Below are positions 1 through 64,000 of a stretch of DNA of 64,000 bases, one piece after another. The notes beneath the pieces are model-generated. The model was not told where the DNA came from, did no database searches, and was given only the letters and a program-made list of their open reading frames with translations. A program made the translations under genes and the position numbers. The DNA lies in NCBI GenBank assembly GCA_963728995.1, contig CAVSMD010000001.1, positions 244,358 through 308,357 of the forward strand. Direction: 5' to 3'. Source of the DNA: an uncultured Gammaproteobacteria bacterium. Lineage in GTDB: Bacteria > Pseudomonadota > Gammaproteobacteria > Steroidobacterales > Rariloculaceae. How positions within the stretch are numbered: position 1 is the first letter of the stretch; the number at the start of each line of letters is the position of its first letter.

Positions 1-1
1 C

Positions 2-856
2 GTTCTGGTCGTCGCGCAGATCGTAGGCGCTGCGTGGCTCATGATCGCGTCGAGCAAAGCCAATATCGGCGAGGGCGCCACCACCGGGCACGTGTGGGAC
101 GGCGACGTCGTCGAGGGCAACAACCCGTTGCCGCGCTGGTGGCTCGGGCTGTTCTGGCTCACGATCGCTTTCACGATCGTATACGTGCTGCTGTATCCGA
201 GCTTCGGTGCGTTCTCGTTGCTCGGCTGGAACCAGGTGGACCAGTACGATCAGGAGGTCGAGGCGGCCGAGCAAACGTACGGCAAGGTGTTCGCCGCCTT
301 TGCAGCCACGCCGATCGAGCAGCTGAGTCGCGATCCGGCCGCGCTGGCCGCCGGCCACAATCTATTCGTGAACAATTGCGCGCCGTGTCACGGCTCCGAC
401 GCGCGCGGCGCACGGGGCTTCCCGAATCTGACCGACGAAGAATGGTTGTACGGCGGCGACGCCGAGCCAGATCCTGAACGACGATCACGGGCGGACGGAC
501 GGGCGTCATGCCGGCCTTCGGCGCCGGCTTGCAGCGACGATCAGCGCAACCTGCTCGCCGACTACGTGCAGCATCTCGCCGGTCGACAGGTCGACGCGGC
601 CCGCGTCGACGAAGGGCGCCCGTTGTTCACGCTGAACTGCTCGGCGTGCCACGGCGCGAACGGTGAAGGCAATCAGCTGCTCGGTGCACCGAAGCTCGCC
701 AACGAGATCTGGTTGCACGGCGCCGGCCGCAGCACGATCTACGACGTGATCACGAATGGCCGCACGAACCAGATGCCGGCGCAGGAGCCCGTGCTCGGCG
801 CCGATCGCGTGCACGTGCTGGCGGCCTACGTGTACAGCCTCTCGAAACGGGAGTGA
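2..856 (+). CDS. ccoP: cbb3-type cytochrome c oxidase subunit III CcoP (5' end outside window)
   Basis: The frame of ORF 41..856 stays open back to nt 2 (VLVVAQIVGAAWL, a TM helix). It carries the GHVWDGD..NNPLPRWW signature and two haem-c CxxCH sites (CAPCH, CSACH). The peptide encoded by ~465-535 is garbled. The expected QILN / TITGGRTGVMPAFGAGL reads in the other two frames, implying three 1-nt indels that restore frame. Confidence 0.9.
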   Translation, partial: VLVVAQIVGAAWLMIASSKANIGEGATTGHVWDGDVVEGNNPLPRWWLGLFWLTIAFTIVYVLLYPSFGAFSLLGWNQVDQYDQEVEAAEQTYGKVFAAFAATPIEQLSRDPAALAAGHNLFVNNCAPCHGSDARGARGFPNLTDEEWLYGGDAEPDPERRSRADGRASCRPSAPACSDDQRNLLADYVQHLAGRQVDAARVDEGRPLFTLNCSACHGANGEGNQLLGAPKLANEIWLHGAGRSTIYDVITNGRTNQMPAQEPVLGADRVHVLAAYVYSLSKRE

Positions 857-860
857 GCGG

Positions 861-1172
861 ATGGACGAGCGCGGCGATCGGAGCGATCGCGACGACGAGG
901 GCCCCGACACTCGCGAGCTGAGTCGTGGTCAGCGTGATGCCGCCGTCGCCGGTTGGTCGTCGTTTCTCGTGGCCGCGATCGGCACGATGGTGCTATTCGC
1001 CTTCGTCGATCCGATGACGCTGGTCGAGGTGACCGAGCCGCCGCTGCCCGTCGACCGAATGACGGGCTACGCGATCGGCTTCTTCTTCCTGTGGGCGATG
1101 ACGGCGGCGTCCGCCGCATTGACGCTGTATCTGCTGCGGACATCACACGCCGAATCGCGCCAGCGCAACTGA
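861..1172 (+). CDS. hypothetical small membrane protein (2 predicted TM helices)
   Basis: The ATG lies 5 nt after the ccoP stop. The product is 103 aa with a charged N-terminus followed by WSSFLVAAIGTMVLFAFV and YAIGFFFLWAMTAASAALTLYLL. No family recognised. Confidence 0.45.
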   Translation: MDERGDRSDRDDEGPDTRELSRGQRDAAVAGWSSFLVAAIGTMVLFAFVDPMTLVEVTEPPLPVDRMTGYAIGFFFLWAMTAASAALTLYLLRTSHAESRQRN

Positions 1173-1196
1173 CGAGAGCCCACGGACCGAGCTCGC

Positions 1197-2572
1197 ATGA
1201 CCGCAACCGCACCACAATCCTTGTACGCCGCGCAGGAGAAGATCTATCCACGCGAGGTCGACGGCGTATTCGCACGCCTGCGCATCGTCACCGTGATCGT
1301 GCTGCTCGGCGGCTACTACCTCGCGGCCTGGATCAGGTGGGACGGCCGACAGGCGCTGCTGTTCGATCTGCCAGCGCGCAAGTTCTACGTGCTCGGCCTC
1401 GTGCTCTGGCCGCAGGACTTCTTTTTCCTGTCGTGGCTGCTGATCATCGCGGCGCTGTCGCTGTTCTTCTTCACCGCGCTCGCAGGCCGTCTCTGGTGCG
1501 GCTACGCGTGCCCGCAAACCGTCTGGACCGAGGCGTTCCTGTGGATGGAGCGACTCTTCGAGGGGCGCGGGCCGGCGCGGCGCAAGCTCGACGCCGGCCC
1601 GTGGAACGCCAACAAAGCTGTGGCGCAAGACCGCGAAGCAGGCGCTCTGGATCGCTTTCGCGCTGTGGACGGGCTTCACCTTCGTCGGGTATTTCACGCC
1701 GATCCGCCAGCTCGGCACCGAGGTGCTGCACTCGTCGCTCGGCGGCTGGGAGACGTTCTGGATCCTGTTCTACGGGTTCGCGACCTACGGCAACGCCGGC
1801 TTCATGCGCGAGCAAGTCTGCAAGTACATGTGTCCCTACGCGCGTTTTCAGAGCGCGATGTTCGATCGCGACACGCTGGTCGTGTCCTACGATCAGCGCC
1901 GCGGCGAGCCGCGCGGCTCGCGCGCTCGCGGCAGCGACCCGCGCGCGCTGTCCCTCGGCGATTGCATCGACTGCCGGATGTGCGTGCAGGTGTGCCCGAC
2001 CGGCATCGACATTCGCCAGGGCCTGCAGTACGAGTGCATCGCCTGCGCCGCCTGCATCGACGCGTGCGACGGCGTCATGGACAAGATGAAGTATCCGCAC
2101 GGGCTGATCCGCTACTCGACGCAGCACGCGATCGAAGGGCGCGCAACCAAGATCGTGCGGCCGCGGCATCTTCGTTTACGCGACGCTGTTGACGGTCCTC
2201 TGCGCGGGCTTCGTCACCGCTTTGCTGCTGCGCACGCCGGTCGAGCTCGACGTGATTCGCGACCGCAACGCGCTTGTACCGTGAATCGCGCCCCGGCTTC
2301 ATCGAGAACGTATACACGCTGCGGATCATCAACAAGGACAAGGCACGGCACGTCTACGATCTGACGGCGGACGGTGTCCCGACGCTCGCGCTGGAGACGG
2401 ATCCCGCCGTGATCGATGCGGCCGGCGGCGAGGTCAAGACGATCGCGGCCCGCGCGCTCGTCGAAGACGGCGCGATCCCAAGCGGCGGGCACACGATCAC
2501 CTTCACCTTGCGCGCCGCCGACGATCCGCGGCTCACGGCACTACCGAGACCGGTCGATTGTTCACGCCATGA
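1197..2572 (+). CDS. ccoG: cytochrome c oxidase accessory protein CcoG (4Fe-4S ferredoxin type), disrupted as read
   Basis: CcoG-like N-terminal membrane region plus Cys clusters CKYMCPYARFQ, CIDCRMCVQVCPTG and CIACAACIDAC. The coding path hops frames at ~1615, ~2167, ~2274 and ~2540 (ORFs 1197.., 1723.., 2274..). The last codons TETGRLFTP end at TGA 2570-2572, overlapping the next ATG. Confidence 0.85.
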
Positions 2573-3085
2573 GCACTGGTGGCGCAGCGAAGCCCTGGTA
2601 TCGCGAGCCCTGGCCGTGGCTGCTGATGTTGCCGCCGGCGGCCTCGGTCGTCGCAGGCCTCACGCTCGCCTACCTCGCGGTGCATGACGCGAGCCCGCTC
2701 GTCGTCGACGATTACGCCAACATCGAGGCAATCGCGCGCGAGGAATCGGACGCCGGATCGCCGTGCAGGCGAGCTCGGCCTCGATGCGACGCTGACGTTG
2801 CGCAGCTGACGGACGCGGCGACGTGAGCATCGCGGCGGACGTAGCGCCGGCGGCGCGACCTCGGCCGCGACGCTCGTGCTGCGGCTGCAGCACGCGGCCA
2901 AGCCCGCCGCCGACCGCACGCTCGAGCTGCGCTACGACGGTAGCGCCTACCGGGGCCGCGCCGCGCTCGCGCCGGGGCGTTACGACTTCGACCTCGGCCC
3001 GGCGGACCGCTCGTGGCGCCTCGCCGGCGCGATCGGCAGCGCGCCGACCACGGTGCACGTCGCAGCCGCACCGCCGCAGGAGTAG
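2569..3085 (+). CDS. ccoH: FixH/CcoH family protein, disrupted as read
   Basis: MSTGGAAKPWYREPWPWLLMLPPAASVVAGLTLAYLAV matches the FixH N-terminal anchor. The C-terminal half (ATLVLRLQHAAKP..GRYDFDLGP..) is in the ORF 2876..3085 frame. At least 3 frame changes lie between ~2750 and ~2850. Confidence 0.75.
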
Positions 3086-3088
3086 CAC

Positions 3089-5520
3089 ATGAGCGGCTGC
3101 TTCCACTGTGGCGAGCCGGTCCCTGCGGGCACCGATTTCTCGTTGCTCGTCCGCGGCGCTCGGCGGGCCGTGTGCTGCCCCGGCTGCCTCGCGGTCGCGA
3201 CGCTGATCGAGCACCAGGGGCTCGGGCGCTTCTACGACTTTCGCAGCGCACCGAGCGCGCGGCCGAGCGAGCGCGGCACCGCAAGCCCCTGGAGCGTATG
3301 CGATCGACCCGAGGTGGCCGCGCGGCTCGCGCCGGCGGTGGGGCCGGATCGCCACGAGCTGCGCTGCCAGGTCGACGGCGTGACCTGCGCGGCGTGCGTC
3401 TGGCTGCTCGAGCGCGGCGTCCGCGGGCTCGACGGCGTGGCCGACGTCAGCGTCAATCCGCTGTCGGGCGAGACGGCCGTGCAGTTCGATCCCGCCCGTG
3501 CTCGCTTGAGCACGATACTCGACACGATCGCGAGCTTCGGCTTCGAGCCGCGCCCGGCCGCGCTCGGCCGACGGCGCGCCGAGACTTCACGCGCGGAGCT
3601 GAAGAGGCTCGCCGTCGCCGGTCTCGGCGCGGCGCAGGTCATGACGTTCGCCGCCGCGCTGTACGTCGGCGCGTTCAAGCACATGGAGGGCCGTCTACAC
3701 GCAGTTCTTCGTGCTCGTGAGCATGGTCGATCGCCACGCCCGTCGTGCTGTATGCGGGCGCGCCGATCTTTCGCTCCGCGTGGCTCGACCTGCGGCGGCG
3801 GCGCCTCGGCATGGACGTGCCCGTGGCGCTCGCGATCGCCGTCGCGATGCTCGCGAGCCTGTGGAACGCGCTGCGCGGCCACGGTCCCGTGTACTTCGAT
3901 TCGGCGACGATGTTCCTGTTCTTCCTGTCGCTCGGCCGCTTCCTCGAGTCGCGCGCCCGCCACCGCGCCGGCGGCCTGTTCGCCGCGCTCGCGGATCTGC
4001 GACCGCTCTCGGCCACGCGCCGGCAGGGCGCCCACCTTGACGCGCGTCGGCACCGTGGAGCTCGTGCCCGGCGATCAGGTCGTAGTCGCGCCCGGCGAGA
4101 CGGTCCCGGCCGACGGCGAGCTCATGTCCGAGCAAGCCTCGTTCGACGAGTCGTTGCTGTCGGGCGAATCGCTCGGGCGGCTGCGCCGCCGCGGCGAGCC
4201 CGTGCTCGGCGGCAGCCTGAATGCCGGCCGGGCCCCGGCCGAGATTCGCGTGACGCACGTCGGCGCCGATAGCTACCTCGAGCGCGTCGGCGGCCTGTTG
4301 CATCGCGCCCTCGCCGATCGGCCCGAGTTTCTCCGGCTCGCGGATCGTTGGGCCACGGCGTTCGTCGGCGGCCTGCTGGCCATCACGATCGCGGCCGGCA
4401 GCTTCTGGCTCGCGATGGCGCCGGCGCGCGCGTTCGAGATCGTGCTGGCATTGCTCGTCGTGACGTGTCCGTGCGCGTTGTCGCTCGCGGCACCGACCGC
4501 GTTCGCCGTCGCGCTCGGACGCCTCGCACGCCGCGGGCTGCTGCTGCGCTCGGCACGCGTGCTCGAGCGGCTCGGCGACGTCACGCTGTGGATGTTCGAC
4601 AAGACCGGCACGCTGTCCGAGGGCCGGATCGTCATCGCAGCGGGTCGATGCGCTTGCGGGCGTGGACGCCGAGCGGTGCCTCGCGATCGCTGCCGCGCTC
4701 GAGGCCGGCAACGCGCATCCCGATCGCCCGCGCGCTGACGAGCGCTCGCCACGTCGCGCCGGCAGCAGGCCTCGAGTACCGGGCCGGCTGCGGGGTCACG
4801 GGCGTCGTCGCCGGCCGCCGCTACCGGCTCGGCTCGGCCCGGCACGTCGGTCGTCTCGTGGCCGACGCCGATCAGTGCATCTATCTCGCCGACGATCAAG
4901 CGCTGCTGGCGCGCATCGAGCTAGCCGACACGCTGCGGCCGCACGCACGCGAAGCGCTCGCGGCGCTGGCCGCCCGCGGCTACGAGCTTGCGCTCGTCAG
5001 CGGCGACGCGCCGGGCGCGGTGGCACGCGCCGCGCGGGCGCTCGAGCTCACGGAATGGCACGCGTCGCTGCGTCCGGAGGACAAGCTGGCGCTGCTGCGC
5101 GCGCGCCAGCAAGCGGGCGCCGTCGTCGCCGCGGTCGGCGACGGCATCAACGATGCGCCGCTGCTCGCGCTGGCCGACGTCTCGGTCGCGCTCGTCACGG
5201 GCAGTCAGCTCGCGCAGGCGAGCGCCGACGTGGTGTTCACGGGCCAGGATCTGCGCGTGCTCGCCCGGCTGCCGGAGTGGGCAGCCGCGACGCGCCGCAT
5301 CGTGCGCCAGAATCTCGTCTGGGCCGCCGTATACAACCTCGCGGCCGTGCCGCTCGCCGCATTCGGCGTGCTCGCGCCGTGGATGGCGGCGATCGGCATG
5401 TCGCTGTCCTCGCTCGTCGTGGTGGGCAATGCGCTGCGCCTGAATCGGTTGCTCGCCGACGCGGGCGCGGCGCCGGCTGCGGCGCCGGCGACCGCGTTCG
5501 CGGAGGAGCAGACCGCATGA
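3089..5520 (+). CDS. ccoI: heavy-metal (Cu) translocating P-type ATPase CcoI/FixI, disrupted as read
   Basis: N-terminal Cys pairs (CFHCGEP, CCPGC), HMA-like GVTCAACV, SGES, membrane CPC (VTCPCAL), DKTGTLS phosphorylation site and GDGINDAP hinge. The path uses ORFs 3089.., 3745.., the 3089 frame again, 4662.. and 4348..5520, with frame changes at ~3690, ~4030, ~4640 and ~4715. Confidence 0.9.
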
Positions 5521-5672
5521 GCATCCTGTTCGCGCTGATTCCGCTCGCGGTCATGCTGCTCGCGCTCGCCGTATGGGCGTTCTTCTGGGCCGTGCGCAGC
5601 GGCCAGTTCGACGATCTCGACACGCCGGCCGTGCGGATCCTGCTCGACGACGAGGAGACCCGCGATGCCTGA
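5517..5672 (+). CDS. ccoS: cbb3 oxidase maturation protein CcoS/FixS
   Basis: 51 aa. MSILFALIPLAVMLLALAVWAFFWAVRSGQFDDLD is the CcoS signature. The ATG overlaps the ccoI stop (ATGA). Confidence 0.85.
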   Translation: MSILFALIPLAVMLLALAVWAFFWAVRSGQFDDLDTPAVRILLDDEETRDA

Positions 5673-6362
5673 GCTCGACGCAGCCTTGCTGCTCGCGGCG
5701 TGGCTCACGGGCCTCGCCGGCAGCGGCGGTCACTGTCTCGGCATGTGCGGCGGCATCGTCGGCGCGCTCGGCGTCCGGCAGCGGCCGGGGCTCGCCGGCT
5801 TCGGCATCCTCGTGGCGGCGCATCGTCGGTCGGGTCGCGAGCTACTCGCTCGCCGGCGCCGTCGCGGGATGGCTCGGCGCCGCTGCGATCACGACCCTGT
5901 TCGGCGACGAACGGCATGGTCGTGCTGCGCGTGGCGGCCGCCGTGCTGATCGTGGCGATCGGCCTGCAGCTGCTGCTCGGCCGCGCCCTGCTCGCGCCGC
6001 TCGAGCGCGCGGGCGCGCTCCTGTGGCGCCGGCTCTCACCGCTGCTGCGGCCGCTGCTGCCGCCGCGCGATCCGCTGCGCGCGCTCGCCGTCGGCGCGCT
6101 GTGGGGCTGGCTGCCGTGCGGGCTCGTCTACGCGCAGCTGTCCGTGGCTGCCACCGCCGGCGGCGCGCTGTCCGGCGCGCTCGTGATGGCGCTGTTCGGC
6201 CTCGGCACGTCCGTCGGGCTCACGGTGCTCAGCGCCGTGCTGCAATCGCTGGGACTCGCGCGGCTGCCGCGCCAGGCCGCCGGCGTGTTGCTGGTGCTGT
6301 TCGGCGTGGCGATGGTGCTGCCGTTCCTGGGCGCTAGCCCGCACGCACACCTGATGCCCTAG
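5665..6362 (+). CDS. TauE/SafE- or DsbD_2-like integral membrane protein, disrupted as read
   Basis: GGHCLGMCGGI motif and multiple hydrophobic helices. Its position directly after ccoS is typical of this family. Frames change at ~5825 and ~5915 (ORF 5665.., the 5573 frame, then ORF 5700..6362). Confidence 0.7.
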
Positions 6363-6366
6363 CGCG

Positions 6367-7959
6367 CTACTGCGCGCGCTTTCGATCGAGCGCCTTCAGC
6401 AGGACCGCTTCCGCGCCCGGGAACTCGCGTGACGCGTTCGCGAGGAACACGCCGCGCGACATCATCAGCGGCGTCCAGCCGAGTGCATTCCTGGCCGCCG
6501 GGTCCGCGCCGTGGTCGATCAGGTACTGCGTGATCGACGGCTGGTTCGAGATGATCGAGCCGTGCAACGCCGTGCAGCCGCTCCAGCGCGGATCTCCGAC
6601 GCCGAGATCGAGCAGCTCGTCGATGTTGTGCGGGTAGTACAGCAACGTGTAGGCCGGATCGCCGTCCATGCGGTAGTTGCCGAAGTTCGCATGGGCATTG
6701 ACGTCGTTGCCGAGCGCGAGCGCGAGCTGCACGGCTTCGAGACGCTCGGCCTCGCTGACGCCATTGTGCGGCCCGGGCGTTTCGCCCTCCCAGTAGTCGA
6801 GCCCTGCCGCGACCATCAGCGGCGTGATGCCGTACGCGTTCGGCAGCTTCGGATCGGCGCCGCCGTCGGCCAGTATCCGCATCAACGGCGCATCGCCGTT
6901 CTTGGCCGCCACGTAGAACGCCGTGGCGCCCACGTACGTCAGCAGATGCCGACCGAGCACGAGGCCGGGCGGATTGCGCGCCGTGCCGCCCTCCTTCGCG
7001 AACCGGTACTCGTGCCAGTCGATGCGCACGTTCGGGTTGGCACCGTGCGCGAGCAGCTGATGCGCGAGCTCGAGGCTCGTCACCCCACCGACCGGCAGCG
7101 GCGGCGCGTCGGCCTCGGCGCCGACGGCCGCCTGGCCCGTGGCCCCGGGCTTGCGCAGCCAGGCGAGCGTATGCAACGGCGAGCCGCGCACGTCGGGCAG
7201 GTTCGGGTCGGCGCCGTGCGCGAGCAGCACGCTCGCCACCTCGTAGTACGCATTGACCACGGCGAGGTTCAGCGCACTGGTGCCGTCGGGGCCGACCGCA
7301 TTGGCATCGGCGCCGAGCTCGAGCAGCGCGCGCAGCGTGTCGAGCTGCGCTTCGCGCACGGCAAACAGCAACGCGGTGAATCCGCTGTTCGATTTCGCCT
7401 CGAGCGCGGCCCCGTGCGCCGCGAGCAGCCGCACGGCCTCGGTATTGCCTTCGCCGGCCGCCCACATCAGCGCCGTCTGCCCCCGAAAGGGCTCCGTGAG
7501 ATTCACGTCGGCACCCTTGGCGAGCAGCAGCGCCACCGCGTCCGGCTCGCCATTGCGCGCCGCCAGCATCAGCGCCGTTTGCCCTTCGCCCGATAGCTCG
7601 TTCGGCGGCGCGCCGTGCGCGAGCAGCTGCTCGATCAGCGCGGCACTGCCGTTTTCGGCCGCCAGTGCGAGCGGCGTGACGTTGTTGCGATTCGCGGCGC
7701 CGGCGCGGGCGCCGGCCGCCAGCAACGCCTCGGCGAGCGCGTCGTCGCCAAACCGCACGGCCCAGAGCAGCGCGGTGGAGCCATCGGCGGCCGCGGCATC
7801 CACGTCGGCGTCCTCGGCGAGCAAGGCCCTGACCCCGGCGGCGTCCCGATCCCGCGCGGCGATCACGATCGCCGGGTCGGCCGCGAGCGCGACGAGCGGG
7901 CTCGACAGCAGCGCGGCCAACGCTGCGACTCGCGCGTGAACGGCGCCTCTTGTTCCCAT
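6367..7959 (-). CDS. secreted ankyrin-repeat protein (copy 1)
   Basis: Start placed at MGTRGAVHARVAALAALLSSPLVALA (signal peptide) inside ORF 6367..8145. It has at least 8 ankyrin-type repeats (G.TAL..A...G....V..LL..GA..N) and a ~200 aa non-repeat C-terminal region. Confidence 0.85.
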   Translation of the reverse strand: MGTRGAVHARVAALAALLSSPLVALAADPAIVIAARDRDAAGVRALLAEDADVDAAAADGSTALLWAVRFGDDALAEALLAAGARAGAANRNNVTPLALAAENGSAALIEQLLAHGAPPNELSGEGQTALMLAARNGEPDAVALLLAKGADVNLTEPFRGQTALMWAAGEGNTEAVRLLAAHGAALEAKSNSGFTALLFAVREAQLDTLRALLELGADANAVGPDGTSALNLAVVNAYYEVASVLLAHGADPNLPDVRGSPLHTLAWLRKPGATGQAAVGAEADAPPLPVGGVTSLELAHQLLAHGANPNVRIDWHEYRFAKEGGTARNPPGLVLGRHLLTYVGATAFYVAAKNGDAPLMRILADGGADPKLPNAYGITPLMVAAGLDYWEGETPGPHNGVSEAERLEAVQLALALGNDVNAHANFGNYRMDGDPAYTLLYYPHNIDELLDLGVGDPRWSGCTALHGSIISNQPSITQYLIDHGADPAARNALGWTPLMMSRGVFLANASREFPGAEAVLLKALDRKRAQ

Positions 7960-8023
7960 CCGTGATTCCTGCGGTCGGTGCGTCCGCAATATACAATGTC
8001 GAGCGTTCCCCGGGGGACTCGAG

Positions 8024-10428
8024 TTGGGACCACGCACGATTTCGTCCTTTGGCATCGCCGCGGCCGCCGCCCTGCTCGGCGCCGCGTGGCTCGGGCTGCG
8101 CGACCACGACCCCGCGGACCGCGCATTGACGGCGAAGACGCTCACCCGCTACTGCCGCGACTGCCACGACGAGCTGTCCCAGTCGGGCGACGTCGTGCTC
8201 GACCCGGCCGCGCTGGCGGACATCGGCGGGCATGCGGAGCTCTGGGAGAAGGTCGTGCGGAAGCTGCGCGCGCGGAACATGCCGCCGGCCGGCAACCCGC
8301 GGCCGGGCGTCGGCACCTACGACCACATTGCGACGTTTCTGGAGACGGCGCTCGATCGAGCCGCCGCGGTCGCGCCGAATCCCGGCACGCTGCCGCAGCT
8401 GCATCGCCTGACGCGCACCGAGTACCGCGACACCATCCGGGACCTGCTCGCGCTCGACGACCTGCCCGCGGAAATGGACTACCGAGCTACTGCTGCCGGC
8501 CGACAATGCGAGCAGCGGTTTCGACAATATCGCCGACCTCTTGTTCGTGTCGCCCGCGATCATGGAGCGCTATCTCGAAGCGGCGCGCAAGTTGAGCCGG
8601 CTCGCCGTCGGCGATGCCGACATGCCGGTCATGGTCAACATCCACCGGCTGCCGTTGCAGCAGCCGCAGGACGAAGAGGTCGAAGGCCTGCCGCTCGGTA
8701 CGCGCGGCGGCCTGCTCACCGATAGCTACTTCCCGCTCGATGCCGAGTACGTCGTGCGCGTGGAGCTCGAGCGTCGGCCGCGCGAGCGGCACGAGCTTGC
8801 GATCAGCGTCGACGGCGCGCGTGTGGCCGACACTCTGATCGGCGTGCGCGACGACGCCGGCCGCGCGCAGGGCACGTTCGAGTTTCGTGTGCCCGTCGAC
8901 GCCGGCCCCCATCGCGTCGGCGCGACGTTCGTCGCGCGCACGGCCGCGCTCGACGAGCGCATCGTGCGCCAGCTCAGGCGCAGCCGCGGCACGCTGCCGG
9001 CCATCGAGGCCGTGACGATCAGCGGCCCCTACTCGCCGACCGGCCCCGGCCGCACGCCGAGCCGCGAGCGTCTGTTCAGCTGTCATCCGACGGCGACCGC
9101 GGAGGAGACGCCCTGCGCACGCGAGATCCTGACGACGCTCGCCCGGCGCGCGTATCGGCGGCCGGTCACGAAGACGGACGTCGACGAGCTGTGGCCGTTC
9201 TACGAGGCGGGCCTTGCGCAGCGCGGCTTCGAGCGCGGCATTCAGCGCGCGCTCGAGCGCGTGCTCGTGAGCCCGCAGTTCTTGTACCGCATCGAGCGCG
9301 TGCCGCCGGGCACGACGCGCGGGCAAGCCGTTCGAGATCTCGCCCGTCGAGCTCGCTTCGCGGCTGTCGTACTTCCTCTGGAGCAGCATGCCGGACGACG
9401 AGCTGCTCGGGGCCGCCGAGAACGGAACGTTGAGCGACCAGAACGTGCTGTCGCGCGAGATCGGCCGGCTGCTCGCCGATCCGCGCTCGGACGCGCTGGT
9501 CGACAACTTCGCCGCGCAATGGCTGTTCCTGCGCGACGTGGAGCATCGCGATCCGGATCTGTTCCTGTTCCGCGACTACGACGAGAACCTGCGCCGAGCG
9601 TTCGTCACCGAGACCGAGCTGTTCGTCGGGAGCGTGTTCCGCGAGCCGCGCAGCGTGCTCGATCTCATCACGGCGAACTACACGTTCGTCAACGAGCGGC
9701 TCGCGCAGCACTATGGCATTCCGCACATCCGCGGCAGCTACTTCCGCCGCGTCGAGCTGCCCGCGAAGGGTCCACGCGGCGGGCTGCTCGGTCAGGGCAG
9801 CATCCTGAGGCTCACGTCGTACCCGACGCGGACGTCGCCGGTCCTGCGCGGCAAGTTCGTGCTCGACAATCTGCTCGCCTCTCCGCCGCCGCCGCCGCCG
9901 GCGGACGTGCCGGCGCTGGTGGCGCCGACGGCCGAGGAAGGCGAAACGCTGACCATGCGCGCCGCCATGGCCGCGCATCGCGCCAATCCGCAGTGCGCGG
10001 CGTGCCACGCGCAGCTCGATCCGATCGGCTTTGCGCTCGAGCAGTTCGATGCCGTCGGCCGCTGGCGCGACGAGGACGGGGGCCAGCCCATCGAGACCGC
10101 GAGCGAGCTGCCCGACGGCACCAGGATCGACGGGATCGCGGGCGTGAAAGCCATGCTCGTCGACGATCCGGAGCGGTTCGTGACGGCCCTGACCGAAAAG
10201 CTGCTGATGTATGCCCTGGGCCGCAACATCCAATACTATGATTTGCCGGCCGTGCGGCGCATCGTGCGGTACGCGGCCGCGCGGCAGTACACGTTCAGAT
10301 CCATCGTGGAAGGTATCGTGACCAGCGTGCCGTTCCGGCAGCGCTGGCTGCCGCCGGCGAAGCCGCCGCGCGGCACCACCGTCGCCGCGCTGGAAACGAC
10401 CGCGGCACCGTCGACGGAGAGCCAGTGA
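8024..10428 (+). CDS. DUF1592/DUF1585/DUF1587/DUF1588/DUF1595-type multi-domain haem-c protein (copy 1), disrupted as read
   Basis: N-terminal anchor, CxxCH (YCRDCH), MPPAGNPRP motif, SRLSYFLWSS motif and a C-terminal CAACHAQLDPIGF. Frame changes at ~8480 and ~9330 join ORFs 8024.., 8541.. and 9388..10428. Family assignment is from remembered signatures. Confidence 0.85.
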
Positions 10429-11768
10429 TGTTCGTGACGAAGAAAGCCCTGACGCGTCGCGCCTTGCTGCGCGGCGCCGGCGCCACGTTGGCGCTGCCAC
10501 TGCTCGATGCGATGGTGCCCGCGTTCGGCGCCGACGCACTACGCCCGACGCTGCGGCTCGCCTTCGTCTACGCCGGCAACGGCATCGTACACTCGTACTG
10601 GAAGCCAAAGGCGCCGGGACGCGACTTCGAGCTGACGCCAAACCTGGCTTCGCTGCGCAGCGTGCGCGACGACCTCAACGTGATCACGGGTCTCGCGCAT
10701 GCCCAGGCGGAAACGTTCGGCGACGGCACGGGCGATCATCCGCGCTCCTCGGCCGCCTGGCTCACGGGCGTTCATGCCTACGACCGCACGCGACCCGGCG
10801 TCGAGGTCAAGCTCGCGACGTCCGCGGATCAAATCGCCGCCAACGCCATCGGCCGGGACTCGCCCGTGGCGTCGCTCGAGCTCAGCGTCGACGCGCCGAT
10901 GCAAGGGGCGTGCGACGCCGGCGATTGCTTCTACGTGAACACCGTGTCGTGGCGCAACGAGACCACGCCGAATCTGGCCGAGCTGCACCCGCGGATCGTG
11001 TTCGAGCGCCTGTTCGGCGACGGCGGCTCGAGCCAGCAGCGGCTCGCGCGGGCCCACTCGGCCGTCAGCATATTGGACTCCGTCAAGGACGAAGCGGCGC
11101 GGCTCGCAGCCTCGCTCGGCGCCGGCGACAGCTCGAAGCTCGACGAGTACCTCGACTCGGTGCGCGAGGTGGAGCGGCGAATACAGGGGGTCGAGAACCG
11201 CGGCACGCGGGACGTTGCGCTGCCGGAACGCCCGACCGACATTCCGGAGACCTACGAGGAGCACGCGCGGCTCATGTTCGACCTGCTCAAGCTCGGCTTC
11301 CAGACCGATACGACGCGCGTCGGCAGCATGATCATGGCGCGCGAGCTCTCCGGCCTCTCGTATCCGAACATCGGCGTGCCGGAGTCGCACCATGCGATCT
11401 CGCATCATCGCGGTGATCCAGAGCTCATGGAGAAGAAGGCTCGAATCGATACCTACCACGTGCAGCTCATGGGCGAGTTTGCGGCAAAGATGAAGGCCAC
11501 GCCGGACGGCGACGGCAGCCTGCTCGACCACAGCCTGATCGTCTACGGCGGCGGCATGGGCGACGGTAACCTGCATCGGCATTCGGACCTACCGTGCCTG
11601 CTGCTCGGCCGGCTCGGCGGCACGCTGCGCACGGGCCAGCACGTGGTGTACCCCGATCGCACGCCGATGACGAATCTGCTGCTCACCGTGCTCGACAAGG
11701 TCGGCGTGCGCATGAGCCACTTCGGCGACAGCACGGGTCGGCTCGATCCGGACCTGCTCACGGTCTGA
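10428..11768 (+). CDS. DUF1552 domain protein with twin-arginine signal (copy 1)
   Basis: MFVTKKALTRRALLRGAGATLALPLLDAM is a Tat signal. The ORF is uninterrupted. ATG 10428 shares one nt with the upstream TGA (TGATG), and GGAGAG lies 7 nt upstream. The ORF track starts at GTG 10425. It is the obligate partner of the DUF1592 gene. Confidence 0.9.
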   Translation: MFVTKKALTRRALLRGAGATLALPLLDAMVPAFGADALRPTLRLAFVYAGNGIVHSYWKPKAPGRDFELTPNLASLRSVRDDLNVITGLAHAQAETFGDGTGDHPRSSAAWLTGVHAYDRTRPGVEVKLATSADQIAANAIGRDSPVASLELSVDAPMQGACDAGDCFYVNTVSWRNETTPNLAELHPRIVFERLFGDGGSSQQRLARAHSAVSILDSVKDEAARLAASLGAGDSSKLDEYLDSVREVERRIQGVENRGTRDVALPERPTDIPETYEEHARLMFDLLKLGFQTDTTRVGSMIMARELSGLSYPNIGVPESHHAISHHRGDPELMEKKARIDTYHVQLMGEFAAKMKATPDGDGSLLDHSLIVYGGGMGDGNLHRHSDLPCLLLGRLGGTLRTGQHVVYPDRTPMTNLLLTVLDKVGVRMSHFGDSTGRLDPDLLTV

Positions 11769-11922
11769 GCGTCTCCGCCTACCCGGCCAGCTTCCGGCGG
11801 AAATCGCGCTCGCCACCCCCTGGTGGTAGGCTCAGGGCAAGCGACGAGTGGCGGCGAGCGTCGCTCGGTGCGCGACCATCGGGACGAAAACGGCAGCATT
11901 TGCAGCGCCAAGAGGTGGGAAC

Positions 11923-12471
11923 ATGAACGCTGATACGATCCTGCGTCGTTCGCTGTTGCTCGTGGCCCTGCTCGGCGCGCTGCAGACCGCAGTGGCGGAC
12001 GATTCCGCGACCAGGCCAACGGCCTGCCTGCGCAGGGAGGACATCCGCAGCACCAAGGTCATCGACGACCGTAACATCGTGTTCACTACGCGCGACCGAC
12101 AGACCTACAACAATCAGCTCGGGCGGCATTGCCCCGGCATGCGCCGTTCGACGCCGCTCAGCTTTACCTATGCCGATCACGGGCTGTGCATGGGCAGCAC
12201 GTTTTCCGTGCTGATGCGCGTCGGCTCCGGCAACGCGATAGCGGTCAATGACCCCGCCAACAACGTGCACTACACGATACCGGGACCGAACTTCGTGCAG
12301 GGAGCCACCTGCCAGCTCGCGATGTTCGCCCCGATCAGCGAGGACGAGGTCAAAGCGCTGATGGCGGCCACCGATGTCGAACGCCATTCGCGCCGCCGCG
12401 GCAATCGGGATGCCGTCAAGACCGAAGCGGCGGAGTCCGGCCGCGCGGCGGAACCCGCCGGCACGAAATAG
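11923..12471 (+). CDS. hypothetical secreted protein
   Basis: ATG 11923 is preceded by AGGTGGGA. It has the signal peptide MNADTILRRSLLLVALLGALQTAVA and four Cys. It may be a DUF6491-like family member, but that is a weak recollection. Confidence 0.5.
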   Translation: MNADTILRRSLLLVALLGALQTAVADDSATRPTACLRREDIRSTKVIDDRNIVFTTRDRQTYNNQLGRHCPGMRRSTPLSFTYADHGLCMGSTFSVLMRVGSGNAIAVNDPANNVHYTIPGPNFVQGATCQLAMFAPISEDEVKALMAATDVERHSRRRGNRDAVKTEAAESGRAAEPAGTK

Positions 12472-12509
12472 CCCAGCCGCCTCGGCAACGAGCCCACGGC
12501 GGCCTCCCC

Positions 12510-12545
12510 AAAAAAAAGACGGCGAGCCTTTGCGGGCTCGCCGTC
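12510..12545 (-). terminator. rho-independent terminator downstream of the TonB-dependent receptor gene
   Basis: An 11-bp GC-rich stem (gacggcgagcc / ggctcgccgtc, 12518-12528 and 12535-12545) is followed on the minus strand by T8 (A8 at 12510-12517 on plus). Confidence 0.7.
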
Positions 12546-12568
12546 TGCGCTCGATCGCGCTCCGTCTA

Positions 12569-15500
12569 CTAGAACGCCATCTTCACGCCGACGTACATGC
12601 GACGACCGAGGATGTCGTAGTAGTCCGCGCGCGTGACCTCGGCGTTGCCGTCGGCGGAAGTCGCCCCGACGACGTTCGGCTGCTCGTCGGTCAGGTTGTC
12701 GATACCCATGCGCAGGCTGACCTTGTCGTTGACCATGTAGCCCGCGAACAGGTTCAGCGACTGGTACGAGTCGACGCTGAAGACAGTCGTGTTGGGGTTA
12801 CGTGCGAACGACTCGTCCTTGATGCTCGGCAGGTACCGCCACTGCAGCCCGATGTTGGCCTTGCCGCCACCGAAGTTGTAGCCGAACGTGTTCGTCAGCT
12901 TGTACTTGAACTGGCCGCCGTCCTGCGTCTGCAGCGTGTCCTTCTCGTTGATGATCGGCGAGTCCGGCGTGTCCTGCGTATCGTAGTGATCGAGGAACGT
13001 CATCAGCGAGTTGATGAAGAACGAGCCCGACGCCTAAGTCCTTCGTCCAGTTCACGGCCACGTCGATACCCGTACGTCTTCAAGCTGCCCGTGTTGATGA
13101 ACGGCGCATCGACGGACGCGCGCTCGCCCGACACCGTGTTGCGGAGGATCAACGCACAGTACGGATTGCCGGTGTACGACAGCGTCGGGTTGCTCGTGCC
13201 GTTGGAGTTGAAGCACTGCTGATACGCGAACAGCGAGTTCAACGGCGCAATCGCGTCGGTGATCTCGACGTTGTAGTAGTCGAACGATGCCGTCAGGCCG
13301 TCGAGGCCGCCGGGACTCTGGAGCACGACCCCCAACGTGAACGTATCGCCCTTCTCGGGTTGCACCTTCGGGTTGCCCTGGCGCAGCTCGATCTCGAGCG
13401 GGAAGAACGGGTTGCCGGGCCGCGCGAAGCCGTTCGGACCGGCGGGGCCGATGTCGAACACCGACTGGTTGTCGTTCGTGGGGTCTGCGTCGCTGTTGTT
13501 GATGATCGCGCGGCACAGCGCCTGGACGGCCGCTCGATTCGGGTTATTGGCGGTATTACCCCACAGCTGCCCCGTGCTCACGTCGTTGTGATCGAACGTG
13601 TACGAGCAGGGATCGCTCGGCGCAAACGGCACGACGAGCAACGAGACTCCCTGGAACAGCTCGGCCGTGTTCGGCGCGCGCTCGGCGCGCTGGAAACCGC
13701 CACGCAGCGTAACGCTGTCCGTGGCGCGGAACGTGAACAACGCCTTCGACGTGTCCGTGGTGCCGATGTCCGAGTCCGCGTAGTCCGATTCGCGCAAGCC
13801 GAACTCCATGTCGAACTTCTTCGTGATGGGGACGAGCAACTCGCCGTAGATCTCGGACACCTTCGTTCCGCCGGCCGTGTTGTTCGACGCGAAGATGCTC
13901 ATCGGGTTCTCGACGACGGACTCGCGATCGTTCGTCTCGCCCGGATCGAACTTGAAGGTGTTCCTCCGGCTCGTGGCGCCGACCGCGAACCGCAGCTCGC
14001 CGTTCTTCATGTCGGTGATCTTGCCCTGCAGGTTGAACTCGCCGATATCCTGCTGCAGCTTCTGGACCGAGCGCGCCTTCGCCACGATGCTCTCGATGCA
14101 GTCGGACGACACCTGGCCCGCGCCGAGCGAGGAGCTGGTCGTGAAGATCGGCAGACCGCTCGTGCAGTTCTGGACGTAGTTGCGACCCGAGCTGAACGAG
14201 CCGGCGCCCCAGGTAGCGTTCTGCTGACTCAACAGGTACTGGTAGCGCTGCAACGACGGCAGGTTGTTGAAGAAGCTCAGCGAGTCCGTCTGGCCCGAGG
14301 ACACGTAGGCTTCCCAGGTCCAGTCGCGATTGCTGAACCGGCCCTCGACACCGGCCATGATCTGGAACACGTCGTTCGAGGTCTTGGTCGAGACCGGATC
14401 GCCCATGAAATCGAGCACGCGGAACAGCGTCCAGGGAGCGGTCGGATCCGGGCGCGAGGCGAGCAGCGTTTGCAGCGCGGCCGGAATGGGTCGGCCGTCG
14501 ACCGGGATCGGCGCGGACCAGACCGTGATGGCCGGCGAGAAACCCTGGGTGGTTTGCACTTCCACGCTGGCGTAATTCGCCTGCACGAACGCCGACAGAT
14601 TGTCGTTGATCTCGTGCGTGGCGCGACCGAACAGCGAGCGGCGGGTCAAGGGCGACGAGGCCTGGCCGACATAACTGACCTGGCCGAGATCGCCGTTCGG
14701 CTGCAGCCGCATGCCGGCATAGCCGGCGCCCGTCGGCGTCTGGCTCGACGGGCTGTCGAACGGGCCGTTGTAGCCGCGAGCCTTCGCTAGCAGGAACGGA
14801 CTGCCGTCGGGATTGAAATAGATCTCGGAACGCGGCGTGGCGATGAACCCGCCGGCCGGCATTCCCGTGGTGGAGCCACCCGGGTAGTAACCGGGCACGC
14901 TCGCGAAGACGGAGTCAACAGCCGTCTGGCTCGGCAGACCCCCGCTCGCGGTGCTGCTGCCGGCGCCTAGAATCGCCGTGGTCGGCGAGTAACCGGGCGG
15001 CTGGATGAATCCGCCGGCATTGCTGCCCGGATCGAACCAGCCATTCAGGTAGAAGTCGCGGTCCTTCAACAGGACCTCGCCGCGGTTGTACCACTCGACG
15101 CCGAGCATCACGTTGCTCTTGCCGTCGCCCGGAGTTCACGCCGAGCAAGCTCGTGAAGCGCGTCTCCTCGCCGTCGCCTTCCGCCGTCATGCCGGTCTGG
15201 AAGTCCATGTCGACGCCTTCGAAATCCTTCTTCAGGATGAAGTTCACGACACCGGCCATGGCGTCGGCGCCGTACACGGCCGAAGCGCCGCCCGTGATCG
15301 TCTCGACGCGCTCGATGGCGGCGGACGGAATGGTGTTGATGTCGATGATCAGCGCCGCGTTCGCCGGCTGCGCGCGGCGGCCGTCGATCAGCACCAGGGT
15401 GCGGTTCGGGCCGATGCCGCGCAGGTTCACGCTGCCGATACCGAGCGAGGCCGTCGGGCCTGCCTGAATGCCTTGGTCGAACTGCGTGCCCTCGGGCACG

Positions 15501-15754
15501 AACTGCGGCATCTGGTTCAGGACGCTTTCGATGCTGAGCGTGCTCGAGTTCTCAAGCCGCTTGGTGTCGATCGTCATGATCGGACTTGCGGCCTCGAGGT
15601 CGCGGCGGACGATGCGCGAGCCCGTGACCGTGATTTCCTCCAGTCCCTGGTCCTGCGCGTGCGCCGCGCCCGTCCCCGCCAGCAGGGCGGAGATCGTCGA
15701 CGCGAGCACGGTGCGATTGACGACCTGCGCCTGGTCGCGTGTGTTGGCTTTCAT
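12569..15754 (-). CDS. TonB-dependent receptor (~1060 aa), disrupted as read
   Basis: Signal peptide, plug motifs (EEITVTGSRI, NLRGIGPNRTLVLIDGRR, IERVETITGGASAVYGADA) and a C-terminal RRMYVGVKMAF. ORFs 14915..15754, 13003..15111, 12798..13061 and 12569..13003 are joined by frame changes at ~15120, ~13075 and ~13020. Confidence 0.9.
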
Positions 15755-15956
15755 GTAGTAATTACCCCCGAGTGGATTCGGTCCGATGCTGATAACAAAA
15801 GAAGGTCCGTGGCCCGGCTATTGCCAGTGTTGCCAAAAAGCGTCGATGACCCCCGACCCGCTGTGACCGTCTTATGGTGAACAGTCGACGCAGCACTGTG
15901 CCTCAGCCTGGCAGGTCGATCCAGCTAACTATCAACACTATCATTTGCACTACCAT

Positions 15957-15972
15957 GTTGTATGCATACAAC
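15957..15972. promoter_or_regulatory. perfect 16-bp palindrome GTTGTATGCATACAAC in the divergent TBDR/PepSY promoter region (candidate operator)
   Basis: Read directly. It lies in the AT-richer part of the 335-bp intergenic region, 118 bp upstream of the PepSY ATG. The GT-N-AC symmetry is reminiscent of GntR-type sites. It is not Fur-box-like. Confidence 0.35.
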
Positions 15973-16089
15973 GACCACAAGCGTGCCGAACCCTGCGGTG
16001 CGGCGCAAAGGGCGTAGAGAAGCGCGCCTCGAGGCAGTACGCTGCGAGCCTCACCGCCAGATATCTCCGTCGGACTCGACCCCTACTCC

Positions 16090-17649
16090 ATGCAATTTTT
16101 TCGCCGCACGCTGATTCTCCTGCACCGCTATCTCGGGATCCCGCTCAGCGCCGTGTTCGTGCTGTGGTTCGCGACGGGGATCGCGATGATCTACGTCGGC
16201 GGCATGCCGGCCCTCGCCCCGCAGGCGCGGCTCGAGCGTCTCCCGCCGCTCGACCTCGCCGCCGTCACGCTCACGCCGACCGACGCCGCCGCACGCGCCA
16301 TGAGCGGCTTCGGCGACGTTCGCCTCACGACGGTGCTCGATCGGCCTGCCTACCGCTTCGACAGCGCCTACGGCTCCGCGACGGTCTTCGCGGACGATGG
16401 GGCCGTGCTCGAGCCGGTCACCGTCGAGACGGCGAAGGACGTCGCCGCGAAGTTCCTCGGCGTCGAGCGGAACGACCTCGATCTGCTCGCGCTGATCGAC
16501 CGCCCCGACCAGTGGACACTGCTGCTCGGGCGCGATCTGCCGCTGTACAAGCTCGGCGTCCGCGACGGCGCCGGCACGCAGGTGTACGTGTCGCCGGACT
16601 CCGCCGAGGTGCGGCTGGTCACGACGCGGCGCAGCCGCGGGCTCGCATGGATCGCCACGATCCCGCACTGGTTCTACATCACGCCGCTGCGCGTCCATCA
16701 GCCGCAGTGGTACTGGACGGTGGTCGTTGCTGCCGCGCTGGGGTGTCTGCTGGCCGTGCTCGGGCTCCTCGTCGGCGTGCTGCAGCTGCGCTGGTCGAAG
16801 CCGTTTCGCTGGTCGAGCGCCATCCGCGCCCAGGGGTGGCTCCGCTGGCATCACCTCCTCGGTCTCGTGTTCGGGGTCTTCGCGCTGACATGGGTCTTCA
16901 GCGGCCTGCTGTCGATGGAGCCGTTCGCGTGGACGAATGCCGAGGGGTTGCAGGTGGGCGACGACGCCCTGTCCGGCGGGCCCGTCGAGCTCGATCGATT
17001 CCCGGCGTTCGACGCCGACCGCTGGCCGGCATTGCTCACCGGTCGCGCGCTGAAGGAGATCGAGTTCCGCCGTGTCGAGGACGAGCCTTACTACCTCGCC
17101 CGGTACACGAGCGCACCGGCCGAGCTCGACCCACACCGCGAGCGACTGCATCAGCCCTATCTCGTCACGGGTCGGGCAGCGCCGGAGCATGTGCTGATCG
17201 ATGCCACCACGCTGGCGGTGCACGCCGACGCGTTCGCGACGGAGTCCCTGCTGGCGCGCCTCTCGGCTGCGGCGGGCGATGCGCGGATCGTCGACCAAAC
17301 GCTGCTGAAGGACTACGACTCCTATTACTACTCGCGCGGCCGGCAAGCACCGTTGCCGGTGCTGCGCGTGAAGTTCGACGATCCTCTCCGCACCTGGATC
17401 TACGTCGACGTGGGGCTCGGTGAGATCGTCGCGACCATCCATCGCTTGAACCGCGTGGAGCGCTGGCTCTACAACGGCTTGCACAGCCTGGACTTCGGCT
17501 TCTGGTACGACCGTCGGCCGCTCTGGGACATCGGCATGATCACGCTGTGCGGCGGCGCGCTCGTGGCAAGCCTCATCGGCCTGTGGCTCGGCCTGAAGCG
17601 TCTGCGGTCCGACGTCGCACGGATCACGCGGCGGCGGGGTCCTGCTTGA
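16090..17649 (+). CDS. PepSY-associated TM helix protein (PiuB-like)
   Basis: MQFFRRTLILLHRYLGIPLSAVFVLWFATGI N-terminus. It also has repeated TM segments with WHHLLG and a RWLYNGLHSLDF C-terminal motif. The 519-aa ORF is uninterrupted. Confidence 0.85.
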   Translation: MQFFRRTLILLHRYLGIPLSAVFVLWFATGIAMIYVGGMPALAPQARLERLPPLDLAAVTLTPTDAAARAMSGFGDVRLTTVLDRPAYRFDSAYGSATVFADDGAVLEPVTVETAKDVAAKFLGVERNDLDLLALIDRPDQWTLLLGRDLPLYKLGVRDGAGTQVYVSPDSAEVRLVTTRRSRGLAWIATIPHWFYITPLRVHQPQWYWTVVVAAALGCLLAVLGLLVGVLQLRWSKPFRWSSAIRAQGWLRWHHLLGLVFGVFALTWVFSGLLSMEPFAWTNAEGLQVGDDALSGGPVELDRFPAFDADRWPALLTGRALKEIEFRRVEDEPYYLARYTSAPAELDPHRERLHQPYLVTGRAAPEHVLIDATTLAVHADAFATESLLARLSAAAGDARIVDQTLLKDYDSYYYSRGRQAPLPVLRVKFDDPLRTWIYVDVGLGEIVATIHRLNRVERWLYNGLHSLDFGFWYDRRPLWDIGMITLCGGALVASLIGLWLGLKRLRSDVARITRRRGPA

Positions 17650-18379
17650 AGAACTGCTTGAGCTGCGCGTAGACGTCGGGATATTCCTGCCGCAGGCGCT
17701 GCGGCACGTCGAAGAACAGCTCCGCGCACACGGCGAAGAGCTCGGCCGAATCCTCCACGGCATACGGGTCCAGCCACGGCTCCACGCCGCGCTCGAGCTG
17801 ATCGACGAGATCGTCGTACGCTGCGTCGAACGCGGCGACCCATTCCGGCACGCGCATGCCGGCGTGCAGCGGCGGCACGCCGTTGGCCTCACCGCTCAGC
17901 ATGTCGAGCTTGTGGGCGAGCTCGTGGATCACGACGTTGTAGCCTTCGCCGCGCCCGCTCAGCTCGACCTCGGTCCAGGCGAGCACCACGGGGCCCTGCT
18001 CGAACGCCTCGCCGCTCAACAGGTCGTCGCCGACATGGACGACGCCATCCTCGTCCTCGTACATGCGATCGCGGACCAGGAACTCATCCGGATGCACGAC
18101 GAGGGACAAGAACCCGGCATAGGCGTCTAGGCCCAGCTCGAGAATCGGCAGGCACGCGAAGGCGGCGATCCGCAGCCGTTTCGCGTCGTCGAGCACCAGG
18201 CCGCCGGCGGGCTCGAAATGCTTCTCGTGCAGGAACAGCACGGCGAGCTCGCGTAGCCGGCCCTGCTGCGCGGCATTGAGGCGCCCCAGCGCGGGCACGG
18301 ACGCGGCCAGCGTCGTCCAGAGGGCGTCGGGAATCGAGCGACGGGCCAGCACGCGCCGCCGGCGCCAACGCCTGAACAT
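17624..18379 (-). CDS. mtfA: zinc-dependent peptidase MtfA (M90 family)
   Basis: MFRRWRRRR N-terminus, HELAHKLD zinc motif and YAVEDSAELFAVCAELFF C-terminal motif. Its 3' end overlaps the convergent PepSY gene by 26 nt. Confidence 0.8.
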   Translation of the reverse strand: MFRRWRRRRVLARRSIPDALWTTLAASVPALGRLNAAQQGRLRELAVLFLHEKHFEPAGGLVLDDAKRLRIAAFACLPILELGLDAYAGFLSLVVHPDEFLVRDRMYEDEDGVVHVGDDLLSGEAFEQGPVVLAWTEVELSGRGEGYNVVIHELAHKLDMLSGEANGVPPLHAGMRVPEWVAAFDAAYDDLVDQLERGVEPWLDPYAVEDSAELFAVCAELFFDVPQRLRQEYPDVYAQLKQFFKQDPAAA

Positions 18380-18438
18380 ACCGTCAGGGACTCCGACCCG
18401 CCGGGCTTCTCGTCATGGCGCGTCCCTGCCGCCGCGAC

Positions 18439-19350
18439 TCAGCCGAGATGCTGCTTGAAGAACGCCAGAGTTCGCTCCCACGCAAGGTTCGCGGCCGCCT
18501 CGTCGTAGCGCGGTGTGGAATTGTTGTGGAAGCCGTGCTGCGTGCCCTCGTAGCTGTATCTCTGGTACTCGACCTTGTTCGCCTTCAGCGCCGCTTCGTA
18601 CTCCGGCCACATGCCGTTGATACGGTCGTCGTTGCCGGCGTATTGCAGCAGCAAGTGCGCCTTGATCTTGGCGACGTCGTCAGCCGCCGGAGCGGCTCCA
18701 TAGAACGGCACGCCGGCGCTCAAGTCCGGGCCGAGCGCCACGGCCAGGTTGTTGACCATGCCACCCCCCCAGCAGAACCCCGTGGCACCGAGCTTGCCGC
18801 TCGACAGCGCATGCGTTTTCAAATACCGGGCGCTGTTGACCATGTCCTGCCGCAGCTTCGCCTGATCGAGCCCGGCCTGGAGCGTGCGGCCGTCGTCGTC
18901 GTTGCCCGGATAGCCGCCGGCCGGCGCCAAGCCGTCCGGCGCGAGCGCGAGGTACCCGGCCACGGCGACGCGCCGCGCGACGTCCTCGACGTAGGGGTTC
19001 AGGCCGCGATTCTCGTGGATCACGAGCACCGCCGGAAACGGGCCATTGCCGGCCGGCTGCACGAGGTAGCCGCGCATCTGACCGGAGTTGCCACCCGGCG
19101 AGGGATACTCGACGTACTTCGCCTTGATCCGCGAGTCCGTGAACGAGATCGTCTGTGCCTCGACGTAGCGCGGAAACAGCGCCTGCGCCAGGGCGAGCGC
19201 CGAGACGCCCCCGATCACGAGCGCGCCCGCGCGAGCCAGGAACTCCCGCCGATCGATGCGCCCGTGGCAGTACTCGTCGTACAGATCGTACACACGCTGA
19301 TCGATGGCGATCTGCGTGGCTCGGTCGACGGCATGGGGTTCGGCGGCCAT
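18439..19350 (-). CDS. dienelactone hydrolase family protein (Tat-type signal)
   Basis: RREFLARAGALVIGG signal, VLVIHENRGLNPYVEDVARR, GATGFCWGG nucleophile elbow and HGFHN C-terminal motif. Confidence 0.85.
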   Translation of the reverse strand: MAAEPHAVDRATQIAIDQRVYDLYDEYCHGRIDRREFLARAGALVIGGVSALALAQALFPRYVEAQTISFTDSRIKAKYVEYPSPGGNSGQMRGYLVQPAGNGPFPAVLVIHENRGLNPYVEDVARRVAVAGYLALAPDGLAPAGGYPGNDDDGRTLQAGLDQAKLRQDMVNSARYLKTHALSSGKLGATGFCWGGGMVNNLAVALGPDLSAGVPFYGAAPAADDVAKIKAHLLLQYAGNDDRINGMWPEYEAALKANKVEYQRYSYEGTQHGFHNNSTPRYDEAAANLAWERTLAFFKQHLG

Positions 19351-19511
19351 GAGCCCTCCTCTCGTGGTGGTTACATCGGCCGCTTGAATGTAGCGCGCGC
19401 GCCGAGCGGGTTCTAGCGGGCCGATGAAAAAGGGCCTGCGGCGCCCGCCGCGCGGCTCGGCCTTTGGCTCCGCGCGGCCTATACTCGGGCGTCTCGTCAG
19501 GGGGAGCCCGC

Positions 19512-20564
19512 ATGCGCATCGCCGGCACAGTCCTGGTCTCGTTCACCGCCGCGCTCGTCGCGCCCGTCGTCGCGGCGCACCACAGCTTCGCGCCGCATTT
19601 CGACATCTCCAAGCCCGTGAGCATCTCCGGCACCGTCACGCAGTACGAGGCACGCAACCCCCACAGCTATCTGCACATCGCCGCCGTCGACGAAAACGGC
19701 AAGACGCAGGAATACGTGTGCGAATCACACGGCTACACGCAGCTCACGCGCAATGGCATCACACCGGAGATGCTGAAGCCCGGGACGAAGCTGCGGATCG
19801 ACGGCTCGATGTCGCGGCATAGCCAGTATCAGTGCTTCTTCAACAACCTCTATTTCCCGGACGGGCGCGCGCTGAACGTCAATGGGCCCACGGGCCCGCA
19901 GAGCGTCCGGGCGCCGGGCCCGACCTTGCCGGCGCGCCATGACCTCTACGGCACCTGGTTGCTCGCGCCGATCCTCAACCGCAGCACGAGCGGCCCGCAG
20001 CCGATGATCGAGGCCCTGACGCCGGCAGGACGGGCGGCCGTCGCGGCCTACGACCCGTTCAAGGACGACCCGACCTTCCGCTGCGATCCCGTCGCCATCC
20101 GCCGCGTGTGGGGCGCGCCGGGCACGCCGCTGTCGATCACGCGCGACGGCGATCGAGTCGTGCTCCGGCACGAGTGGATGGACGTGGAGCGCATCGTGCA
20201 CCTCGACCAGCGCGAGCACCCGCAGGACGGGCCCCGCAGCTCGCTCGGTCATTCGATCGGCCACTTCGAAGGCGACACGCTCGTGATCGACACCGGCAAC
20301 TACGCGGCCGGCGTGCTGAATCAGTACGTGGAGCAACCCGGTCAACCGACGCGTGGGCTGCTGCATTCGGCCGCGCTGACGTCCGTGGAGCGGCTGCACT
20401 TCGACGCGGCGCGGCAACGACTCGTCGTCGAGATCACGCTGCAGGACCCCGAGTTCTTCACGCGCGATTTCGAGCCGGCGCACTACGAGTACGCGCCGTC
20501 CGAACTGAAGCTCGAGCCGTTCAACTGCTCGCCCGAGGGCGTCGGCGGCACCCTCAGAAGATAA
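19512..20564 (+). CDS. secreted fusion protein: AHHS/NPH small-protein domain (DUF6152-like) + WEGDTLV-family domain
   Basis: ATG 19512 follows GGGGGAG. The signal ends VVAA|HHSFAPHFD and is followed by GTVTQYEARNPHSYLHI. The C-terminal half carries FRCDPVA, LDQREHP, GHFEGDTLVIDTGNY and FNCSPEG. Confidence 0.8.
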   Translation: MRIAGTVLVSFTAALVAPVVAAHHSFAPHFDISKPVSISGTVTQYEARNPHSYLHIAAVDENGKTQEYVCESHGYTQLTRNGITPEMLKPGTKLRIDGSMSRHSQYQCFFNNLYFPDGRALNVNGPTGPQSVRAPGPTLPARHDLYGTWLLAPILNRSTSGPQPMIEALTPAGRAAVAAYDPFKDDPTFRCDPVAIRRVWGAPGTPLSITRDGDRVVLRHEWMDVERIVHLDQREHPQDGPRSSLGHSIGHFEGDTLVIDTGNYAAGVLNQYVEQPGQPTRGLLHSAALTSVERLHFDAARQRLVVEITLQDPEFFTRDFEPAHYEYAPSELKLEPFNCSPEGVGGTLRR

Positions 20565-20568
20565 GGAC

Positions 20569-20685
20569 CTCTCGCCAAGGCGCAAAGACGCCAAGCAAGA
20601 CAAGAGGCCGAGAGGGCAAGAGGATCGGACTATCAATAGTCTTCATAAGGCTTCTATCCTTGGCGCCTTCGCGCCTTAGCGAGAG
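20569..20685. repeat. 117-bp imperfect inverted-repeat element between convergent genes
   Basis: The arms at 20569-20595 (ctctcgccaaggcgcaaagacgccaag) and 20659-20685 (cttggcgccttcgcgccttagcgagag) match at 24 of 27 positions as reverse complements. An inner hairpin, gactatcaatagtc, lies at ~20628-20641. Confidence 0.5.
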
Positions 20686-20704
20686 CTCTTCGCCCCCCCA
20701 ACCG

Positions 20705-21730
20705 TCACCGCACCAGCGCTTCGGCGATCTGCACGGCGTTCAGCGCCGCGCCTTTCAGCAGCTGATCGCCCGCCGAGAAAATCGAGATCGAGCGGCCCGT
20801 CGTGTCGCTCAAGTCGCGCCGGATCCGCCCGACGAGGATCTCGTCCCGGCCGGAGGCATCCACGGGCATCGGGAAATAGTTGCGGCTTTGATCGTCGACG
20901 AGCTTGCAGCCCGGCGCCTCCGCGATGATCTCTCGCACCTCTTCGGGCGTGATCGGCTTCTCGCACTCGAACGTGACCGACACGCAGTGCGCGCGCAGCA
21001 CGGGAATCCGCACGCACGTGATGCCGATCAGCATGCCGGGATCGCCGAAGATCTTGCGCGTCTCGTTGATGACTTTCGTCTCTTCTTCGTTGTGCCCGGT
21101 GACGGGATCGATCTTCGTGTTGTGACTGAATGCGTTGAACGCGTACGGATGCGGCAGCACCTTCGGCTCGTACTTGCGGCCTTCGAGGTAGGCGCGCGTC
21201 GATTCGCGCAGCTCCTCCATCGCCGCGGCACCGGCACCCGAGGCGGCCTGATACGTCGAGATGATCAGGCGCTTGATCCGGTTGCGCTGGTGCACGGGCC
21301 ACAGCGGCGTGATCGAGATGATCGCCGAGCAGTTCGGGTTCGCGATGATGCCCTTGTGCGTGAAGATCGCGTCGCGGTTGATCTCCGGGACGACGAGCGG
21401 CACGTCGACGTCCATGCGAAACGCCGAGGAGTTGTCGACGATGACCGTGCCCGCCTTGACGGCGGCGGCCGCGAACTTCTTCGAGGTGCCGCTGCCGGCC
21501 GAGAACAGACCGATGTCGACGCCGCCGAAGCTGGCCTCCGTCAGCTCCCGGACCACGAGCGGCTTGCCGCGGAACTGCAGGGTCTTGCCGGCAGAGCGCG
21601 CCGACGCGAACAGCCGCAGCTCCCGCAGCGGAAACCGCCGTTGCTCCAGGCATTGCAGCAGCTCGACGCCGACGGCCCCCGTCGCGCCGACGATGCCGAC
21701 CACGGGGTTCACGATCTTCTTGGACTCCAT
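20705..21730 (-). CDS. asd: aspartate-semialdehyde dehydrogenase
   Basis: 341 aa, uninterrupted. GIVGATGAVG NAD(P) site, active-site IANPNCS and STYQAASGAG motifs. Confidence 0.95.
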   Translation of the reverse strand: MESKKIVNPVVGIVGATGAVGVELLQCLEQRRFPLRELRLFASARSAGKTLQFRGKPLVVRELTEASFGGVDIGLFSAGSGTSKKFAAAAVKAGTVIVDNSSAFRMDVDVPLVVPEINRDAIFTHKGIIANPNCSAIISITPLWPVHQRNRIKRLIISTYQAASGAGAAAMEELRESTRAYLEGRKYEPKVLPHPYAFNAFSHNTKIDPVTGHNEEETKVINETRKIFGDPGMLIGITCVRIPVLRAHCVSVTFECEKPITPEEVREIIAEAPGCKLVDDQSRNYFPMPVDASGRDEILVGRIRRDLSDTTGRSISIFSAGDQLLKGAALNAVQIAEALVR

Positions 21731-21744
21731 GACTCGGGTTCTCC

Positions 21745-21779
21745 GGAAACAAAAAAGCCCCGTCGGGATCCGGCGGGGC
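21745..21779 (-). terminator. terminator-like hairpin + T6 located inside the asd 5' leader
   Basis: A 10-bp stem (gccccgtcgg/ccggcggggc, 21757-21779) is followed on the minus strand by TTTTTTGTTT. It ends 20 nt upstream of the asd ATG, just before its GGAGA RBS. Confidence 0.5.
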
Positions 21780-22036
21780 CTTTGGCCTACGTGCGTTGAC
21801 TAATCAATCAGCGCGCGCACGACTCCGCGGCCCCAAAAACGGGTTTCGTAATCGTGCGTTTGCGAATCGGGAATTTCACGGGCCGCCACCTTAGCCGAGT
21901 CGCTCGCCGGCGTAAAGCCTTGGAATATCGGCCTGGAATACCGAAACCGTGCTGGTCCGCACTGCAGGGGGTTTGCATAGTGGCTATGGTCCGGTGCAGG
22001 ATTTTCGGCGGCTCGCACAGCCGATCGACCCGACGC

Positions 22037-23044
22037 ATGCCATTACGCAAAATTTACCCGGCCCTGCTGGCCGCCACCGTCCTGGCGGGCTGCTCGGCCG
22101 AAGAATCGCCCCCCGCCGCCTCGGCGGACGCTTATGTCGTGCCGCGCACGGCATGGGACGATCCGGACCTGCAAGGCATGTGGCCCATCGACAAGCTGAA
22201 CGGCACGCCGGTGCAGCGGCCCGAGGCCTTCGGCGAGCGCCGCTATCTGACGGACGCGGAATACGCCGAGCGCGTCGACCGGCTCCAGGGCTTGAACGCC
22301 CGCTATGACCAGGAGGTCGCGAGCCGCAAGATGGGTATCGGCCACTGGGCCGAGATGGGCCAGCCGAATCGGCTGACCTCGCTGATCGCGGAGCCCGCGA
22401 ACGGCCGCGTTCCGCCGCTGACGGCCGAGGGCGAGCGCCGCGCCGCAACGATGACGAGCAGCTGGTCGAACATCCCGTTCGACGAGGTCTCGGACTTCAA
22501 CCCGCTCGACCGCTGCATCACGCGCGGGCTGCCGGCGTCCATGTTCCCATTCATGTACAACAGCGGCATCGAGATCATGCAGGCCCCGGGCTACGTCGTG
22601 ATTCGGCTCGAGCTGATTCACGAGACGCGAGTCGTGCCGCTCGACGGCCGGGCGCCCTTGGCGCCGCAGATCGCGCAGTGGCTCGGCAGCTCGCGCGGCC
22701 GCTTCGACGGCGACACGCTCGTGATCGAAACCGGCAACTTCAACGGCGAGTCGCCCATGCTGATCGTCGGACCCGGCGGCAAACCGATCCCGACGAGCAC
22801 GCAGCTGCACATCGTCGAGCGCCTCACGCGGGTCGGGCCCGACAGCCTCGACTACGAGATCGCGGTCGAGGATCCCGTCGTGCTGACGCGGCCTTGGAAG
22901 GCGGCGTTCCCGATTCCGCGCGACGATCACTATCGATTCTTCGAATACGCGTGCCACGAGGACAATTCGGCCGTGCGGAATTTCATCACGGCATCGCGTT
23001 TCGAACGTCAACACCCAGCACACGCGGCGGCGAAATCCAAATGA
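22037..23044 (+). CDS. WEGDTLV-family lipoprotein
   Basis: MPLRKIYPALLAATVLAGC lipobox. Motifs: DRCITRGLP, RVVPLDGR, GRFDGDTLVIETGNF and FEYACHEDN. Confidence 0.8.
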   Translation: MPLRKIYPALLAATVLAGCSAEESPPAASADAYVVPRTAWDDPDLQGMWPIDKLNGTPVQRPEAFGERRYLTDAEYAERVDRLQGLNARYDQEVASRKMGIGHWAEMGQPNRLTSLIAEPANGRVPPLTAEGERRAATMTSSWSNIPFDEVSDFNPLDRCITRGLPASMFPFMYNSGIEIMQAPGYVVIRLELIHETRVVPLDGRAPLAPQIAQWLGSSRGRFDGDTLVIETGNFNGESPMLIVGPGGKPIPTSTQLHIVERLTRVGPDSLDYEIAVEDPVVLTRPWKAAFPIPRDDHYRFFEYACHEDNSAVRNFITASRFERQHPAHAAAKSK

Positions 23045-23814
23045 GCGACGAGCAGGACGACAAGTTGACGCACCTGGCGCGGGCCCTGGCCGAAGCGCAA
23101 ACGCTGATCGCGGATCAGAAGGCGCGCCTGAGGACGCTGGGCGCGGGCCGCGAAGAGAGCCTGCTGGCCTTGGCCACTGCGCGCGACGAGCTCGCGCGCG
23201 TCAGCAGGGAGCGCGACAAGCTTCGCAACGAGCTCGCCCGCGTCGACGGCATGCAGACTTCGACCGTGGCACTGCCGGAGGACGACGAGCCGACGATCGC
23301 ACCGGCTGCGTCCGGAACGCTGCCCTCGATCGACGACCTGATGGCCGATCTCAGCTCGATCCGCGAGTCCGGCGGCGGCGCGGCCGGCCATCTGCACCTG
23401 AAAGTGTCCGGGTCCGCGGACGACGACGCCTCCGAGGAGATGCTGTCGCCGGCGCTCGTGTTCCCCGAGGAGTACGCCAAGACGGACGAGTCGGCCCGCG
23501 GCGCGGCGCCGACGACGCGCGTGCTCGTGCTGCTCGACGGCGAGCAGCCGATCAAGTATCCGCTCTACAAGAACGACATGACGATCGGCCGCATCGATGC
23601 CGCCGACATCAAGATCGACAGCCACTTCATCTCGCGGCTCCACGCGCGCGTCGTGGCGACCTCGGCCGGCACGAAGCTCGAGGACATCGAGAGCAAGAAC
23701 GGCATCAAGGTCAACGGCAAGCTCACGAAGAGCCAGGAGCTCAAGCACGGCGACCTGATCAACCTCGGTGGGCTGCGGTTCCGCTTCCTGGACCTCGCCG
23801 CCGACGCGGGTTGA
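23041..23814 (+). CDS. FHA domain protein with N-terminal coiled coil
   Basis: The ATG overlaps the upstream stop (ATGA). The C-terminus MTIGRIDAADIKIDSHFISRLHARV..SKNGIKVNG..L..GD.I.LG is an FHA signature. There is no signal peptide or TM helix. Confidence 0.8.
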   Translation: MSDEQDDKLTHLARALAEAQTLIADQKARLRTLGAGREESLLALATARDELARVSRERDKLRNELARVDGMQTSTVALPEDDEPTIAPAASGTLPSIDDLMADLSSIRESGGGAAGHLHLKVSGSADDDASEEMLSPALVFPEEYAKTDESARGAAPTTRVLVLLDGEQPIKYPLYKNDMTIGRIDAADIKIDSHFISRLHARVVATSAGTKLEDIESKNGIKVNGKLTKSQELKHGDLINLGGLRFRFLDLAADAG

Positions 23815-23832
23815 GCGGCGCGGCGCGCGGGC

Positions 23833-24826
23833 CTACTTCGGCCGACCCTTGTAGCCCTGGGCCAGCATCGGTAGCCGGTAGATCGTCATCGCGGTGTTGC
23901 GAATGCCCTCCGGCGTCGCCCACGCCTTGCCGTCGGGGCCGACCGCGCCCATCTGCGGCACGTACAGCACCTTCTTGTCGGCCCCCGAGAACGCCAGCGT
24001 AATCGGCCGGCGCGGCGTCGGGATCAGGCCAAGATGCTCGCCGCGCGGGGACAGCACGTGCACGCCCTGCGCGCCGGTCACGTACAGGCGCCCCTCGCTG
24101 TCGATCGCCATGCCGTCGCCGCCGTCGTCGCCGTTCAGCGTACCGAAATCGCGCCGGTTCGCCGTCGTGCCGTCGGCGCGCACGTCGAACGCGACGACGA
24201 CGGTGTTGTTCGTCACGTACAGCGTCTTGCCGTCCGGCGAGAGCATGATGCCGTTGGTCCGAATGTTCTGATCGGCCACCGTGCCGACGACGCCGGCCGG
24301 GCTCACGTAGTACGCGCCGCCCGACGTGAAGTAGGCCCCGCCCTTGCCGTCCGCGATCAGGTCGTTGACCCGGCCCAGCGTGGCGCCGTTGGCAAACCCG
24401 TTGGCGAGCACGCGGTGCTCGGGCAGGTACTGCGTGATCTTCGTCAGCTCGTTGCAGCCGCCGAGGTCTTTGTTCAGCGGCTCGGTGCAGGTCCGTTCCG
24501 CGGCATACAGGCGCCCCTGCGCATCGATCGAGATCGAGCCTGCTCCGCGCGTCTGCGGGATCACGGTGTATTCCTTGCCGTCCGGCCCGAGCTTGCGAAT
24601 CGTGTCGGTTTGCTCCTGCGCGAACATGACGCCGCCATCGGCCGTGCCGACGATGCCGTCCGCCGTCGCGAAATCGGCCCAGACGAGCTCCCACTTCGCC
24701 CCCGCGGCTACCACGCCGGGAATCGCCGTGACGGCGGCCTCGCGCTCCCCGGGCAAAAGCCCCTGAGCGGCCGCCGAGCCGATCAGCGCGACCGACGACA
24801 AACAAGGTGAGGACGGCGTTCTTCAT
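23833..24826 (-). CDS. SMP-30/gluconolactonase/LRE family protein, N-terminal frameshift as read
   Basis: The beta-propeller repeats carry NDLIADGKGGAYFT, NGIMLSPDGKTLYV and DGMAIDSEGRLYV. The signal peptide MKNAVLTLFVV is in the frame of ORF 23759..24973, with a shift at ~24795. Confidence 0.8.
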
Positions 24827-24990
24827 GTTTCTTTTCCCTTGCGCAGTTGCGCGATCCGTACCGGCTCGCCAGTCTATTAGCCGGGTGGATTCGAGACCAC
24901 TGGCTCGTCGGCCGCCGCACCGAGGCGTGCGACGGGCTGTGGTACAGTAACTACCCGCTTCGATCGACGGCACGCATTTCGGGGGAGCTC

Positions 24991-25818
24991 ATGGCCGGAA
25001 TCAAAACGTGGCTGCTGGCTGGCGCAGCGCTCGCCGCGACCCACGTCGCCTTCGCGCAAACCGCCGCGGAACGGCGCGAAAAGTTGAGCGGCATGATCCC
25101 GAAGCACGAAGGCTACCTGGGCGCGCTCGCGCCCGAGAACCTGAAGAAGCCGCGTCCGGCGCCCCCGTTCGATGTGACCGGCACCTGGTTCGTGGATCTC
25201 AGCGAGGGTTTCGCGAAGTTCATGTTCGGCCCGCCGTACCCCGAGTTCATCGGGCAAGCCAAGGCCGACTTCGAGGAAGGTCAACGCATGCGCGCCGAGC
25301 GCAAGTCGTACCGCGACGCCATCGGCCAATGCTTCCCGGCCGGCATCCCGATGATCATGACGCGCGTCTGGCCGATCGCCATGATTCAGACGCCCACCGT
25401 GATCTTCATGGTGTCGAACTTCAACGACAGCTTTCGGCAGATCTTCCTCGACGGTCGCGACTACTCCGACCCGAACACCATCATCTATACGTATAACGGC
25501 GAATCCCTGGGCCACTTCGAAGGCGATACGCTGGTCGTCAATACGCGTTATATCGAGACCTACAATCATTACATCGATACGGGCATCCCGATCTCCGAGC
25601 AGTTCCGGGTCCAGGAACGGATGCGGCTGCTCGAGAAAGGCGAGGTGCTCGAGATCGAGTACATCATGACGGACCCGGTCAACTGGAAAGGCGAATGGCA
25701 CAACACCAAGCGCTGGCTACGCGTGGATCACACGGACATCGGCGAGGTCGAATGCTTACCGGACTTGAACGACAACCTGCCCAGCACCCAAGCCGGGAAG
25801 GTGGGCCTCCAGAAGTGA
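24991..25818 (+). CDS. WEGDTLV-family secreted protein
   Basis: ATG 24991 follows GGGGGA. Signal MAGIKTWLLAGAALAATHVAFA. Motifs: GQCFPAGIP, IFLDGRD, GHFEGDTLVVNT and EVECLPD. Confidence 0.8.
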   Translation: MAGIKTWLLAGAALAATHVAFAQTAAERREKLSGMIPKHEGYLGALAPENLKKPRPAPPFDVTGTWFVDLSEGFAKFMFGPPYPEFIGQAKADFEEGQRMRAERKSYRDAIGQCFPAGIPMIMTRVWPIAMIQTPTVIFMVSNFNDSFRQIFLDGRDYSDPNTIIYTYNGESLGHFEGDTLVVNTRYIETYNHYIDTGIPISEQFRVQERMRLLEKGEVLEIEYIMTDPVNWKGEWHNTKRWLRVDHTDIGEVECLPDLNDNLPSTQAGKVGLQK

Positions 25819-25836
25819 ACGATTGAGGAACGAATC

Positions 25837-26268
25837 ATGAAGACGCTGATAAGGATCGCGACACTGGCGGCAGCCGCCGCCGTCGCAATGCTCGGCATGC
25901 TGCCGGCAAGCGCTCACCACTCCACGGCGGCGTTCGACACGGCGCGCGTGATCAAGATCACGGGCACCGTCACGCAATTCCGCTGGATCAATCCGCACGC
26001 TTCGTTCAAGGTCGACGGCGTCAGCGAAGGCGACGAGCCCGACGGCCTGTGGACCGTCGAGATGACGGCGCCGAACGTGCTGATCAACCAGGGCTGGACG
26101 CGTACCGCGCTGAAGGTCGGCGACAAGGTCACGATCTACGTGAACCCGTTGCGCAACTTCATCGAGCTGAACGACGGCAGCCACGGCTCGCTGTACGTCG
26201 GCGTCGTGCTCGCCGACGGCAAGACGCTCGGCCGCACCGACGGCAAGGGCTCCGGCACCAGCAACTAG
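25837..26268 (+). CDS. AHHS/NPH small secreted protein (DUF6152-like)
   Basis: 143 aa. The signal ends PASA|HHSTAAFD and is followed by ITGTVTQFRWINPHASFKV. The gene starts 18 nt after the preceding WEGDTLV gene. Confidence 0.8.
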   Translation: MKTLIRIATLAAAAAVAMLGMLPASAHHSTAAFDTARVIKITGTVTQFRWINPHASFKVDGVSEGDEPDGLWTVEMTAPNVLINQGWTRTALKVGDKVTIYVNPLRNFIELNDGSHGSLYVGVVLADGKTLGRTDGKGSGTSN

Positions 26269-27123
26269 GCCGAGCGGCGCGCGAGCGCGGCAAACTGCCG
26301 CTGCAGGCCTACGACGCGCTCGACATAGGCGTGCGCGTCGTGCGCGCCGCACCGCTGACCGGGCGCAAACCGCAGACCTCGACGCGCGTATTCCCGCGCG
26401 GCACCGGCTCCGCACAAATGCAGCATCGCCGCCAGGCGCTGCTTCTGCTGCAAGCTCGCCCCCTGCACCGGATAACGCTGGAGAATCAGCGCCACGTTCC
26501 GATCGAGATAGGCCGACGTGAGCTCGACCGCGTGCGAGGGGATCGTGCGTGTGTACAGCGCGTTGAACCAGCACGAACGCACGCGAGTACCACGGCCCCT
26601 GCTCGACCACGCGGTGATCATGGATGCAGTAACGGCGCGCGGCCGCGAACGTGGCATCCGTGACCTGGTACATGCCGACGGCGCTCGACGCCGGCCGGAA
26701 GATCGCGAACGGGTCGAACGATGCCGCCCACCGCCAGTAGGTTCGCACGACGGGATTGCCCGAGCCTTCGACCTGCGCCAGCGCCGCGAGCAGATCCGGC
26801 GTCATGACGCTCGTCGAGTGCCGCTCGAACAGCGCCCCATAGGCGTCCCACGTCTCGGCCGGGCCCTTATAGAAGGCCTCGCTGACGGGAAACCAAAGCT
26901 CGGAAGGCTTGCGGACGACCTGATAGGCCCAGTTGATGCCGAGCCAGAGCACGACCAGGACGAATGCCGAGAGCAGCACCTGCAACGTCGGCGGCGTGCG
27001 GCGCACCAGGCGCACGAGCCGACGGCGCGTGCGCGCGCTCGGCAGCAGGCGCGCCAGCCGGAAGCGGCGCGAGCGCTTCGATTTGCGTTTCTTGTGCGTC
27101 CGCCGTAACGATCTCGGCGCCAT
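26265..27123 (-). CDS. lytic transglycosylase (SLT) domain membrane protein, disrupted as read
   Basis: Basic N-terminus, a TM helix, [10 protein letters not shown] (catalytic Glu region) and VGMYQVTD. One frame change at ~26580 joins ORF 25756..27123 to ORF 26265..26657. Confidence 0.65.
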
Positions 27124-27234
27124 GCCGAATCACCTCGTCGTTCACTGGCGCAGAGCCTAGCATGTCCCGGGCCGGGCGATCCCCCGTCGCCCGCGTCATT
27201 GCTAAGGCGCCGGGCTTACTGCCACACTTTCTGC

Positions 27235-27956
27235 ATGGGCAGAATCTTCGAAGTCCGCAAGCACACGATGTTCGCGCGCTGGGACCGCATGGCCAAGGCG
27301 TTCGCGCGCATCAACAAGGAGATCAACGTCGCGGTCAAAGCCGGCGGCGCCGACCCGCACGCGAATCCGGCGCTGCGGCGGGTGATCCAGAATGCGCGCC
27401 AGGTCAACATGCCGAAGGACAAGGTCGAGGCGGCGATCAAGCGAGCCTCCGGCAAAGACGCCACGAATTACGAGCAGATCATCTACGAGGGCTACGCGCC
27501 GCATGGCGTAGCGGTCATCGTCGAGTGCGCCACGGACAACCCCACGCGCACGGTCGCGTCGGTGCGCGCGATCTTCTCGAAGGGCGGCGGCAACCTCGGC
27601 GCCACCGGCAGCGTGGCATTCCAGTTCCACAAGATGGGCGTGTTCCGGCTGAACCCCGAAGGCATCGACCAGGACGATCTCGAGCTGTACCTGATCGATC
27701 ATGGCCTCGAGGAGATGGGCGAGAGCACCGGCGAGAAAGGCGAGCCGCAGCTCGTCGCCCGCTGCCGTTCGCGGACTTCGGCCGAATGCAGGAGGCGCTC
27801 GAGAAGCGCGGCATCACTCCGATCTCGGCCACGCACGAGTACGTCTGCACCACACCGATCGAGTTGCCGGAGCTCGAGGCGCACGACGCCCTCGCGATGA
27901 TCGACAAGCTCGAGCAGGACGACGACGTGCAGAACGTGTATCACTCATTGATATAG
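27235..27956 (+). CDS. yebC: YebC/PmpR family DNA-binding transcriptional regulator, disrupted as read
   Basis: [23 protein letters not shown].., [20 protein letters not shown] and a C-terminal [12 protein letters not shown]. One frame change at ~27760. Confidence 0.85.
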
Positions 27957-27967
27957 GGGATTCAGTC

Positions 27968-28471
27968 ATGACCAGACTCGCAGGTTCGATCCGTCGCGCC
28001 ACGCTGTACGCGGGCCTTCTCGCCGCGGCGATCGCCGGCGTGGCCGGCGCGGCCCAGCTCGCCACCAAGCACGCGCTCACGCTCGAGATCGCGAAGCAGA
28101 TGTCGGCCGCCGCGGAAGCCGAAGCCGTGCGCAACAACTGGAACATGGTGATCGCGATCGTCGACGACGGCGGCCGGCTCATGCATCTGATCCGCCGCGA
28201 CGGCACTCAGTACGGCAGCATCGACGTGGCGCAGGACAAGGCGCGCACGGCGATCGCGTTCCGCCGGCCGACGAAGGCGCTCGAGGATGCGGTCGCGGGC
28301 GGCCGTAACGCCATCCTCGGGCTCACGGGCGCAACCCCGATCGAAGGTGGCCTACCGATCGTCATCGACGGCGAGATGGTCGGCGCGATCGGCGCCTCGG
28401 GCGGGTCGTCCAGCCAGGACGCCCAGGTCGCGCAGGCCGGCCTCAGCGCGCTCGCCACGATCCTGAAGTAG
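27968..28471 (+). CDS. glcG: GlcG/HbpS-like haem-binding protein (DUF336), secreted
   Basis: Signal peptide, then VIAIVDDGG, DVAQDKARTAIAF and GGLPIVIDGEMVGAIGASGG. Confidence 0.8.
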   Translation: MTRLAGSIRRATLYAGLLAAAIAGVAGAAQLATKHALTLEIAKQMSAAAEAEAVRNNWNMVIAIVDDGGRLMHLIRRDGTQYGSIDVAQDKARTAIAFRRPTKALEDAVAGGRNAILGLTGATPIEGGLPIVIDGEMVGAIGASGGSSSQDAQVAQAGLSALATILK

Positions 28472-28524
28472 CCGGGGCAGCGGTCCCACGCGGGCTCGGC
28501 CGCGGGGCCGGGCTCGCTTCCGCC

Positions 28525-28974
28525 ATGGACTATCTCAGCGACCCGCGCAACTGGCTCGTCGTCGGCACCGCGATCGTGATCGTGAGCCTGTGCGTCGTTC
28601 TGCACTACGAGGCGCTGAACGCCTGCAATCGGTATCTGCCACGCTTGAGCCATCGACGCCGGCGGCGCGTGCTGATCCTGATCTTCATCGTGCTCATCAC
28701 GCACATCGCCGAGATCTGGCTGTTCGGCGTGGGCTACTTCGTGCTCGTGCAGCACTACGCGATCGGCTCGGTCACTGGGCTGCCAACAGCCGAGCTCCCG
28801 GACTTCGTGTACTTCTCCGCCATCACGTACTCGACCGTGGGCTTCGGCGACGCCGTGCCGATCGGCGCGATTCGCTTCCTGGCCGGCATGGAGGCGTTGG
28901 CGGGATTCGTGATGATCACCTGGTCGGCGTCGTACACGTTCCTCGAGATGCAGCGCGACTGGCGGCCGGAGTAG
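28525..28974 (+). CDS. small two-TM potassium-channel-like protein
   Basis: 149 aa. The pore sequence YFSAITYSTVGFGD is flanked by TM helices. No regulatory domain. Confidence 0.75.
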   Translation: MDYLSDPRNWLVVGTAIVIVSLCVVLHYEALNACNRYLPRLSHRRRRRVLILIFIVLITHIAEIWLFGVGYFVLVQHYAIGSVTGLPTAELPDFVYFSAITYSTVGFGDAVPIGAIRFLAGMEALAGFVMITWSASYTFLEMQRDWRPE

Positions 28975-28977
28975 ACG

Positions 28978-29445
28978 CTACTCCACCTTGAAGAAGCGGA
29001 TCACGACTTCGCTCGGGAAGCGCTCGCCGACGCCGACGAACAGGCTCCTCGTGAGCCATTGCAGTCCCGGCGCCGATGTCTCGAACCTCGGCTGCGTCCG
29101 GAAGTACACCAGCTTTGGATCGACGACCTCGCCCGCGAGCAGCTTCTGCATGACCTCGGGCGCCGCCGTGCGAATGCCGGGATTCTGCACGTACACGATC
29201 TCGCCCAGGTCGGTCTCGATCGTGTAGCGCGTGTCGAGCTCCGTGAATCCGTCGGGCTGAATCACCTGCCAATCGGCGCCGCCGGCCGGCACCGTGCCGT
29301 TCAGCAGCGGTCCCTGCACCGTGCCGCCTTCGATCGCGATGATGCGCCGCCGGCCGTGCGTGACTTGGCCCACTTCGGTCGGCGAGCCCACGCGGGCGCG
29401 CAGCTCGAACGCGAACGTGAGACGCGGCGGCGCCGGCTCGGTCAC
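28978..29445 (-). CDS. DUF3237 (UPF0311) family protein
   Basis: 155 aa. GRRRIIAIEGGTVQGPLLNGTVPAGGADWQ matches my memory of the family core. Confidence 0.65.
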   Translation of the reverse strand: MTEPAPPRLTFAFELRARVGSPTEVGQVTHGRRRIIAIEGGTVQGPLLNGTVPAGGADWQVIQPDGFTELDTRYTIETDLGEIVYVQNPGIRTAAPEVMQKLLAGEVVDPKLVYFRTQPRFETSAPGLQWLTRSLFVGVGERFPSEVVIRFFKVE

Positions 29446-29448
29446 GGC

Positions 29449-30270
29449 TCAGCCCGTCCAGTCCACGAGCCCGGCATACGCCGTGCCGAGCACGACGATG
29501 CCGAACGCGATGCGGTACCACGCGAACGCCGTGAAGTCGTGGCTCACGATGTAGCGCAGCAACCAGCGCACGCACAGAAACGCGGCAATGAACGACACAA
29601 CGAAACCGACGGCGAACGGGCCAAAGTCCGCCGCGTGGAACAGCGCGCGATCCTTGTACAGCGAGTACGCGCCGGCGGCCACGAGCGTCGGCACCGCGAG
29701 AAAGAACGAGAACTCGGTCGCGGCCCGGCGCGACAGGCCGAACAGCATGCCGCCGATGATCGTGGCGCCCGAGCGCGACGTGCCCGGAATCAGCGCGAAC
29801 GTCTGCGCGATGCCGACTTTCAGCGCATCGGGCCACCGCATGTCGTCGACGGTCGCAACGCGCGCCGGACGCTCGCGGCGATCGACGGCGAGAATGACGA
29901 GGCCGCCCACGATGAACGCCAGGGCCACCGGCACGGCGTAGAACAGGTAGTCCTTGATCATGCGGTTGAACGCGAGCCCGATCACGGCCGCGGGAATGAA
30001 GGCCACGATCAGATTCGTGACGAAGCGCCGCGCCACCGGATCGCTCGGCAGTCGCACCAGCACGCTCGTGAAGCGCGCGCGGTATTCCCACACGATCGCA
30101 AGCATCGCGCCGCTCTGAATCACGATGTCGAACACCTTGGCCTTGTCGCCGCCCCATCCGATCAGCTGGCCCGCGATGATCAGATGCCCGGTGCTCGAGA
30201 TCGGCAGGAACTCGGTCAAGCCTTCTACGACCCCGAGGACCAGGGCTTGAACGAAAACGATTGGATCCAT
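29449..30270 (-). CDS. uppP: undecaprenyl-diphosphate phosphatase
   Basis: [15 protein letters not shown] and [10 protein letters not shown] motifs. 273 aa, uninterrupted. Confidence 0.95.
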
Positions 30271-30331
30271 CGGCCGCTATCTTAACCGCGACGCAACCGC
30301 GCGGCGCGCAAAAGCGTTCGTAGGCATTCGC

Positions 30332-30943
30332 TCAGGCGTGCGGCGCCCAGGCCTTTTCGCCCGGCGCATAGGGCACGCAGGGATCGAAGCGACCCGGGGT
30401 CTCGGCATAGCGCATGGCCTGCGTGTAGCCGATCTCGGACGTGAAATAACCGAGCAGCGCGAGCTCTTTCATCATGCGGAAATAGTGGGACATGACATTC
30501 GCGGCCGGCGTGTGCATGTAGTCGTACTGCTCGCGGTCGAGCCGCTCGAGCAGCGCGTGGCGCTGCGTCGGCGTGGCCGACACGAAGTCCGTGCCATTCA
30601 GCGCCTGGCTCGCACGCTCCAGCGTCTTCAGGCCGTCACGAAAGATCTTTCGCTCGCGGGGATCGTAGGCGTCGCGGACCATGACGGCCATGAACGGTCC
30701 CACGCCGGCGGCCTTGGCCCCCGGCGTGGCCGTCGCCGGCAGGATCGTGTCGGCGATCTCGTCGAGCAGCGCAACCTCCGCCGCGGTGAACGGCTGGCCT
30801 GTCACAGCGCGCGGGCCTGGTTCGGTCGCGCAACCGCCGAGCCAGGCGCTCTGCCCGACGAGCGTCGCACCGCCGAGCAGCAGGCTGACCCGGCGCAATG
30901 CCTCGCGGCGCGTGATGACATCGGCTGAGAACGGTGTCGCCAT
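30332..30943 (-). CDS. gluconate 2-dehydrogenase subunit 3 family protein (Tat signal)
   Basis: TRREALRRVSLLLGGATL signal, LDEIADTILP and LALLGYFTSEIG motifs. It starts within the long ORF 30332..32065. Confidence 0.8.
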   Translation of the reverse strand: MATPFSADVITRREALRRVSLLLGGATLVGQSAWLGGCATEPGPRAVTGQPFTAAEVALLDEIADTILPATATPGAKAAGVGPFMAVMVRDAYDPRERKIFRDGLKTLERASQALNGTDFVSATPTQRHALLERLDREQYDYMHTPAANVMSHYFRMMKELALLGYFTSEIGYTQAMRYAETPGRFDPCVPYAPGEKAWAPHA

Positions 30944-30951
30944 GGCGGCTC

Positions 30952-32641
30952 CTACAGGTTGCGTCGCTTGAGCTCGCCCACGGCGTGATCGACGGCGCGC
31001 GCCGTCAAGGCCATGTAGGTGAGCGACGGGTTCTGGCACGCCGACGACACCATGCAGGAACCGTCCGTGACGAACACGTTCGGCGCGTCCCAGACCTGGT
31101 TCCAGCGATTCAAGACCGACGTGCGCCGGTCGTTGCCCATGCGCGCCGTGCCCATCTCGTGGATGCCCATGCCGGGGAACGAGCCCGTGTCGTACGGGCG
31201 CACGTCGCGGACGCCGGCGCCGTCGAGCAGCTCGGCCATGTCGTTCATCATGTCCTTGCGCATCAGCCGCTCGTTCTCGCCGTACTCGCAGTCGATCGCG
31301 AGCACCGGCAGGCCCCACTTGTCCTTGCGCTTCGGATCGAGCGTGACCTTGTTGGCATGGCTCGGCAGCATCTCGCCGAAAGCCGTGGCGCCCACCTGCC
31401 ACTCGCCGGGCTGCGCCATCCGGTCCTTGAAGGCGCCGCCAATGCCAAGCTCGCGCACGGCGCGCTGCCAGCCGCGGCGGCTCGCGCTGCCTTGATAGCC
31501 GAAGCCGCGCAAGTATTCCCGCTTGTCGCCGAACAGATTGCGGTAGCGCGGGATGTAGAACCCCGTCGGCCGGTTGCCGAAGTAGTACTGGCTGTCGAGC
31601 GAGGGCTCCGCGAGCACGCCCTCGGCGCCGACGCGGAAGTGATGATCCATGAGGTTGTGGCCGAGCTCGCCGGAGCTGCTGCCGAGACCCCCGGGCCAGA
31701 CGTCCGTGGCCGAGCGCATCAGGAGCCACGTGCTGTTCAGCGTCGACGCGCACAGGAACACCAGCTTCGCGGTGTACTCGGTGCGTCTGTTCCGTGACCG
31801 CGTCGAGCACGCGCACACCCGTCGCGCGCTCTTTGCCTCGGTCGTACAGCACCTCGGTCACGATCGCGAAGGTCTTCAGCGTGAGCCGCCCCGTGGCCAT
31901 GGCCGCCGGCAGCGTCGACGACTGCGTGCTGAAGTAGGCGCCGTACGGGCAGCCGAGCCAGCACGCGTTGCGGTACTGGCACGGCGCGCGGCCCGGCAGC
32001 GCCTGCGTGAGATTCGCGACGCGCCCGGAGATGATCCGCCGCCGCCCGTCGAACAGGTTGCGCACGCGGCCCGGCGATCAGCTCCTCGCCGCAGTTGAGC
32101 GGCATGGCCGGCTGGAACTGGCCGTCCGGCAGCTGAGCCATGTCCTCGTGCGAGCCGCTGATGCCGGCGTGTCGCTCGACGTAGTCGTACCACGGCACGA
32201 GCTCCGCGTAGCGCACCGGCCAATCGATCGCGATGCCGTCGCGAACGTTGCCCTCGAAGTCGAAATCGCTCCAGCGATAGCTCTGCCGCCCCCAGAGCAG
32301 CGAGCGGCCGCCGACGTGATAGCCGCGGAACCAGTCGAACCGCTTGATCTCGGTGTACGGCGATTCCTGCTCGTTGACCCACCAGTGCGAGGTTCTTCTC
32401 GTTCAGGGGGTAGTCGCGCCGCAAGACGGGATAGGCCTCTTCCATCGCGTACGTGCGACCGCCGCGATGCGGATACTCCCACGGCGCCTTGTGCGCGTTG
32501 ACGTAGTCCTGGACGTGCTCGATGTTGTGGCCGCGCTCGAGCAGCAGCACGCTTGAGCCCCTTCTCCGTGAGCTCCTTCGCGGCCCAGCCGCCGGAGATC
32601 CCGGAGCCCACCACGATTGCGTCGTAGTTCTCTTCCGCCAC
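30952..32641 (-). CDS. GMC family FAD oxidoreductase, heavily disrupted as read
   Basis: YDAIVVGSGISGGWAAKEL FAD site, GGRSLLWG, a C-terminal HEMGTARMG and NVFVTDGS. The pieces lie in ORFs 32078..32641, 31876..32679, 31737..32216, 30332..32065 and 30952..31818, so there are at least 4 frame changes. Confidence 0.85.
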
Positions 32642-32725
32642 GCCTCATTCCCTCGCGTTTTCGGCCGATGGTACTGCATGCCGTCGCAGGTCGCTAACGG
32701 GACGCTGCTTCGCCTCGTGGTGGGC

Positions 32726-32743
32726 TAGAATCCAATCGATTGG
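32726..32743 (+). promoter_or_regulatory. candidate -10 box (TAGAAT) abutting a perfect 12-bp palindrome CCAATCGATTGG
   Basis: Read directly, 53 nt upstream of the transporter ATG (32796). The central CG is reminiscent of LacI-family operators. No obvious -35 box and no LacI gene nearby. Confidence 0.25.
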
Positions 32744-32795
32744 CACCGCGAGGCTCGAGCCCCGCGGACCGTGAGTATCGGCGGAGAATCCACCA

Positions 32796-34064
32796 ATGAG
32801 CACCGCAATCAAAGTGCGCTTGGGCACCATGATGTTCCTCGAGTTCTTCGTCTGGGGCGCGTGGTTCGTGACGATGGGCAGCTATCTCACGGCGACGCTG
32901 CACTTCAGCGACACGCAGAGCGCCGTGGCCTACTCGACGCAGTCGTGGGGCGCGATCATCGCGCCGTTCATCATCGGCCTGATCGCCGACAAGTACGTGA
33001 ACGCCGAGCGACTGCTCGGCGTCATTCACCTCGCGGGCGCCGCGTTGATGTACGTGCTGTGGAACGCATCGGAGTTCGACGCCTTCTATCCGTATCTCCT
33101 GCTCTACATGATTCTGTACATGCCCACGCTGGCGCTCGTGAACGCGATCGCGTTCCGCCAGATGGACGACCCGGCCGGCAGCTTCTCGAACATCCGCGTC
33201 TGGGGCACCGTGGGCTGGATCGTCGCGGGCCTTGCGATCAGCTACGCATTCGGCTGGGACTCGACGGACGGCATGGCGGCGGGGCTCCTGAAGAACACGT
33301 TCTTGATGGGCTCGGTCGCGTCGCTCGTGCTCGGCGTCTACAGCTTCACGTTGCCGCGCACGCCGCCGCGCGGCCGCGGCACCTCGACGAGCCTGCGCGA
33401 CATCCTCGGGCTCGACGCGCTCGCGCTGCTGCGCGACCGCAACTTCCTGGTGTTCTTCGTCGCGTCGATCCTGATCTGCATTCCGCTTGCCTTCTACTAT
33501 CAGCACGCGAACCAGTTCCTGACCGAGATTCGCGTCGAGAACGCGACGGGCAAGCAGACGCTGGGCCAGATGTCGGAGGTGCTGTTCATGCTGCTCGTGC
33601 CGCTGTTCCTGAAGCGCTGGGGCATGAAGGCCACGCTCTTGATCGGTATGCTGGCCTGGGCCGTGCGCTACGTGGCGTTCGCCTATGGCAACCCCGGCAA
33701 CCTCGTGTTCCTGCTGCTCGTCGGCATCGCGCTGCACGGCGTGTGCTACGACTTCTTCTTCGTCTCGGGCCAGGTGTTCACGGACTCGAAGGCCGGGGAG
33801 CGGTACAAGAGTGCTGCCCAGGGGCTGATCACGCTCGCGACGTACGGTGTCGGCATGCTGATCGGCTTCTGGGCGGCCGGGCAGCTCACGAACGCGTTCG
33901 CCGTCGCCGGCGGCCACGACTGGCAGTCGATCTGGCTGTATCCGGCCGTGTTCGCCGCCGTCGTCGCGGCGCTGTTCGCCTGGCTGTTCCGCAACGAGGT
34001 GCTCGACTATGGTCGCGACAAGCCGCGGACGGGCGCGGCCGAGCCAATGGAGGTATCGCCATGA
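32796..34064 (+). CDS. MFS transporter of the nucleoside:H+ symporter (NHS) type
   Basis: MSTAIKVRLGTMMFLEFFVWGAWFVTMG..IIGLIADK is an NupG/XapB-like N-terminus. 12 TM helices, 422 aa, uninterrupted. Confidence 0.75.
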   Translation: MSTAIKVRLGTMMFLEFFVWGAWFVTMGSYLTATLHFSDTQSAVAYSTQSWGAIIAPFIIGLIADKYVNAERLLGVIHLAGAALMYVLWNASEFDAFYPYLLLYMILYMPTLALVNAIAFRQMDDPAGSFSNIRVWGTVGWIVAGLAISYAFGWDSTDGMAAGLLKNTFLMGSVASLVLGVYSFTLPRTPPRGRGTSTSLRDILGLDALALLRDRNFLVFFVASILICIPLAFYYQHANQFLTEIRVENATGKQTLGQMSEVLFMLLVPLFLKRWGMKATLLIGMLAWAVRYVAFAYGNPGNLVFLLLVGIALHGVCYDFFFVSGQVFTDSKAGERYKSAAQGLITLATYGVGMLIGFWAAGQLTNAFAVAGGHDWQSIWLYPAVFAAVVAALFAWLFRNEVLDYGRDKPRTGAAEPMEVSP

Positions 34065-34981
34065 ACCGCCGTCGTTTCATTGCTCGGACGGGCGCGCTGG
34101 CCGCCGGCGCCGTCCTCGGCACGGCACTCGCCCCCCGCGCCTTGCGCGCGGCCGGCTGCGGCGCGTTACCGGCCGGTGTGCAGCTCTACACGGTGCGCGA
34201 CCAGCTGCAACGCGACCTGCGCGGCACGCTCGCGAAGCTGCACGACATCGGCATCGTCGAGGGCGAGCTGTACAACTTGAACGGCCCGGAGAACACGACG
34301 CTGTTCGGGCTGCCGCTGAAGGAGCTCAAGCAGGCGTTCGACGCGAACGGCATCCGGGTGCCGATCTCGCACATCGGCGGCGCGCTGACGAACACGGCCG
34401 CGATCGCCGACATTGCCCGCTCGCTCGACATCGGCATGCTGATCGTCGCGTTGCCGGACATCTTTTCGGGCCAGCGCGACGGCAAGTTCGCGATGGTGCC
34501 CGCCGAGAGCCGCGCACAGCTCGACGAGCTGGCCACGCGGCTCGACCGCGCGGGACGCGAGTACCGCTCGCACGGGCTCCGGTTCGGCTATCACAATCAC
34601 TACGTGGAGTTCACCGAGGTGGAAGGCGTGGTGCCGTACGACTACCTGATGAGCCACACGGACCCCGATCTCGTGCAGATCGAGCTCGACCTCGGGTGGC
34701 TGGCGTATGCCGGCGTCGACCCGGTGACATACATCGAGCGCTATGCGGGACGCGTCGTCTCGTGTCACCTGAAGGACTTCGCGCCGAAGATTGCGACCGA
34801 CGTGCCGCAGCGCAAGCTCGTGCCGCCGGGCTCCGGCAGCATCGACTTCGCGGCCGTGCTCGCCGCGATGCGCGCCGCCAAGGTCGCGCACGGTTTCATC
34901 GAGATCGACGTCAGCGACGATCCGCTCGCAGGCGTCCGCAGCGGCCACGAGCATCTCGAGCGGCTGCAAGGCTGCGCCTGA
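34061..34981 (+). CDS. sugar phosphate isomerase/epimerase (xylose-isomerase-like TIM barrel) with Tat signal
   Basis: The ATG overlaps the upstream stop (ATGA). NRRRFIARTGALAAGAV signal, YHNHYVEF and IELDLGW motifs. Confidence 0.8.
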   Translation: MNRRRFIARTGALAAGAVLGTALAPRALRAAGCGALPAGVQLYTVRDQLQRDLRGTLAKLHDIGIVEGELYNLNGPENTTLFGLPLKELKQAFDANGIRVPISHIGGALTNTAAIADIARSLDIGMLIVALPDIFSGQRDGKFAMVPAESRAQLDELATRLDRAGREYRSHGLRFGYHNHYVEFTEVEGVVPYDYLMSHTDPDLVQIELDLGWLAYAGVDPVTYIERYAGRVVSCHLKDFAPKIATDVPQRKLVPPGSGSIDFAAVLAAMRAAKVAHGFIEIDVSDDPLAGVRSGHEHLERLQGCA

Positions 34982-34998
34982 CCGGTCGGCCGCGCCCA

Positions 34999-35883
34999 AT
35001 GAGCGACGCACTGCAGCGGCCGAGCCCCGCGTCGGACCTCGCGGTCGCGAGCGACGCCGCGTTTTTCGGCCGGCCCGCCGGCGGGTGGCGCCTACGTCTA
35101 TACACGATCATCTTCGAGTCCGACACACGCGCCGGTCTGCTGTTCGACGTGGCGTTGCTCGTGGCGATCGTCGCGAGCGTCGTCGTCGTGATGTTCGACA
35201 GCGTCCGGCCGTTGTCGAGCCGCTACGACGTGCTGCTCGAGATCCTCGAATGGCTGTTCACCCTGCTGTTCACGGTCGAGTACCTTGCACGGCTCGCCTG
35301 CGTCGACCGCCCGTGGCGCTACGCGCGCAGCTTCTTCGGCATCGTCGACCTCGTGTCGGTGCTACCGACGTATCTTGCGGTGTTCTTGCCAGAGCTGCAT
35401 GCGCTGATCGACGTCCGGCTGCTGCGGATGCTGCGCATTTTCCGAATCCTGAAGCTCACGGCGTATCTCACCGAGTATCAGATGCTCGGCGCTGCGCTCG
35501 CGAACAGCCGCCGCAAGATCGCGGTATTCCTGTCCGCGGTCATCATGATCGTCGTGTCGATGGGCACGGTGATGTACGTCGTCGAAGGCGCGCGTAACGG
35601 CTTCACGAGCATCCCGGTATCGATCTACTGGGCGATCAGCACGATGACCACGGTCGGCTTCGGCGACATCACGCCCCATACCGACATCGGTCGTTTCATC
35701 GCGAGTCTCATGATGCTGATGGGCTGGGGCGTGCTGGCCGTGCCCACGGGGATCGTCACGGCCGAGATGACGAGCCAGCGATTGAGCAAGTCTGCCCGGC
35801 GCACTTGCCCGTCGTGCGGCGCGGACGACCACGCGGCCGATGCGCGTTACTGCCGCGTTTGCGCCACGCCGCTGACGGACTAG
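34999..35883 (+). CDS. voltage-gated-type (6TM) K+ channel with C-terminal zinc-ribbon
   Basis: S4-like RLLRMLRIFRILK, pore TMTTVGFGD, and a tail CPSCG..(10)..CRVC. Confidence 0.85.
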   Translation: MSDALQRPSPASDLAVASDAAFFGRPAGGWRLRLYTIIFESDTRAGLLFDVALLVAIVASVVVVMFDSVRPLSSRYDVLLEILEWLFTLLFTVEYLARLACVDRPWRYARSFFGIVDLVSVLPTYLAVFLPELHALIDVRLLRMLRIFRILKLTAYLTEYQMLGAALANSRRKIAVFLSAVIMIVVSMGTVMYVVEGARNGFTSIPVSIYWAISTMTTVGFGDITPHTDIGRFIASLMMLMGWGVLAVPTGIVTAEMTSQRLSKSARRTCPSCGADDHAADARYCRVCATPLTD

Positions 35884-35908
35884 GCCGGCGCGGGGGCTGC
35901 GCGCCGGC
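35884..35908. terminator. GC-rich hairpin between convergent genes
   Basis: Stem gccggcgcg / cgcgccggc with a 7-nt loop. No U-tract on either strand. Confidence 0.3.
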
Positions 35909-35914
35909 GCGCGC

Positions 35915-36445
35915 TCAGTCGTGCCCGGCCGCGAGCTTCTGCTCGACCGCCGACTTCAGCCCCGTGAGACCGCTGGCCAAGCCGAGCGCCAGCGCGTCGT
36001 CGCTCTTGGCGCCATTCATCTCCGCCCGCAGGGCGAGCAGCGCCCCGACGCGGTTGCCGGAGGCGCAATGCACCAGCACGGGGCCCGGTGCGTCTTTCAG
36101 CAGCTGGTCGAGCGTCTTGGCGTTACCGAACGTCACGCCGCCCGCTCCGTCGACGGGCAGCGTCACGTAGCTCATGCCGAGCTTCTCGACCGTGGCCTTC
36201 TCGTCCATGCCGCGGTCTTCCTTGATACCGCGCAGATCGATGACCGTCTTGACGCCGGCGGCCGCCGCCGCTGCGAGCGCGTCGGCACTCGGCTGGCCGG
36301 CCGTCATGACGCCCGGCAGCGGCTCCTTGCCGTTCGGCAAATTTACGGTCTGCGCGAACGCGAAGCCGGCCACGCACGCCAGCAGCACGGCCGCGATCGC
36401 GTGCCGGCTCGGCGCGCCTGTAGAGATTCGCCACGATGTCGTCAT
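35915..36445 (-). CDS. DUF442/TIGR01244-like phosphatase-fold (CX5R) secreted protein
   Basis: Signal peptide, HCASGNRVG P-loop and VIDLR motif. Confidence 0.7.
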   Translation of the reverse strand: MTTSWRISTGAPSRHAIAAVLLACVAGFAFAQTVNLPNGKEPLPGVMTAGQPSADALAAAAAAGVKTVIDLRGIKEDRGMDEKATVEKLGMSYVTLPVDGAGGVTFGNAKTLDQLLKDAPGPVLVHCASGNRVGALLALRAEMNGAKSDDALALGLASGLTGLKSAVEQKLAAGHD

Positions 36446-36558
36446 GAGCTTGCCCCTGTGTTGCGCGCCGTTACACGGCCGCGGTGGTTAGTGCGCCGAT
36501 TGTCGTGTCTCATCCCCGCGCATTCAATGCCGCGAACAGCGTCTGCCCCGCCGGTCAC

Positions 36559-36601
36559 AATGCGAACGCTTCGCATTCAACCAATCCCTCCGCGGAGGGA
36601 T
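36559..36601. promoter_or_regulatory. two adjacent perfect palindromes (AATGCGAAcgcTTCGCATT; ATCCCTCCGCGGAGGGAT)
   Basis: Read directly at 36559-36577 and 36584-36601, between the GNAT stop (36619) and the DUF442 gene start (36445). They could be a terminator and/or an operator. Confidence 0.3.
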
Positions 36602-36618
36602 CCGGCGCGCGTAGTGCC

Positions 36619-37113
36619 CTAGATCTCCCGCGTCATCTCGATCATCGTGGGGCGGAACCCGGTGCTCGCGAACAAACGCTGCGCCGCCTCGTTCCTCATG
36701 GCGGTCGATAGCACGACCTGCGGCGCGCCGCGCTCGCGCAGGTGGAGCAGCACCCCGTCGAGCAGCAGACGGCCGACCCCGCGGCCGCGCTGCTCGGGCT
36801 CGACGATGATGTCGTGCAGAATTCCCGCGGGGCCGCGCAGCGCCATGTAGTCGTACGATTCGAGCACAACGTAGGCGTAACCGATCACTGCGTCGCGCTC
36901 GACGGCGACGAAGATGGCGGCGTCCGGCACGTCGAGCTGCGCACCGAGAAACGAAGCGTACGCGTCGAAGGTCCGGCTCGTTGCCGCCAGGAAGCGCCGC
37001 GCGTCGAAAGCGTGATGCGTTTCGACGAGCAGCGCGCCGAGCTGGCCGATGCGAGGCAAGTCCGCACGCGTCGCACGCCGGACGATCGGGCCGCCACCCG
37101 CCGGTCCGCTCAC
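36619..37113 (-). CDS. GNAT family N-acetyltransferase
   Basis: IIVEPEQRGRGVGRLLL acetyl-CoA site. The GTG start overlaps the upstream stop (GTGA). Confidence 0.8.
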   Translation of the reverse strand: MSGPAGGGPIVRRATRADLPRIGQLGALLVETHHAFDARRFLAATSRTFDAYASFLGAQLDVPDAAIFVAVERDAVIGYAYVVLESYDYMALRGPAGILHDIIVEPEQRGRGVGRLLLDGVLLHLRERGAPQVVLSTAMRNEAAQRLFASTGFRPTMIEMTREI

Positions 37114-37574
37114 AGCTTCGCAAGAACGGCTTGAGCGACTGCCTTCTCCTCGTCCTTGGCTTCGTCCGCGGAAAGGCCGCCGCCATACACACGCACCGTG
37201 AACGACGAGCCGCCCTTCTTCACGCGCAAGGTCGTCGTGTCGGGGCGCGCCATCGTCGAGTAATAGGCGTCCTCGCCGAGGCCGCCGACCGGCGTGCTCG
37301 TGATCGGGCCCCGCGACTCCTTGGCCGCAGCGAAGCCCGCCAAGCTAATGAAGCTCAAGCTGACTTTCGTAGCGTTCGCACCTGGCTGGGTCGACGTCCA
37401 TTGGCACGCTTGCGTGCCCTGCCCCAGGCTGATGGCCACGGTAGTGCCGAGCGCGGTGCCAATCTCGGCGGGCGTGAGCAGCGCACAGGCGTCGACTTTC
37501 GGCGCCTGGGCGAATGCTCCAGGCGAGTTGACGAACGCCGCGGCGAGAATAGCGAGCGTTGACCAGATGTTCAT
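37110..37574 (-). CDS. hypothetical secreted protein
   Basis: ATG 37574 follows GGAGA. Signal MNIWSTLAILAAAFVNSPGAFA. 154 aa. No family recognised. Confidence 0.6.
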   Translation of the reverse strand: MNIWSTLAILAAAFVNSPGAFAQAPKVDACALLTPAEIGTALGTTVAISLGQGTQACQWTSTQPGANATKVSLSFISLAGFAAAKESRGPITSTPVGGLGEDAYYSTMARPDTTTLRVKKGGSSFTVRVYGGGLSADEAKDEEKAVAQAVLAKL

Positions 37575-37742
37575 GGGCGAGTCTCCTGCGACGAGGAACG
37601 TGGAGGCGCCACCGGCTGAGTGACCGGCATCGACAAATCTTGCCACAGCGCGACCACGGCGGTGCGGCCCCGAGGCCACGGGTCCGGGACCGAGCGGTCG
37701 CGGCTGGACTCGCTCAGGCGGCTCATCTATAAACGGCTGGAT

Positions 37743-40189
37743 ATGAACCGCTCGCGCCTCATCGCTGGCACGGCCCTCGCGACGGGCATTGCGGCCACCG
37801 CCGTGCTCGTCGCGTCCCGGACCGAGCTGTTCGCCGACCGCGGCGCCGCGCAATGGAGCATGCTCGGCCGGTACTGCATGGACTGTCATAACGCCGCAGA
37901 AGCAGAAGGCAACGTCGTGTTCGAGGGCCTGAAGCCCGAGAGCGTGGCGCAGCACGCGGCGCTGTTCGAAAAGGCCGCGCGCAAGCTACGCGGCCGCTTG
38001 ATGCCGCCGCCGGGCAACCCGCAACCCGGGCAGGCCGATCTCGACGCCTTCGTCGGCTGGCTCGAGCGCTCGATCGACAAGGGCGCCGGTGCGCACACGG
38101 CCGGCCACGTGCCGGCGCAGCGGCTCACGCGCACGGAGTACGCGGCCGCCGTGAAGGACTTGCTGGCCGTCGACATCGACCCGGCGCAGTACCTGCCGAA
38201 CGAGCAGGAGGTGGACGGCTTCGACAAGATCGCGGCCGCGCTCAGTGTCTCGCCGACGTTCCTCGAGCAGTACCTGGGCGTGGCGCGCCGCGTCGCGCAC
38301 CTCGCGGTCGGGGAGCCCGTGCCGAAGCTCACCAGCGCCTACTTCCCGCCGCCTTCGGGCGATCAGGACGGCTACGTGGACGGCATGCCGCTCGGCACCC
38401 GCGGCGGCGTGAAGTTCACGCACGATTTTCTCGCCGACGGCGAATACCACGTGAACATCACGGATCTCGACGTGGGCCTGTACCCGCGCTCGCTCGAGAC
38501 CGAGCACACGCTCGTGATGCTGCTCGACCGCAACGAGGTGTTCCGCGCGCAGCTCGGCGGCGAGGAAGACCTCGCGCTCGTCGATCGCGGCGGCGCGCCG
38601 GGACGCGCCGAGATCATGCGCCGCTTCGCCGACATACCGCTCGAGATCACGGCCGGCACGCACGAGCTGGCGATCACGTTCATCGAGCGCTCGCGCGCTT
38701 CGACCGACGAGCCGATCTTCGGCTTCACGCCGTACGGCGGGTTCTCCTTCACCGGGCAGATGCGTGCGCCGCGCGTGATCGGCGGCATCGAGGTCAAAGG
38801 ACCGTTCGGCGTCACGGGCCTGTCGAGCACGGCAAGCCGGCAAAAGATCTTCGTGTGCACGCCGGAGAATGCGGCCGCGGAGCGCGGCTGCGCGGAGCGA
38901 ATCGCCGCGAAGCTCGCGCGCCGGGCGTTTCGCCGCCCCGTCGATCAGAGCGACATCGACCGGCTGATGCCGTTCTACGAGAACGGCCGGAAAGCCGCCG
39001 GCGGCTTCGACGCCGGCATCGAGCAGCTCGTGACGGCGATTCTCGCGAGCCCCGATTTCCTGTATCGCGCGATCACGCCGCCGGCCGGTCGCTCGGAGCA
39101 GGATACCTTCGCGTTGAACGATCTCGAGCTGGCCTCGCGCCTGTCGTTCTTCCTCTGGAGCCAGGGCCCCGACGAGGAGCTGCTCGATCTCGCCGCCGAA
39201 GGCAAGCTGCACGACGAGCGCGTCATCACGCAGCAAGTCGCGCGGATGCTGGAGGATGCGCGGGCCGAGTCGCTCGTCACGGATTTTGCGCTGCGCTGGC
39301 TCAACGTCGACGAGCTCGATTCCGTCGACCCGGACGATCGACTTTTTCCCGAGTGGGACGACGCGCTGCGCGACGACTTCGCGCAGGAGATCGAGCTGTT
39401 CGTCGCCAGCGTGCTGCTCGACGGCCGCAACGTGCAGGACCTGCTGACGGCCGACTACACGTTTCTGAACGAGCGGCTCGCGCGCCACTACGGCGTGCCG
39501 GGCGTGCGCGGCCCGCAATTTCGCCGCGTGCATCTCGACGACGAGCGCCGGCGCGGCCTGCTCGGCAAGGGCGCCGTGCTGCTGCGCACCTCGTACGGCG
39601 ATCGCACGTCACCCGTGCTGCGCGGCGCGTGGGTGCTCGACAAGCTCATGGGCACGCCCCCGACGCCGCCGCCGCCGAACGTCGAACATGGATCTCTCGA
39701 CGAAGCCCGGCGAGAAACCGAAGACGATCCGCGCTCGGCTCGAGCTGCATCGTCAAGACGCCGTCTGCAACGGCTGTCACGGCGTGATCGACCCCTATGG
39801 CTTGGCGCTCGAGAATTTCTCCGCGACGGGCCAGTGGCGCGAAGTCGATCGTCAAGCGGGGCAGCCGATCGACGCGAGCACGAAGCTGCCCGGCGGTGCG
39901 CCGATCACGGGCCCCGTGGAGCTGCGCCAGGCGCTGCTGAAGCACCCCGACCAGTTCGTGCAGGCGCTGACGCGCAAGCTCATGATGTATGCCTTGGGAC
40001 GCGAGCTTCAGTTCCACGACATGCCGCAGGTCCGGGCCATCGTGCGCGACGCGGCGAAGCGCAACTACACGTTCGCCGCGCTCGTGAACGGTGTCGTGCG
40101 CGAGCGACGCGTTCCGGCTGCAGGCCCCATCCGAGCCGCTCGTCGAAACCGGCCGCGGCCGTGACCGCCCGCAACACGACCTTGAATAG
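37743..40189 (+). CDS. DUF1592-type multi-domain haem-c protein (copy 2), disrupted as read
   Basis: YCMDCH, MPPPGNPQP, SRLSFFLWSQ and CNGCHGVIDPYGL motifs. Frame changes at ~39688 and ~40100. The end is placed at TAG 40187-40189 (DAFRLQAPSEP.. frame) and is uncertain by +/-25 nt. Confidence 0.85.
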
Positions 40190-40219
40190 CGCGCTATCGA
40201 CCGAGCAGAGGTAATGCCC

Positions 40220-41568
40220 ATGTTCGTGACGAAGAAACATCTGTCGCGGCGCGCGATGCTCAAAGCCGGCGGCGTGGCCGTCGCACTGCCGCTGCTCGAC
40301 GCGATGATCCCGGCGGCCACGGCGCTCGCGCAGACGGCGGCTAAGCCTGCGCTGCGCGTGGGCTTCTTCTACATTCCGCACGGCGCGATCCTGTGGAACA
40401 CCGCGTTCGGCAAGGAGATGGACCACTGGACGCCCGAGCGGCGCGGGCGAGAGTTTCAAGCTCTCGCCCGATCATGGAGCCGCTCGAGAAATACAAGCGC
40501 TACGTCACGTCGTTCGGCAACCTCGAGAACAAGGCGAACCAGAACTCCGTGCACGCGATCGTGCCGGCCACGTGGCTCTCGGCCGTGCGGCCGGACCAGA
40601 GCTCACCCGGCGCGCACATGGCGGCCACGATCGACCAGCTCATCGCCGCGAAAATCGGCCAGGAGACGGCGCTGCCCTCGCTCGAGGTGGCGTCCGAGAC
40701 CACGACGCAGGTCGCCGCCTGCCCGTCCGGCGCCGGCTGCTACTACAGCACGACGCTGTCGTTTCGCAACGCCACGTCGCCGCTGCCGATGGAGTTCAAT
40801 CCGCGCAAGGTGTTCACGCAGCTGTTCGGCGAAGGCGACACGCCGGAAGAGCGCAACGCCATCGCCGCGCAGACGAAGAGCCTGCTCGACCTGATCAGCG
40901 ACCGCACGGCGGCGCTCAAGCTTACGCTCGGCGCCGGCGACCGCGTGGTGCTCGACGAGTATCTCGACACGGTCCGCGAGATCGAGCGGCGCGTCGCGAA
41001 GGCCGAGCAGCGCGATCTCTCCGGCATCACGCTGCCGGAGGCGCCGGTCGGCGAGCTCGATTCGTTCGACGCGCAGGTCAAGCTCATGTTCGACCTGATC
41101 GCACTCGCCTACCAGGCCAATCTCACGCGCGTCGCCTCGTACATCATGGTGGCCGAGGGCACGAACCGCACGTACAACCACATCGGCGTGTCCGACGCGT
41201 TCCATCCGCTGTCGCACCACGCCAACGACAAGGAGCGGCTGCTGAAGCTCGTGAAGATCCAGCGCTACCACATGGAGCGCTTCGCCGACTTCGTCGCGAA
41301 GCTCGCGGCCACGCCCGAGGGCGACGGCACGCTGCTCGATCACTCGATGCTGATGTACGGCTCGAACATGAGCAACAGCGACCGGCACAACAACTACCCG
41401 CTGCCGAACATCCTCGTCGGCGGCGGCGTCGGGCGACTGAAAGGCGGCCAGCACATCGACCTGCCCGAGCACACGACGCTCGCGAATCTGCACCTCACCG
41501 TGCTGAACAAGGCCGGCCTGGATCAGAAGAGCTTCGCCGACGCCTCGGGCGAGATCGCGGGCGTGTGA
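40220..41568 (+). CDS. DUF1552 domain protein with twin-arginine signal (copy 2), disrupted as read
   Basis: MFVTKKHLSRRAMLKAGGVAVALPLLDAM (AGAGG lies 8 nt upstream; the ORF track starts at ATG 40214). Two frame changes at ~40440 and ~40468. The rest is colinear with copy 1. Confidence 0.85.
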
Positions 41569-41575
41569 CGCGCGG

Positions 41576-42492
41576 ATGATCGCCCGGCGCACATTGCTCC
41601 GCAGCGCACTCGGCGCCACCGTCGCCGCCGCGCTGCCGCGCGCGTTTGCCGCATCCGCCGTCGCCGTCGCACGACTCGGCGACGACCTGGCGCTGCTCAC
41701 CGGCGCCGGCGGCAACGTGCTCGCGCTCACGACCTCGGACGGCGCTCGTGCTCGTCGACAGCGGCGCCGCCGGCGCCACGGCGGAGCTGCTCGCCGCCGT
41801 CGGCAAGCTGCCGGGCGGCACGCGAATCCGCACGCTGTTCAACACGCACTGGCACCACGAGCAGACCGGCGGCAACGAGGCCATCGGCCGCAGCGGCGCC
41901 ACGATCGTCGCGCACGAGAAGACACGGCAGCGGCTCGCGATCGGCTACTACTTGCCGGCCGAGGATCGCTACGAGCAGCCCGTGCCGGTCGCGGCGCAGC
42001 CGACCGAGAGCTTCTACACGACCGGCGAGACGAAGATCGGCGGCGCAGCGCATCGAGTACGGCTACTTGCTCGAGGCGCACACCGACGGCGATTGCTACG
42101 TGTTCTTCCGCGACGCGAACGTGCTCGCGGTCGGCGACGCCGTGTCGCCCACGCGCGATCCCGAGCTCGACTGGTTCGGCGGCGGCTGGCTCGGCGGGCG
42201 CGTCGACTCGCTCGATCTGCTGCTGAAGCTCGGCAACGACCGCACGAAGTACGTGCCGAGCTACGGCCCGGCCGTCGGCCGCGCGGCCGTGCAGCAGGAG
42301 CGCGACATCATGCTGAAGCTGTTCGAGCGCTTCGTCGACCTCGTGCGCAAGGGGATGAGCGCCGACGACATTTTCGCCGCGGGCATCATGAACGACACGG
42401 GCCGGACTTGGACCGATCCCGCGAAATTCGTGCGCGATGCCTTCAAGGGATTCTGGGCGCATCACAACACGTTGTCGCCCGACATCGTCTGA
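41576..42492 (+). CDS. MBL-fold metallo-hydrolase with variant metal motif, Tat-like signal, disrupted as read
   Basis: ARRTLLRSALGATVAAAL signal. NTHWHHEQTGGN replaces the canonical HxHxDH. HTDGD is present. Frame changes at ~41745 and ~42050. Confidence 0.8.
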
Positions 42493-42510
42493 CTCGTGAC
42501 GAGGCCACGC

Positions 42511-44045
42511 ATGCAACGTCCGCTACTCGCTTTCCTCGCTTCGGTTGCACTGTTCGCCGGCGGCGTCGCAGGTGCCGCAGACTCGCATCTCGCCGACCTG
42601 ATTCAAGCCGGCGACCGCGCGGCGGCGCTCGAGGCGCTGCGCGCCGGTGCGGACGTGAACGCGCCGCAGGGCGACGGCGCCACGCCGCTGCATTGGGCCG
42701 TATACAAGGTGGACGCCGAGCTCGTCGCGGAGCTCTTGAAGCGCGGCGCGAAAGCCAACGCAACGAACAAGTACGGCTCGAGCCCGCTCTCCGAGGCCGT
42801 GAAGCTCGCCGACGCGAAGCTCGTCACGATGCTGCTCGAGGCCGGCGCGGACGCCGAATCGCCGAACGCCGATGGCGAGACGGCGCTGATGCTCGCGGCG
42901 CGCGCCGGCGCGCTCGACGTCGCGAAGCTGCTCGTTGCGCACGGCGCCAACGTCAACGTCACGGAAGCCTGGCGCGGGCAGACGGCGCTGATGTGGGCCG
43001 TGGACGGCAATTATCCCGAGCTCGCGGAATTCCTGATCGCGAAAGGCGCCGACGTGCACGTGCGCGCCGATGCGAACGAATGGCGCGCGCAGATCACGTC
43101 CGAGCCGCGCGCGCAGTATCGGCCGACCGGCGGGCTCACGGCCGCTGCTTGTACGCCGTGCGCTCGGGCTGCTCGCGCTGCGTGCGTGCGTTGCTGCAGG
43201 CCGGCGCCGACGTCAATCAGCCGAACCCCGACGGCGTCACGCCGCTGATGGTGGCGATCGACAACTTCCACTACGACACCGCGCGGCTGCTGCTCGATTC
43301 CGGCGCGAATCCGCACGTCGTCGACTGGTGGGGCCGCACGGCGCTGTATGCGGCCGTGGACATGGCGAGCTACAACCGCCGCGGCGCTCAGCCGACCGCC
43401 GACGCCGAGACCTCCGCGCACGACATCATCCGGCTGCTGCTCGAGGCCAAGGTGAACCCGAACCCGCAGCTGAACATGCACCGCCCGGGGCGCGGCGGCA
43501 ACAGCAGCCGGTTCGTCGACGACCTGCTCACGACGGGTGCCACGCCGCTGCTGCGCGCCGCGATCGGTCACGACGTGGAATCCGTGCGGCTGCTGCTCGA
43601 TCACGGCGCGCTCGTCGATCTGCCGAACGTCATGGGCGTGACGCCGCTGATGGGCGCCGCGGGCATGGGCGTCTCGCCGCGCGATCGGCGCTTGAGCTTC
43701 GACGGCGACGTCGAGGCGCGCGTGATCGCGACGCTGGACCCGCTGGTCGCGGCCGGCGCCGACGTGAACGCCAAGGTGACCGACATCGCGAGCCGCACGG
43801 CGCGCATCGCCCGGATCAGCACGATGACGGAGCGAGAGGGCCAGACCGCGCTCTACGGTGCCGTGAAGTTCGGCTGGGCCGGCGTGGTCGCGTTCTTGCT
43901 CGACCACGGCGCGGCCACCGACGTGAAGGACGCGCTCGGCAACACGCCGCTCGACGCGGCGCTGGGGAAGACGGGCGGGCGCGACAACAAGGTGTCCGAC
44001 GAAGTCGCCGCATTGCTGAAGCGCGGCGCGGTCGCCGCGCGCTAA
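42511..44045 (+). CDS. secreted ankyrin-repeat protein (copy 2), disrupted as read
   Basis: Signal MQRPLLAFLASVALFAGGVAGA. The ankyrin repeats and C-terminal region are colinear with copy 1 (for example RGQTALMWA, NPDG.TPLM). One frame change at ~43145. Confidence 0.85.
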
Positions 44046-44108
44046 CGAGACTGCCGGCCACCGGGGCCGCTCAGCGGCGTCGATTGTCCTCCGAGGCGAG
44101 CTTGCCGC

Positions 44109-44441
44109 ATGTCCGCATATCGAGACGCTCTCTGGATCAACGCCGACTCCTCGGATCAGCGCTTGCAGCAAGCCGCGGAGATTCTTGCTACGGGTGCCGG
44201 TGTCGTGATGTTCGACGCCACCGTTGCTCTGCGCCCCACACCCTCTTGCCTGCTTTGTGAGGTGGTCGATCCCGCGCCCTCATCGCGATGCTGCGAGCAC
44301 GAGTTCGAAGTGCTGGTGGAGAACGCACGGAGGACGTTGGATTCTTCGCGGCTCGGCAAACGCCTGCCAAATGTTCCGCGCAAATGGCTTGTGGTGGAGG
44401 ACTATGGAACCGGCACGATGGAGCTGTGGCATGCGCCCTGA
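44109..44441 (+). CDS. hypothetical protein (lower-GC islet)
   Basis: 110-aa ORF with different codon usage from the flanking genes. No recognisable motif. Confidence 0.4.
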   Translation: MSAYRDALWINADSSDQRLQQAAEILATGAGVVMFDATVALRPTPSCLLCEVVDPAPSSRCCEHEFEVLVENARRTLDSSRLGKRLPNVPRKWLVVEDYGTGTMELWHAP

Positions 44442-44457
44442 AGCCTCGATCCGCTAG

Positions 44458-44904
44458 ATGATTCGCGGCGTCATGGGAGCGAGGTTGTCGTATGTGTCAG
44501 GAGCCCTTTGCTTTGCGGCAGTGGCGATGGCGATTACCGCGCGGGTCAACAGTTTCGGGCCCTTGTTCGTGCTCTCGGTCGTTGCGTCGACGGCGGTCGT
44601 GGCGGCGATCGCATCGCTCGGGCTGCTTGCGGCGGCTCGTGTAGCCCCCGTTTCGGCGTGGCTATTGGCGGGCGTCCTCGTGCCCGTTGCCGCCGTATTC
44701 GGGTTCCTTGGAACGACGATGGTGGTGGGCCGCATGCTCGCGGGAACCTGGAGCACCGTGATGATGTCCGGGCTGATTATCGCGGTTGCACTGACGATCA
44801 CGGTGCCATTGGGTATCTTTGGACACTTGCTCCTTCGCTGGCTGATCAAATCGCTATTCTATTCGTCGCGTTCGATGGCGCCCGACAACCGCATCGGCCG
44901 CTAA
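44458..44904 (+). CDS. hypothetical integral membrane protein (4 predicted TM helices)
   Basis: 148 aa, hydrophobic throughout. It starts 16 nt after the previous ORF. Confidence 0.5.
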   Translation: MIRGVMGARLSYVSGALCFAAVAMAITARVNSFGPLFVLSVVASTAVVAAIASLGLLAAARVAPVSAWLLAGVLVPVAAVFGFLGTTMVVGRMLAGTWSTVMMSGLIIAVALTITVPLGIFGHLLLRWLIKSLFYSSRSMAPDNRIGR

Positions 44905-44922
44905 CCGGTGATCGCACGAATC

Positions 44923-46062
44923 ATGCGCCCGTTGCTCGTCTTCCTGGCCGTCTGCCTTCTGAGCGTTAGCTCTCCCGCAGCGCACGGCGCCGAGTCGCTC
45001 ATTGCGCCAACGGGCAGGTGGGACGTGGGGCGCGCCAGCGTCGAGATCGTCGACCGCGGACGAACGATGCCGGGCTCCGGCGAACCGCGTCGATTGATGC
45101 TTCGCATCTGGTACCCGACGGACTCTGCCCATTCGCCCGCGGCCGCTCTGCCCTACATGGAAGGCCTGGACCGTGCACGAGGGTCGGTTACCGCCGACGA
45201 GCTCAATCTTCTCGAGATGACGGAGACGCACAGCACGGCAGCAGCGCCCGCGCTCCCGACTTCGCGCCGCTTCCCGGTCCTGCTCTTTTCTCACGGAGAG
45301 CAGACCAATGCTTTTCTCTATTCGAATCTTCACGAGGATCTCGCCAGCAGGGGGTACGTCGTTGTCGGCGTCGACCATCCGGGCGCTGCACTGTTTATCG
45401 CGTACCCGGACGGCTCCGTTGCCCCGTACTCAGAGGCAGAGAGCCTTTCCGCTCGCGTCGCCGAGCGAGCCGCTGATCTTCGCTTCGTACGCGATCGCAT
45501 CCGCACCTTGGCGGTGCGCGGGCAGCGTCTCGCAGATATCGTGTCGGAACGAATCGGAGTATTTGGACATTCGGCCGGTGGAATCGCGAGCGCATTGCTG
45601 TGCCAGCAGCCTCGGCTCGCGGACGCCTGCCTAAACTTGGACGGGCGGCTGAACGCCGCGCCCTTCACGATCGATGCCGGGGTCCCACCGCCTTCGAGAC
45701 CCTTCATGTACATCACCAAACCCTTTCGTGCGCTTTCCGACGCGGAGCTGCGCGCGGAAGGCATTACGCGCGAACAGGCAACGAGCACACAGGCAAGCAC
45801 CTGGACCAGAGATAGTCGCCTGCTGGCCCGTGCCGGCCCCCCGAGCTACCGGGTCACGCTTCACCACGCCGAGCACGGCAGCTTTAGTGACGAGCCGTTA
45901 TTGCGGGACCCGGAAGACGCCAATGCCGCGAACTTGATGACGACGATTCGCGAACAGGTGGCACGGTTCTTTGATACGACGCTCACCGATAGCCGACGAA
46001 GCTCTATTGTCCCGACGAGCGATGACGACCTCGAGGTCGAAGTGCTGGCACGAGACCCGTGA
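44923..46062 (+). CDS. secreted alpha/beta hydrolase (PAF-acetylhydrolase/lipase-like)
   Basis: Signal MRPLLVFLAVCLLSVSSPAAHG (the ORF track starts at GTG 44908). PVLLFSHG and the GHSAGG nucleophile elbow are present. Confidence 0.75.
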   Translation: MRPLLVFLAVCLLSVSSPAAHGAESLIAPTGRWDVGRASVEIVDRGRTMPGSGEPRRLMLRIWYPTDSAHSPAAALPYMEGLDRARGSVTADELNLLEMTETHSTAAAPALPTSRRFPVLLFSHGEQTNAFLYSNLHEDLASRGYVVVGVDHPGAALFIAYPDGSVAPYSEAESLSARVAERAADLRFVRDRIRTLAVRGQRLADIVSERIGVFGHSAGGIASALLCQQPRLADACLNLDGRLNAAPFTIDAGVPPPSRPFMYITKPFRALSDAELRAEGITREQATSTQASTWTRDSRLLARAGPPSYRVTLHHAEHGSFSDEPLLRDPEDANAANLMTTIREQVARFFDTTLTDSRRSSIVPTSDDDLEVEVLARDP

Positions 46063-46143
46063 CGGACGCCGCGTGGATACTCGATGCGGTGTTGGTGGGC
46101 CGGTCACTACCGCCACTATTCCACAGAGGGGGTCCAGGTGAGC

Positions 46144-46551
46144 ATGAAACACGTCGAGGGCGGCTGCCTGTGCGGCGACATTCGTTATCGAATGAGCGGA
46201 AAGCCGCTGGCTCGTAGTCGGTGTCATTGCCGCTCCTGTCGCCTTGCCGTGGGCTCGGCAGGAGTTGCCTGGACGATTCTCAAGCGCACGGACTTCGAAA
46301 TCTTGCGGGGCGAGTTGGCACGGTATCGGTCCTCTCCAGGAGTCGTTCGCACCTTCTGTGGGCATTGCGGAACTTCGATCGGTTACGAACCGGAGCGAGA
46401 TCCGGAGAATATCGAGCTCGCGTCCGCCACACTCGATGATCCGACCGAGTTCGCTCCAACGAGAGAAGTGTGGACGAGCCACTGTCTACCGTGGGAGCAA
46501 CTCGATCCGGAGCTTCGCCACTACACGGAGGGAAGTACCGAGCGCGCGTAG
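46144..46551 (+). CDS. GFA (glutathione-dependent formaldehyde-activating-like) family protein
   Basis: GGCLCGDIRY, CHCRSCR and FCGHCGTS zinc-binding Cys motifs. Confidence 0.8.
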   Translation: MKHVEGGCLCGDIRYRMSGKPLARSRCHCRSCRLAVGSAGVAWTILKRTDFEILRGELARYRSSPGVVRTFCGHCGTSIGYEPERDPENIELASATLDDPTEFAPTREVWTSHCLPWEQLDPELRHYTEGSTERA

Positions 46552-46657
46552 GAATTCGGCGTACTGATGCGGCTCGTTCGCTCCGCCCCTCCGAGCTGGC
46601 GCCGCCGACTCATTGATCCTACCATCGGCTTCAGTACCCTCGGGACGACGAGAACCC

Positions 46658-47698
46658 ATGACACGTCAAGCGGTGACTCTTGCAGCGGCGCTCGTCGCCG
46701 CCCTGTCGTTATCGCCCCGAATGTCCGCCGGTCAAACGCCGACGCCGAGCGAGACGCCCTGGCAGCTGCCCCGCACGCTCGACGGCCAGCCGGACTTCCA
46801 CGGCGTCTGGGCTAACAACAACGCCACGCCGCTCGAGCGGCCGAAAGCGCTCGAAGGCCGCGACCGTCTGACGGATGCGGAGGTCGACGCCATGAAGCGC
46901 CGAGCGGCCGAGCTGTTCGACGGCACCGGCGACGCCGCATTCGGTGACGAGGTGTTCCGCACGGTGCTCGCGAGCCTCGACGACTCGAACGCGGGTCCCC
47001 ACGAAAAAGGCGCGAAGGATTTCGACGCCGACACCGGCGATTACAGCTCGGTGTGGATCGTGGCCCGCGATTGGGACAACCGAACGTCGCTGATCACGGA
47101 TCCACCCGACGGCAAGATGCCCGCCTTGACGCCGCAGGCCCGCGCGCGCGCGGCGGCCGTGGCGACAGCGTCCGTTCGCCCGGCCACGAGCCCCAAGGAT
47201 CGCTCGCTGTCCGAGCGTTGCATCACGTACGGCTTGCCGCAGCTGCTCGCCGGCTATCAGAGCTACTACCGCGTCGTTCAGTCGCGCGATGCGGTGGTGA
47301 TCGCGACGGAGATGATCCACGACGCGCGCGTGATACCGCTCGACGGAAGCCCGCACTTGCCGTTGACCGTTCGGCAGTGGCTCGGCGATCCGCGCGGCCA
47401 CTGGGAAGGCGACACGCTCGTGATCGACAGCACGAACTTCAAGCCCCGGAGCTTCATGAACGCCAGCGAGCACCTGCACCTGATCGAGCGGCTGTCGCGC
47501 GTCGGGCCCGACACGCTCGAGTACGAAATCACGATCGACGACCCGGACACCTGGATCCGGCCGTGGACGCTGATGATCCCGTTGCGCCGCTCGGGAGACG
47601 AGGTGTTCGAGTACGCGTGTCACGAGGGCAACGTCGGCATGGTCGGCATCCTGGCCGGGGCGCGCGTGGAGCGCACCGCGCACACGGCGGCGAAGTAG
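46658..47698 (+). CDS. WEGDTLV-family secreted protein
   Basis: Signal MTRQAVTLAAALVAALSLSP. Motifs: ERCITYGLP, RVIPLDGS, GHWEGDTLVIDSTNF and FEYACHEGN. It is closest to the 22037 copy. Confidence 0.8.
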   Translation: MTRQAVTLAAALVAALSLSPRMSAGQTPTPSETPWQLPRTLDGQPDFHGVWANNNATPLERPKALEGRDRLTDAEVDAMKRRAAELFDGTGDAAFGDEVFRTVLASLDDSNAGPHEKGAKDFDADTGDYSSVWIVARDWDNRTSLITDPPDGKMPALTPQARARAAAVATASVRPATSPKDRSLSERCITYGLPQLLAGYQSYYRVVQSRDAVVIATEMIHDARVIPLDGSPHLPLTVRQWLGDPRGHWEGDTLVIDSTNFKPRSFMNASEHLHLIERLSRVGPDTLEYEITIDDPDTWIRPWTLMIPLRRSGDEVFEYACHEGNVGMVGILAGARVERTAHTAAK

Positions 47699-47699
47699 C

Positions 47700-48983
47700 A
47701 TGCGATCGAAGTCAGCCGCCGCCGTCGCGCGCCGCTGGTCGCGGCGAACCCTGGTCCGGGCCGCCGTATGGATCGTGGCGGTGCCGGCGCTCGCGGCGCC
47801 GCTGCATACCCCTGCGCGGGATCGCGACGAGTCGACGTGGATCGGCACCTGGGCCGCGAGCCCCCAGTCCCCGGAGCCGCCGATCGTCCCGGCAAACCCG
47901 GCCGAGCTCGATAACCAGACGCTGCGCCAGATAGTCCACACCACGATCGGCGGTCGCAAGGTACGCATCCGTCTGTCGAACGAGTACGGCGCCGCGCCGC
48001 TCAAGATCGGCGGCGTCACGCTCGCGCTGCATGCCAAGGGCGCCGCGCTCGTCGCGGGCTCCGAGCGCAAGGTGACGTTCGCCGGCCGGTCGTCGTTCGA
48101 CATTCCCGCCCGCGCGCCCGCGCTCAGCGACAGCGTCGATTTCGACGTGCCGCCGAACGGCGACCTTGCGATCAGCCTCTTCCTGCCGGACAAGACGCCC
48201 GCGAGCACGTTTCACCAGCTCGCGGTGGCAACGACGTACATTTCGCTTCCGGGCGATCACACCAGCGCCGTCGACATGCCCGTGGCGGCGACGACGCAGT
48301 CGTGGTTCTTCCTCACCGGCGTCAGCGTCGAGGGTTCGGCCAAGGACGCGGCCATCGTCGCGTTCGGCGACTCGATCACCGACGGCTTCGGCTCCACGCC
48401 CGATGCCAATCATCGCTGGCCCGACGTCCTGGCCGCGCGCCTGCGTGCCGAGCGACGCAACGGCCAGGTGGCCGTGCTCAACGAAGGGATCAGCGGCAAT
48501 CGCACGCAGTTCGATTACATGGGGCCGAGCGCACTGGCCCGGCTCGATCGCGACGTGCTGAGCGCGCCCGCCGCCAAGTTCGTGATTCTACTCGAAGGCA
48601 TCAACAACATCGGCTTTCCGGGCGCGTTCGATCGCGCGAACGAAGCCGTGTCGGCCGAGGACATCATCGCCAGCCAGCGACAGATCATTGCCCGCGTGCA
48701 CGAGCGCGGACTCAAGATCTATGGTGCGACACTCACTCCTTTCGAAGGCACGACGTTCCCCGGCTACTTCAGCCCGGAGGGCGAGCAGAAACGCCAGGCC
48801 GTGAATCGGTGGATCCGCGAGAGCGGCACCTTCGACGCGGTGATCGATTTCGACAGGGCGATCCGCGACCCGGCGCAACCGTCGCGGCTACTGCCGGCGT
48901 ACGATTCCGGCGATCACCTGCATCCGAACGATGCCGGCTACCAGGTCATGGGCAAATTCATCGACCTCGATTTGTTCCGGTAG
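47700..48983 (+). CDS. SGNH/GDSL hydrolase family protein
   Basis: The ATG is 1 nt after the upstream stop. Block I is IVAFGDSITDG, with GISGN and DHLHPN (the catalytic D-x-x-H). Confidence 0.85.
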   Translation: MRSKSAAAVARRWSRRTLVRAAVWIVAVPALAAPLHTPARDRDESTWIGTWAASPQSPEPPIVPANPAELDNQTLRQIVHTTIGGRKVRIRLSNEYGAAPLKIGGVTLALHAKGAALVAGSERKVTFAGRSSFDIPARAPALSDSVDFDVPPNGDLAISLFLPDKTPASTFHQLAVATTYISLPGDHTSAVDMPVAATTQSWFFLTGVSVEGSAKDAAIVAFGDSITDGFGSTPDANHRWPDVLAARLRAERRNGQVAVLNEGISGNRTQFDYMGPSALARLDRDVLSAPAAKFVILLEGINNIGFPGAFDRANEAVSAEDIIASQRQIIARVHERGLKIYGATLTPFEGTTFPGYFSPEGEQKRQAVNRWIRESGTFDAVIDFDRAIRDPAQPSRLLPAYDSGDHLHPNDAGYQVMGKFIDLDLFR

Positions 48984-49052
48984 CTTCGGCCGTGGCGTTC
49001 GGCGCGCGCGCTGAGTACCATTCCGCTACGCCTCAAGGATAGGGATCGTCCC

Positions 49053-49769
49053 ATGCGTATCGCCGTCGCTCTTGCACTGTGCCTGTGCTCCGCTGCGGCG
49101 CTGGCCCAGAACCCCGCGCCTCCCGCCGACCCGCTCGTCGGCAGCGTCGCGCTCGGCTATCTCGCGACCAGCGGCAACACCGACAGCACGAACACGAACG
49201 CGGCGTTCAAGCTCACGTGGGACCGCGGCCGCAGCTGGACCCACAACTGGACGGCGCTCGCGATCTCGGCGCGCACGAACGGCGTCACCACGGCGGAAGC
49301 GTATGCCGCCGGCTACAAGGCGCAGCGCGCGCTCGGCGAGCGGGCGTACCTGTTCGCGTCCGGCGACTGGCGCCAGGATCAATTCTCCGGCTACGACCGG
49401 CAAGCCACCGAGGCGGTCGGCTACGGCCGCAAGCTCCTGAACACCGACCGCCAGACGCTGTCGATCGAGGGCGGTATCGGCGCCAAGCAGTCGACGCTGA
49501 TCGACGGCACCGACACCGACGAAGGCATCGTTCGCGGCGATCTCGACTATCTGCTGCATCTCGGCGAGACCTCCGAGTTCAGCCAGAAGCTCTTGATCGA
49601 AGCCGGCAGCGACAACCGCTACACGGAGTCCACGTCGGCGCTGAAGGCCAAGATCCGCGGCAATCTCGCGCTGGTGCTGTCGTACGTGATCAAGAACAAC
49701 AGCGCCGTGCCGGTCGGCATCGAGAACACCGATCGCTACACGGCGATCTCGCTCGAGTACGGGTTCTAG
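49053..49769 (+). CDS. DUF481 (YdiY-like) outer-membrane beta-barrel protein
   Basis: Signal peptide, GYLATSGNTDS and a C-terminal YTAISLEYGF. Confidence 0.75.
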   Translation: MRIAVALALCLCSAAALAQNPAPPADPLVGSVALGYLATSGNTDSTNTNAAFKLTWDRGRSWTHNWTALAISARTNGVTTAEAYAAGYKAQRALGERAYLFASGDWRQDQFSGYDRQATEAVGYGRKLLNTDRQTLSIEGGIGAKQSTLIDGTDTDEGIVRGDLDYLLHLGETSEFSQKLLIEAGSDNRYTESTSALKAKIRGNLALVLSYVIKNNSAVPVGIENTDRYTAISLEYGF

Positions 49770-49771
49770 CC

Positions 49772-50905
49772 CTAGCGGGCCGATCGCTCGGTGGCGCGGT
49801 GGCGGCGCAGCAGGTCCTCGCCGAAGTCCCCGGCGCGGCTGCGCCAGACCTCGTGCACGTGGTTGCCGTTGGCCTGCGCGTTGTCGTACTCGAACACGAA
49901 GTCCTTGCCCTGAATCCGGTAGTAATGCGGCTCGCCTTTCTTAAGGCCGCCGATCCAGGCGAACTTCAGAGCGTTCAGATCGAGTGACTGCCGATAAACG
50001 CTCGCCACCTCGGGCCGGTACGTGGTGAACAGCTCATCGAGCAGCGCGAGCAGCGTGGCTTGCTGCGCGCCGGTCAGCGCCGCGAACGCGACGCCGTCGG
50101 GCGTAAGCTCGGACTGCCACGCGTCCCACTCCTCGCGCGGCTTGAAGATGTTGCTCGCGTGCAGGTCCCACGGCGTGTCGTACGCATAGCTGAAGCCGGC
50201 CTTCGTATTGAACTCGGCGTCGCCTTTGAGGATTGCCGCCTTGCGCTGCGTCTCGGACAGCGACGTGACGAGTTGGCGGCCGAGATCCTCCTCCACGCGC
50301 AGCACGCGCTCGCCCGCCAGCGCGCCGAACGGCACCTGGGCCGGGTCGGCGCCGAGGAACGTCGGCGTCACGCTGAAGCCCTGCCCCGGCGCCACCGTGA
50401 TGCTGAGCGAGATGTGGTGACCCTCGAAGCGCCACGCCCACGGCGCGTCGTCGCTCGGCTCGCCGAACAACGTCAGCGTGTAGGCCTCGATGCCGCGCGG
50501 GAAGCCGGTGCTCGAGGTCGCTTCGAGGAAATTCTCGAGCTGCATGATGTTCAGCAGCTTCTGATAGCCCTTGGCGCTGACGAGCGTCCACAGGAGCTCG
50601 TGCAGCAGCACGCGGTGCTTCGTGTGCATGAGGCCCACGGAGAGCCCCGAGCGGTCCGTGGGCCAGTACGCCCACTGCTGGCGCTGCGGATCGTCGAGCG
50701 TGAGCAACAGGCGATCCTCCATGGAGAAATTGCGCAGGCGCTCGGAGAACTCGGGGTCGCCGCGCACGGACGCGAGCAGCGCGCGCGCCGCGCTCGTCAT
50801 CGCCTTCGCAACGGCGGGATCCCGCACGGCGGGCGCCGCCGCGTTCTGCGCCGCCACCGCGGCCGTGAACGAGAGACAGACGAGCAGCGCGACGAGTCGA
50901 GCCAT
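49772..50905 (-). CDS. DUF3500 family secreted protein
   Basis: Start at MARLVALLVCLSFTAAVAA inside ORF 49772..51145. WAWRFEGHHISLS core motif. Confidence 0.7.
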   Translation of the reverse strand: MARLVALLVCLSFTAAVAAQNAAAPAVRDPAVAKAMTSAARALLASVRGDPEFSERLRNFSMEDRLLLTLDDPQRQQWAYWPTDRSGLSVGLMHTKHRVLLHELLWTLVSAKGYQKLLNIMQLENFLEATSSTGFPRGIEAYTLTLFGEPSDDAPWAWRFEGHHISLSITVAPGQGFSVTPTFLGADPAQVPFGALAGERVLRVEEDLGRQLVTSLSETQRKAAILKGDAEFNTKAGFSYAYDTPWDLHASNIFKPREEWDAWQSELTPDGVAFAALTGAQQATLLALLDELFTTYRPEVASVYRQSLDLNALKFAWIGGLKKGEPHYYRIQGKDFVFEYDNAQANGNHVHEVWRSRAGDFGEDLLRRHRATERSAR

Positions 50906-51065
50906 GGCAAAGCACCTCGTTATCAGGAAATGCGTGGCGCGCGGGGCCGGGTGACGGCGTGTGCGGGCAGGCTGCCCGAAGCCTCGTCGCTCTCCCCCAA
51001 AGCGCATCGGCCGATATACGATGGCCCGGCCGCGACACGCGCACAAGGGGTTCAAAGGGGGAGCG

Positions 51066-52334
51066 ATGCGCCCGTTACGGAAATCGTTGCGTTCGACGTT
51101 TGCGCTCGGCGCGCTCGTCACGTGCGTCGCGCAGGCCGACGACACCGCGGTCTTCCCGGGCCAGAAGGGCGGTCAGGACACGTTCGGCCACTACGCCGTC
51201 GTTGCCGACTGGCCGAAGCCGCTGGCGCAGCTGCCGGGCCATGCGGGCTGGACCTACGGCGCCACGCAGGCCGTGTTCGCCGCCAGCCCCGATCGGGTGT
51301 TCGTGCTGCAGCGCGGCGAGCTCCCGGCGCTCGAGCGCCCGGCCACGCGCCGCGTGCGCGACGTCGGGCCGAGCCTCGAGTTTCCGATGTTCCGCTTGCC
51401 GTTTCGCGATGCCACGGTCGCCAGCCCGCCGGGCGGCGGCGCGGCCGGGCAGATGCCGGCGGATGGGCTCAAGGCGTGGCAGGACCAGGGCGGCGTGCTC
51501 GGCGTCGATGCGCGCTGGGAGCACTGCATTCTGGTGTTCGACCGCAACGGCAACCTGATCGAGGACTGGACGCAGTGGGACTCGATGCTCGCGCGGCCGC
51601 ATGCGGTGTACATCAGCCCGTACGATCCCGAGCAGCACGTCTGGATCGTGGACGACTTCCGGCAAGCGATCTTCAAATTCACCAATGACGGTAAGAAGCT
51701 CGTGCAAACCATTGGTACGTATGGGGAACCCGGCACCGATCACACGCATTTCTTTCGCCCGACGTTCATCGCGTGGCTGCCGGACGGCACGTTCTTCGTG
51801 GCGGACGGCTACGAGAACACGCGCGTCGTGAAGTTCGACGCCGCCGGCCACTACTTGCTCGAATGGGGCCAGAAAGGCACCCCGCCGCACGACACGCGGC
51901 CCGGCTATTTCAACAACGTGCACGGCATCGCCGTGGATCCGAAGTCGCGGCGCGTGTTCGTGAATGATCGCGCGAACAATCGCGCCCAAGTCTTTGACGA
52001 GAATGGCAAGTTCCTGGATCAATGGAGCTTCGGCGGACCGCCGTCGGACATCCACCTGTTTCTGATGTCCGGCGACGGCTATCTGTGGGCCGCCGACCGC
52101 GGCACGAGCAAGATCCTGAAATATTCCCTCGACGGCACGCTGCTGTACTCGTGGGGCACCTGGGGCACGTTCCCCGGTGGCTTCTGGGGCGTGCACGGCA
52201 TGAGCGTCGACTCGGACGGCAACTTCTACGTGGCCGAGGTCGACACGGGCCGCGTCCAGAAATTTAGGCCCAGGCCCGACGCGAATCCCGCCTATCGGAT
52301 CGCACCCCCCGCCCCCCTCCGCGTGGCTCGCTGA
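51066..52334 (+). CDS. NHL-repeat six-bladed beta-propeller protein (peptidylglycine-lyase-like)
   Basis: ATG follows AAGGGGGGAG. Signal peptide. Repeated blades carry FFVADGYENTRVVKFD, VHGIAVD..RVFVNDRANNRAQVFD and NFYVAEVDTGRVQKF. Confidence 0.7.
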   Translation: MRPLRKSLRSTFALGALVTCVAQADDTAVFPGQKGGQDTFGHYAVVADWPKPLAQLPGHAGWTYGATQAVFAASPDRVFVLQRGELPALERPATRRVRDVGPSLEFPMFRLPFRDATVASPPGGGAAGQMPADGLKAWQDQGGVLGVDARWEHCILVFDRNGNLIEDWTQWDSMLARPHAVYISPYDPEQHVWIVDDFRQAIFKFTNDGKKLVQTIGTYGEPGTDHTHFFRPTFIAWLPDGTFFVADGYENTRVVKFDAAGHYLLEWGQKGTPPHDTRPGYFNNVHGIAVDPKSRRVFVNDRANNRAQVFDENGKFLDQWSFGGPPSDIHLFLMSGDGYLWAADRGTSKILKYSLDGTLLYSWGTWGTFPGGFWGVHGMSVDSDGNFYVAEVDTGRVQKFRPRPDANPAYRIAPPAPLRVAR

Positions 52335-52343
52335 GGACGCCCG

Positions 52344-53642
52344 ATGGCCACGATTCCGCGGTCGGACTGGCGCCTGATCTTGCTCGCGAGCTTGGGCGGC
52401 GCGCTCGAGTTCTACGACTTCGTGGTCTACAGCCAGTTCGCGCAGTACATCGGCAGAAGCTTCTTTCCGAACGAGGACGCCATGGTGTCGCTCGTCGTGT
52501 CGTTCAGCGTGTTCGCGGTGGGCTATCTGGCGCGGCCCATTGGCGGCCTGTTCTTCAGTCACATGGGCGATCGGATCGGCCGGCGGCGCGTGCTGATCAT
52601 CACCATCCTCACGATGTCGGCCGCCACCACGGCGATCGGCCTGCTGCCGACCTACGCGCAGTGGGGCGTGACGGCCTCGATCGCGCTCGTGCTGCTGCGC
52701 ATCGTGCAGGGCTTCTGTCTCGGCGGCGAGCTGCCGGGCGCGATCTCGTACGTCGTCGAGACGGCGCCGCGGCGCTTCGGCTTCTCGGTGGGCGTCGTGT
52801 TCTGCTGCGTGAACTCCGGCGTGCTGCTGGCCGCACTGTTGAACCTGGTGGTTCACGAGACGCTCACGGTCGAGCAGATCGGCGCCTGGGGCTGGCGGAT
52901 CGGCTTCCTCGTGGGCGGCGCGTTCGGGCTGGTGAGCTTCCTGCTGCGCCTCACGCTCGAGGAGAGCAAGGAGTTCGCGCGGATCCGCAGCGTGGCCAAG
53001 CGCTCGGTCGTGCCGTTCGCCGAGCTGATGCGCGACTTCCCCATGGCCGCGATCGTGGGCGTCGGCATTCTCGCGGTCACGGCCGGCTTCAACGGCCTGC
53101 TGTTCGCGATGCCGGCGTTCCTGCCGCAGACGATGGGCTATGCCGCCGTGGATGCGATTCTGGCGCAGAACGTGGCGCTCGTGATCCTGTCGATCGGGCT
53201 GCTCGCCGTGGCATGGCTCAGTGACTTCGTCTCGCGCAAGACACTCACGCTGGTCGGCACGGGCCTCGCGATCCTGCTGTCGCTGCCGTTTTTCGAGGCC
53301 GCGCAAGCGCACAGCGTGAACCTGATCGTGCTGTTCGCGCTCGTCGGGCTCGTGGCTTCGATCTACAACGGCACGGTCATCGGCGTCGTGGCGGATCTCT
53401 TTCCGACGCGGATTCGCTTCTCCGGCGTCGCGTTCAGCTGGAACATGGCGTTCACGTTCCTGAGCGGTCTCGCGCCGGTCGGCGCCGCGCTGCTCGCACG
53501 CCAGACCGGCGTGCCGGCGAACGCCGCATACATCATGATCGGCTGCGCGCTGCTGAGCTTCATCGCAGCACTCGTGATACGGCGCTACGACGGCCAGATC
53601 GCCGCGGAGCTCTCGAATCGATCGATGGAAGATATCCGATGA
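52344..53642 (+). CDS. MFS transporter, metabolite:H+ symporter (MHS) type
   Basis: LEFYDFVVYSQFA, GDRIGRRRVLI and 12 TM helices. 432 aa, uninterrupted. Confidence 0.85.
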   Translation: MATIPRSDWRLILLASLGGALEFYDFVVYSQFAQYIGRSFFPNEDAMVSLVVSFSVFAVGYLARPIGGLFFSHMGDRIGRRRVLIITILTMSAATTAIGLLPTYAQWGVTASIALVLLRIVQGFCLGGELPGAISYVVETAPRRFGFSVGVVFCCVNSGVLLAALLNLVVHETLTVEQIGAWGWRIGFLVGGAFGLVSFLLRLTLEESKEFARIRSVAKRSVVPFAELMRDFPMAAIVGVGILAVTAGFNGLLFAMPAFLPQTMGYAAVDAILAQNVALVILSIGLLAVAWLSDFVSRKTLTLVGTGLAILLSLPFFEAAQAHSVNLIVLFALVGLVASIYNGTVIGVVADLFPTRIRFSGVAFSWNMAFTFLSGLAPVGAALLARQTGVPANAAYIMIGCALLSFIAALVIRRYDGQIAAELSNRSMEDIR

Positions 53643-54490
53643 ATCGCGCGACATTCTTACTCTTGATCGGATGGATGGGATCGTCGTGGTCGATTTCGTT
53701 ATCGGCCCAGGAGCGTGCGACGGAACCACTCCGCTTCGAGTCGGCGACGGTCATGGTGGTGGATCCTGGCACGCCGCAACGCCGCGGGATTCCGCCCGTC
53801 GATCCAGAGCGGCTCTCGCTGCAGGGCATGACGCTGACGTGGCTCGTGTACACGGCCTACGAAGAGGGGATGGGCACGCAGTGGAAGGTGCAAGGCGGGC
53901 CGGAGTGGACCGACACGACCAAGTTTTCCGTCGCGGCGCAGGCTCCGCAGCCGTCGAGCACGCATGAGCTGCGGATGATGCTGCGGACGTTGTTGGCCGA
54001 GCGGTTCGCGTTGAAAGTAAGGGAAGAGACGGCAGAGCCGGAGGTCTACCTTCTGTATCTCGACCGGAGCGACGGCACGCTGGGGCCGAATATCCGTGAG
54101 TGGGACGGCACGTGCGTGACCGGACAGCCACCGACGAGCGACGACGATCCCTACATTCCGCGCTGCACCAGCGGGTTCGGCGGGCCGGGATTCATCGTGG
54201 ACGGCGGGACGATGTTCGTGGCCGGCGACCTGTTGTCGCTGCCGCCATCGTGGGGGTTCTTGGGCGGGAAAATGGTGGAGGATCGGACGGGGCTCACGGG
54301 CCGCTACTCGATGCGGCTTCAGTTCAAGTTCGGTCCGTGGGCGCGGGCCGTGCGGTCGCCGGATCCGGACGAGACCTCGAAGGCGCTGATCGAGGCCGTG
54401 CGGGATCAGTGGGGAATGCGGATCGAGAAGGGCAAGGGCGTGCTGCACGTGGTGCAGATAGAGCACGCGGAGATGCCGCCGGAAAATTAG
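53639..54490 (+). CDS. TIGR03435 (DUF3738) family protein
   Basis: The ATG overlaps the MFS stop (ATGA). The motifs FESATV, MTLTWLVYTAY, GGPEW, MLRTLLAERFALKV and PEVYLLY fit the Acidobacteria-expanded family as I recall it. Confidence 0.65.
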   Translation: MNRATFLLLIGWMGSSWSISLSAQERATEPLRFESATVMVVDPGTPQRRGIPPVDPERLSLQGMTLTWLVYTAYEEGMGTQWKVQGGPEWTDTTKFSVAAQAPQPSSTHELRMMLRTLLAERFALKVREETAEPEVYLLYLDRSDGTLGPNIREWDGTCVTGQPPTSDDDPYIPRCTSGFGGPGFIVDGGTMFVAGDLLSLPPSWGFLGGKMVEDRTGLTGRYSMRLQFKFGPWARAVRSPDPDETSKALIEAVRDQWGMRIEKGKGVLHVVQIEHAEMPPEN

Positions 54491-54530
54491 CGCGGCAAAA
54501 CCGGGATACGTCACCCCCGAGCTCTGTCGC

Positions 54531-54680
54531 GACTAGCAGGCCGTTGAAAAGCCTCTGGCGGCGCGCTGCGGCGTCGAAAATCGAGTCGAAATGCTCACGT
54601 ACTGCCGTGTACGCTGCGCTTTCGAATCGCTTTTCGCCTTGCATCGCTCCACCAGAGCCTTTTTCAACGGCCTGCTAGTC
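54531..54680. repeat. 150-bp MITE-like element with 28/29-bp terminal inverted repeats
   Basis: The left arm is gactagcaggccgttgaaaagcctctgg (54531-54558). The right arm is ccagagcctttttcaacggcctgctagtc (54652-54680). They are reverse complements with 1 mismatch and 1 indel. The interior is also partly self-complementary (tcgaaaatcgagtcgaaatgc vs gctttcgaatcgcttttcg). Confidence 0.5.
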
Positions 54681-55004
54681 TGCGAGGCCCATCACGAACG
54701 CCAAAACCACGTTGAGTCGCGCGATATCCCCCTCATCGAGGCGACCCAACTGCCGGCCGATTCGCTCGCGTCGAATCGTGACTGGCTTGTCGGTCATCAC
54801 CTGTGATCGCGTGCGTAGACCGTTTCCTCTGGTCGGCTCGATGGTGACGCGAAACTCTGGAGCATCGCTGAGTTCCGACGTCATCTGGCAAACGACCACG
54901 GACGCGTGCTCAACGGGCAGAGCGTCGGTCTGGACGATCACGGCTGGCCGCGGCTTGCCGTAGTCGCCGGCCGCGGCCACGGTGACGACATCACCTCGCC
55001 TCAC
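54675..55004 (-). CDS. mazF: type II toxin, MazF/PemK family endoribonuclease
   Basis: MRRGDVVTV..YGKPRPAVIVQTD..RSQVMTDKPVTI is the PemK signature. 109 aa. Confidence 0.85.
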   Translation of the reverse strand: MRRGDVVTVAAAGDYGKPRPAVIVQTDALPVEHASVVVCQMTSELSDAPEFRVTIEPTRGNGLRTRSQVMTDKPVTIRRERIGRQLGRLDEGDIARLNVVLAFVMGLAD

Positions 55005-55204
55005 GGCTTGTCGAATTCAGAGACCGCTTCGATCCACCGCAGGGCTTCGAGCTCGCTGTTCGGATCCAGACGGGCCACTGCCTTGGCTACCCGCCGGCGT
55101 ACTGCCTTCGATCGCGCATCCGGCACGACCAGACGCAGCTCTCTAAGCCCGCGCGCGCGCCGCCGCTCACGCATCGCCTTCATCCTGTCCGCTGCTCGTG
55201 CCAC
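55001..55204 (-). CDS. mazE: antitoxin, MazE-like (DUF3018-type)
   Basis: RMKAMRERRRARGLRELRLVVPD core. The stop overlaps the mazF start. GTG 55204 has GAGG 7 nt upstream, and ATG 55183 is an alternative start. Confidence 0.7.
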   Translation of the reverse strand: MARAADRMKAMRERRRARGLRELRLVVPDARSKAVRRRVAKAVARLDPNSELEALRWIEAVSEFDKP

Positions 55205-55218
55205 GTTCGCACCTCGTC

Positions 55219-55245
55219 GTAACGCGTTACACTGTAACGCGTTAC
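55219..55245. promoter_or_regulatory. tandem 12-bp palindromes GTAACGCGTTAC x2 (candidate mazEF operator)
   Basis: Perfect copies at 55219-55230 and 55234-55245, spaced 15 bp centre to centre, immediately upstream of the antitoxin start. Confidence 0.5.
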
Positions 55246-55464
55246 GGTCAGACCCGCAAATTGCTGCGGCCGGAAGGTCGATTCGACGGCAAGGCGCGCA
55301 TGGCCCGCGTTTCGCGTCGGGCTGAGCGGCTACCGCGGGGCCGCCGATGGTGATATCGCACGTGGAGGCCACGATGAGACTGTCAGCACTAGTCGGAATG
55401 TTAGCGTTTCTTCCTTTCGCGGCTGGATCGGAGGGGCGCTAGACGGGCGGGCGTTGCTCGGCGC

Positions 55465-56546
55465 TCAATCGGCTGCGAATTCGACGAGCATGCCCGCGAT
55501 GTTCCCCGCGGCGAGACCCGGACCGACGCCCCAGTTGAACTCCGCCGCGAGGGCCTGAGCAATCTCGCTCTGCGACTTATGCGCATGCACGAGCTCCTCG
55601 GCGCGTGTGCGAATCGCCGCCATCTTCGCGCGGTGCGCGAGGAACTGCGCCTTCGTGAGCACCGGGCCGTGCCCCGCAATCATGACGTCGAAGTCGAGCT
55701 CCGCGAGCGCGTCGAGGCTTCTGACCATGTCGGTCCAGCTGCCGCCGTCGGCGTAGTTCGTGACCTGCGGAATCGAGTCGGGTGTCGCGACGAGATCGCC
55801 GGCGACGACGACGCGCGCGTCGGGCAGATACACGACCGTGTCGCCGCTCGTGTGGCCGCAAAACTCGAGGAGCTCGATGCGCTTGCCGCCGAGCACGATC
55901 TCGGCGTGCCCGTCGTAACCCACCTGTGGCAGGCCCGGCTCGCCGACGCCGCCCATGCGCTGGCGGTCGGCGGCCGACATGATCACCGTCGCGCCGAGTG
56001 CGCGCAGCTGCGCGGCACCGGCACTGTGGTCGGCGTGATTGTGAGTCAGCACGACGTACGCAATCGGCGCGTCCGTGAGCGATCGCACCTTCGCGATCAG
56101 GTCGTCGTGCATGCGCTCGTTCTTCGAATCGACGAGCACTACGCCGCCGTCGGTGAGGTAGATTCCGACGTTGCCGCCGAAGAGCGGGATGTCGGGAATC
56201 ACCGCATCGTTGACGTTGACGATGGCATAGACGTCGTCGCGTACCTTGACGAGCTTCGTGGCTTCCGCGGGCGTGAGGTTCGACGCAAACGGCGGCGGGC
56301 CCTGTCCGGCGCCCGGACCTCCGGCCCCGCGCCCGGTGGCGGCCCTTGCCCGGGCCCTCGTGCAGGCGCCGCGCCCGGCCCGGGTGCGCCGGCAGATGCG
56401 GGCACGGTCACGCTGCGCGTGCACGCAGCGCCGATGCTGCGGCCCATGGGCAGGGGGCCCTCCTGAGCCGCGAGGCTCGACGCCAGCAAGATCGATCCCA
56501 ACGCACCCGCGGCGACACTGGCTAAGCAACGGTATTCAGATCGCAT
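55465..56546 (-). CDS. secreted MBL-fold metallo-hydrolase, disrupted as read
   Basis: Signal MRSEYRCLASVAAGALGSILLASSLAA, a Gly/Pro-rich linker, then LTHNHADHSAG, CGHTSGD and AGHG. One frame change lies in the G/P linker at ~56300. Confidence 0.8.
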
Positions 56547-56665
56547 CGCTGGCTCCTTGGAACGGCGTTCGCGGTCACCGGCCTCTGCTGCGCCGGATTT
56601 CTGGTGGCGCGCGTTCGGTCACGCTTTGGGCGAGTCACCACTCTGGGCACAACGAGCCCGGCGGA

Positions 56666-57661
56666 TTACTTCTGCGGCTCGGGCTCCGCTTTGCCGACGC
56701 CGGCCGCGCGATCGCGGAACTGGTTGAACAGCGACTCGTCGCTCGGCACGCAGCGGTCTTCGAGCAGGCCGGACCATCCGCCAATGGCCATCGCCTCCTT
56801 CGGGATCAGCGCCCACACCTTGGGGCTGCTCTCCCACGGCGCGGTGTAGTTGACGGGGTCCGTCAGCTTCAGCCGTGCGCGGAGCCGATTCGGGCTCGGG
56901 CGATCCCAGCGCTCCTCGAGCACGGCCTGGTCGCTGATCGGAAAGCCGAACTGATCGAGCCACTGGCGGTCGTCGAACCCGACCGAGGTGACGACGAGCG
57001 TGTCGCCCTCCCACTTGCCGACCGAATAGCCGTTGAAGCGCGGCAGGTAGTCGTCCACCTTCGGCAGCTTGCGCCCGTCCATCCAGATGTCGCGGAACTC
57101 CCAGGTCCACTCGAAGAGCTGCAGAATGCGGTCCTTCGTCTGCACCATTTCCATGTTCGCGCCGCCGCCCGAGAACGTGATCAAGCGCGCGAGCCCGAGC
57201 GGCTCGCAGCGCATCTCGGGGTCGTTGCCGAAGGCCGGCAGCACCGCGCGGCGGAAGCCGATGTCGAGGTCCGGGCGCTTGCGCGCCGCCTCGCTGCCGA
57301 GCTCGAGGCCGCGCGCGGGCTTGTTGAGGTTGAAGCGCCGCTCGCCCTCGGCCGTGCGCGGCGGCGGGGTCCCAAAGAAGCCATAGTTCGGGAAGAGGCC
57401 AGCCGGGGAATCGTTGCACTCGGGGCAGGCCGGCTGACCGAGCTGCTGAGGGGACCGGCTCCAGAGGCCGCTGAAATCGTGCTTGTCGTACGCGCGCGTG
57501 TCGGTGTCGGACGGGCCGACGCCGCCGGGGCGCGCATCGCTTCGCTGAGCCGCCGCTTCCTCGGCGGTCGCCAATAGCCCGGCGGCGGCGAGTAGCGCCA
57601 CGAGAGCCAAGAACTGCCGAGGTCTCGCGCCTTTGCCCATCGTCGTGTGCGTGTTGCTCAT
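56666..57661 (-). CDS. WEGDTLV-family secreted protein
   Basis: ATG 57661 follows GGGAGGAA. It has a signal peptide. Motifs: MRCEPLGLA, IWMDGRK, GKWEGDTLVVTSVGF and DRCVPSDE. Confidence 0.8.
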   Translation of the reverse strand: MSNTHTTMGKGARPRQFLALVALLAAAGLLATAEEAAAQRSDARPGGVGPSDTDTRAYDKHDFSGLWSRSPQQLGQPACPECNDSPAGLFPNYGFFGTPPPRTAEGERRFNLNKPARGLELGSEAARKRPDLDIGFRRAVLPAFGNDPEMRCEPLGLARLITFSGGGANMEMVQTKDRILQLFEWTWEFRDIWMDGRKLPKVDDYLPRFNGYSVGKWEGDTLVVTSVGFDDRQWLDQFGFPISDQAVLEERWDRPSPNRLRARLKLTDPVNYTAPWESSPKVWALIPKEAMAIGGWSGLLEDRCVPSDESLFNQFRDRAAGVGKAEPEPQK

Positions 57662-57747
57662 CGTTCCTCCCCCCGCGGGCACTGCTCGGCCGCGTTCGCG
57701 GAGCGCCCGCTGTCGCGCCTGGCCTTGCCGTTATAGTCCGCTCGCCG

Positions 57748-58252
57748 CTACTGGCTCTGCTGTCCCGGCAGCACCACGTCGCCCTCGGGCTGCAGGCCGC
57801 CCGGCTTGCCGTCCAGATCGACGCCCCTGAGATCGCGGCCCGCGCCCGCGACGGTTTGCCCGCTTTCGTCCTCGATCTTCATGACGATCGCGCTGAAGCC
57901 GCCGGCGCGCGCGGTCGCGAGGTAGAGCTTCACGCGGGCCCCCGGGCGCAACGCGTCCAACGTGCGACCCTTCGTCCACCCTTGGCGCGCCATCATCGAA
58001 GGGTTCGTGAGGAGCTCGGCGGCCCAGTGCTCGACCTTGCCGCCGTCGACCTTGCGGTCGAAGGTCATCGTCGGGTGCGGGTTCATGTAATTGAACCCCG
58101 TGACGGTGACCCAGGTGGTCCAGAGCCTCGTCGTGTCGTACGAGATGCTGCTGCCGTGATGCGCCGAGACGGAGCCCACCATCAAAACGAGCCCCGCGAC
58201 GAGCGCGCAGAACTTGTCCGCCCGTCGTCGATCTCCTACGTGTGTTGTTCAT
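57748..58252 (-). CDS. AHHS/NPH small secreted protein (DUF6152-like), N-terminal frameshift as read
   Basis: ..DKFCALVAGLVLMVGSVSA|HHGSSISYD, followed by VTGFNYMNPHPTMTF. The ATG at 58252 (MNNT..) is in another frame, so one indel lies at ~58215-58235. Confidence 0.7.
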
Positions 58253-58289
58253 CGTCGCCACCCCTTCGCGTCCGAACGCGTCGAAACCT

Positions 58290-60041
58290 TCACTTCCCGC
58301 CCAAGCTCCGAAACGCGGCCTCGACGAACATCGCGCTCGTCCAGGGTCCGCCCTCGCCGCCGAACACGCCGTCGTACTCGAGCGTCGGCCGGCTCTGCGT
58401 GAGCTGGCGCAGCGACTTGCTCCCGTCGACCGCGCTCTTCACGCGATCTCTGACGATGACCGTCATGTCGCGGTACTCGGCGACGTCGGCCTCGTCGTAG
58501 AGGCGCCCATGACCCGGAATCACGATCGTGCCGCCCTGACCGCGCGTCTCGGCCACCGTGATGTCGAGGATCCGATTCAGCGCGTCGATCAAGCCGTTGA
58601 CCGAGCCGCCTTGGGCCGCGTCGAAGCTCGGCAAGCTTTGCGTCGAGATCACGTCCCCGGCGCTCACCACGTCGGAGCCGCGAAAGAACACGATCGAGTC
58701 GCCGTCCGTGTGCGCGGCCGGCGCGTGGATGATCTCGATCGGCTCGCCGTTGAAATAGATCGTCTTCGAGTCGCCGAAGAACGTGTCCATGACGAGCTTG
58801 CCGGCTTCGGCGTTCGACTCGGCGAGGCGCAGGCCGACGTTCTCGTGCGCCAGGATGGCGGCGCGCTGCAGCGGCTCCTCCGAGAGCACCACGTTGCCGC
58901 CCGTGTGATCGGCGTGCCAATGCGTGTTGATGACGTAGCGGATCGGCTGATCACCGGCGATCTTGCGGATCTCCTCGCGAACACGCGGCGCCTTCTCGGC
59001 CGTGCCGGTGTCCACGACGAGCACGCCCTCGTCGCCGACTTGAACCGTGACGTTGCCGCCCGCGCCCGTGATGAGCCAGATGCGGCCTCTCACGTGCATC
59101 GAGCGCACCTCGTCGGCGGCCGCCGCGCGCGGCGGCACGACGGCCGGTGCCGCGCGCACGCCGCGGCCGTCTTCGCGCGCGAGCCGCGCGGCGAATTCCG
59201 GATACATCGTGGCGCCGCCGGCTTCCATCGCCCAGCGCGGGATGCGGTACTTCGCCGAGAACTCGTCGAGCAACTCGTTCTCGCCGGGCAGGTAGTGCGG
59301 AACGTGGTGCTTGTCGGCCGTGGTTTCCTCCGCCGGAAAGCACTTGTAGAAGATCGGGCCGTCGTTGCGCTGCAGCGGGAACCCGATGACGGGCGGCGGC
59401 CGCCGATTCAGCACGTACTCCGTGGTCCGTACGAACGGCTCCGCGAGATAGACGGGGTCGTCGACGACGGTGGTGACGAGCAGGTAGTCGTCGAAGCGCG
59501 TGTAGTACTCCGTCATCCGCGCGCGCTCGCTCGTCGGAGTGCCGTTACGCCTGAGCCAGCCGAGCTTCATGTGGCTCGTCTCGACGACCAACGTGTCGCC
59601 TTCCCAGTGCCCGGTCGAGAAGCCGTTGAACGTGTGCAGCGCTTCCTCGGGCGGCGGTTGCCGGCCGTCCAGCCAGACGACGCGGTCCAAGCCAAACGTG
59701 CCGTCGAGCCTTATCCCGATCACGACGCGCCGGATCCGGTCGTACACCTTGTTTACGCTGAGCGTGTCCGGGCCCCAGGTCTGATACGCAGCCGGATGCG
59801 GGGTGCACTGATGCTCGGGCACGCTGAGCCACGATCCCGAGTAGGTTTCGGCTTTGCGCAGCCCCGCTTCATTGAGCGGCAGGCCGAGGTAATCGCCGAT
59901 TTCCGGGCCGCCGCCGCGATCGGTGATGTCCTCCTGGCCGAACACGCCCGGATGGTCCCATTCGCCGGAGAAGTCCACTTGGGCGAGCGCCGCGAGGCTC
60001 GGCAGAGTGGCGAGGAGTGCATAAAGGGCAAACCGCTTCAT
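58290..60041 (-). CDS. secreted fusion protein: WEGDTLV-family domain + MBL-fold metallo-hydrolase
   Basis: 583 aa, uninterrupted. Signal MKRFALYALLATLPSLAALA. The N-terminal half carries HQCTPHP, VWLDGRQ, GHWEGDTLVVETSHM and YKCFPAEE. The C-terminal half carries INTHWHADHTGGN, HTDGD and PGHG. Confidence 0.85.
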   Translation of the reverse strand: MKRFALYALLATLPSLAALAQVDFSGEWDHPGVFGQEDITDRGGGPEIGDYLGLPLNEAGLRKAETYSGSWLSVPEHQCTPHPAAYQTWGPDTLSVNKVYDRIRRVVIGIRLDGTFGLDRVVWLDGRQPPPEEALHTFNGFSTGHWEGDTLVVETSHMKLGWLRRNGTPTSERARMTEYYTRFDDYLLVTTVVDDPVYLAEPFVRTTEYVLNRRPPPVIGFPLQRNDGPIFYKCFPAEETTADKHHVPHYLPGENELLDEFSAKYRIPRWAMEAGGATMYPEFAARLAREDGRGVRAAPAVVPPRAAAADEVRSMHVRGRIWLITGAGGNVTVQVGDEGVLVVDTGTAEKAPRVREEIRKIAGDQPIRYVINTHWHADHTGGNVVLSEEPLQRAAILAHENVGLRLAESNAEAGKLVMDTFFGDSKTIYFNGEPIEIIHAPAAHTDGDSIVFFRGSDVVSAGDVISTQSLPSFDAAQGGSVNGLIDALNRILDITVAETRGQGGTIVIPGHGRLYDEADVAEYRDMTVIVRDRVKSAVDGSKSLRQLTQSRPTLEYDGVFGGEGGPWTSAMFVEAAFRSLGGK

Positions 60042-60045
60042 CGTC

Positions 60046-60900
60046 TTACTCCGCGACAGGCGCGCGCGGCGGCGCCGTGCTGCAAGGCGTGGGATTCCAC
60101 TTCGCCGCGTCGGGCTCGCGTTTGAACTGCGACGACGTGATGAAATCGCCCGCTAGATAGGCGGGGTCGTGCACGACCGTGAGCACCGTCAGGTAATCGT
60201 TGCCGACCGCGGAGAACCGCGAGAAGTACTCGGTCAAGAGGGCGTTTTCGCTGTACGGAATGCCGTTCTTGCGCAGATACCCCGCGCGCAGATTGGTCGT
60301 GACGACTTTGAGCGCGCCCTTCGGCGGGGCGCCCGCTTGCGTCGGCACCGCGGCGCCGGCCGCGATCGCCGCGAGCGGATTGAAGCCGCCGAGCGGGTGC
60401 GTCCACTCGGCCGTCGAGAATCCCTGCCAGGAGCGCTCGGCGCTCGCCGGCGCATTCGGCGCGGCATTCGCCGCGAAATGGAACAGGCGCGTCTGCTGAC
60501 CCGCGTCGGTTTCGATCTTGAGCGTCTCGTCGTCCTGCCAGGTGACGTGCAACCGCAGCGGCATGCGCATCAGCGCCGCGGCCCCGAACGGCCGGCACGC
60601 CTCGCCGTTCGCCGCATCGCGCTCCGGATCCCATTCGGCGGCCACGCGCCGACCCGCCGGATTCAGCGGCACGCTCGTCGCATCGCCCTTCGGCGCAGTG
60701 ATCATGCGCCAGGCCCAGTCTTCCGTGACCAACGCCACCCAGTAGCCCGTGAGATCGACCTGTGCCGACTCGCGCGGCGATTTCGGCGGGGCGGGCGGCC
60801 TGCCCGGGGGGCCGGGCTGCGCGAGCGCGACGCCGCCGACGCAGGTCAGCGCGAGCACCGCGGCCGCGCGCGGCCAGACTCTCGACATCGTCGCGTGCAT
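60046..60900 (-). CDS. divergent WEGDTLV-family secreted protein
   Basis: Start at MHATMSRVWPRAAAVLALTCVGGVALA (the ATG overlaps the upstream stop). EACRPFGAA. LRAGYLRKNGIPYSENALLTEYFSRF..DYLTVLTVVHDPAYLA aligns with LGWLRRNGTPTSERARMTEYYTRFDDYLLVTTVVDDPVYLA of the 58290 product. The GDTLV motif itself is degenerate (GALKVVTT). Confidence 0.7.
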   Translation of the reverse strand: MHATMSRVWPRAAAVLALTCVGGVALAQPGPPGRPPAPPKSPRESAQVDLTGYWVALVTEDWAWRMITAPKGDATSVPLNPAGRRVAAEWDPERDAANGEACRPFGAAALMRMPLRLHVTWQDDETLKIETDAGQQTRLFHFAANAAPNAPASAERSWQGFSTAEWTHPLGGFNPLAAIAAGAAVPTQAGAPPKGALKVVTTNLRAGYLRKNGIPYSENALLTEYFSRFSAVGNDYLTVLTVVHDPAYLAGDFITSSQFKREPDAAKWNPTPCSTAPPRAPVAE

Positions 60901-61301
60901 CAGTTGACGACCTCGCCCGGCGCCGTGCCCCAGCCGAAGCCGTCCGTGGTGCGCTTGATCGAGAGCATCCTGATGCGGTGCTCGGCCGGATCGCGACCCG
61001 GGTTGCCCGTGACGATCACGGGATCGCCGGGCCGCAACGACTGCGCGTTGATACCGCCGGCGCCGAGCTGCGTCGCGCCCTGCCACTCGACGGCCCAGCG
61101 CGTCATTGCGCCGGACTCGTCCGGCGCGAGCACGTGCAGGATCGAATGCGGGTTTCTGAACAGGAGCTGCACGACCTCGCCCTTGATCTCGATCTTTTGG
61201 TCGGCGCGGTAGATCGCCGAGAACGAGTGATGAGCGCCGGCCGGCGCCGTGAGCGCCGTCGCCGCCAGGGCCAAGACTATCGGGAGCCATCTCGATTTCA
61301 T
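60900..61301 (-). CDS. AHHS/NPH small secreted protein (DUF6152-like)
   Basis: ATG 61301 follows GGAG. The signal ends APAGA|HHSFSAIY and is followed by IKGEVVQLLFRNPHSILHV. 133 aa. Confidence 0.8.
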   Translation of the reverse strand: MKSRWLPIVLALAATALTAPAGAHHSFSAIYRADQKIEIKGEVVQLLFRNPHSILHVLAPDESGAMTRWAVEWQGATQLGAGGINAQSLRPGDPVIVTGNPGRDPAEHRIRMLSIKRTTDGFGWGTAPGEVVN

Positions 61302-61320
61302 GGTTCTGTACTCCGTGTGC

Positions 61321-62344
61321 TTATTCGGCGTCGGCGCGTCTGGCGATGTCTGCCTGCGTGCATTCCGACACCACCTTCCAGAAACGCAAGTAAGTCTCCG
61401 TGCCCATGACGAACGGATGCGGCTCGCCGGGGCGACGCGCCGCGAGCGCAGCGAGTCGCGCCGGGGTCTCGTCGAACAGCGGATGGTTCTGCACTTCGAC
61501 GTCCACACCCATGCGCCCGGCCACGTCGACGTAGTGCGCGATCGAGTCGACGTACTGCCGCAGGCCCGGCGTCTTTACGAAGCCCGCTGCGAGCACGGTT
61601 CCGCCGAACAGGCCCGCGACGTGACGCGTGCCATGGTCCTGCACGGGAAAGATGAACGCGAGCGCGCCCGGCGTGTGGCCCGGGACCGCGACCGCGGTGA
61701 TGCGCGTGTCGCCGACGGTCAGGACCTCGCCGTCGGCGAGCGCCATGTCGCGCGCCGGCGGAGGCGCGTTGGCGCCGTTGCCGCCCGGTGCGGGGCTTTG
61801 CGCGCTCGCGGCCATCGTTTGCCAGTCCGCCGCCGTCGAGACGACGTGCGCGCCGTAACGCTGTCTGGAAATAGGCGGCGCCGCCGTAGTGATCGCTGTG
61901 GCCGTGACCGAGCAGCACGAACTTCACGTTTGCGGGGTCGAGCCCGACCTCGCGGAGCGCCGGCACGACGACGGTCTCGGCCTCCCCGGGATAGCCCGAG
62001 TCGATCAACACGATGCCCGCCGACGTGGTGAGCGCGTGGACCACGGTCTCGGAGTTGCCGAGCGCGTAGAGATTGTCGAACAGCTGCACGGGCTTCAAAA
62101 CGGGAGCGGCCCGGGCGTTGGGCCGCGCGTTACCCGGCACGCAGAAGAAATCGAACGGCGCGCGCGCGTCGGTTTGGGCGAGCTCGCGGGCGCGTGCGAC
62201 ATGGGCCGCGGCCTCGGGCGAGTCGGTCGGCGGCTGGCCGCCCGCCTGCTGTGCACCGACGCCGTAGGGCGAAGCGCACGCGAGCAGGCCAATCGCCAAG
62301 CTCAATCCCGGCCCCTTCGACACGCGAGCGGCTCGCTTCGGCAT
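61321..62344 (-). CDS. MBL-fold metallo-hydrolase (subclass-B3-like), lipoprotein signal, disrupted as read
   Basis: LSLAIGLLAC lipobox, LLGHGHSDHYGG and PGHTPGA. One frame change at ~61865 joins ORF 61298..62587 to ORF 61321..61815. Confidence 0.8.
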
Positions 62345-62454
62345 GGTTCGGATCGTAGCCACGGGACCCCCCACCGCGCGGCGCGGCGTCGTCAGACAAT
62401 ATTCCCCAGTAGTGGGAATTGTCAAGCACGTTCCGGCGCGACCGGCCGCTTCCT

Positions 62455-63174
62455 TCAGCGCTTGCGTAGGCCGTCGACGACGTAGTCGCGGATGAACTGC
62501 TCGTACTCGCGGGCGACGGCTTCGGCGTCGTAATCCTTCCCGAACGCCACCTTCAGAATCGGCGCCCCCATGACGAAGAACTCGCACATTCCGATCATCG
62601 CGATGTACAGGAATGCCCCGTCGACGGACTTCGTCTCGCCTTCACGAGCAGCGGCGCGCGTCGTCCCGCGCAGCGCCGCCACGGCGACCGAGGTGAGGGA
62701 CTCGAAGAACGCTTTCGCTTCGGGCTCCTCCGACACGAAGATCTCGTCGATCATCAGCCGATGGAAGTACGGATGCTCGAGCTGAAAGCGCAGCAACGCG
62801 ACCGCGTTCGCGCGAATCTGCGCCTCGGGGTCCGCGGGAGCGGCTTGGCCGGCCGCTTCGAGCCCGCATTGCAACTCGGTGAAGAGATGCCGCGCGGCAG
62901 CAAGGAGCAAGCTCGAGCGGTTCTTGAAGTAATAGCGGATCAGGGAGCGGTCCACGCCGGCGTGCTCGGCGACGCGTAGCAGCGTCACGTCACGCGGCGC
63001 GAACTCGCGCAGCAGCTCGCAGACCTCCAGCACGATCGTATCCGAGCCGACGCGTTTGCTGCCTTGCGCCTGCGGGCGCCCGGGTTTGCGCCGCGCGCGC
63101 TTGTTGCGCTGCGGCTTGGAAAGGGACTGGCGGGGCAATGAAAGGCCTCGGTCGTGCACGAAAACCGGCCACAC
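62455..63174 (-). CDS. TetR/AcrR family transcriptional regulator
   Basis: HTH region VTLLRVAEHAGVDRSLIRYYFKNRSSLL. The start is uncertain (GTG 63174, GTG 63159 or TTG 63138). Confidence 0.85.
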   Translation of the reverse strand: MWPVFVHDRGLSLPRQSLSKPQRNKRARRKPGRPQAQGSKRVGSDTIVLEVCELLREFAPRDVTLLRVAEHAGVDRSLIRYYFKNRSSLLLAAARHLFTELQCGLEAAGQAAPADPEAQIRANAVALLRFQLEHPYFHRLMIDEIFVSEEPEAKAFFESLTSVAVAALRGTTRAAAREGETKSVDGAFLYIAMIGMCEFFVMGAPILKVAFGKDYDAEAVAREYEQFIRDYVVDGLRKR

Positions 63175-63392
63175 TTTAACTCATCGCTAGCGGCGGCGGC
63201 TCGTCTTGGATCCAGCGACGGCCGGTGATGCTCGAGCTCGGAATCGAGCTCCTCACGGCGCTGGAGCGCGAATCGATGTGATTGCTGTTCCCGGCAGAGC
63301 GGTGCTATAAATTACCTTCGCATGGGAATTAGTGGCCGGCTCTGCAATCGGCCGCTATGGGGGAAAAGCACAAGCACGGCGCAGCAAAGCGC

Positions 63393-64000
63393 ATGGGGGG
63401 GAGTGTGCATAGAATCCAGTTTTCTGGCCGCGCCGCAATTGCGTGCGGCGCTCTAGTCTCGACGTTGCAGGCGCCGGCGTTTGCCGCCGGAGCCGAAGAC
63501 GGCGCGCTCGAAGAGATCGTCGTGACGGCAACGCGGCAGAGCAGCAGCGTCAATCGCGTTGCGCTGGCCGTGACGGCCGAGACCCAGCGGGATCTCGACC
63601 AGCGGGGCGTGCAGACCATCGCGGATCTGCAGACGCTGGTGCCAGGACTCCGGCTGTCCGGCCGCGAAGCATCCGGCAATGCGACCGTGGCCATCCGTGG
63701 CATTCGTCAGCAAAGCGCCACGGCTGCGACCACCGGCTTCTATCTGGACGAAACCTCGCTGCAGAAGCGTTCCGCGGGCGGCTTTGGCTCGCAGAACGGC
63801 ACGCCGGTGCCGCCGCTGTTCGATCTGGAGCGCATCGAAGTGCTGCGGGGACCGCAGGGCACGCTGTTCGGCGGCGGTTCGGAAGGCGGCACGATCCGCT
63901 ACATCCAGACGGCGCCGAGCCTCACCGACTACTCGTCCTACGGCCGTGCACAGGTGCTTTCCACGAAGGGTGGCGACTCGGGATACGAGGCGGGCTTCGC
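63393..64000 (+). CDS. TonB-dependent receptor (3' end outside window)
   Basis: Absent from the ORF track because it runs off the window. I read it by hand: MGGSVHRIQFSGRAAIACGALVSTLQAPAFA signal, then the plug motifs LEEIVVTATRQ, TVAIRGIRQ and IEVLRGPQGTLFGGGSEGGTIRYI. There are no stops to nt 64000. Confidence 0.85.
   Translation, partial: MGGSVHRIQFSGRAAIACGALVSTLQAPAFAAGAEDGALEEIVVTATRQSSSVNRVALAVTAETQRDLDQRGVQTIADLQTLVPGLRLSGREASGNATVAIRGIRQQSATAATTGFYLDETSLQKRSAGGFGSQNGTPVPPLFDLERIEVLRGPQGTLFGGGSEGGTIRYIQTAPSLTDYSSYGRAQVLSTKGGDSGYEAGF

Follow-up and report, generated by a model that had tools for sequence, protein, structure and literature searches.

A clade-specific association of an exported ankyrin-repeat protein with a DUF1592-type haem protein and a Tat-signal DUF1552 protein

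Why should a gene for an exported ankyrin-repeat protein lie back to back with a pair of genes for a DUF1592-type haem protein and a Tat-signal DUF1552 protein, and why should the same three families occur twice within 64,000 nucleotides of one contig (the stretch analysed here, hereafter the window)? Pairs of PSCyt3/PSD ("Planctomycete-specific cytochrome c") and DUF1552 genes were originally noted in Rhodopirellula baltica and subsequently in Verrucomicrobia. A second pair type joins PSCyt2/PSD1 (DUF1549/DUF1553) to DUF1501: one partner is a large protein with c-type cytochrome domains, the other a Tat-exported member of the sulfatase-like superfamily. Both cytochrome-gene pair types are mentioned in PMC5615132, according to which PSCyt3-encoding genes usually lie beside a family of unknown genes and nothing is known of their function. 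We found no mention in the literature of an ankyrin partner for DUF1592 or DUF1552, and no prior description of the ankyrin-cytochrome-DUF1552 trio.

Layout and predicted products of the two modules

All elements that the original prediction assigned to the first module were recovered by Pfam searches and motif coordinates. Module 1 consists of the ankyrin gene Ank1 (6367-7959, minus strand), the DUF1592-type gene DUF1592_1 (8024-10428, plus strand) and the Tat-signal gene DUF1552_1 (10428-11768, plus strand). DUF1592_1 starts with a TTG codon at 8024, 64 bp from the start of Ank1, which agrees with the predicted divergent spacing (7960-8023). The 530-residue Ank1 product (Pfam Ank_2, E 3.6e-55) is identical to a protein in the public record (P0001), and its N-terminus, MGTRGAVHARVAALAALLSSPLVALA/AD, reads like a Sec signal peptide. 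Similar signal-peptide-like N-termini can be read across its orthologues, of which we collected more than 100 at full length (63-89% identity). After about eight canonical repeats (residues 30-270), the repeats become non-canonical and carry conserved insertion loops. The AlphaFold2 (AF2) model of Ank1 (pLDDT 84.6, pTM 0.83) superposes on 12-repeat stretches of ankyrin-B and ankyrin-R (5y4f, TM 0.80, and 1n11, TM 0.81, both normalised to the target). The model thus suggests an ankyrin solenoid, nearest in fold to the 12-repeat stretches of human ankyrins. The best-conserved segments of the family coincide with low-confidence loops of the model (residues 273-282, 322-338 and 391-399).

The DUF1592_1 product, of about 800 residues, was reconstructed from Pfam matches on three open reading frame pieces, switches of frame in third-position GC content and tblastn. 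It begins with a hydrophobic anchor or signal and carries, in order, PSCyt1-like, PSD3, PSD5, PSD4, PSCyt3 and PSD2 domains. The two expected CxxCH sites were located at 8153-8167 (CRDCH) and 9994-10008 (CAACH), and exactly two such sites are present in 72 of 74 full-length orthologues. DUF1552_1 encodes 446 residues, identical to a public protein (P0121); its score for PF07586 (HXXSHH) is 283.5 bits, where the cutoff is 30. Its likely start is an ATG at 10428 that overlaps the DUF1592_1 stop, with a GTG at 10425 as the alternative. The protein has the twin-arginine motif TRRALLRG and an HAISHH motif (11391-11408); the pattern RRx[FLIVMA][LIVMF] occurs in all 94 DUF1552 orthologues with a complete N-terminus. 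The haem-protein architecture with an adjacent Tat-signal DUF1552 gene is that of the PSCyt3/PSD (DUF1592/1588/1595/1587/1585)-DUF1552 pairs. The PSCyt2/PSD1-DUF1501 pairs follow an analogous logic but belong to different Pfam families, and neither DUF1501 nor DUF1549 nor DUF1553 had a match here.

As had also been predicted, the three families recur at 37.7-44.0 kb. Module 2 (37743-44045, all on the plus strand) is a diverged second copy of module 1, about 39% identical, with an extra gene for a SoxH-like metallo-beta-lactamase (MBL)-fold protein, accessory to the other three. Its DUF1592-type gene (37743-40214) was delimited by tblastn HSPs and by matches to PSD3/PSD5/PSD4 and to PSCyt3, the last split over two open reading frames, and again has two CxxCH sites (CMDCH, 37875-37889; CNGCH, 39766-39780). 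DUF1552_2 (40214-41568) has a Tat signal, an HPLSHH motif (41203-41220), a Pfam HXXSHH match on its downstream piece (E 1e-68) and 39% identity to DUF1552_1. It is followed by the gene for the Tat-signal MBL-fold protein (41576-42492), which has weak Lactamase_B matches on two pieces. Directly 3', in the same orientation as the rest, lies Ank2 (42496-44045), an exported Ank1 paralogue found by tblastn of Ank1 against the window, with matches to Pfam Ank families on both of its pieces. Its N-terminus reads MTRPRMQRPLLAFLASVALFAGGVAGA/AD, and it is 30-44% identical to Ank1 over residues 52-498. MBL homologues are present in 13 related loci, often divergent 5' of DUF1592; an intact one (in L034; loci were numbered with the prefix L) scores 89 bits against TIGR04559 ("quinoprotein relay system zinc metallohydrolase 2"), for which the cutoff is 280.

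In both modules the stop codon of the DUF1592 gene overlaps the start of the DUF1552 gene (TGATG in module 1, TAATG at 40214 in module 2), and judging from these overlaps the DUF1552 gene is translationally coupled to its neighbour. The N-termini of the three products support their predicted export; the CxxCH motifs also point to export, since attachment of c-type haem takes place outside the cytoplasm.

Two smaller features adjoin module 1. The divergent intergenic region contains a conserved AT-rich element, CAATATACAATG (7987-7998, plus strand). Its motif, CATTGTATATTG, is exact in four of the nine gammaproteobacterial divergent intergenic regions that we aligned (the window, L003, L165 and L006), has two to six mismatches in the remaining five, and is matched exactly at just one place in the whole window, which is 68% GC. 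A consensus scan called no sigma-70 promoter in 7960-8023, and the element could be an operator or a set of overlapping -10 boxes. Directly downstream of DUF1552_1, a small exported protein is encoded at 11923-12471 (plus strand; DUF6491-like, E 3e-5, below cutoff). A homologue lies directly 3' of DUF1552 in L003 (33% identity over 143 residues) and a weaker match in L165; conservation was found in these close relatives and none beyond, and this may be a lineage-specific accessory gene.

Origin of the frameshifts

Several features had gone unremarked in the original prediction: the split of DUF1592_1 over three frames, the frameshifts and the fourth (MBL) gene of module 2, and the start of DUF1552_1. 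DUF1592_1 is interrupted by two +1 shifts, one due to an additional C near 8466 and the other to an additional G near 9330. When searched by tblastn with the intact orthologue from L003, it gave three collinear HSPs in three frames (60-79% identity), and in the public record of the contig only a 346-residue fragment is called (P0391). Module 2 contains at least six frameshifts. They include two in the DUF1592 gene (at about 39653-39721 and 40098-40140), one in DUF1552_2 (40447-40471), two in the MBL gene and one in Ank2 (43089-43104, from HSP boundaries with the downstream-type ankyrin of L001).

Read at face value, the two shifts in DUF1592_1, the six or more in module 2 and the truncated public annotation would make both modules decaying pseudogenes and the system non-functional in this genome. 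Both junctions inspected at the base level, those of DUF1592_1, also lie outside long homopolymers. We nevertheless consider decay quite unlikely. The 11.6 kb of module genes carry at least eight single-base frame changes and not one in-frame stop codon; nonsense substitutions and deletions are absent. Each segment keeps a strong third-position GC bias and is 60-79% identical to intact orthologues. Unrelated genes are also frameshifted, with at least four further shifts in the neighbouring cbb3-oxidase Cu-ATPase gene (3089-5520) and others in a TonB-dependent receptor gene (12569-15111), and contigs of related long-read metagenome-assembled genomes, such as L019, give the same split HSPs. The single-nucleotide frameshifts of the window most likely arose as errors in the assembly consensus, and the genes are therefore probably intact in the organism.

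Linkage of the ankyrin gene to the cytochrome-DUF1552 pair

To follow the association from the DUF1552 side, we compared 80 genome loci from Gammaproteobacteria and Acidobacteriota at 47-75% identity to DUF1552_1, which gave 98 DUF1552 genes (the window included), 85 of them assessable. A full-length Ank1-family gene is directly adjacent in 77 of the 85, either divergent 5' of DUF1592 (33 cases) or immediately 3' of DUF1552 (44 cases), and five more have such a gene within 4 kb in another arrangement. It is absent only at L029 and L032, although both fall within the ankyrin-linked clade described below; at L079 there is a partial ankyrin-like match only. Approached from the ankyrin side, the full trio is present at six of eight independent loci (L001, L003, L004, L165, L168 and L005, the last counted on both sides). 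At L166 the ankyrin gene adjoins DUF1592 without DUF1552, and at L002, the sole such case among the eight, it stands alone. A DUF1552 gene with an ankyrin gene and without DUF1592 was seen at L064.

Could this adjacency be no more than inherited synteny, with the ankyrin serving an unrelated role? Related lineages (Vicinamibacterales, Bryobacterales) contribute many of the loci, and their shared ancestry inflates the counts; some orthologous ankyrin genes, as at L002, also lie away from any pair. Against this, adjacency survives in at least four gene orders, with the ankyrin gene upstream and divergent, upstream and co-oriented (L059, L071 and L077), downstream and co-oriented, or downstream and convergent (L015). 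The genes flanking the trio vary from locus to locus, and two phyla are spanned. Adjacency that is kept through changed gene order and differing flanks argues that selection has held the genes together, and against mere inheritance of synteny. It also persists where the whole unit has duplicated repeatedly within a genome: six Vicinamibacterales loci (L039, L040, L047, L051, L055 and L081) carry two or three tandem trios, each with its own ankyrin. Across 54 trios, pairwise distances correlate with those of DUF1552 at r = 0.90 for the ankyrin and r = 0.93 for DUF1592. The survival of adjacency through these changes, and the mapping of the association to one clade in the trees of both partners, make synteny without functional meaning extremely improbable.

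A different picture emerged in distant relatives. No ankyrin gene was present at any of the 23 distant loci that could be assessed, 18 of them pairs and five of them DUF1552 genes without an adjacent DUF1592. The contrast of 77 of 85 with 0 of 23 goes far beyond what chance would give; its Fisher p value of 4e-17 is nominal only, as the loci are phylogenetically non-independent. In neighbour-joining trees of both DUF1552 and DUF1592, pairs with an ankyrin separate from those without one (bootstrap 44/60 and 37/60, respectively). The ankyrin-linked pairs form one clade with moderate bootstrap (62-73%), and six ankyrin-positive metagenome loci all fall inside it. Beside the ankyrin-negative pairs we found no other conserved third gene. 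With 0 of 23 distant loci positive, the association is a feature of one subfamily and not general to DUF1592/DUF1552 pairs; on the evidence of gene neighbourhoods and trees, the ankyrin is a trait of that subfamily and not of the family as a whole. The original prediction had taken absence of the ankyrin from other genomes with such pairs as the mark of coincidence: that absence is found in the distant loci, while among related pairs the link holds.

The subfamily thus differs from the PSCyt3/PSD-DUF1552 pairs noted earlier in occurring in Gammaproteobacteria and Acidobacteriota, not in the PVC group, and in having a third, co-diverging exported ankyrin, which the 18 assessable distant pairs lack. 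The recurrence of the trio in about 80 other soil-bacterial loci of two phyla makes it almost certain that the three genes work together, and the proposal of a three-component periplasmic system gains support from linkage seen from both the DUF1552 and the ankyrin sides and confined to one clade.

Predicted enzyme fold and possible roles of the ankyrin

The AF2 model of DUF1552_1 (pLDDT 86.7, pTM 0.85) had S1 sulfatases as its top Foldseek matches in the PDB (1p49, 9hh2 and 9fo1; E 8e-6 to 5e-4, probability 1.0, TM about 0.4, identity 10-12%). The model points to a fold of the alkaline-phosphatase/sulfatase superfamily, the match being remote (TM about 0.4); Pfam gave no sulfatase or DUF1501 match to DUF1552 even at E <= 10. 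An invariant cluster of histidines and acidic residues comprises H105, D135, D218, D235, E250, H323, H327 and H384. By eye, the stretch GDH105-PRSSAAWLTG can be aligned with the sulfatase CxPxRxxxxTG helix cap, and this motif alignment, with the secondary structure of the model, apparently places His105 at the position of the formylglycine nucleophile. In that alignment the Cys/Ser formylglycine precursor of S1 sulfatases is replaced by an invariant histidine, and DUF1552 has the extra invariant H323, H327 and H384, two of them within the HXXSHH motif region.

The reading we favour, and hold to be probable, is a three-protein periplasmic module in which the cognate ankyrin is a subunit or adaptor of a haem-metalloenzyme pair, module 2 being an anciently diverged second copy and the frameshifts errors. 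The DUF1592-type haem protein and DUF1552 would form the periplasmic haem-metalloenzyme pair, and the ankyrin would directly bind its own cognate pair as a dedicated subunit or adaptor, possibly through the ankyrin groove and through loops in its C-terminal half that are both conserved and flexible. What the analysis shows is the gene linkage with its conservation and clade specificity, the export signals, the haem-binding and metal-type motifs and the two modelled folds; complex formation, the contact partner of the ankyrin, the catalytic chemistry and the substrate are inferred. A search of DUF1592 and DUF1552 for an insertion or specificity-determining residue peculiar to the ankyrin clade, as a docking mark, found none.

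The ankyrin might instead be a transient dedicated maturation factor that loads cofactors into, or folds, its cognate partner. Precedents exist among periplasmic or haem-linked bacterial ankyrins: AnkB is reportedly needed for full activity of the catalase KatB in Pseudomonas aeruginosa, and Cj1386 is said to be needed for that of KatA in Campylobacter jejuni. As in the trio, these are ankyrin-repeat proteins genetically linked to a haem protein. The title of the AnkB paper (Howell et al. 2000), as cited in PMC3534063, calls AnkB periplasmic. A role in maturation would also suit the frequent placement of the ankyrin gene as a separate divergent unit outside the coupled DUF1592-DUF1552 operon, and the persistence of the pair without an adjacent ankyrin gene at L029 and L032. 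However, covalent attachment of c-type haem belongs to the Ccm/Sec route, and Tat substrates receive their cofactors while still in the cytoplasm, so a periplasmic haem or metal chaperone would have no obvious step to act on. Nor would a general helper need a cognate copy for each pair, whereas in the tandem trios every pair has retained an ankyrin that co-diverges with it. AnkB and Cj1386 are short and have catalase partners, while Ank1 is a 12-repeat-like solenoid beside a c-type cytochrome and metalloenzyme pair; no catalase gene lies beside the trio in the neighbourhoods examined, and the similarity to Ank1 is that of generic ankyrin repeats only. We regard a maturation factor as unlikely.

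One-to-one cognate pairing with co-divergence would fit tight, specific binding, and conserved flexible loops could enter an active site; both would suit a periplasmic protein that specifically inhibits or regulates the DUF1552 enzyme, so as to protect the cell or gate the enzyme. The ankyrin protein Bd3460 is said to block a secreted endopeptidase in Bdellovibrio. Yet nothing suggests that DUF1552 is toxic, and the neighbourhoods contain no secretion-system or toxin genes. Because the ankyrin is missing from all 23 assessable distant loci, most of the family (16,779 clusters at 50% identity) is probably ankyrin-free and operates without such an inhibitor. An inhibitory role seems very unlikely to us.

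The trio also has a parallel outside the ankyrins. In periplasmic two-subunit oxidoreductases, such as the sulfite dehydrogenase SorAB, a Tat-exported catalytic subunit and a c-type cytochrome subunit are encoded by co-transcribed genes and coupled. The export logic would be the same here, with a folded cofactor-bearing subunit exported through Tat and the cytochrome through Sec/Ccm. The trio differs in that it lacks molybdopterin and any other known redox-enzyme domain, in its predicted catalytic fold, which is alkaline-phosphatase-like, and in combining a cytochrome of about 800 residues and five PSD/PSCyt domains with an ankyrin component.

Gene content of the two modules

The original prediction placed a divergently transcribed ankyrin gene 64 bp from a DUF1592/DUF1552 pair, and the gene coordinates bear this out. 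Ank1, the exported ankyrin protein of module 1, is encoded on the minus strand at 6367–7959 (530 aa; Pfam Ank_2 E 3.6e-55, five matched stretches). Across the 64-bp spacer lies DUF1592_1 (8024–10428, plus strand, TTG start), in which Pfam finds, after a PSCyt1/cbb3-like cytochrome domain, PSD3, PSD5, PSD4, PSCyt3 and PSD2; the two CxxCH sites claimed for its product are CRDCH (8153–8167) and CAACH (9994–10008), both on the plus strand. DUF1552_1 follows on the same strand at 10428–11768, with an alternative GTG start at 10425. Its product matches Pfam HXXSHH with 283.5 bits (cutoff 30) and carries a TRRALLRG twin-arginine motif and an HAISHH motif (11391–11408, plus strand).

All three families recur, as predicted, at 37.7–44.0 kb. 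Module 2 carries, all on the plus strand, DUF1592_2 (37743–40214, two CxxCH motifs), DUF1552_2 (40214–41568, HPLSHH at 41203–41220; 232.5 bits on the piece 3′ of a frameshift) and Ank2 (42496–44045), plus an additional gene for a Tat-signal protein of the metallo-beta-lactamase (MBL) fold between DUF1552_2 and Ank2 (41576–42492). The order PSD3 (DUF1587), PSD5 (DUF1595), PSD4 (DUF1592), PSCyt3 (DUF1588), PSD2 (DUF1585) is the same in both modules. The ATG of DUF1552_1 overlaps the stop codon of DUF1592_1 (TGATG; the module 2 equivalent is TAATG), the usual sign of translational coupling, which we predict for the two genes. The DUF1552 proteins share 39% identity with each other and the ankyrin proteins 30–44% over residues 52–498; judged by sequence, the modules are old paralogues.

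The earlier description of module 1 was right about its genes and coordinates and had missed frameshifts in DUF1592_1. Aligned with the intact orthologue at L003, a locus from another genome, DUF1592_1 breaks into three collinear HSPs (frames 2, 3 and 1), and inspection of the DNA located an additional C near 8466 (tac-C-gag) and an additional G near 9330 (gcc-G-ttc). Module 2 is shifted at ~39.65–39.72, 40.10–40.14, 40.45, 41.7, 42.0 and 43.09–43.10 kb. The five DUF1592-type domains are spread over frame-shifted ORF pieces in the window, and intact orthologues of 777–816 aa have the same set; a protein search with the C-terminal fragment of DUF1592_1 returned only truncated proteins of 300–600 aa. 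In the public record, Ank1 (P0001) and DUF1552_1 (P0121) are intact and DUF1592_1 exists only as a 346-aa piece (P0391), so the frameshifts belong to the deposited assembly.

If the frameshifts were real, both modules would be pseudogenes in this strain. We consider this improbable: the modules together have at least eight single-base frameshifts without a nonsense codon, every frameshifted segment keeps its third-position GC bias, and unrelated genes are hit likewise, with at least four single-base shifts in the Cu-ATPase gene of the cbb3 oxidase (3089–5520) and a TonB-dependent receptor gene (12569–15111) split by a frameshift. For the same reasons the frameshifts are very probably consensus errors of the assembly, not gene decay, and their pattern looks like the indel error of long-read MAG assembly. 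The likelihoods that we attach to the pseudogene reading and to three further rivals were not constrained to sum to one.

Distribution of the ankyrin gene among DUF1592/DUF1552 pairs

Full-length orthologues of Ank1 number more than 100, at 63–89% identity; the few named ones come from 'Gammaproteobacteria bacterium' MAGs. Neighbourhood look-ups found the divergent ankyrin/DUF1592–DUF1552 order, with differing flanks, at L001, L003, L004, L165 and L168/L169. L001, on a 4.7-Mb contig, has a second module too, with the ankyrin gene directly 3′ of DUF1552. At L166 (7608–11572) the ankyrin gene is divergent from DUF1592 and no DUF1552 gene lies within 21 kb, and at L002 (10001–11599) an orthologous ankyrin with 68% identity has neither partner nearby.

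A DUF1552 scan with one genome per GTDB species gave 80 loci at 47–75% identity, four of them in Gammaproteobacteria MAGs and nearly all the rest in Acidobacteriota (Vicinamibacterales, Bryobacterales, Terriglobia and 'Acidiferrales'). We tallied the neighbours of 98 DUF1552 genes from the window and 84 loci. An Ank1-family gene lay divergently upstream of DUF1592 for 33 of the 98 and immediately downstream of DUF1552, on the same strand, for 44. Five more had an ankyrin gene within 4 kb in another arrangement: convergent in L015, upstream and co-directional in L059 and L071, 3.8 kb upstream in L017 and, at L064, which has no DUF1592, 2 kb downstream of DUF1552 on the opposite strand. No ankyrin gene was found at two (L029 and L032) and a partial ankyrin-like match only at one (L079); the remaining 13 were too near a contig end to judge. 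The neighbourhood check that the original prediction had called for thus came out in its favour among related pairs, with a full-length ankyrin gene directly adjoining in 33 + 44 of 85 assessable cases. Six Vicinamibacterales loci (L039, L040, L047, L051, L055 and L081) have two or three tandem pairs within ~20 kb, with an own ankyrin gene for every assessable pair. Because one MAG (contigs L028, L040 and L047) has seven pairs or more and an ankyrin gene accompanies at least six of these, we conclude that the three-gene unit underwent family expansion in Vicinamibacterales.

The DUF1552 family comprises 16,779 clusters at 50% identity (E ≤ 1e-3). A metagenome scan seeded with a four-sequence alignment of distant DUF1552 proteins (~35% identical to DUF1552_1) gave 80 loci, only six of which had an ankyrin gene (L117, L145, L153, L157, L159 and L163); there was none at 18 assessable distant pairs or at five DUF1552 genes without DUF1592. 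A neighbour-joining (NJ) tree was built from 173 DUF1552 sequences. The last common ancestor of the 80 tips linked to an ankyrin spanned 102 tips with no ankyrin-negatives among them, and the 71 tips outside included all 23 negatives and no positives. A strict split of positives from negatives was recovered in 0 of 100 bootstraps, L029 and L032 nesting in the ankyrin clade; with these two set aside, NJ support was 44/60 for DUF1552 and 37/60 for DUF1592 (62–73%). Both loci sit inside a Vicinamibacterales clade of divergent arrangement, and secondary loss is the best explanation for their lack of an ankyrin gene. Given this clade-specific distribution, the ankyrin gene is a hallmark of one subfamily of DUF1592/DUF1552 pairs. 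The general association first proposed therefore holds within one clade and fails for the family at large (0 of 23 assessable distant loci). A search of the ankyrin-negative pairs for another conserved third neighbour gene found none.

Within the subfamily, the three proteins diverged in step. Across 54 trios including paralogues, pairwise ankyrin distances correlated with those of DUF1552 (r = 0.90) and DUF1592 (r = 0.90), and DUF1592 distances with DUF1552 distances (r = 0.93). The gammaproteobacterial clade nests among acidobacterial clades; the unit has been duplicated and was probably transferred as a block. Conserved linkage, co-divergence and per-pair ankyrins support, within this one clade, the functional three-component system originally suggested, and argue that selection links the three genes there. 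That their adjacency is synteny without meaning is, against this evidence, very hard to credit. One 3.3-kb contig with an acidobacterial-type pair is labelled 'uncultured Bifidobacteriaceae bacterium' (L026, CAZGLC010000390.1) and is probably mis-binned.

The pair itself is of a known, uncharacterised kind, PSCyt3/PSD-DUF1552. According to a 2017 study, PSCyt3 genes usually adjoin a family of unknown genes, the function of both being unknown at that time (PMC5615132). PSCyt/PSD cytochromes, like the DUF1552 proteins paired with them, had been called 'Planctomycete-specific' in earlier work. The literature retrieved by full-text search with the DUF names, in part seen only at the matching passages, gave no sign of an ankyrin partner, NCBIfam and PADLOC contain no model naming DUF1552 or DUF1592, and a PADLOC defence-system search gave no matches for either protein and only generic ankyrin models for the third. 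The three-gene module is thus robust, widespread and apparently undescribed. It opens this very large protein family to experiment: the ankyrin subfamily is sharply delimited and has an extra, co-evolving protein-binding partner usable in pull-downs and structure prediction. It occurs in soil Gammaproteobacteria and, within Acidobacteriota, in Bryobacterales and Vicinamibacterales; cultured relatives may be available in both of these orders.

Predicted products and a possible periplasmic complex

The N-terminus of Ank1, MGTRGAVHARVAALAALLSSPLVALA/AD, shows by eye a positively charged n-region and a hydrophobic core, along with an AxA site. Pfam and an AF2 model (pLDDT 84.6, pTM 0.83) agree on an ankyrin protein with multiple 33-residue repeats; in the model these form a continuous solenoid, which superposes on segments of ankyrin-B and ankyrin-R that contain 12 repeats (target-normalised TM ~0.8). 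Published surveys find host-associated bacteria enriched in ankyrin proteins, whereas those of free-living species have 4.6 repeats on average (PMC3932732). Ank1 is an example of a long exported ankyrin solenoid in free-living bacteria, apparently with a housekeeping or metabolic role. Among orthologues in the divergent arrangement the C-terminal half is most conserved, with segments such as HTIAWLRKPGATG, GRHLLTYxGATAFYVAAKNGD, WEGETPGPHTG and GDPRW; conserved loops cover residues 263–292, 317–345, 386–402 and 452–466. Several conserved segments coincide with low-confidence loops of the model (273–282, 322–338 and 391–399), a pattern expected of loops that would become ordered upon partner binding. 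Ankyrins of the downstream type are shorter, and some of the conserved loops are missing from them; beyond the structural repeat positions, the residues common to the two types are E156, GQTALMWA (160–167), H263, R361, D369-P370 and H466.

DUF1552 belongs to PF07586 (HXXSHH), matching the model over its full length (positions 1–305 of 307). A twin-arginine motif is present in 94 of 94 orthologues, and Pfam TAT_signal is found in 20 of 78 family members. A Foldseek-type PDB ranking of the AF2 model (78-sequence alignment; pLDDT 86.7, pTM 0.85) put S1 sulfatases first and other alkaline-phosphatase-superfamily enzymes next (1p49, E 8e-6; 9hh2, E 6e-5; TM ~0.4, 10–12% identity). The likeness is in fold only. 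We found no sequence relative of DUF1552 in the PDB, and no Pfam sulfatase, DUF1501 or other alkaline-phosphatase family at E ≤ 10 in the 78 members. The invariant residues H105, D135, Q136, D218, D235, E250, H323, H327 and H384 suggest a metal centre. His105 caps helix 104–114 in GDH-PRSSAAWLTG, a segment that aligns by eye with the CxPxRxxxxTG motif of formylglycine S1 sulfatases; where these have the formylglycine precursor, DUF1552 has the invariant His105. With this residue at the aligned position and no Sulfatase match, we rejected a formylglycine S1 sulfatase assignment. The modelled alkaline-phosphatase/sulfatase-like fold, with a histidine apparently at the nucleophile position, would narrow the chemistry to test.

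Exactly two CxxCH motifs, predicted c-type haem-binding sites, occur in 72 of 74 full-length DUF1592 orthologues; no sequence relative of this protein was found in the PDB. Its N-terminus reads as a ~20-residue hydrophobic stretch in which no cleavage site is evident, and the protein may accordingly be anchored in the membrane. All three products thus carry predicted export signals: Sec-type for the ankyrin, Tat for DUF1552 and an anchor or Sec signal for DUF1592. The haem-binding-type and metal-type motifs are conserved.

From these features we infer that the haem protein and DUF1552 would form a periplasmic haem-metalloenzyme pair, to which its own cognate ankyrin would bind directly. Direct and specific binding is argued for most strongly by the ankyrins of paralogous pairs, since each such pair has retained one that diverges along with it. 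This bears on another possibility, that the ankyrin is a transient maturation factor by analogy with AnkB/KatB or Cj1386/KatA. We regard that role as unlikely, though conceivable: a general chaperone would be needed just once per genome, yet each pair has its own ankyrin, and whereas AnkB/KatB-type helpers are co-located with a catalase gene, no catalase family appears in the annotated neighbourhoods of the trio. An ankyrin that binds its own pair might also act as a specific inhibitor, a reading to which we give little credence. As to which partner is contacted, the hints diverge, the L166 ankyrin occurring with DUF1592 only and the L064 ankyrin near DUF1552 only. A comparison of 66 ankyrin-positive with 16 ankyrin-negative pairs (thresholds 90%/10%) found no clade-specific insertion or specificity position in DUF1592 or DUF1552, and we therefore propose no docking site.

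More speculatively, the ankyrin could be an obligate third subunit that defines an unrecognised class of periplasmic haem-metalloenzyme complexes, an idea we put forward only tentatively. As an obligate subunit, it would join a complex in which a di-haem cytochrome is wired to an enzyme of alkaline-phosphatase fold whose metal centre is built on His, and the own ankyrin of each paralogous complex would set partner or substrate specificity. If true, the trios would give abundant soil bacteria a modular toolkit for nutrient processing, whose logic would resemble that of polysaccharide-utilisation loci.

Intergenic and neighbouring features

The divergent spacers between ankyrin and DUF1592 genes of nine gammaproteobacterial loci share a conserved AT-rich 12-mer, CAATATACAATG (7987–7998 of the window, plus strand; exact in four of the nine, with two to six mismatches in the other five). 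It has one exact occurrence in the window, whose GC content is 68%, and could correspond to overlapping −10 boxes or to an operator; no sigma-70 promoter was called when 6.2–12.6 kb was scanned.

Tat-signal, SoxH-like MBL-fold genes recur at 13 related loci, often divergently upstream of DUF1592 where the ankyrin gene is downstream (including window 41576–42492, L034 17128–18144, L036, L043, L046, L049, L050 and L073), and may encode an optional fourth component. The best NCBIfam match of the intact L034 homologue, 'quinoprotein relay system zinc metallohydrolase 2', is below cutoff (89 bits against 280 for TIGR04559; 55.6 against 300 for TIGR04558), and by these scores the accessory protein is a relative and not a member of that family. 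Directly 3′ of DUF1552_1, the gene at 11923–12471 encodes a small exported protein that has weak similarity to DUF6491; a similar gene holds the same position in L003 (5369–5938; 33% identity), and L165 has a weaker match at 5471–6178. It may be a lineage-specific accessory gene.

TonB-dependent receptors are encoded near the trio both in L003 and in the window, and 11 loci contain a receptor family of the carboxypeptidase-regulatory type; this context, which is not universal, hints that the trio processes an imported compound. Just upstream of module 1 are cbb3-oxidase genes (2–853 and 3089–5700), a context not common to other loci; ccoP has FixP_N and two cytochrome c domains, and a CcoI/FixI-like Cu-ATPase and a CcoS-like short ORF were assigned by eye from translations. 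In L004 (1–21587) and L168 (1–21593) the trio sits inside a nitric-oxide-reductase-type cluster, as read from Pfam families, with a cytochrome c/COX1 pair, a GntR regulator, an MBL protein, a CbbQ-type AAA protein, a 677-aa protein, NnrS and Rrf2 and, in L168 only, CCP_MauG. We rejected a denitrification link as the general context, other loci having unrelated flanks. Finally, a ~360-aa exported family with no Pfam or NCBIfam match is present in 20 fetched loci, some with several copies (window 46613–47698, L001 13560–15119, L166 6629–7627 and L003 17425–19439). It is often found beside a DUF6152 gene (in the window, a DUF6152 ORF occupies 19428–20561), and the two look like a separate conserved pair.

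Follow-up and report, generated by a model that had tools for sequence, protein, structure and literature searches.

The window, meaning the whole 64,000-nucleotide stretch of DNA that was analysed, encodes four proteins of the DUF6152 family (Pfam PF19649). The gene on which this work centres, copy A, is the open reading frame at 25837..26268 on the plus strand, which encodes 143 aa from an ATG start with a GAGGA Shine-Dalgarno sequence. A signal peptide predicted by sequence rules occupies 25837-25914 and is followed by the codons for His27-His28 (25915-25920), Asp34 (25936-25938), Asn52-Pro53-His54 (25990-25998) and Glu75 (26059-26061). A scan around copy A for promoters and terminators returned nothing. 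An SMP-30/gluconolactonase-like gene lies near this copy. The remaining members are copy B (60900..61301, minus strand, 133 aa), copy C (57748..58251, minus strand, frameshifted) and copy D (19512..20564, plus strand), which joins a signal peptide, a DUF6152 OB domain, a linker and a barrel domain in one protein. Whole-protein HMM scores against PF19649 are 93.7 bits for A, 70.3 for B, 52.2 for C and 69.9 for D; all four exceed the Pfam gathering cut-off of 27 bits, and the family name given in the initial annotation is therefore right. Its count of five copies was too high, as a six-frame pattern search for HH...NPH proteins recovered only four, and an HMM built from these four found no fifth copy with E<1 in the complete set of six-frame ORFs of 50 aa or more. 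The motifs it quoted are borne out: with the predicted cleavage position marked by a slash, they read PASA/HHS (A), PAGA/HHS (B), SVSA/HHG (C) and VVAA/HHS (D), and the loop sequences WINPH, FRNPH, YMNPH and ARNPH follow 27 residues past the first histidine, close to the spacing of about 30 residues that had been given.

A second family, whose association with DUF6152 had been overlooked, is encoded alongside these genes in seven copies, one of them fused to DUF6152 in copy D (HH at residues 23-24, NPH at 49-51, barrel domain at about 140-345). The partner of copy A (24991..25818, plus strand) is a secreted protein of 275 aa from an unannotated barrel family, with a signal peptide ending ...VAFA/QT, and its gene lies upstream of copy A across a gap of 18 nt. 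The partner of copy B (60046..60900, minus strand) is downstream, its ATG at 60900 overlapping the TGA stop of B (TGATG), and encodes 284 aa with a signal peptide ending ...VALA/QP. The partner gene downstream of C (56666..57661, minus strand) encodes 331 aa and matches the partner of A with a phmmer E of 4.7e-15. Directly upstream of C, the gene at 58290..60041 (minus strand) encodes an N-terminal partner barrel domain fused to a metallo-beta-lactamase (MBL)-fold domain (residues about 326-493; Lactamase_B 2.9e-19). Two further paralogues on the plus strand have no adjacent DUF6152 gene: one at 46658..47698, followed by a GDSL lipase gene (47700-48983), and one at 22037..23044, which carries a lipobox (LAGC) and is therefore probably a lipoprotein.

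Copies B and C belong to a minus-strand cluster with the order TetR, MBL, B, partner, partner-MBL, C, partner, MBL. It is headed by a TetR-family regulator gene (62455..63174) and ends with the third MBL-fold gene (55465..56529). The MBL-fold gene upstream of B (61298..62587, minus strand) matches Lactamase_B at profile positions 13-74 only and is apparently split by a frameshift at about 61850, its C-terminal part lying in the frame of the ORF at 61321-61815. A frameshift also affects copy C, in which no in-frame start yields a signal peptide: a TTG at 58185, the earliest start in frame, lies only seven residues ahead of HH, and the ATG at 58251 is displaced by one frame from the body of the gene. 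Orthologues of C (90-92% identity; L093-L095) keep an intact MxxxRRR...LCALVAG...SVSA/HH start. Together with the out-of-frame ATG, this indicates that the signal peptide of the window's copy was lost through a 1-nt insertion near 58218-58222, which is either an assembly error or the mark of a pseudogene.

DUF6152 proteins are small, exported, very widespread (14,736 clusters at 50% identity, E<=1e-3) and uncharacterised, a literature search having found no paper on DUF6152, on DUF6644 (a family found beside it; see below) or on a histidine brace combined with an OB-fold. The proposal that His-His stands at the mature N-terminus, made for the window, holds as a prediction across the family, where HH lies behind an A-x-A-type signal-peptide end. 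Of 239 diverse members, 237 have a stretch of median 24 residues ahead of HH; 97% of these stretches contain a hydrophobic core, Ala occupies position -1 in 89%, and A, V, L, S or G stands at position -3. Family conservation begins exactly at A-H-H. The (-3,-1) rule, the hydrophobic core and the 22-30 residues before HH all fit cleavage by signal peptidase I just before HH, from which we infer that His-His becomes residues 1 and 2 of the mature protein. The ATCUN motif, in which His occupies mature position 3, does not describe this arrangement, as the histidines are predicted to occupy mature positions 1-2, followed by Ser, Gly or Ala. In about 6% of members (the ...PAWV-HH subfamily) the residue at -1 is Val, which suits signal peptidase poorly; were the cut to fall two residues further upstream (...PA/WVHH), the histidines would stand at 3-4, and ATCUN-type binding could apply to this subfamily alone.

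Conservation was measured in 250 DUF6152 sequences, non-redundant at 70% identity, which are the best-scoring family members and may for that reason overstate the family-wide values: His27 and His28 are each conserved in 100%, Asn52 in 97.6%, Pro53 in 99.6%, His54 (the NPH His) in 99.6%, Glu75 in 96.8% and Asp34 in 90.8%. The other near-invariant positions (>=95%) are glycines, and the alignment contains no conserved Met. The only invariant polar residues are HH, the NPH His and a Glu, a set that looks like a metal site. Could HH after a signal peptide be a coincidence of paralogy or annotation? The copies in the window are paralogues, and therefore their shared residues alone prove little. 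They are, however, only 27-35% identical and yet invariant at A-H-H and N-P-H, which, with the conservation across the family, places the pattern far beyond chance. HH is complete in the 250 non-redundant sequences from three phyla, and the motif residues are kept in 39-40 of 41 paralogues (HH in 40 of 41) that were taken from the flanks of 80 genome loci without selection for any motif. With the specific loss of HH from internal domains (see below), these observations leave coincidence with a probability next to nil.

Tandem-domain and fusion proteins serve as natural experiments on the site. In tandem-domain proteins the first domain has AHH and NPH in 7/7 cases, whereas the second keeps both HH and the loop His in 0/7, the HH segment being absent in four and the loop His replaced in 6/7. 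In fusion proteins DUF6152 is the N-terminal domain, both in each of the 11 fusion clusters found among the representatives and in all listed orthologues of D, although the order partner-then-DUF6152 is the commoner one among unfused pairs (64 versus 36). Loss of the site in internal domains and DUF6152-first fusions are what a site using a free alpha-amino His predicts, and they point to a site that needs a free N-terminus. When 613 aligned sequences (Meff 330) were examined by mean-field DCA for contacts between the N-terminal segment and the NPH loop, the highest-ranking pairs proved to be gap artefacts and were set aside. On the pattern of conservation, DUF6152 probably holds a metal ion with its first two histidines.

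By prediction, DUF6152 is an OB-fold. The AF2 model of copy A (pLDDT 89.2) has the strand order beta1-beta2-beta3-alpha-beta4-beta5, and Foldseek against the PDB returned weak OB-fold matches only (SSB, the LysRS anticodon domain and cold-shock domains), none with E<=1e-3; sequence and profile searches of the PDB found no solved relative. In the models of A and D alike the HH tail is a flexible segment of moderate to low confidence, with a pLDDT of about 62 over residues 21-30 of A and below 50 over residues 1-25 of D.

The partner appears to be a barrel like those of fatty acid-binding proteins (FABPs) and lipocalins, a placement that combines a weak fold match for the model of D with a sequence motif. 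The family has no sequence match in Pfam, NCBIfam or the PDB. Copy D has 1781 homologues, the best 120 of which are about 350 aa long, and its AF2 model (pLDDT 84.5, pTM 0.81) has a C-terminal domain whose best Foldseek matches are the CRABP/FABP barrels, weak at E 2.4e-3 and a target-normalised TM of 0.56-0.65; for the partner of A, the evidence of fold is its family membership with this domain. Like FABP/CRABP and lipocalin proteins (calycins), the partner is predicted to form a 10-11-strand barrel with a helical insert past the first strand, and it carries an N-terminal GxW motif. The invariant lipocalin-like GxW is accompanied by two invariant Cys and by invariant Arg149, Glu209 and Arg210, and the family alignment shows no conserved His. 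Through its invariant Arg residues the partner could hold a carboxylate, as FABPs do. The partner differs from FABPs in being secreted, in its conserved Cys pair and in being about twice their size, and from calycins generally in the weakness of the structural match and the lack of any sequence match. Among the 80 loci, which come from Gammaproteobacteria, Alphaproteobacteria and Acidobacteriota and are biased to A-like sequences because the genomes were scanned with a 19-sequence subfamily alignment, a partner gene lies within 400 nt on the same strand for 100 of 137 DUF6152 domains (73%).

One alternative is that DUF6152 has no metal of its own and that its N-terminal HHSxAx(F/Y)D tail is a contact element for a protein or cofactor, plugging the partner barrel or acting as axial His ligand for a haem or tetrapyrrole bound there in a nitrobindin-like manner, with NPH and Glu75 anchoring the tail. 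A ligand-type barrel without an invariant His, the flexibility of the tail in the models and the occasional presence of TonB receptor and cytochrome genes nearby would suit such a role. However, internal domains lose the site as a unit even where the partner context is unchanged, the roughly 27% of members without an adjacent partner retain the full motif, and three histidines with carboxylates at a free N-terminus form a classical signature of direct metal binding; on balance a contact tail seems decidedly unlikely.

Gene neighbourhoods were surveyed as 128 nearest neighbours in 65 genome loci, with a distance-matched control. The initial annotation had suggested that these proteins could be metallochaperones for neighbouring metallo-hydrolases, and the window itself would accommodate a dedicated chaperone, for zinc for example, that loads the hydrolases encoded beside it: B and C share their cluster with three MBL-fold genes, one of them fused to a partner domain, and A has the gluconolactonase-like gene in its vicinity. 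The idea does not generalise, as MBL genes fall outside the 25 commonest families among the 128 neighbours, copy D and its orthologues have unrelated and variable neighbours, and at other loci the neighbourhood contains cytochrome c, DUF6644 or no gene of note. The MBL linkage is local to the window and the hydrolase-chaperone idea is therefore unsupported in general; as an explanation of the family it is highly improbable.

A broader role in metal trafficking, in which DUF6152 would scavenge or chaperone metal in the periplasm, as CopC, YcnI and the 'anglerases' do, with the barrel as an accessory, is unlikely but tenable. The N-terminus would capture Cu, Ni or Zn for delivery to client proteins or a membrane importer. 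All characterised bacterial non-LPMO proteins with an N-terminal His site have been given roles in binding or transporting metals (PMC10952591, PMC12537917, PMC8424229), and two weakly enriched neighbours might be read in the same direction, namely DUF6644, a membrane protein of roughly four TM segments that matches DUF2214 weakly, and TonB-dependent receptors (each 8/128 versus at most 2/128 in the control). Weak enrichment is also seen for cytochrome c (8/128 versus 3/128) and PQQ dehydrogenase (6/128 versus 3/128). Against trafficking, the nearest neighbours at the 65 loci include no metal-homeostasis genes, among them metal-responsive regulators, P-type ATPases, CopCD, Cus, Znu and Nik, and the regulators present are instead TetR and MarR; with no copper, nickel or zinc homeostasis genes nearby, the context gives no hint of the metal. 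Paralogy is also heavy for a chaperone, the window having four copies in its 64 kb and other loci as many as five within 16 kb, and DUF6152 pairs with a barrel of the hydrophobic-ligand type that has no conserved His.

The reading that we prefer, to which as a whole we assign a probability of roughly 0.6, is that DUF6152 is an OB-fold protein, periplasmic or secreted, in which signal-peptidase cleavage would bare His-His as residues 1-2. One divalent transition-metal ion would then be bound by the alpha-amine and imidazole of His1, His2, the NPH His, which lies in an Asn-Pro-His turn of the beta1-beta2 loop, Glu75 and possibly Asp34, making a candidate amino-terminal site of the histidine-brace-like kind. 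Cu(II) is our first guess for the metal, and it is a guess; since up to six donors are present, Ni, Zn or Fe may be bound instead. DUF6152 is envisaged to form a 1:1 unit with the secreted FABP/lipocalin-like barrel, encoded next to it or, as in copy D, fused at its C-terminus. From gene context and paralogy we infer that the pair is a ligand-handling module, in which a small molecule, hydrophobic or anionic, would sit in the barrel and be bound or oxidized by the metal site. This reading is favoured over metal trafficking, which is less likely, because the pair is heavily duplicated and occurs in neighbourhoods with TetR/MarR-type regulators that are rich in hydrolase and redox genes rather than in metal-homeostasis operons.

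A bolder form of the ligand-handling proposal, unlikely on present evidence, is that DUF6152 and the barrel constitute a new two-component periplasmic metallo-oxidase or oxygenase, in which an OB-fold with an N-terminal histidine-brace centre of copper or another redox metal acts on small hydrophobic or carboxylate-bearing substrates bound within the FABP-like barrel. Many substrate-specific paralogues of the pair would have arisen in sphingomonads, Steroidobacteraceae-like Gammaproteobacteria, Caulobacterales and Acidobacteriota. An oxidative activity of DUF6152 is pure speculation; if it were real, this would be the first histidine-brace enzyme beyond the chemistry of LPMOs and pMMO, and the first on an OB-fold. 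Metalloproteins that use a free N-terminal His are few (LPMOs, pMMO, CopC, YcnI and the recent DUF4198 and anglerase families), and each new family has opened new chemistry or metal biology. Should DUF6152 bind metal, it would add the OB-fold to the scaffolds of this class, and with the barrel it offers experimenters a concrete two-protein unit that includes a natural fusion. The presence of DUF6152 in cultivable strains of Novosphingobium, Sphingobium and Altererythrobacter makes genetics feasible; Sphingobium xanthum and Aurantiacibacter xanthus are among the cultivable carriers.

Among known systems, CusF, a periplasmic OB-fold metallochaperone for Cu(I)/Ag(I), shares compartment, size and predicted fold class with DUF6152. 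Homology was rejected, as the hhalign alignment is co-linear but has a probability of only 3.3% (with an approximate CusF query), and the His/Met/Met/Trp site on beta2-beta3 of CusF and the Cus operon have no counterpart in DUF6152. LPMOs (AA9-AA17) and the CuB site of PmoB resemble DUF6152 in having His1 at the mature N-terminus, predicted in the case of DUF6152, and a second conserved His elsewhere. DUF6152 is unlike them in fold, has no homology to them and lacks a flat substrate surface and a carbohydrate context.

CopC/PcoC, YcnI (DUF1775) and PmoF1 are likewise small and secreted, and their cleavage-exposed His ligates the metal through amine and imidazole, with a distal His and/or carboxylate completing the site. 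The His1/Asp/His ligand set of CopC (see PMC10952591) resembles the candidates His1, His54 and Glu75 or Asp34 of DUF6152. These proteins are Ig-like or cupredoxin-like beta-sandwiches, whereas DUF6152 is a predicted OB-fold with no sequence relationship to them; homology to CopC, YcnI or LPMOs was set aside on the same grounds, there being no Pfam or PDB sequence match and an OB-fold rather than a beta-sandwich. DUF6152 also differs from the CopC group in having a second invariant His at position 2 and in being paired with an FABP-like barrel, with no CopD, YcnJ or copper-operon context.

A conserved His that follows a signal peptide has marked real metal sites before, both in CopC, YcnI, PmoF1, pMMO and LPMOs (PMC10952591, PMC8424229) and in the families described under 'signal strapping', which comprise DUF4198 (Ni), DUF6702 and the anglerases Ang-1 and Ang-2 and whose metal predictions were experimentally confirmed (Nat Commun 2025, PMC12537917). 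That paper does not include DUF6152. The logic is the same, in that an N-terminal His predicts a metal site in a domain of unknown function, and the scaffolds differ: DUF6702 and the anglerases are beta-sandwiches, DUF4198 has a divergent fold of its own and none is described as an OB-fold, the class predicted for DUF6152. The N-terminal His is conserved in 65-79% of the members of the signal-strapping families (PMC12537917) versus 100% of the 250 best-scoring DUF6152 sequences, a cleaner signature than in families that have already been validated.

Four DUF6152 (Pfam PF19649) proteins are encoded in the window, which has a G+C content of 68%. These are copy A (25837-26268, plus strand; PASA-HHS around the predicted cleavage site, loop WINPH), copy B (60900-61301, minus; PAGA-HHS, FRNPH), copy C (57748-58251, minus; SVSA-HHG, YMNPH) and the fusion copy D (19512-20564, plus; VVAA-HHS, ARNPH). 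Each passes the Pfam threshold (52-94 bits against a cut-off of 27 bits), bearing out the family named in the initial annotation. The five copies counted there are really four: a six-frame search for HH-(20-45)-NPH returned exactly four proteins in the 64 kb, and an HMM of these copies found no fifth match in any window ORF of at least 50 aa. Copy A is a 143-aa ORF with an ATG start preceded by GAGGA, beginning 18 nt after the stop codon of the upstream gene. DUF6152 is already known as a Pfam entry, without function or literature; a literature search found no mention of it, and no NCBIfam model matches the four copies. Searching their profile against 1.84 billion representatives retrieved 14,736 50%-identity clusters at E<=1e-3, of which 7,317 reach E<=1e-10.

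The conserved part of the family appears to begin at its predicted mature N-terminus. HH...xPH is present in 237 of 239 diverse members surveyed, in which the stretch before HH (median 24 residues; 10th-90th percentile 21-33) has a hydrophobic core in 97%, A, V, L, S or G at position -3, and Ala at position -1 in 89%, with Gly, Val or Thr in the remainder. Conservation in the alignments starts exactly at A-H-H. These are features of a Sec signal peptide, with cleavage predicted directly before HH. Val occupies position -1 in about 6% of members (...PAWV-HHSG; alignment A5, P0392-P0414 and others), and in this subfamily cleavage after the preceding Ala would yield W-V-H-H, an ATCUN-type (X-X-His) terminus, not His1-His2.

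Among 250 sequences, non-redundant at 70% identity and partly retrieved by motif patterns, His27 and His28 (copy A precursor numbering) are conserved in 100%, Pro53 and His54 in 99.6%, Asn52 in 97.6%, Glu75 in 96.8%, Trp72 in 92.8% and Asp34 in 90.8%; the remaining positions conserved at >=95% are glycines. Given this partial motif retrieval, 41 flank paralogues not chosen by motif were examined, and they have HH after a small residue in 40 cases and HH...xPH in 39. On these alignments, the invariant polar residues are only three His and one or two carboxylates, the make-up of a putative metal site.

The AlphaFold2 model of copy A (mean pLDDT 89.2, pTM 0.76; 113-sequence alignment) has the element order beta(39-49), beta(56-63), beta(70-75), helix(79-84), beta(97-105), beta(116-124). 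Foldseek against the PDB gave weak OB-fold matches alone (best E 2.7e-3), to Rim1/SSB, the LysRS anticodon-binding domain and cold-shock domains, and neither sequences nor profiles of the family gave a meaningful match to PDB chains. From the modelled order, these weak matches and the uninformative PDB searches, DUF6152 is predicted to be an OB-fold family lacking any relative of solved structure.

Two natural experiments bear on the candidate site. The His of an internal domain cannot carry a free amine. In tandem DUF6152-DUF6152 chains (seven representative clusters: P0126, P0130, P0132, P0135, P0144, P0213 and P0254), AHH and NPH are present in the N-terminal domain of 7/7, and the full HH/NPH set is kept in the internal domain of 0/7. 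The HH segment is missing from four internal domains and the loop His substituted in six; the sole one retaining the loop His (P0126, as DPH) lacks HH. Internal domains combine a retained OB fold with a degenerated HH/NPH site. DUF6152 is N-terminal in 11/11 representative clusters of fusions to the partner family described below and in all listed D orthologues, yet in unfused pairs partner-then-DUF6152 is the commoner order (64 vs 36). Both observations match what a site needing the mature N-terminus predicts, and they show HH and the loop His to be kept or lost as one unit.

The partner gene upstream of A (24991-25818, plus) has no Pfam or NCBIfam match, even at E=10. Six window paralogues bring its family to seven members: 19914-20561 (plus; the C-terminal half of D), 22037-23044 (plus; lipobox present), 46658-47698 (plus), 56666-57661 (minus), 60046-60900 (minus; its start codon overlapped by the stop of B, TGATG) and the N-terminal half of 58290-60041 (minus), which runs on into a metallo-beta-lactamase (MBL) domain. 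All four DUF6152 copies adjoin or are fused to a partner-family gene. Across 80 genome loci, collected with a 19-sequence subfamily alignment and so biased to A-like sequences, a same-strand partner gene lies no more than 400 nt from 100 of the 137 DUF6152 domains, frequently in the arrangement partner-DUF-DUF-partner. Taxonomically, the loci belong to uncultured Gammaproteobacteria (including Ca. Rariloculus and Steroidobacteraceae), Sphingomonadales, Caulobacterales and Hyphomonadaceae, and Bryobacteraceae and other Acidobacteriota; the linkage also occurs in metagenomic contigs.

Partner proteins are secreted, about 250-330 aa long and without a Pfam, NCBIfam or PDB match. They share an invariant GxW of the kind seen in lipocalins and an invariant pair of Cys, probably disulfide-bonded. 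Arg149, Glu209, Arg210 and Asp228 are invariant or nearly so, and the block GxSxGHWEGDTLVV is conserved; their alignment contains no invariant His. In the AF2 model of D (pLDDT 84.5), a pTM of 0.81 suggests packing of one domain against the other, and the C-terminal domain has its best fold matches, albeit weak, to CRABP/FABP barrels (E 2.4e-3, target-normalised TM 0.56-0.65). The partners are predicted to form a FABP/lipocalin-like family, which would deserve its own definition.

Neighbouring genes were compared between the 128 nearest non-family genes of 65 loci and 128 control genes from those loci lying 3 kb or more away. Weak enrichments were found for TonB-dependent receptors (8/128 near, at most 2/128 in the control), cytochrome c (8/128, 3/128), DUF6644 (8/128, at most 2/128), a membrane protein of roughly four TM segments that weakly matches DUF2214, and PQQ dehydrogenases (6/128, 3/128). 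The near set further includes TetR, MarR, SnoaL and cytochrome b561 families. One recurrent order is partner, DUF6152, one or two DUF6644, cytochrome c (L006 5146-8191, L007, L002 6001-6920, L005 4379-6429). CopC-CopD joins a periplasmic binder to a membrane protein, a pairing that this order resembles.

The proposal that these proteins are chaperones for neighbouring metallo-hydrolases gains no general support here, as MBL and metal-homeostasis genes fall outside the 25 commonest families among these nearest neighbours. The MBL-rich cluster around B and C is a local feature, with TetR, MBL, B, partner, partner-MBL, C, partner and MBL genes co-directional on the minus strand (55465-63174); the best NCBIfam matches of its MBL domain, far under cut-offs, are 'quinoprotein relay system zinc metallohydrolases'. 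Neighbours of D orthologues vary. The genes 5' of D in the window, a TonB-dependent receptor fragment (12569-15754), a PepSY-TM protein (16090-17649), an M90 metallopeptidase (17624-18379) and a dienelactone hydrolase with a YqhI-like N-terminus (18439-19350), are not conserved in D-orthologue loci. Elsewhere in the window, two gene pairs (9388-11768 and 37620-41568) encode a PSD/PSCyt-domain protein (DUF1585, DUF1587, DUF1588, DUF1592, DUF1595) and an HXXSHH (DUF1552) protein, and a long open frame at 41580-44042 combines a weak N-terminal MBL match with ankyrin repeats. In metagenome locus L008, such a pair adjoins a DUF6152 gene, and an ankyrin-repeat gene lies beside the pair.

Copy C has no in-frame start yielding a signal peptide. 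Its ATG at 58251 is off by one frame and its orthologues (90-92% identity) are uninterrupted (MxxxRRR...LCALVAG...SVSA-HHGSS), which points to a 1-nt insertion near 58218-58222. Apparent 1-nt frameshifts lie at 58218-58251 (the start of C), about 61815-61900 and possibly 26265-27123; the C-terminal part of the MBL gene at 61298-62587 is in another frame, and the minus-strand gene downstream of A (26265-27123) may be split across two. The three suggest indel errors of long-read assembly rather than three pseudogenes.

The best reading is that DUF6152 is an OB-fold, periplasmic putative metalloprotein working as a unit with its FABP-like barrel partner. The amino-terminal His-His would hold the metal, with His54 and either Glu75 or Asp34 completing the candidate site. 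Precedents offer two candidate metals, Cu(II), found in CopC, YcnI, PmoF1 and LPMOs (PMC10952591, PMC8424229), and Ni(II), found in DUF4198 (PMC12537917); octahedral ions may also fit, since up to six candidate donors are available. Heavy paralogy, TetR-type regulators and the ligand-type partner barrel speak, only by inference, for a role in ligand handling or oxidation rather than in metal trafficking.

Homology to CopC, YcnI, LPMOs or CusF was rejected on Pfam, PDB-sequence and hhalign comparisons, and DUF6152 is not included in a 2025 survey of N-terminal-His families (PMC12537917). DUF6152 would share with the CopC/YcnI/LPMO class the principle of an N-terminal His metal site, but differs from known N-terminal-His families in its predicted OB fold, new to this theme, in its invariant His-His pair and in its previously unannotated, apparently 'obligate' barrel partner, adjoining 100 of the 137 domains.
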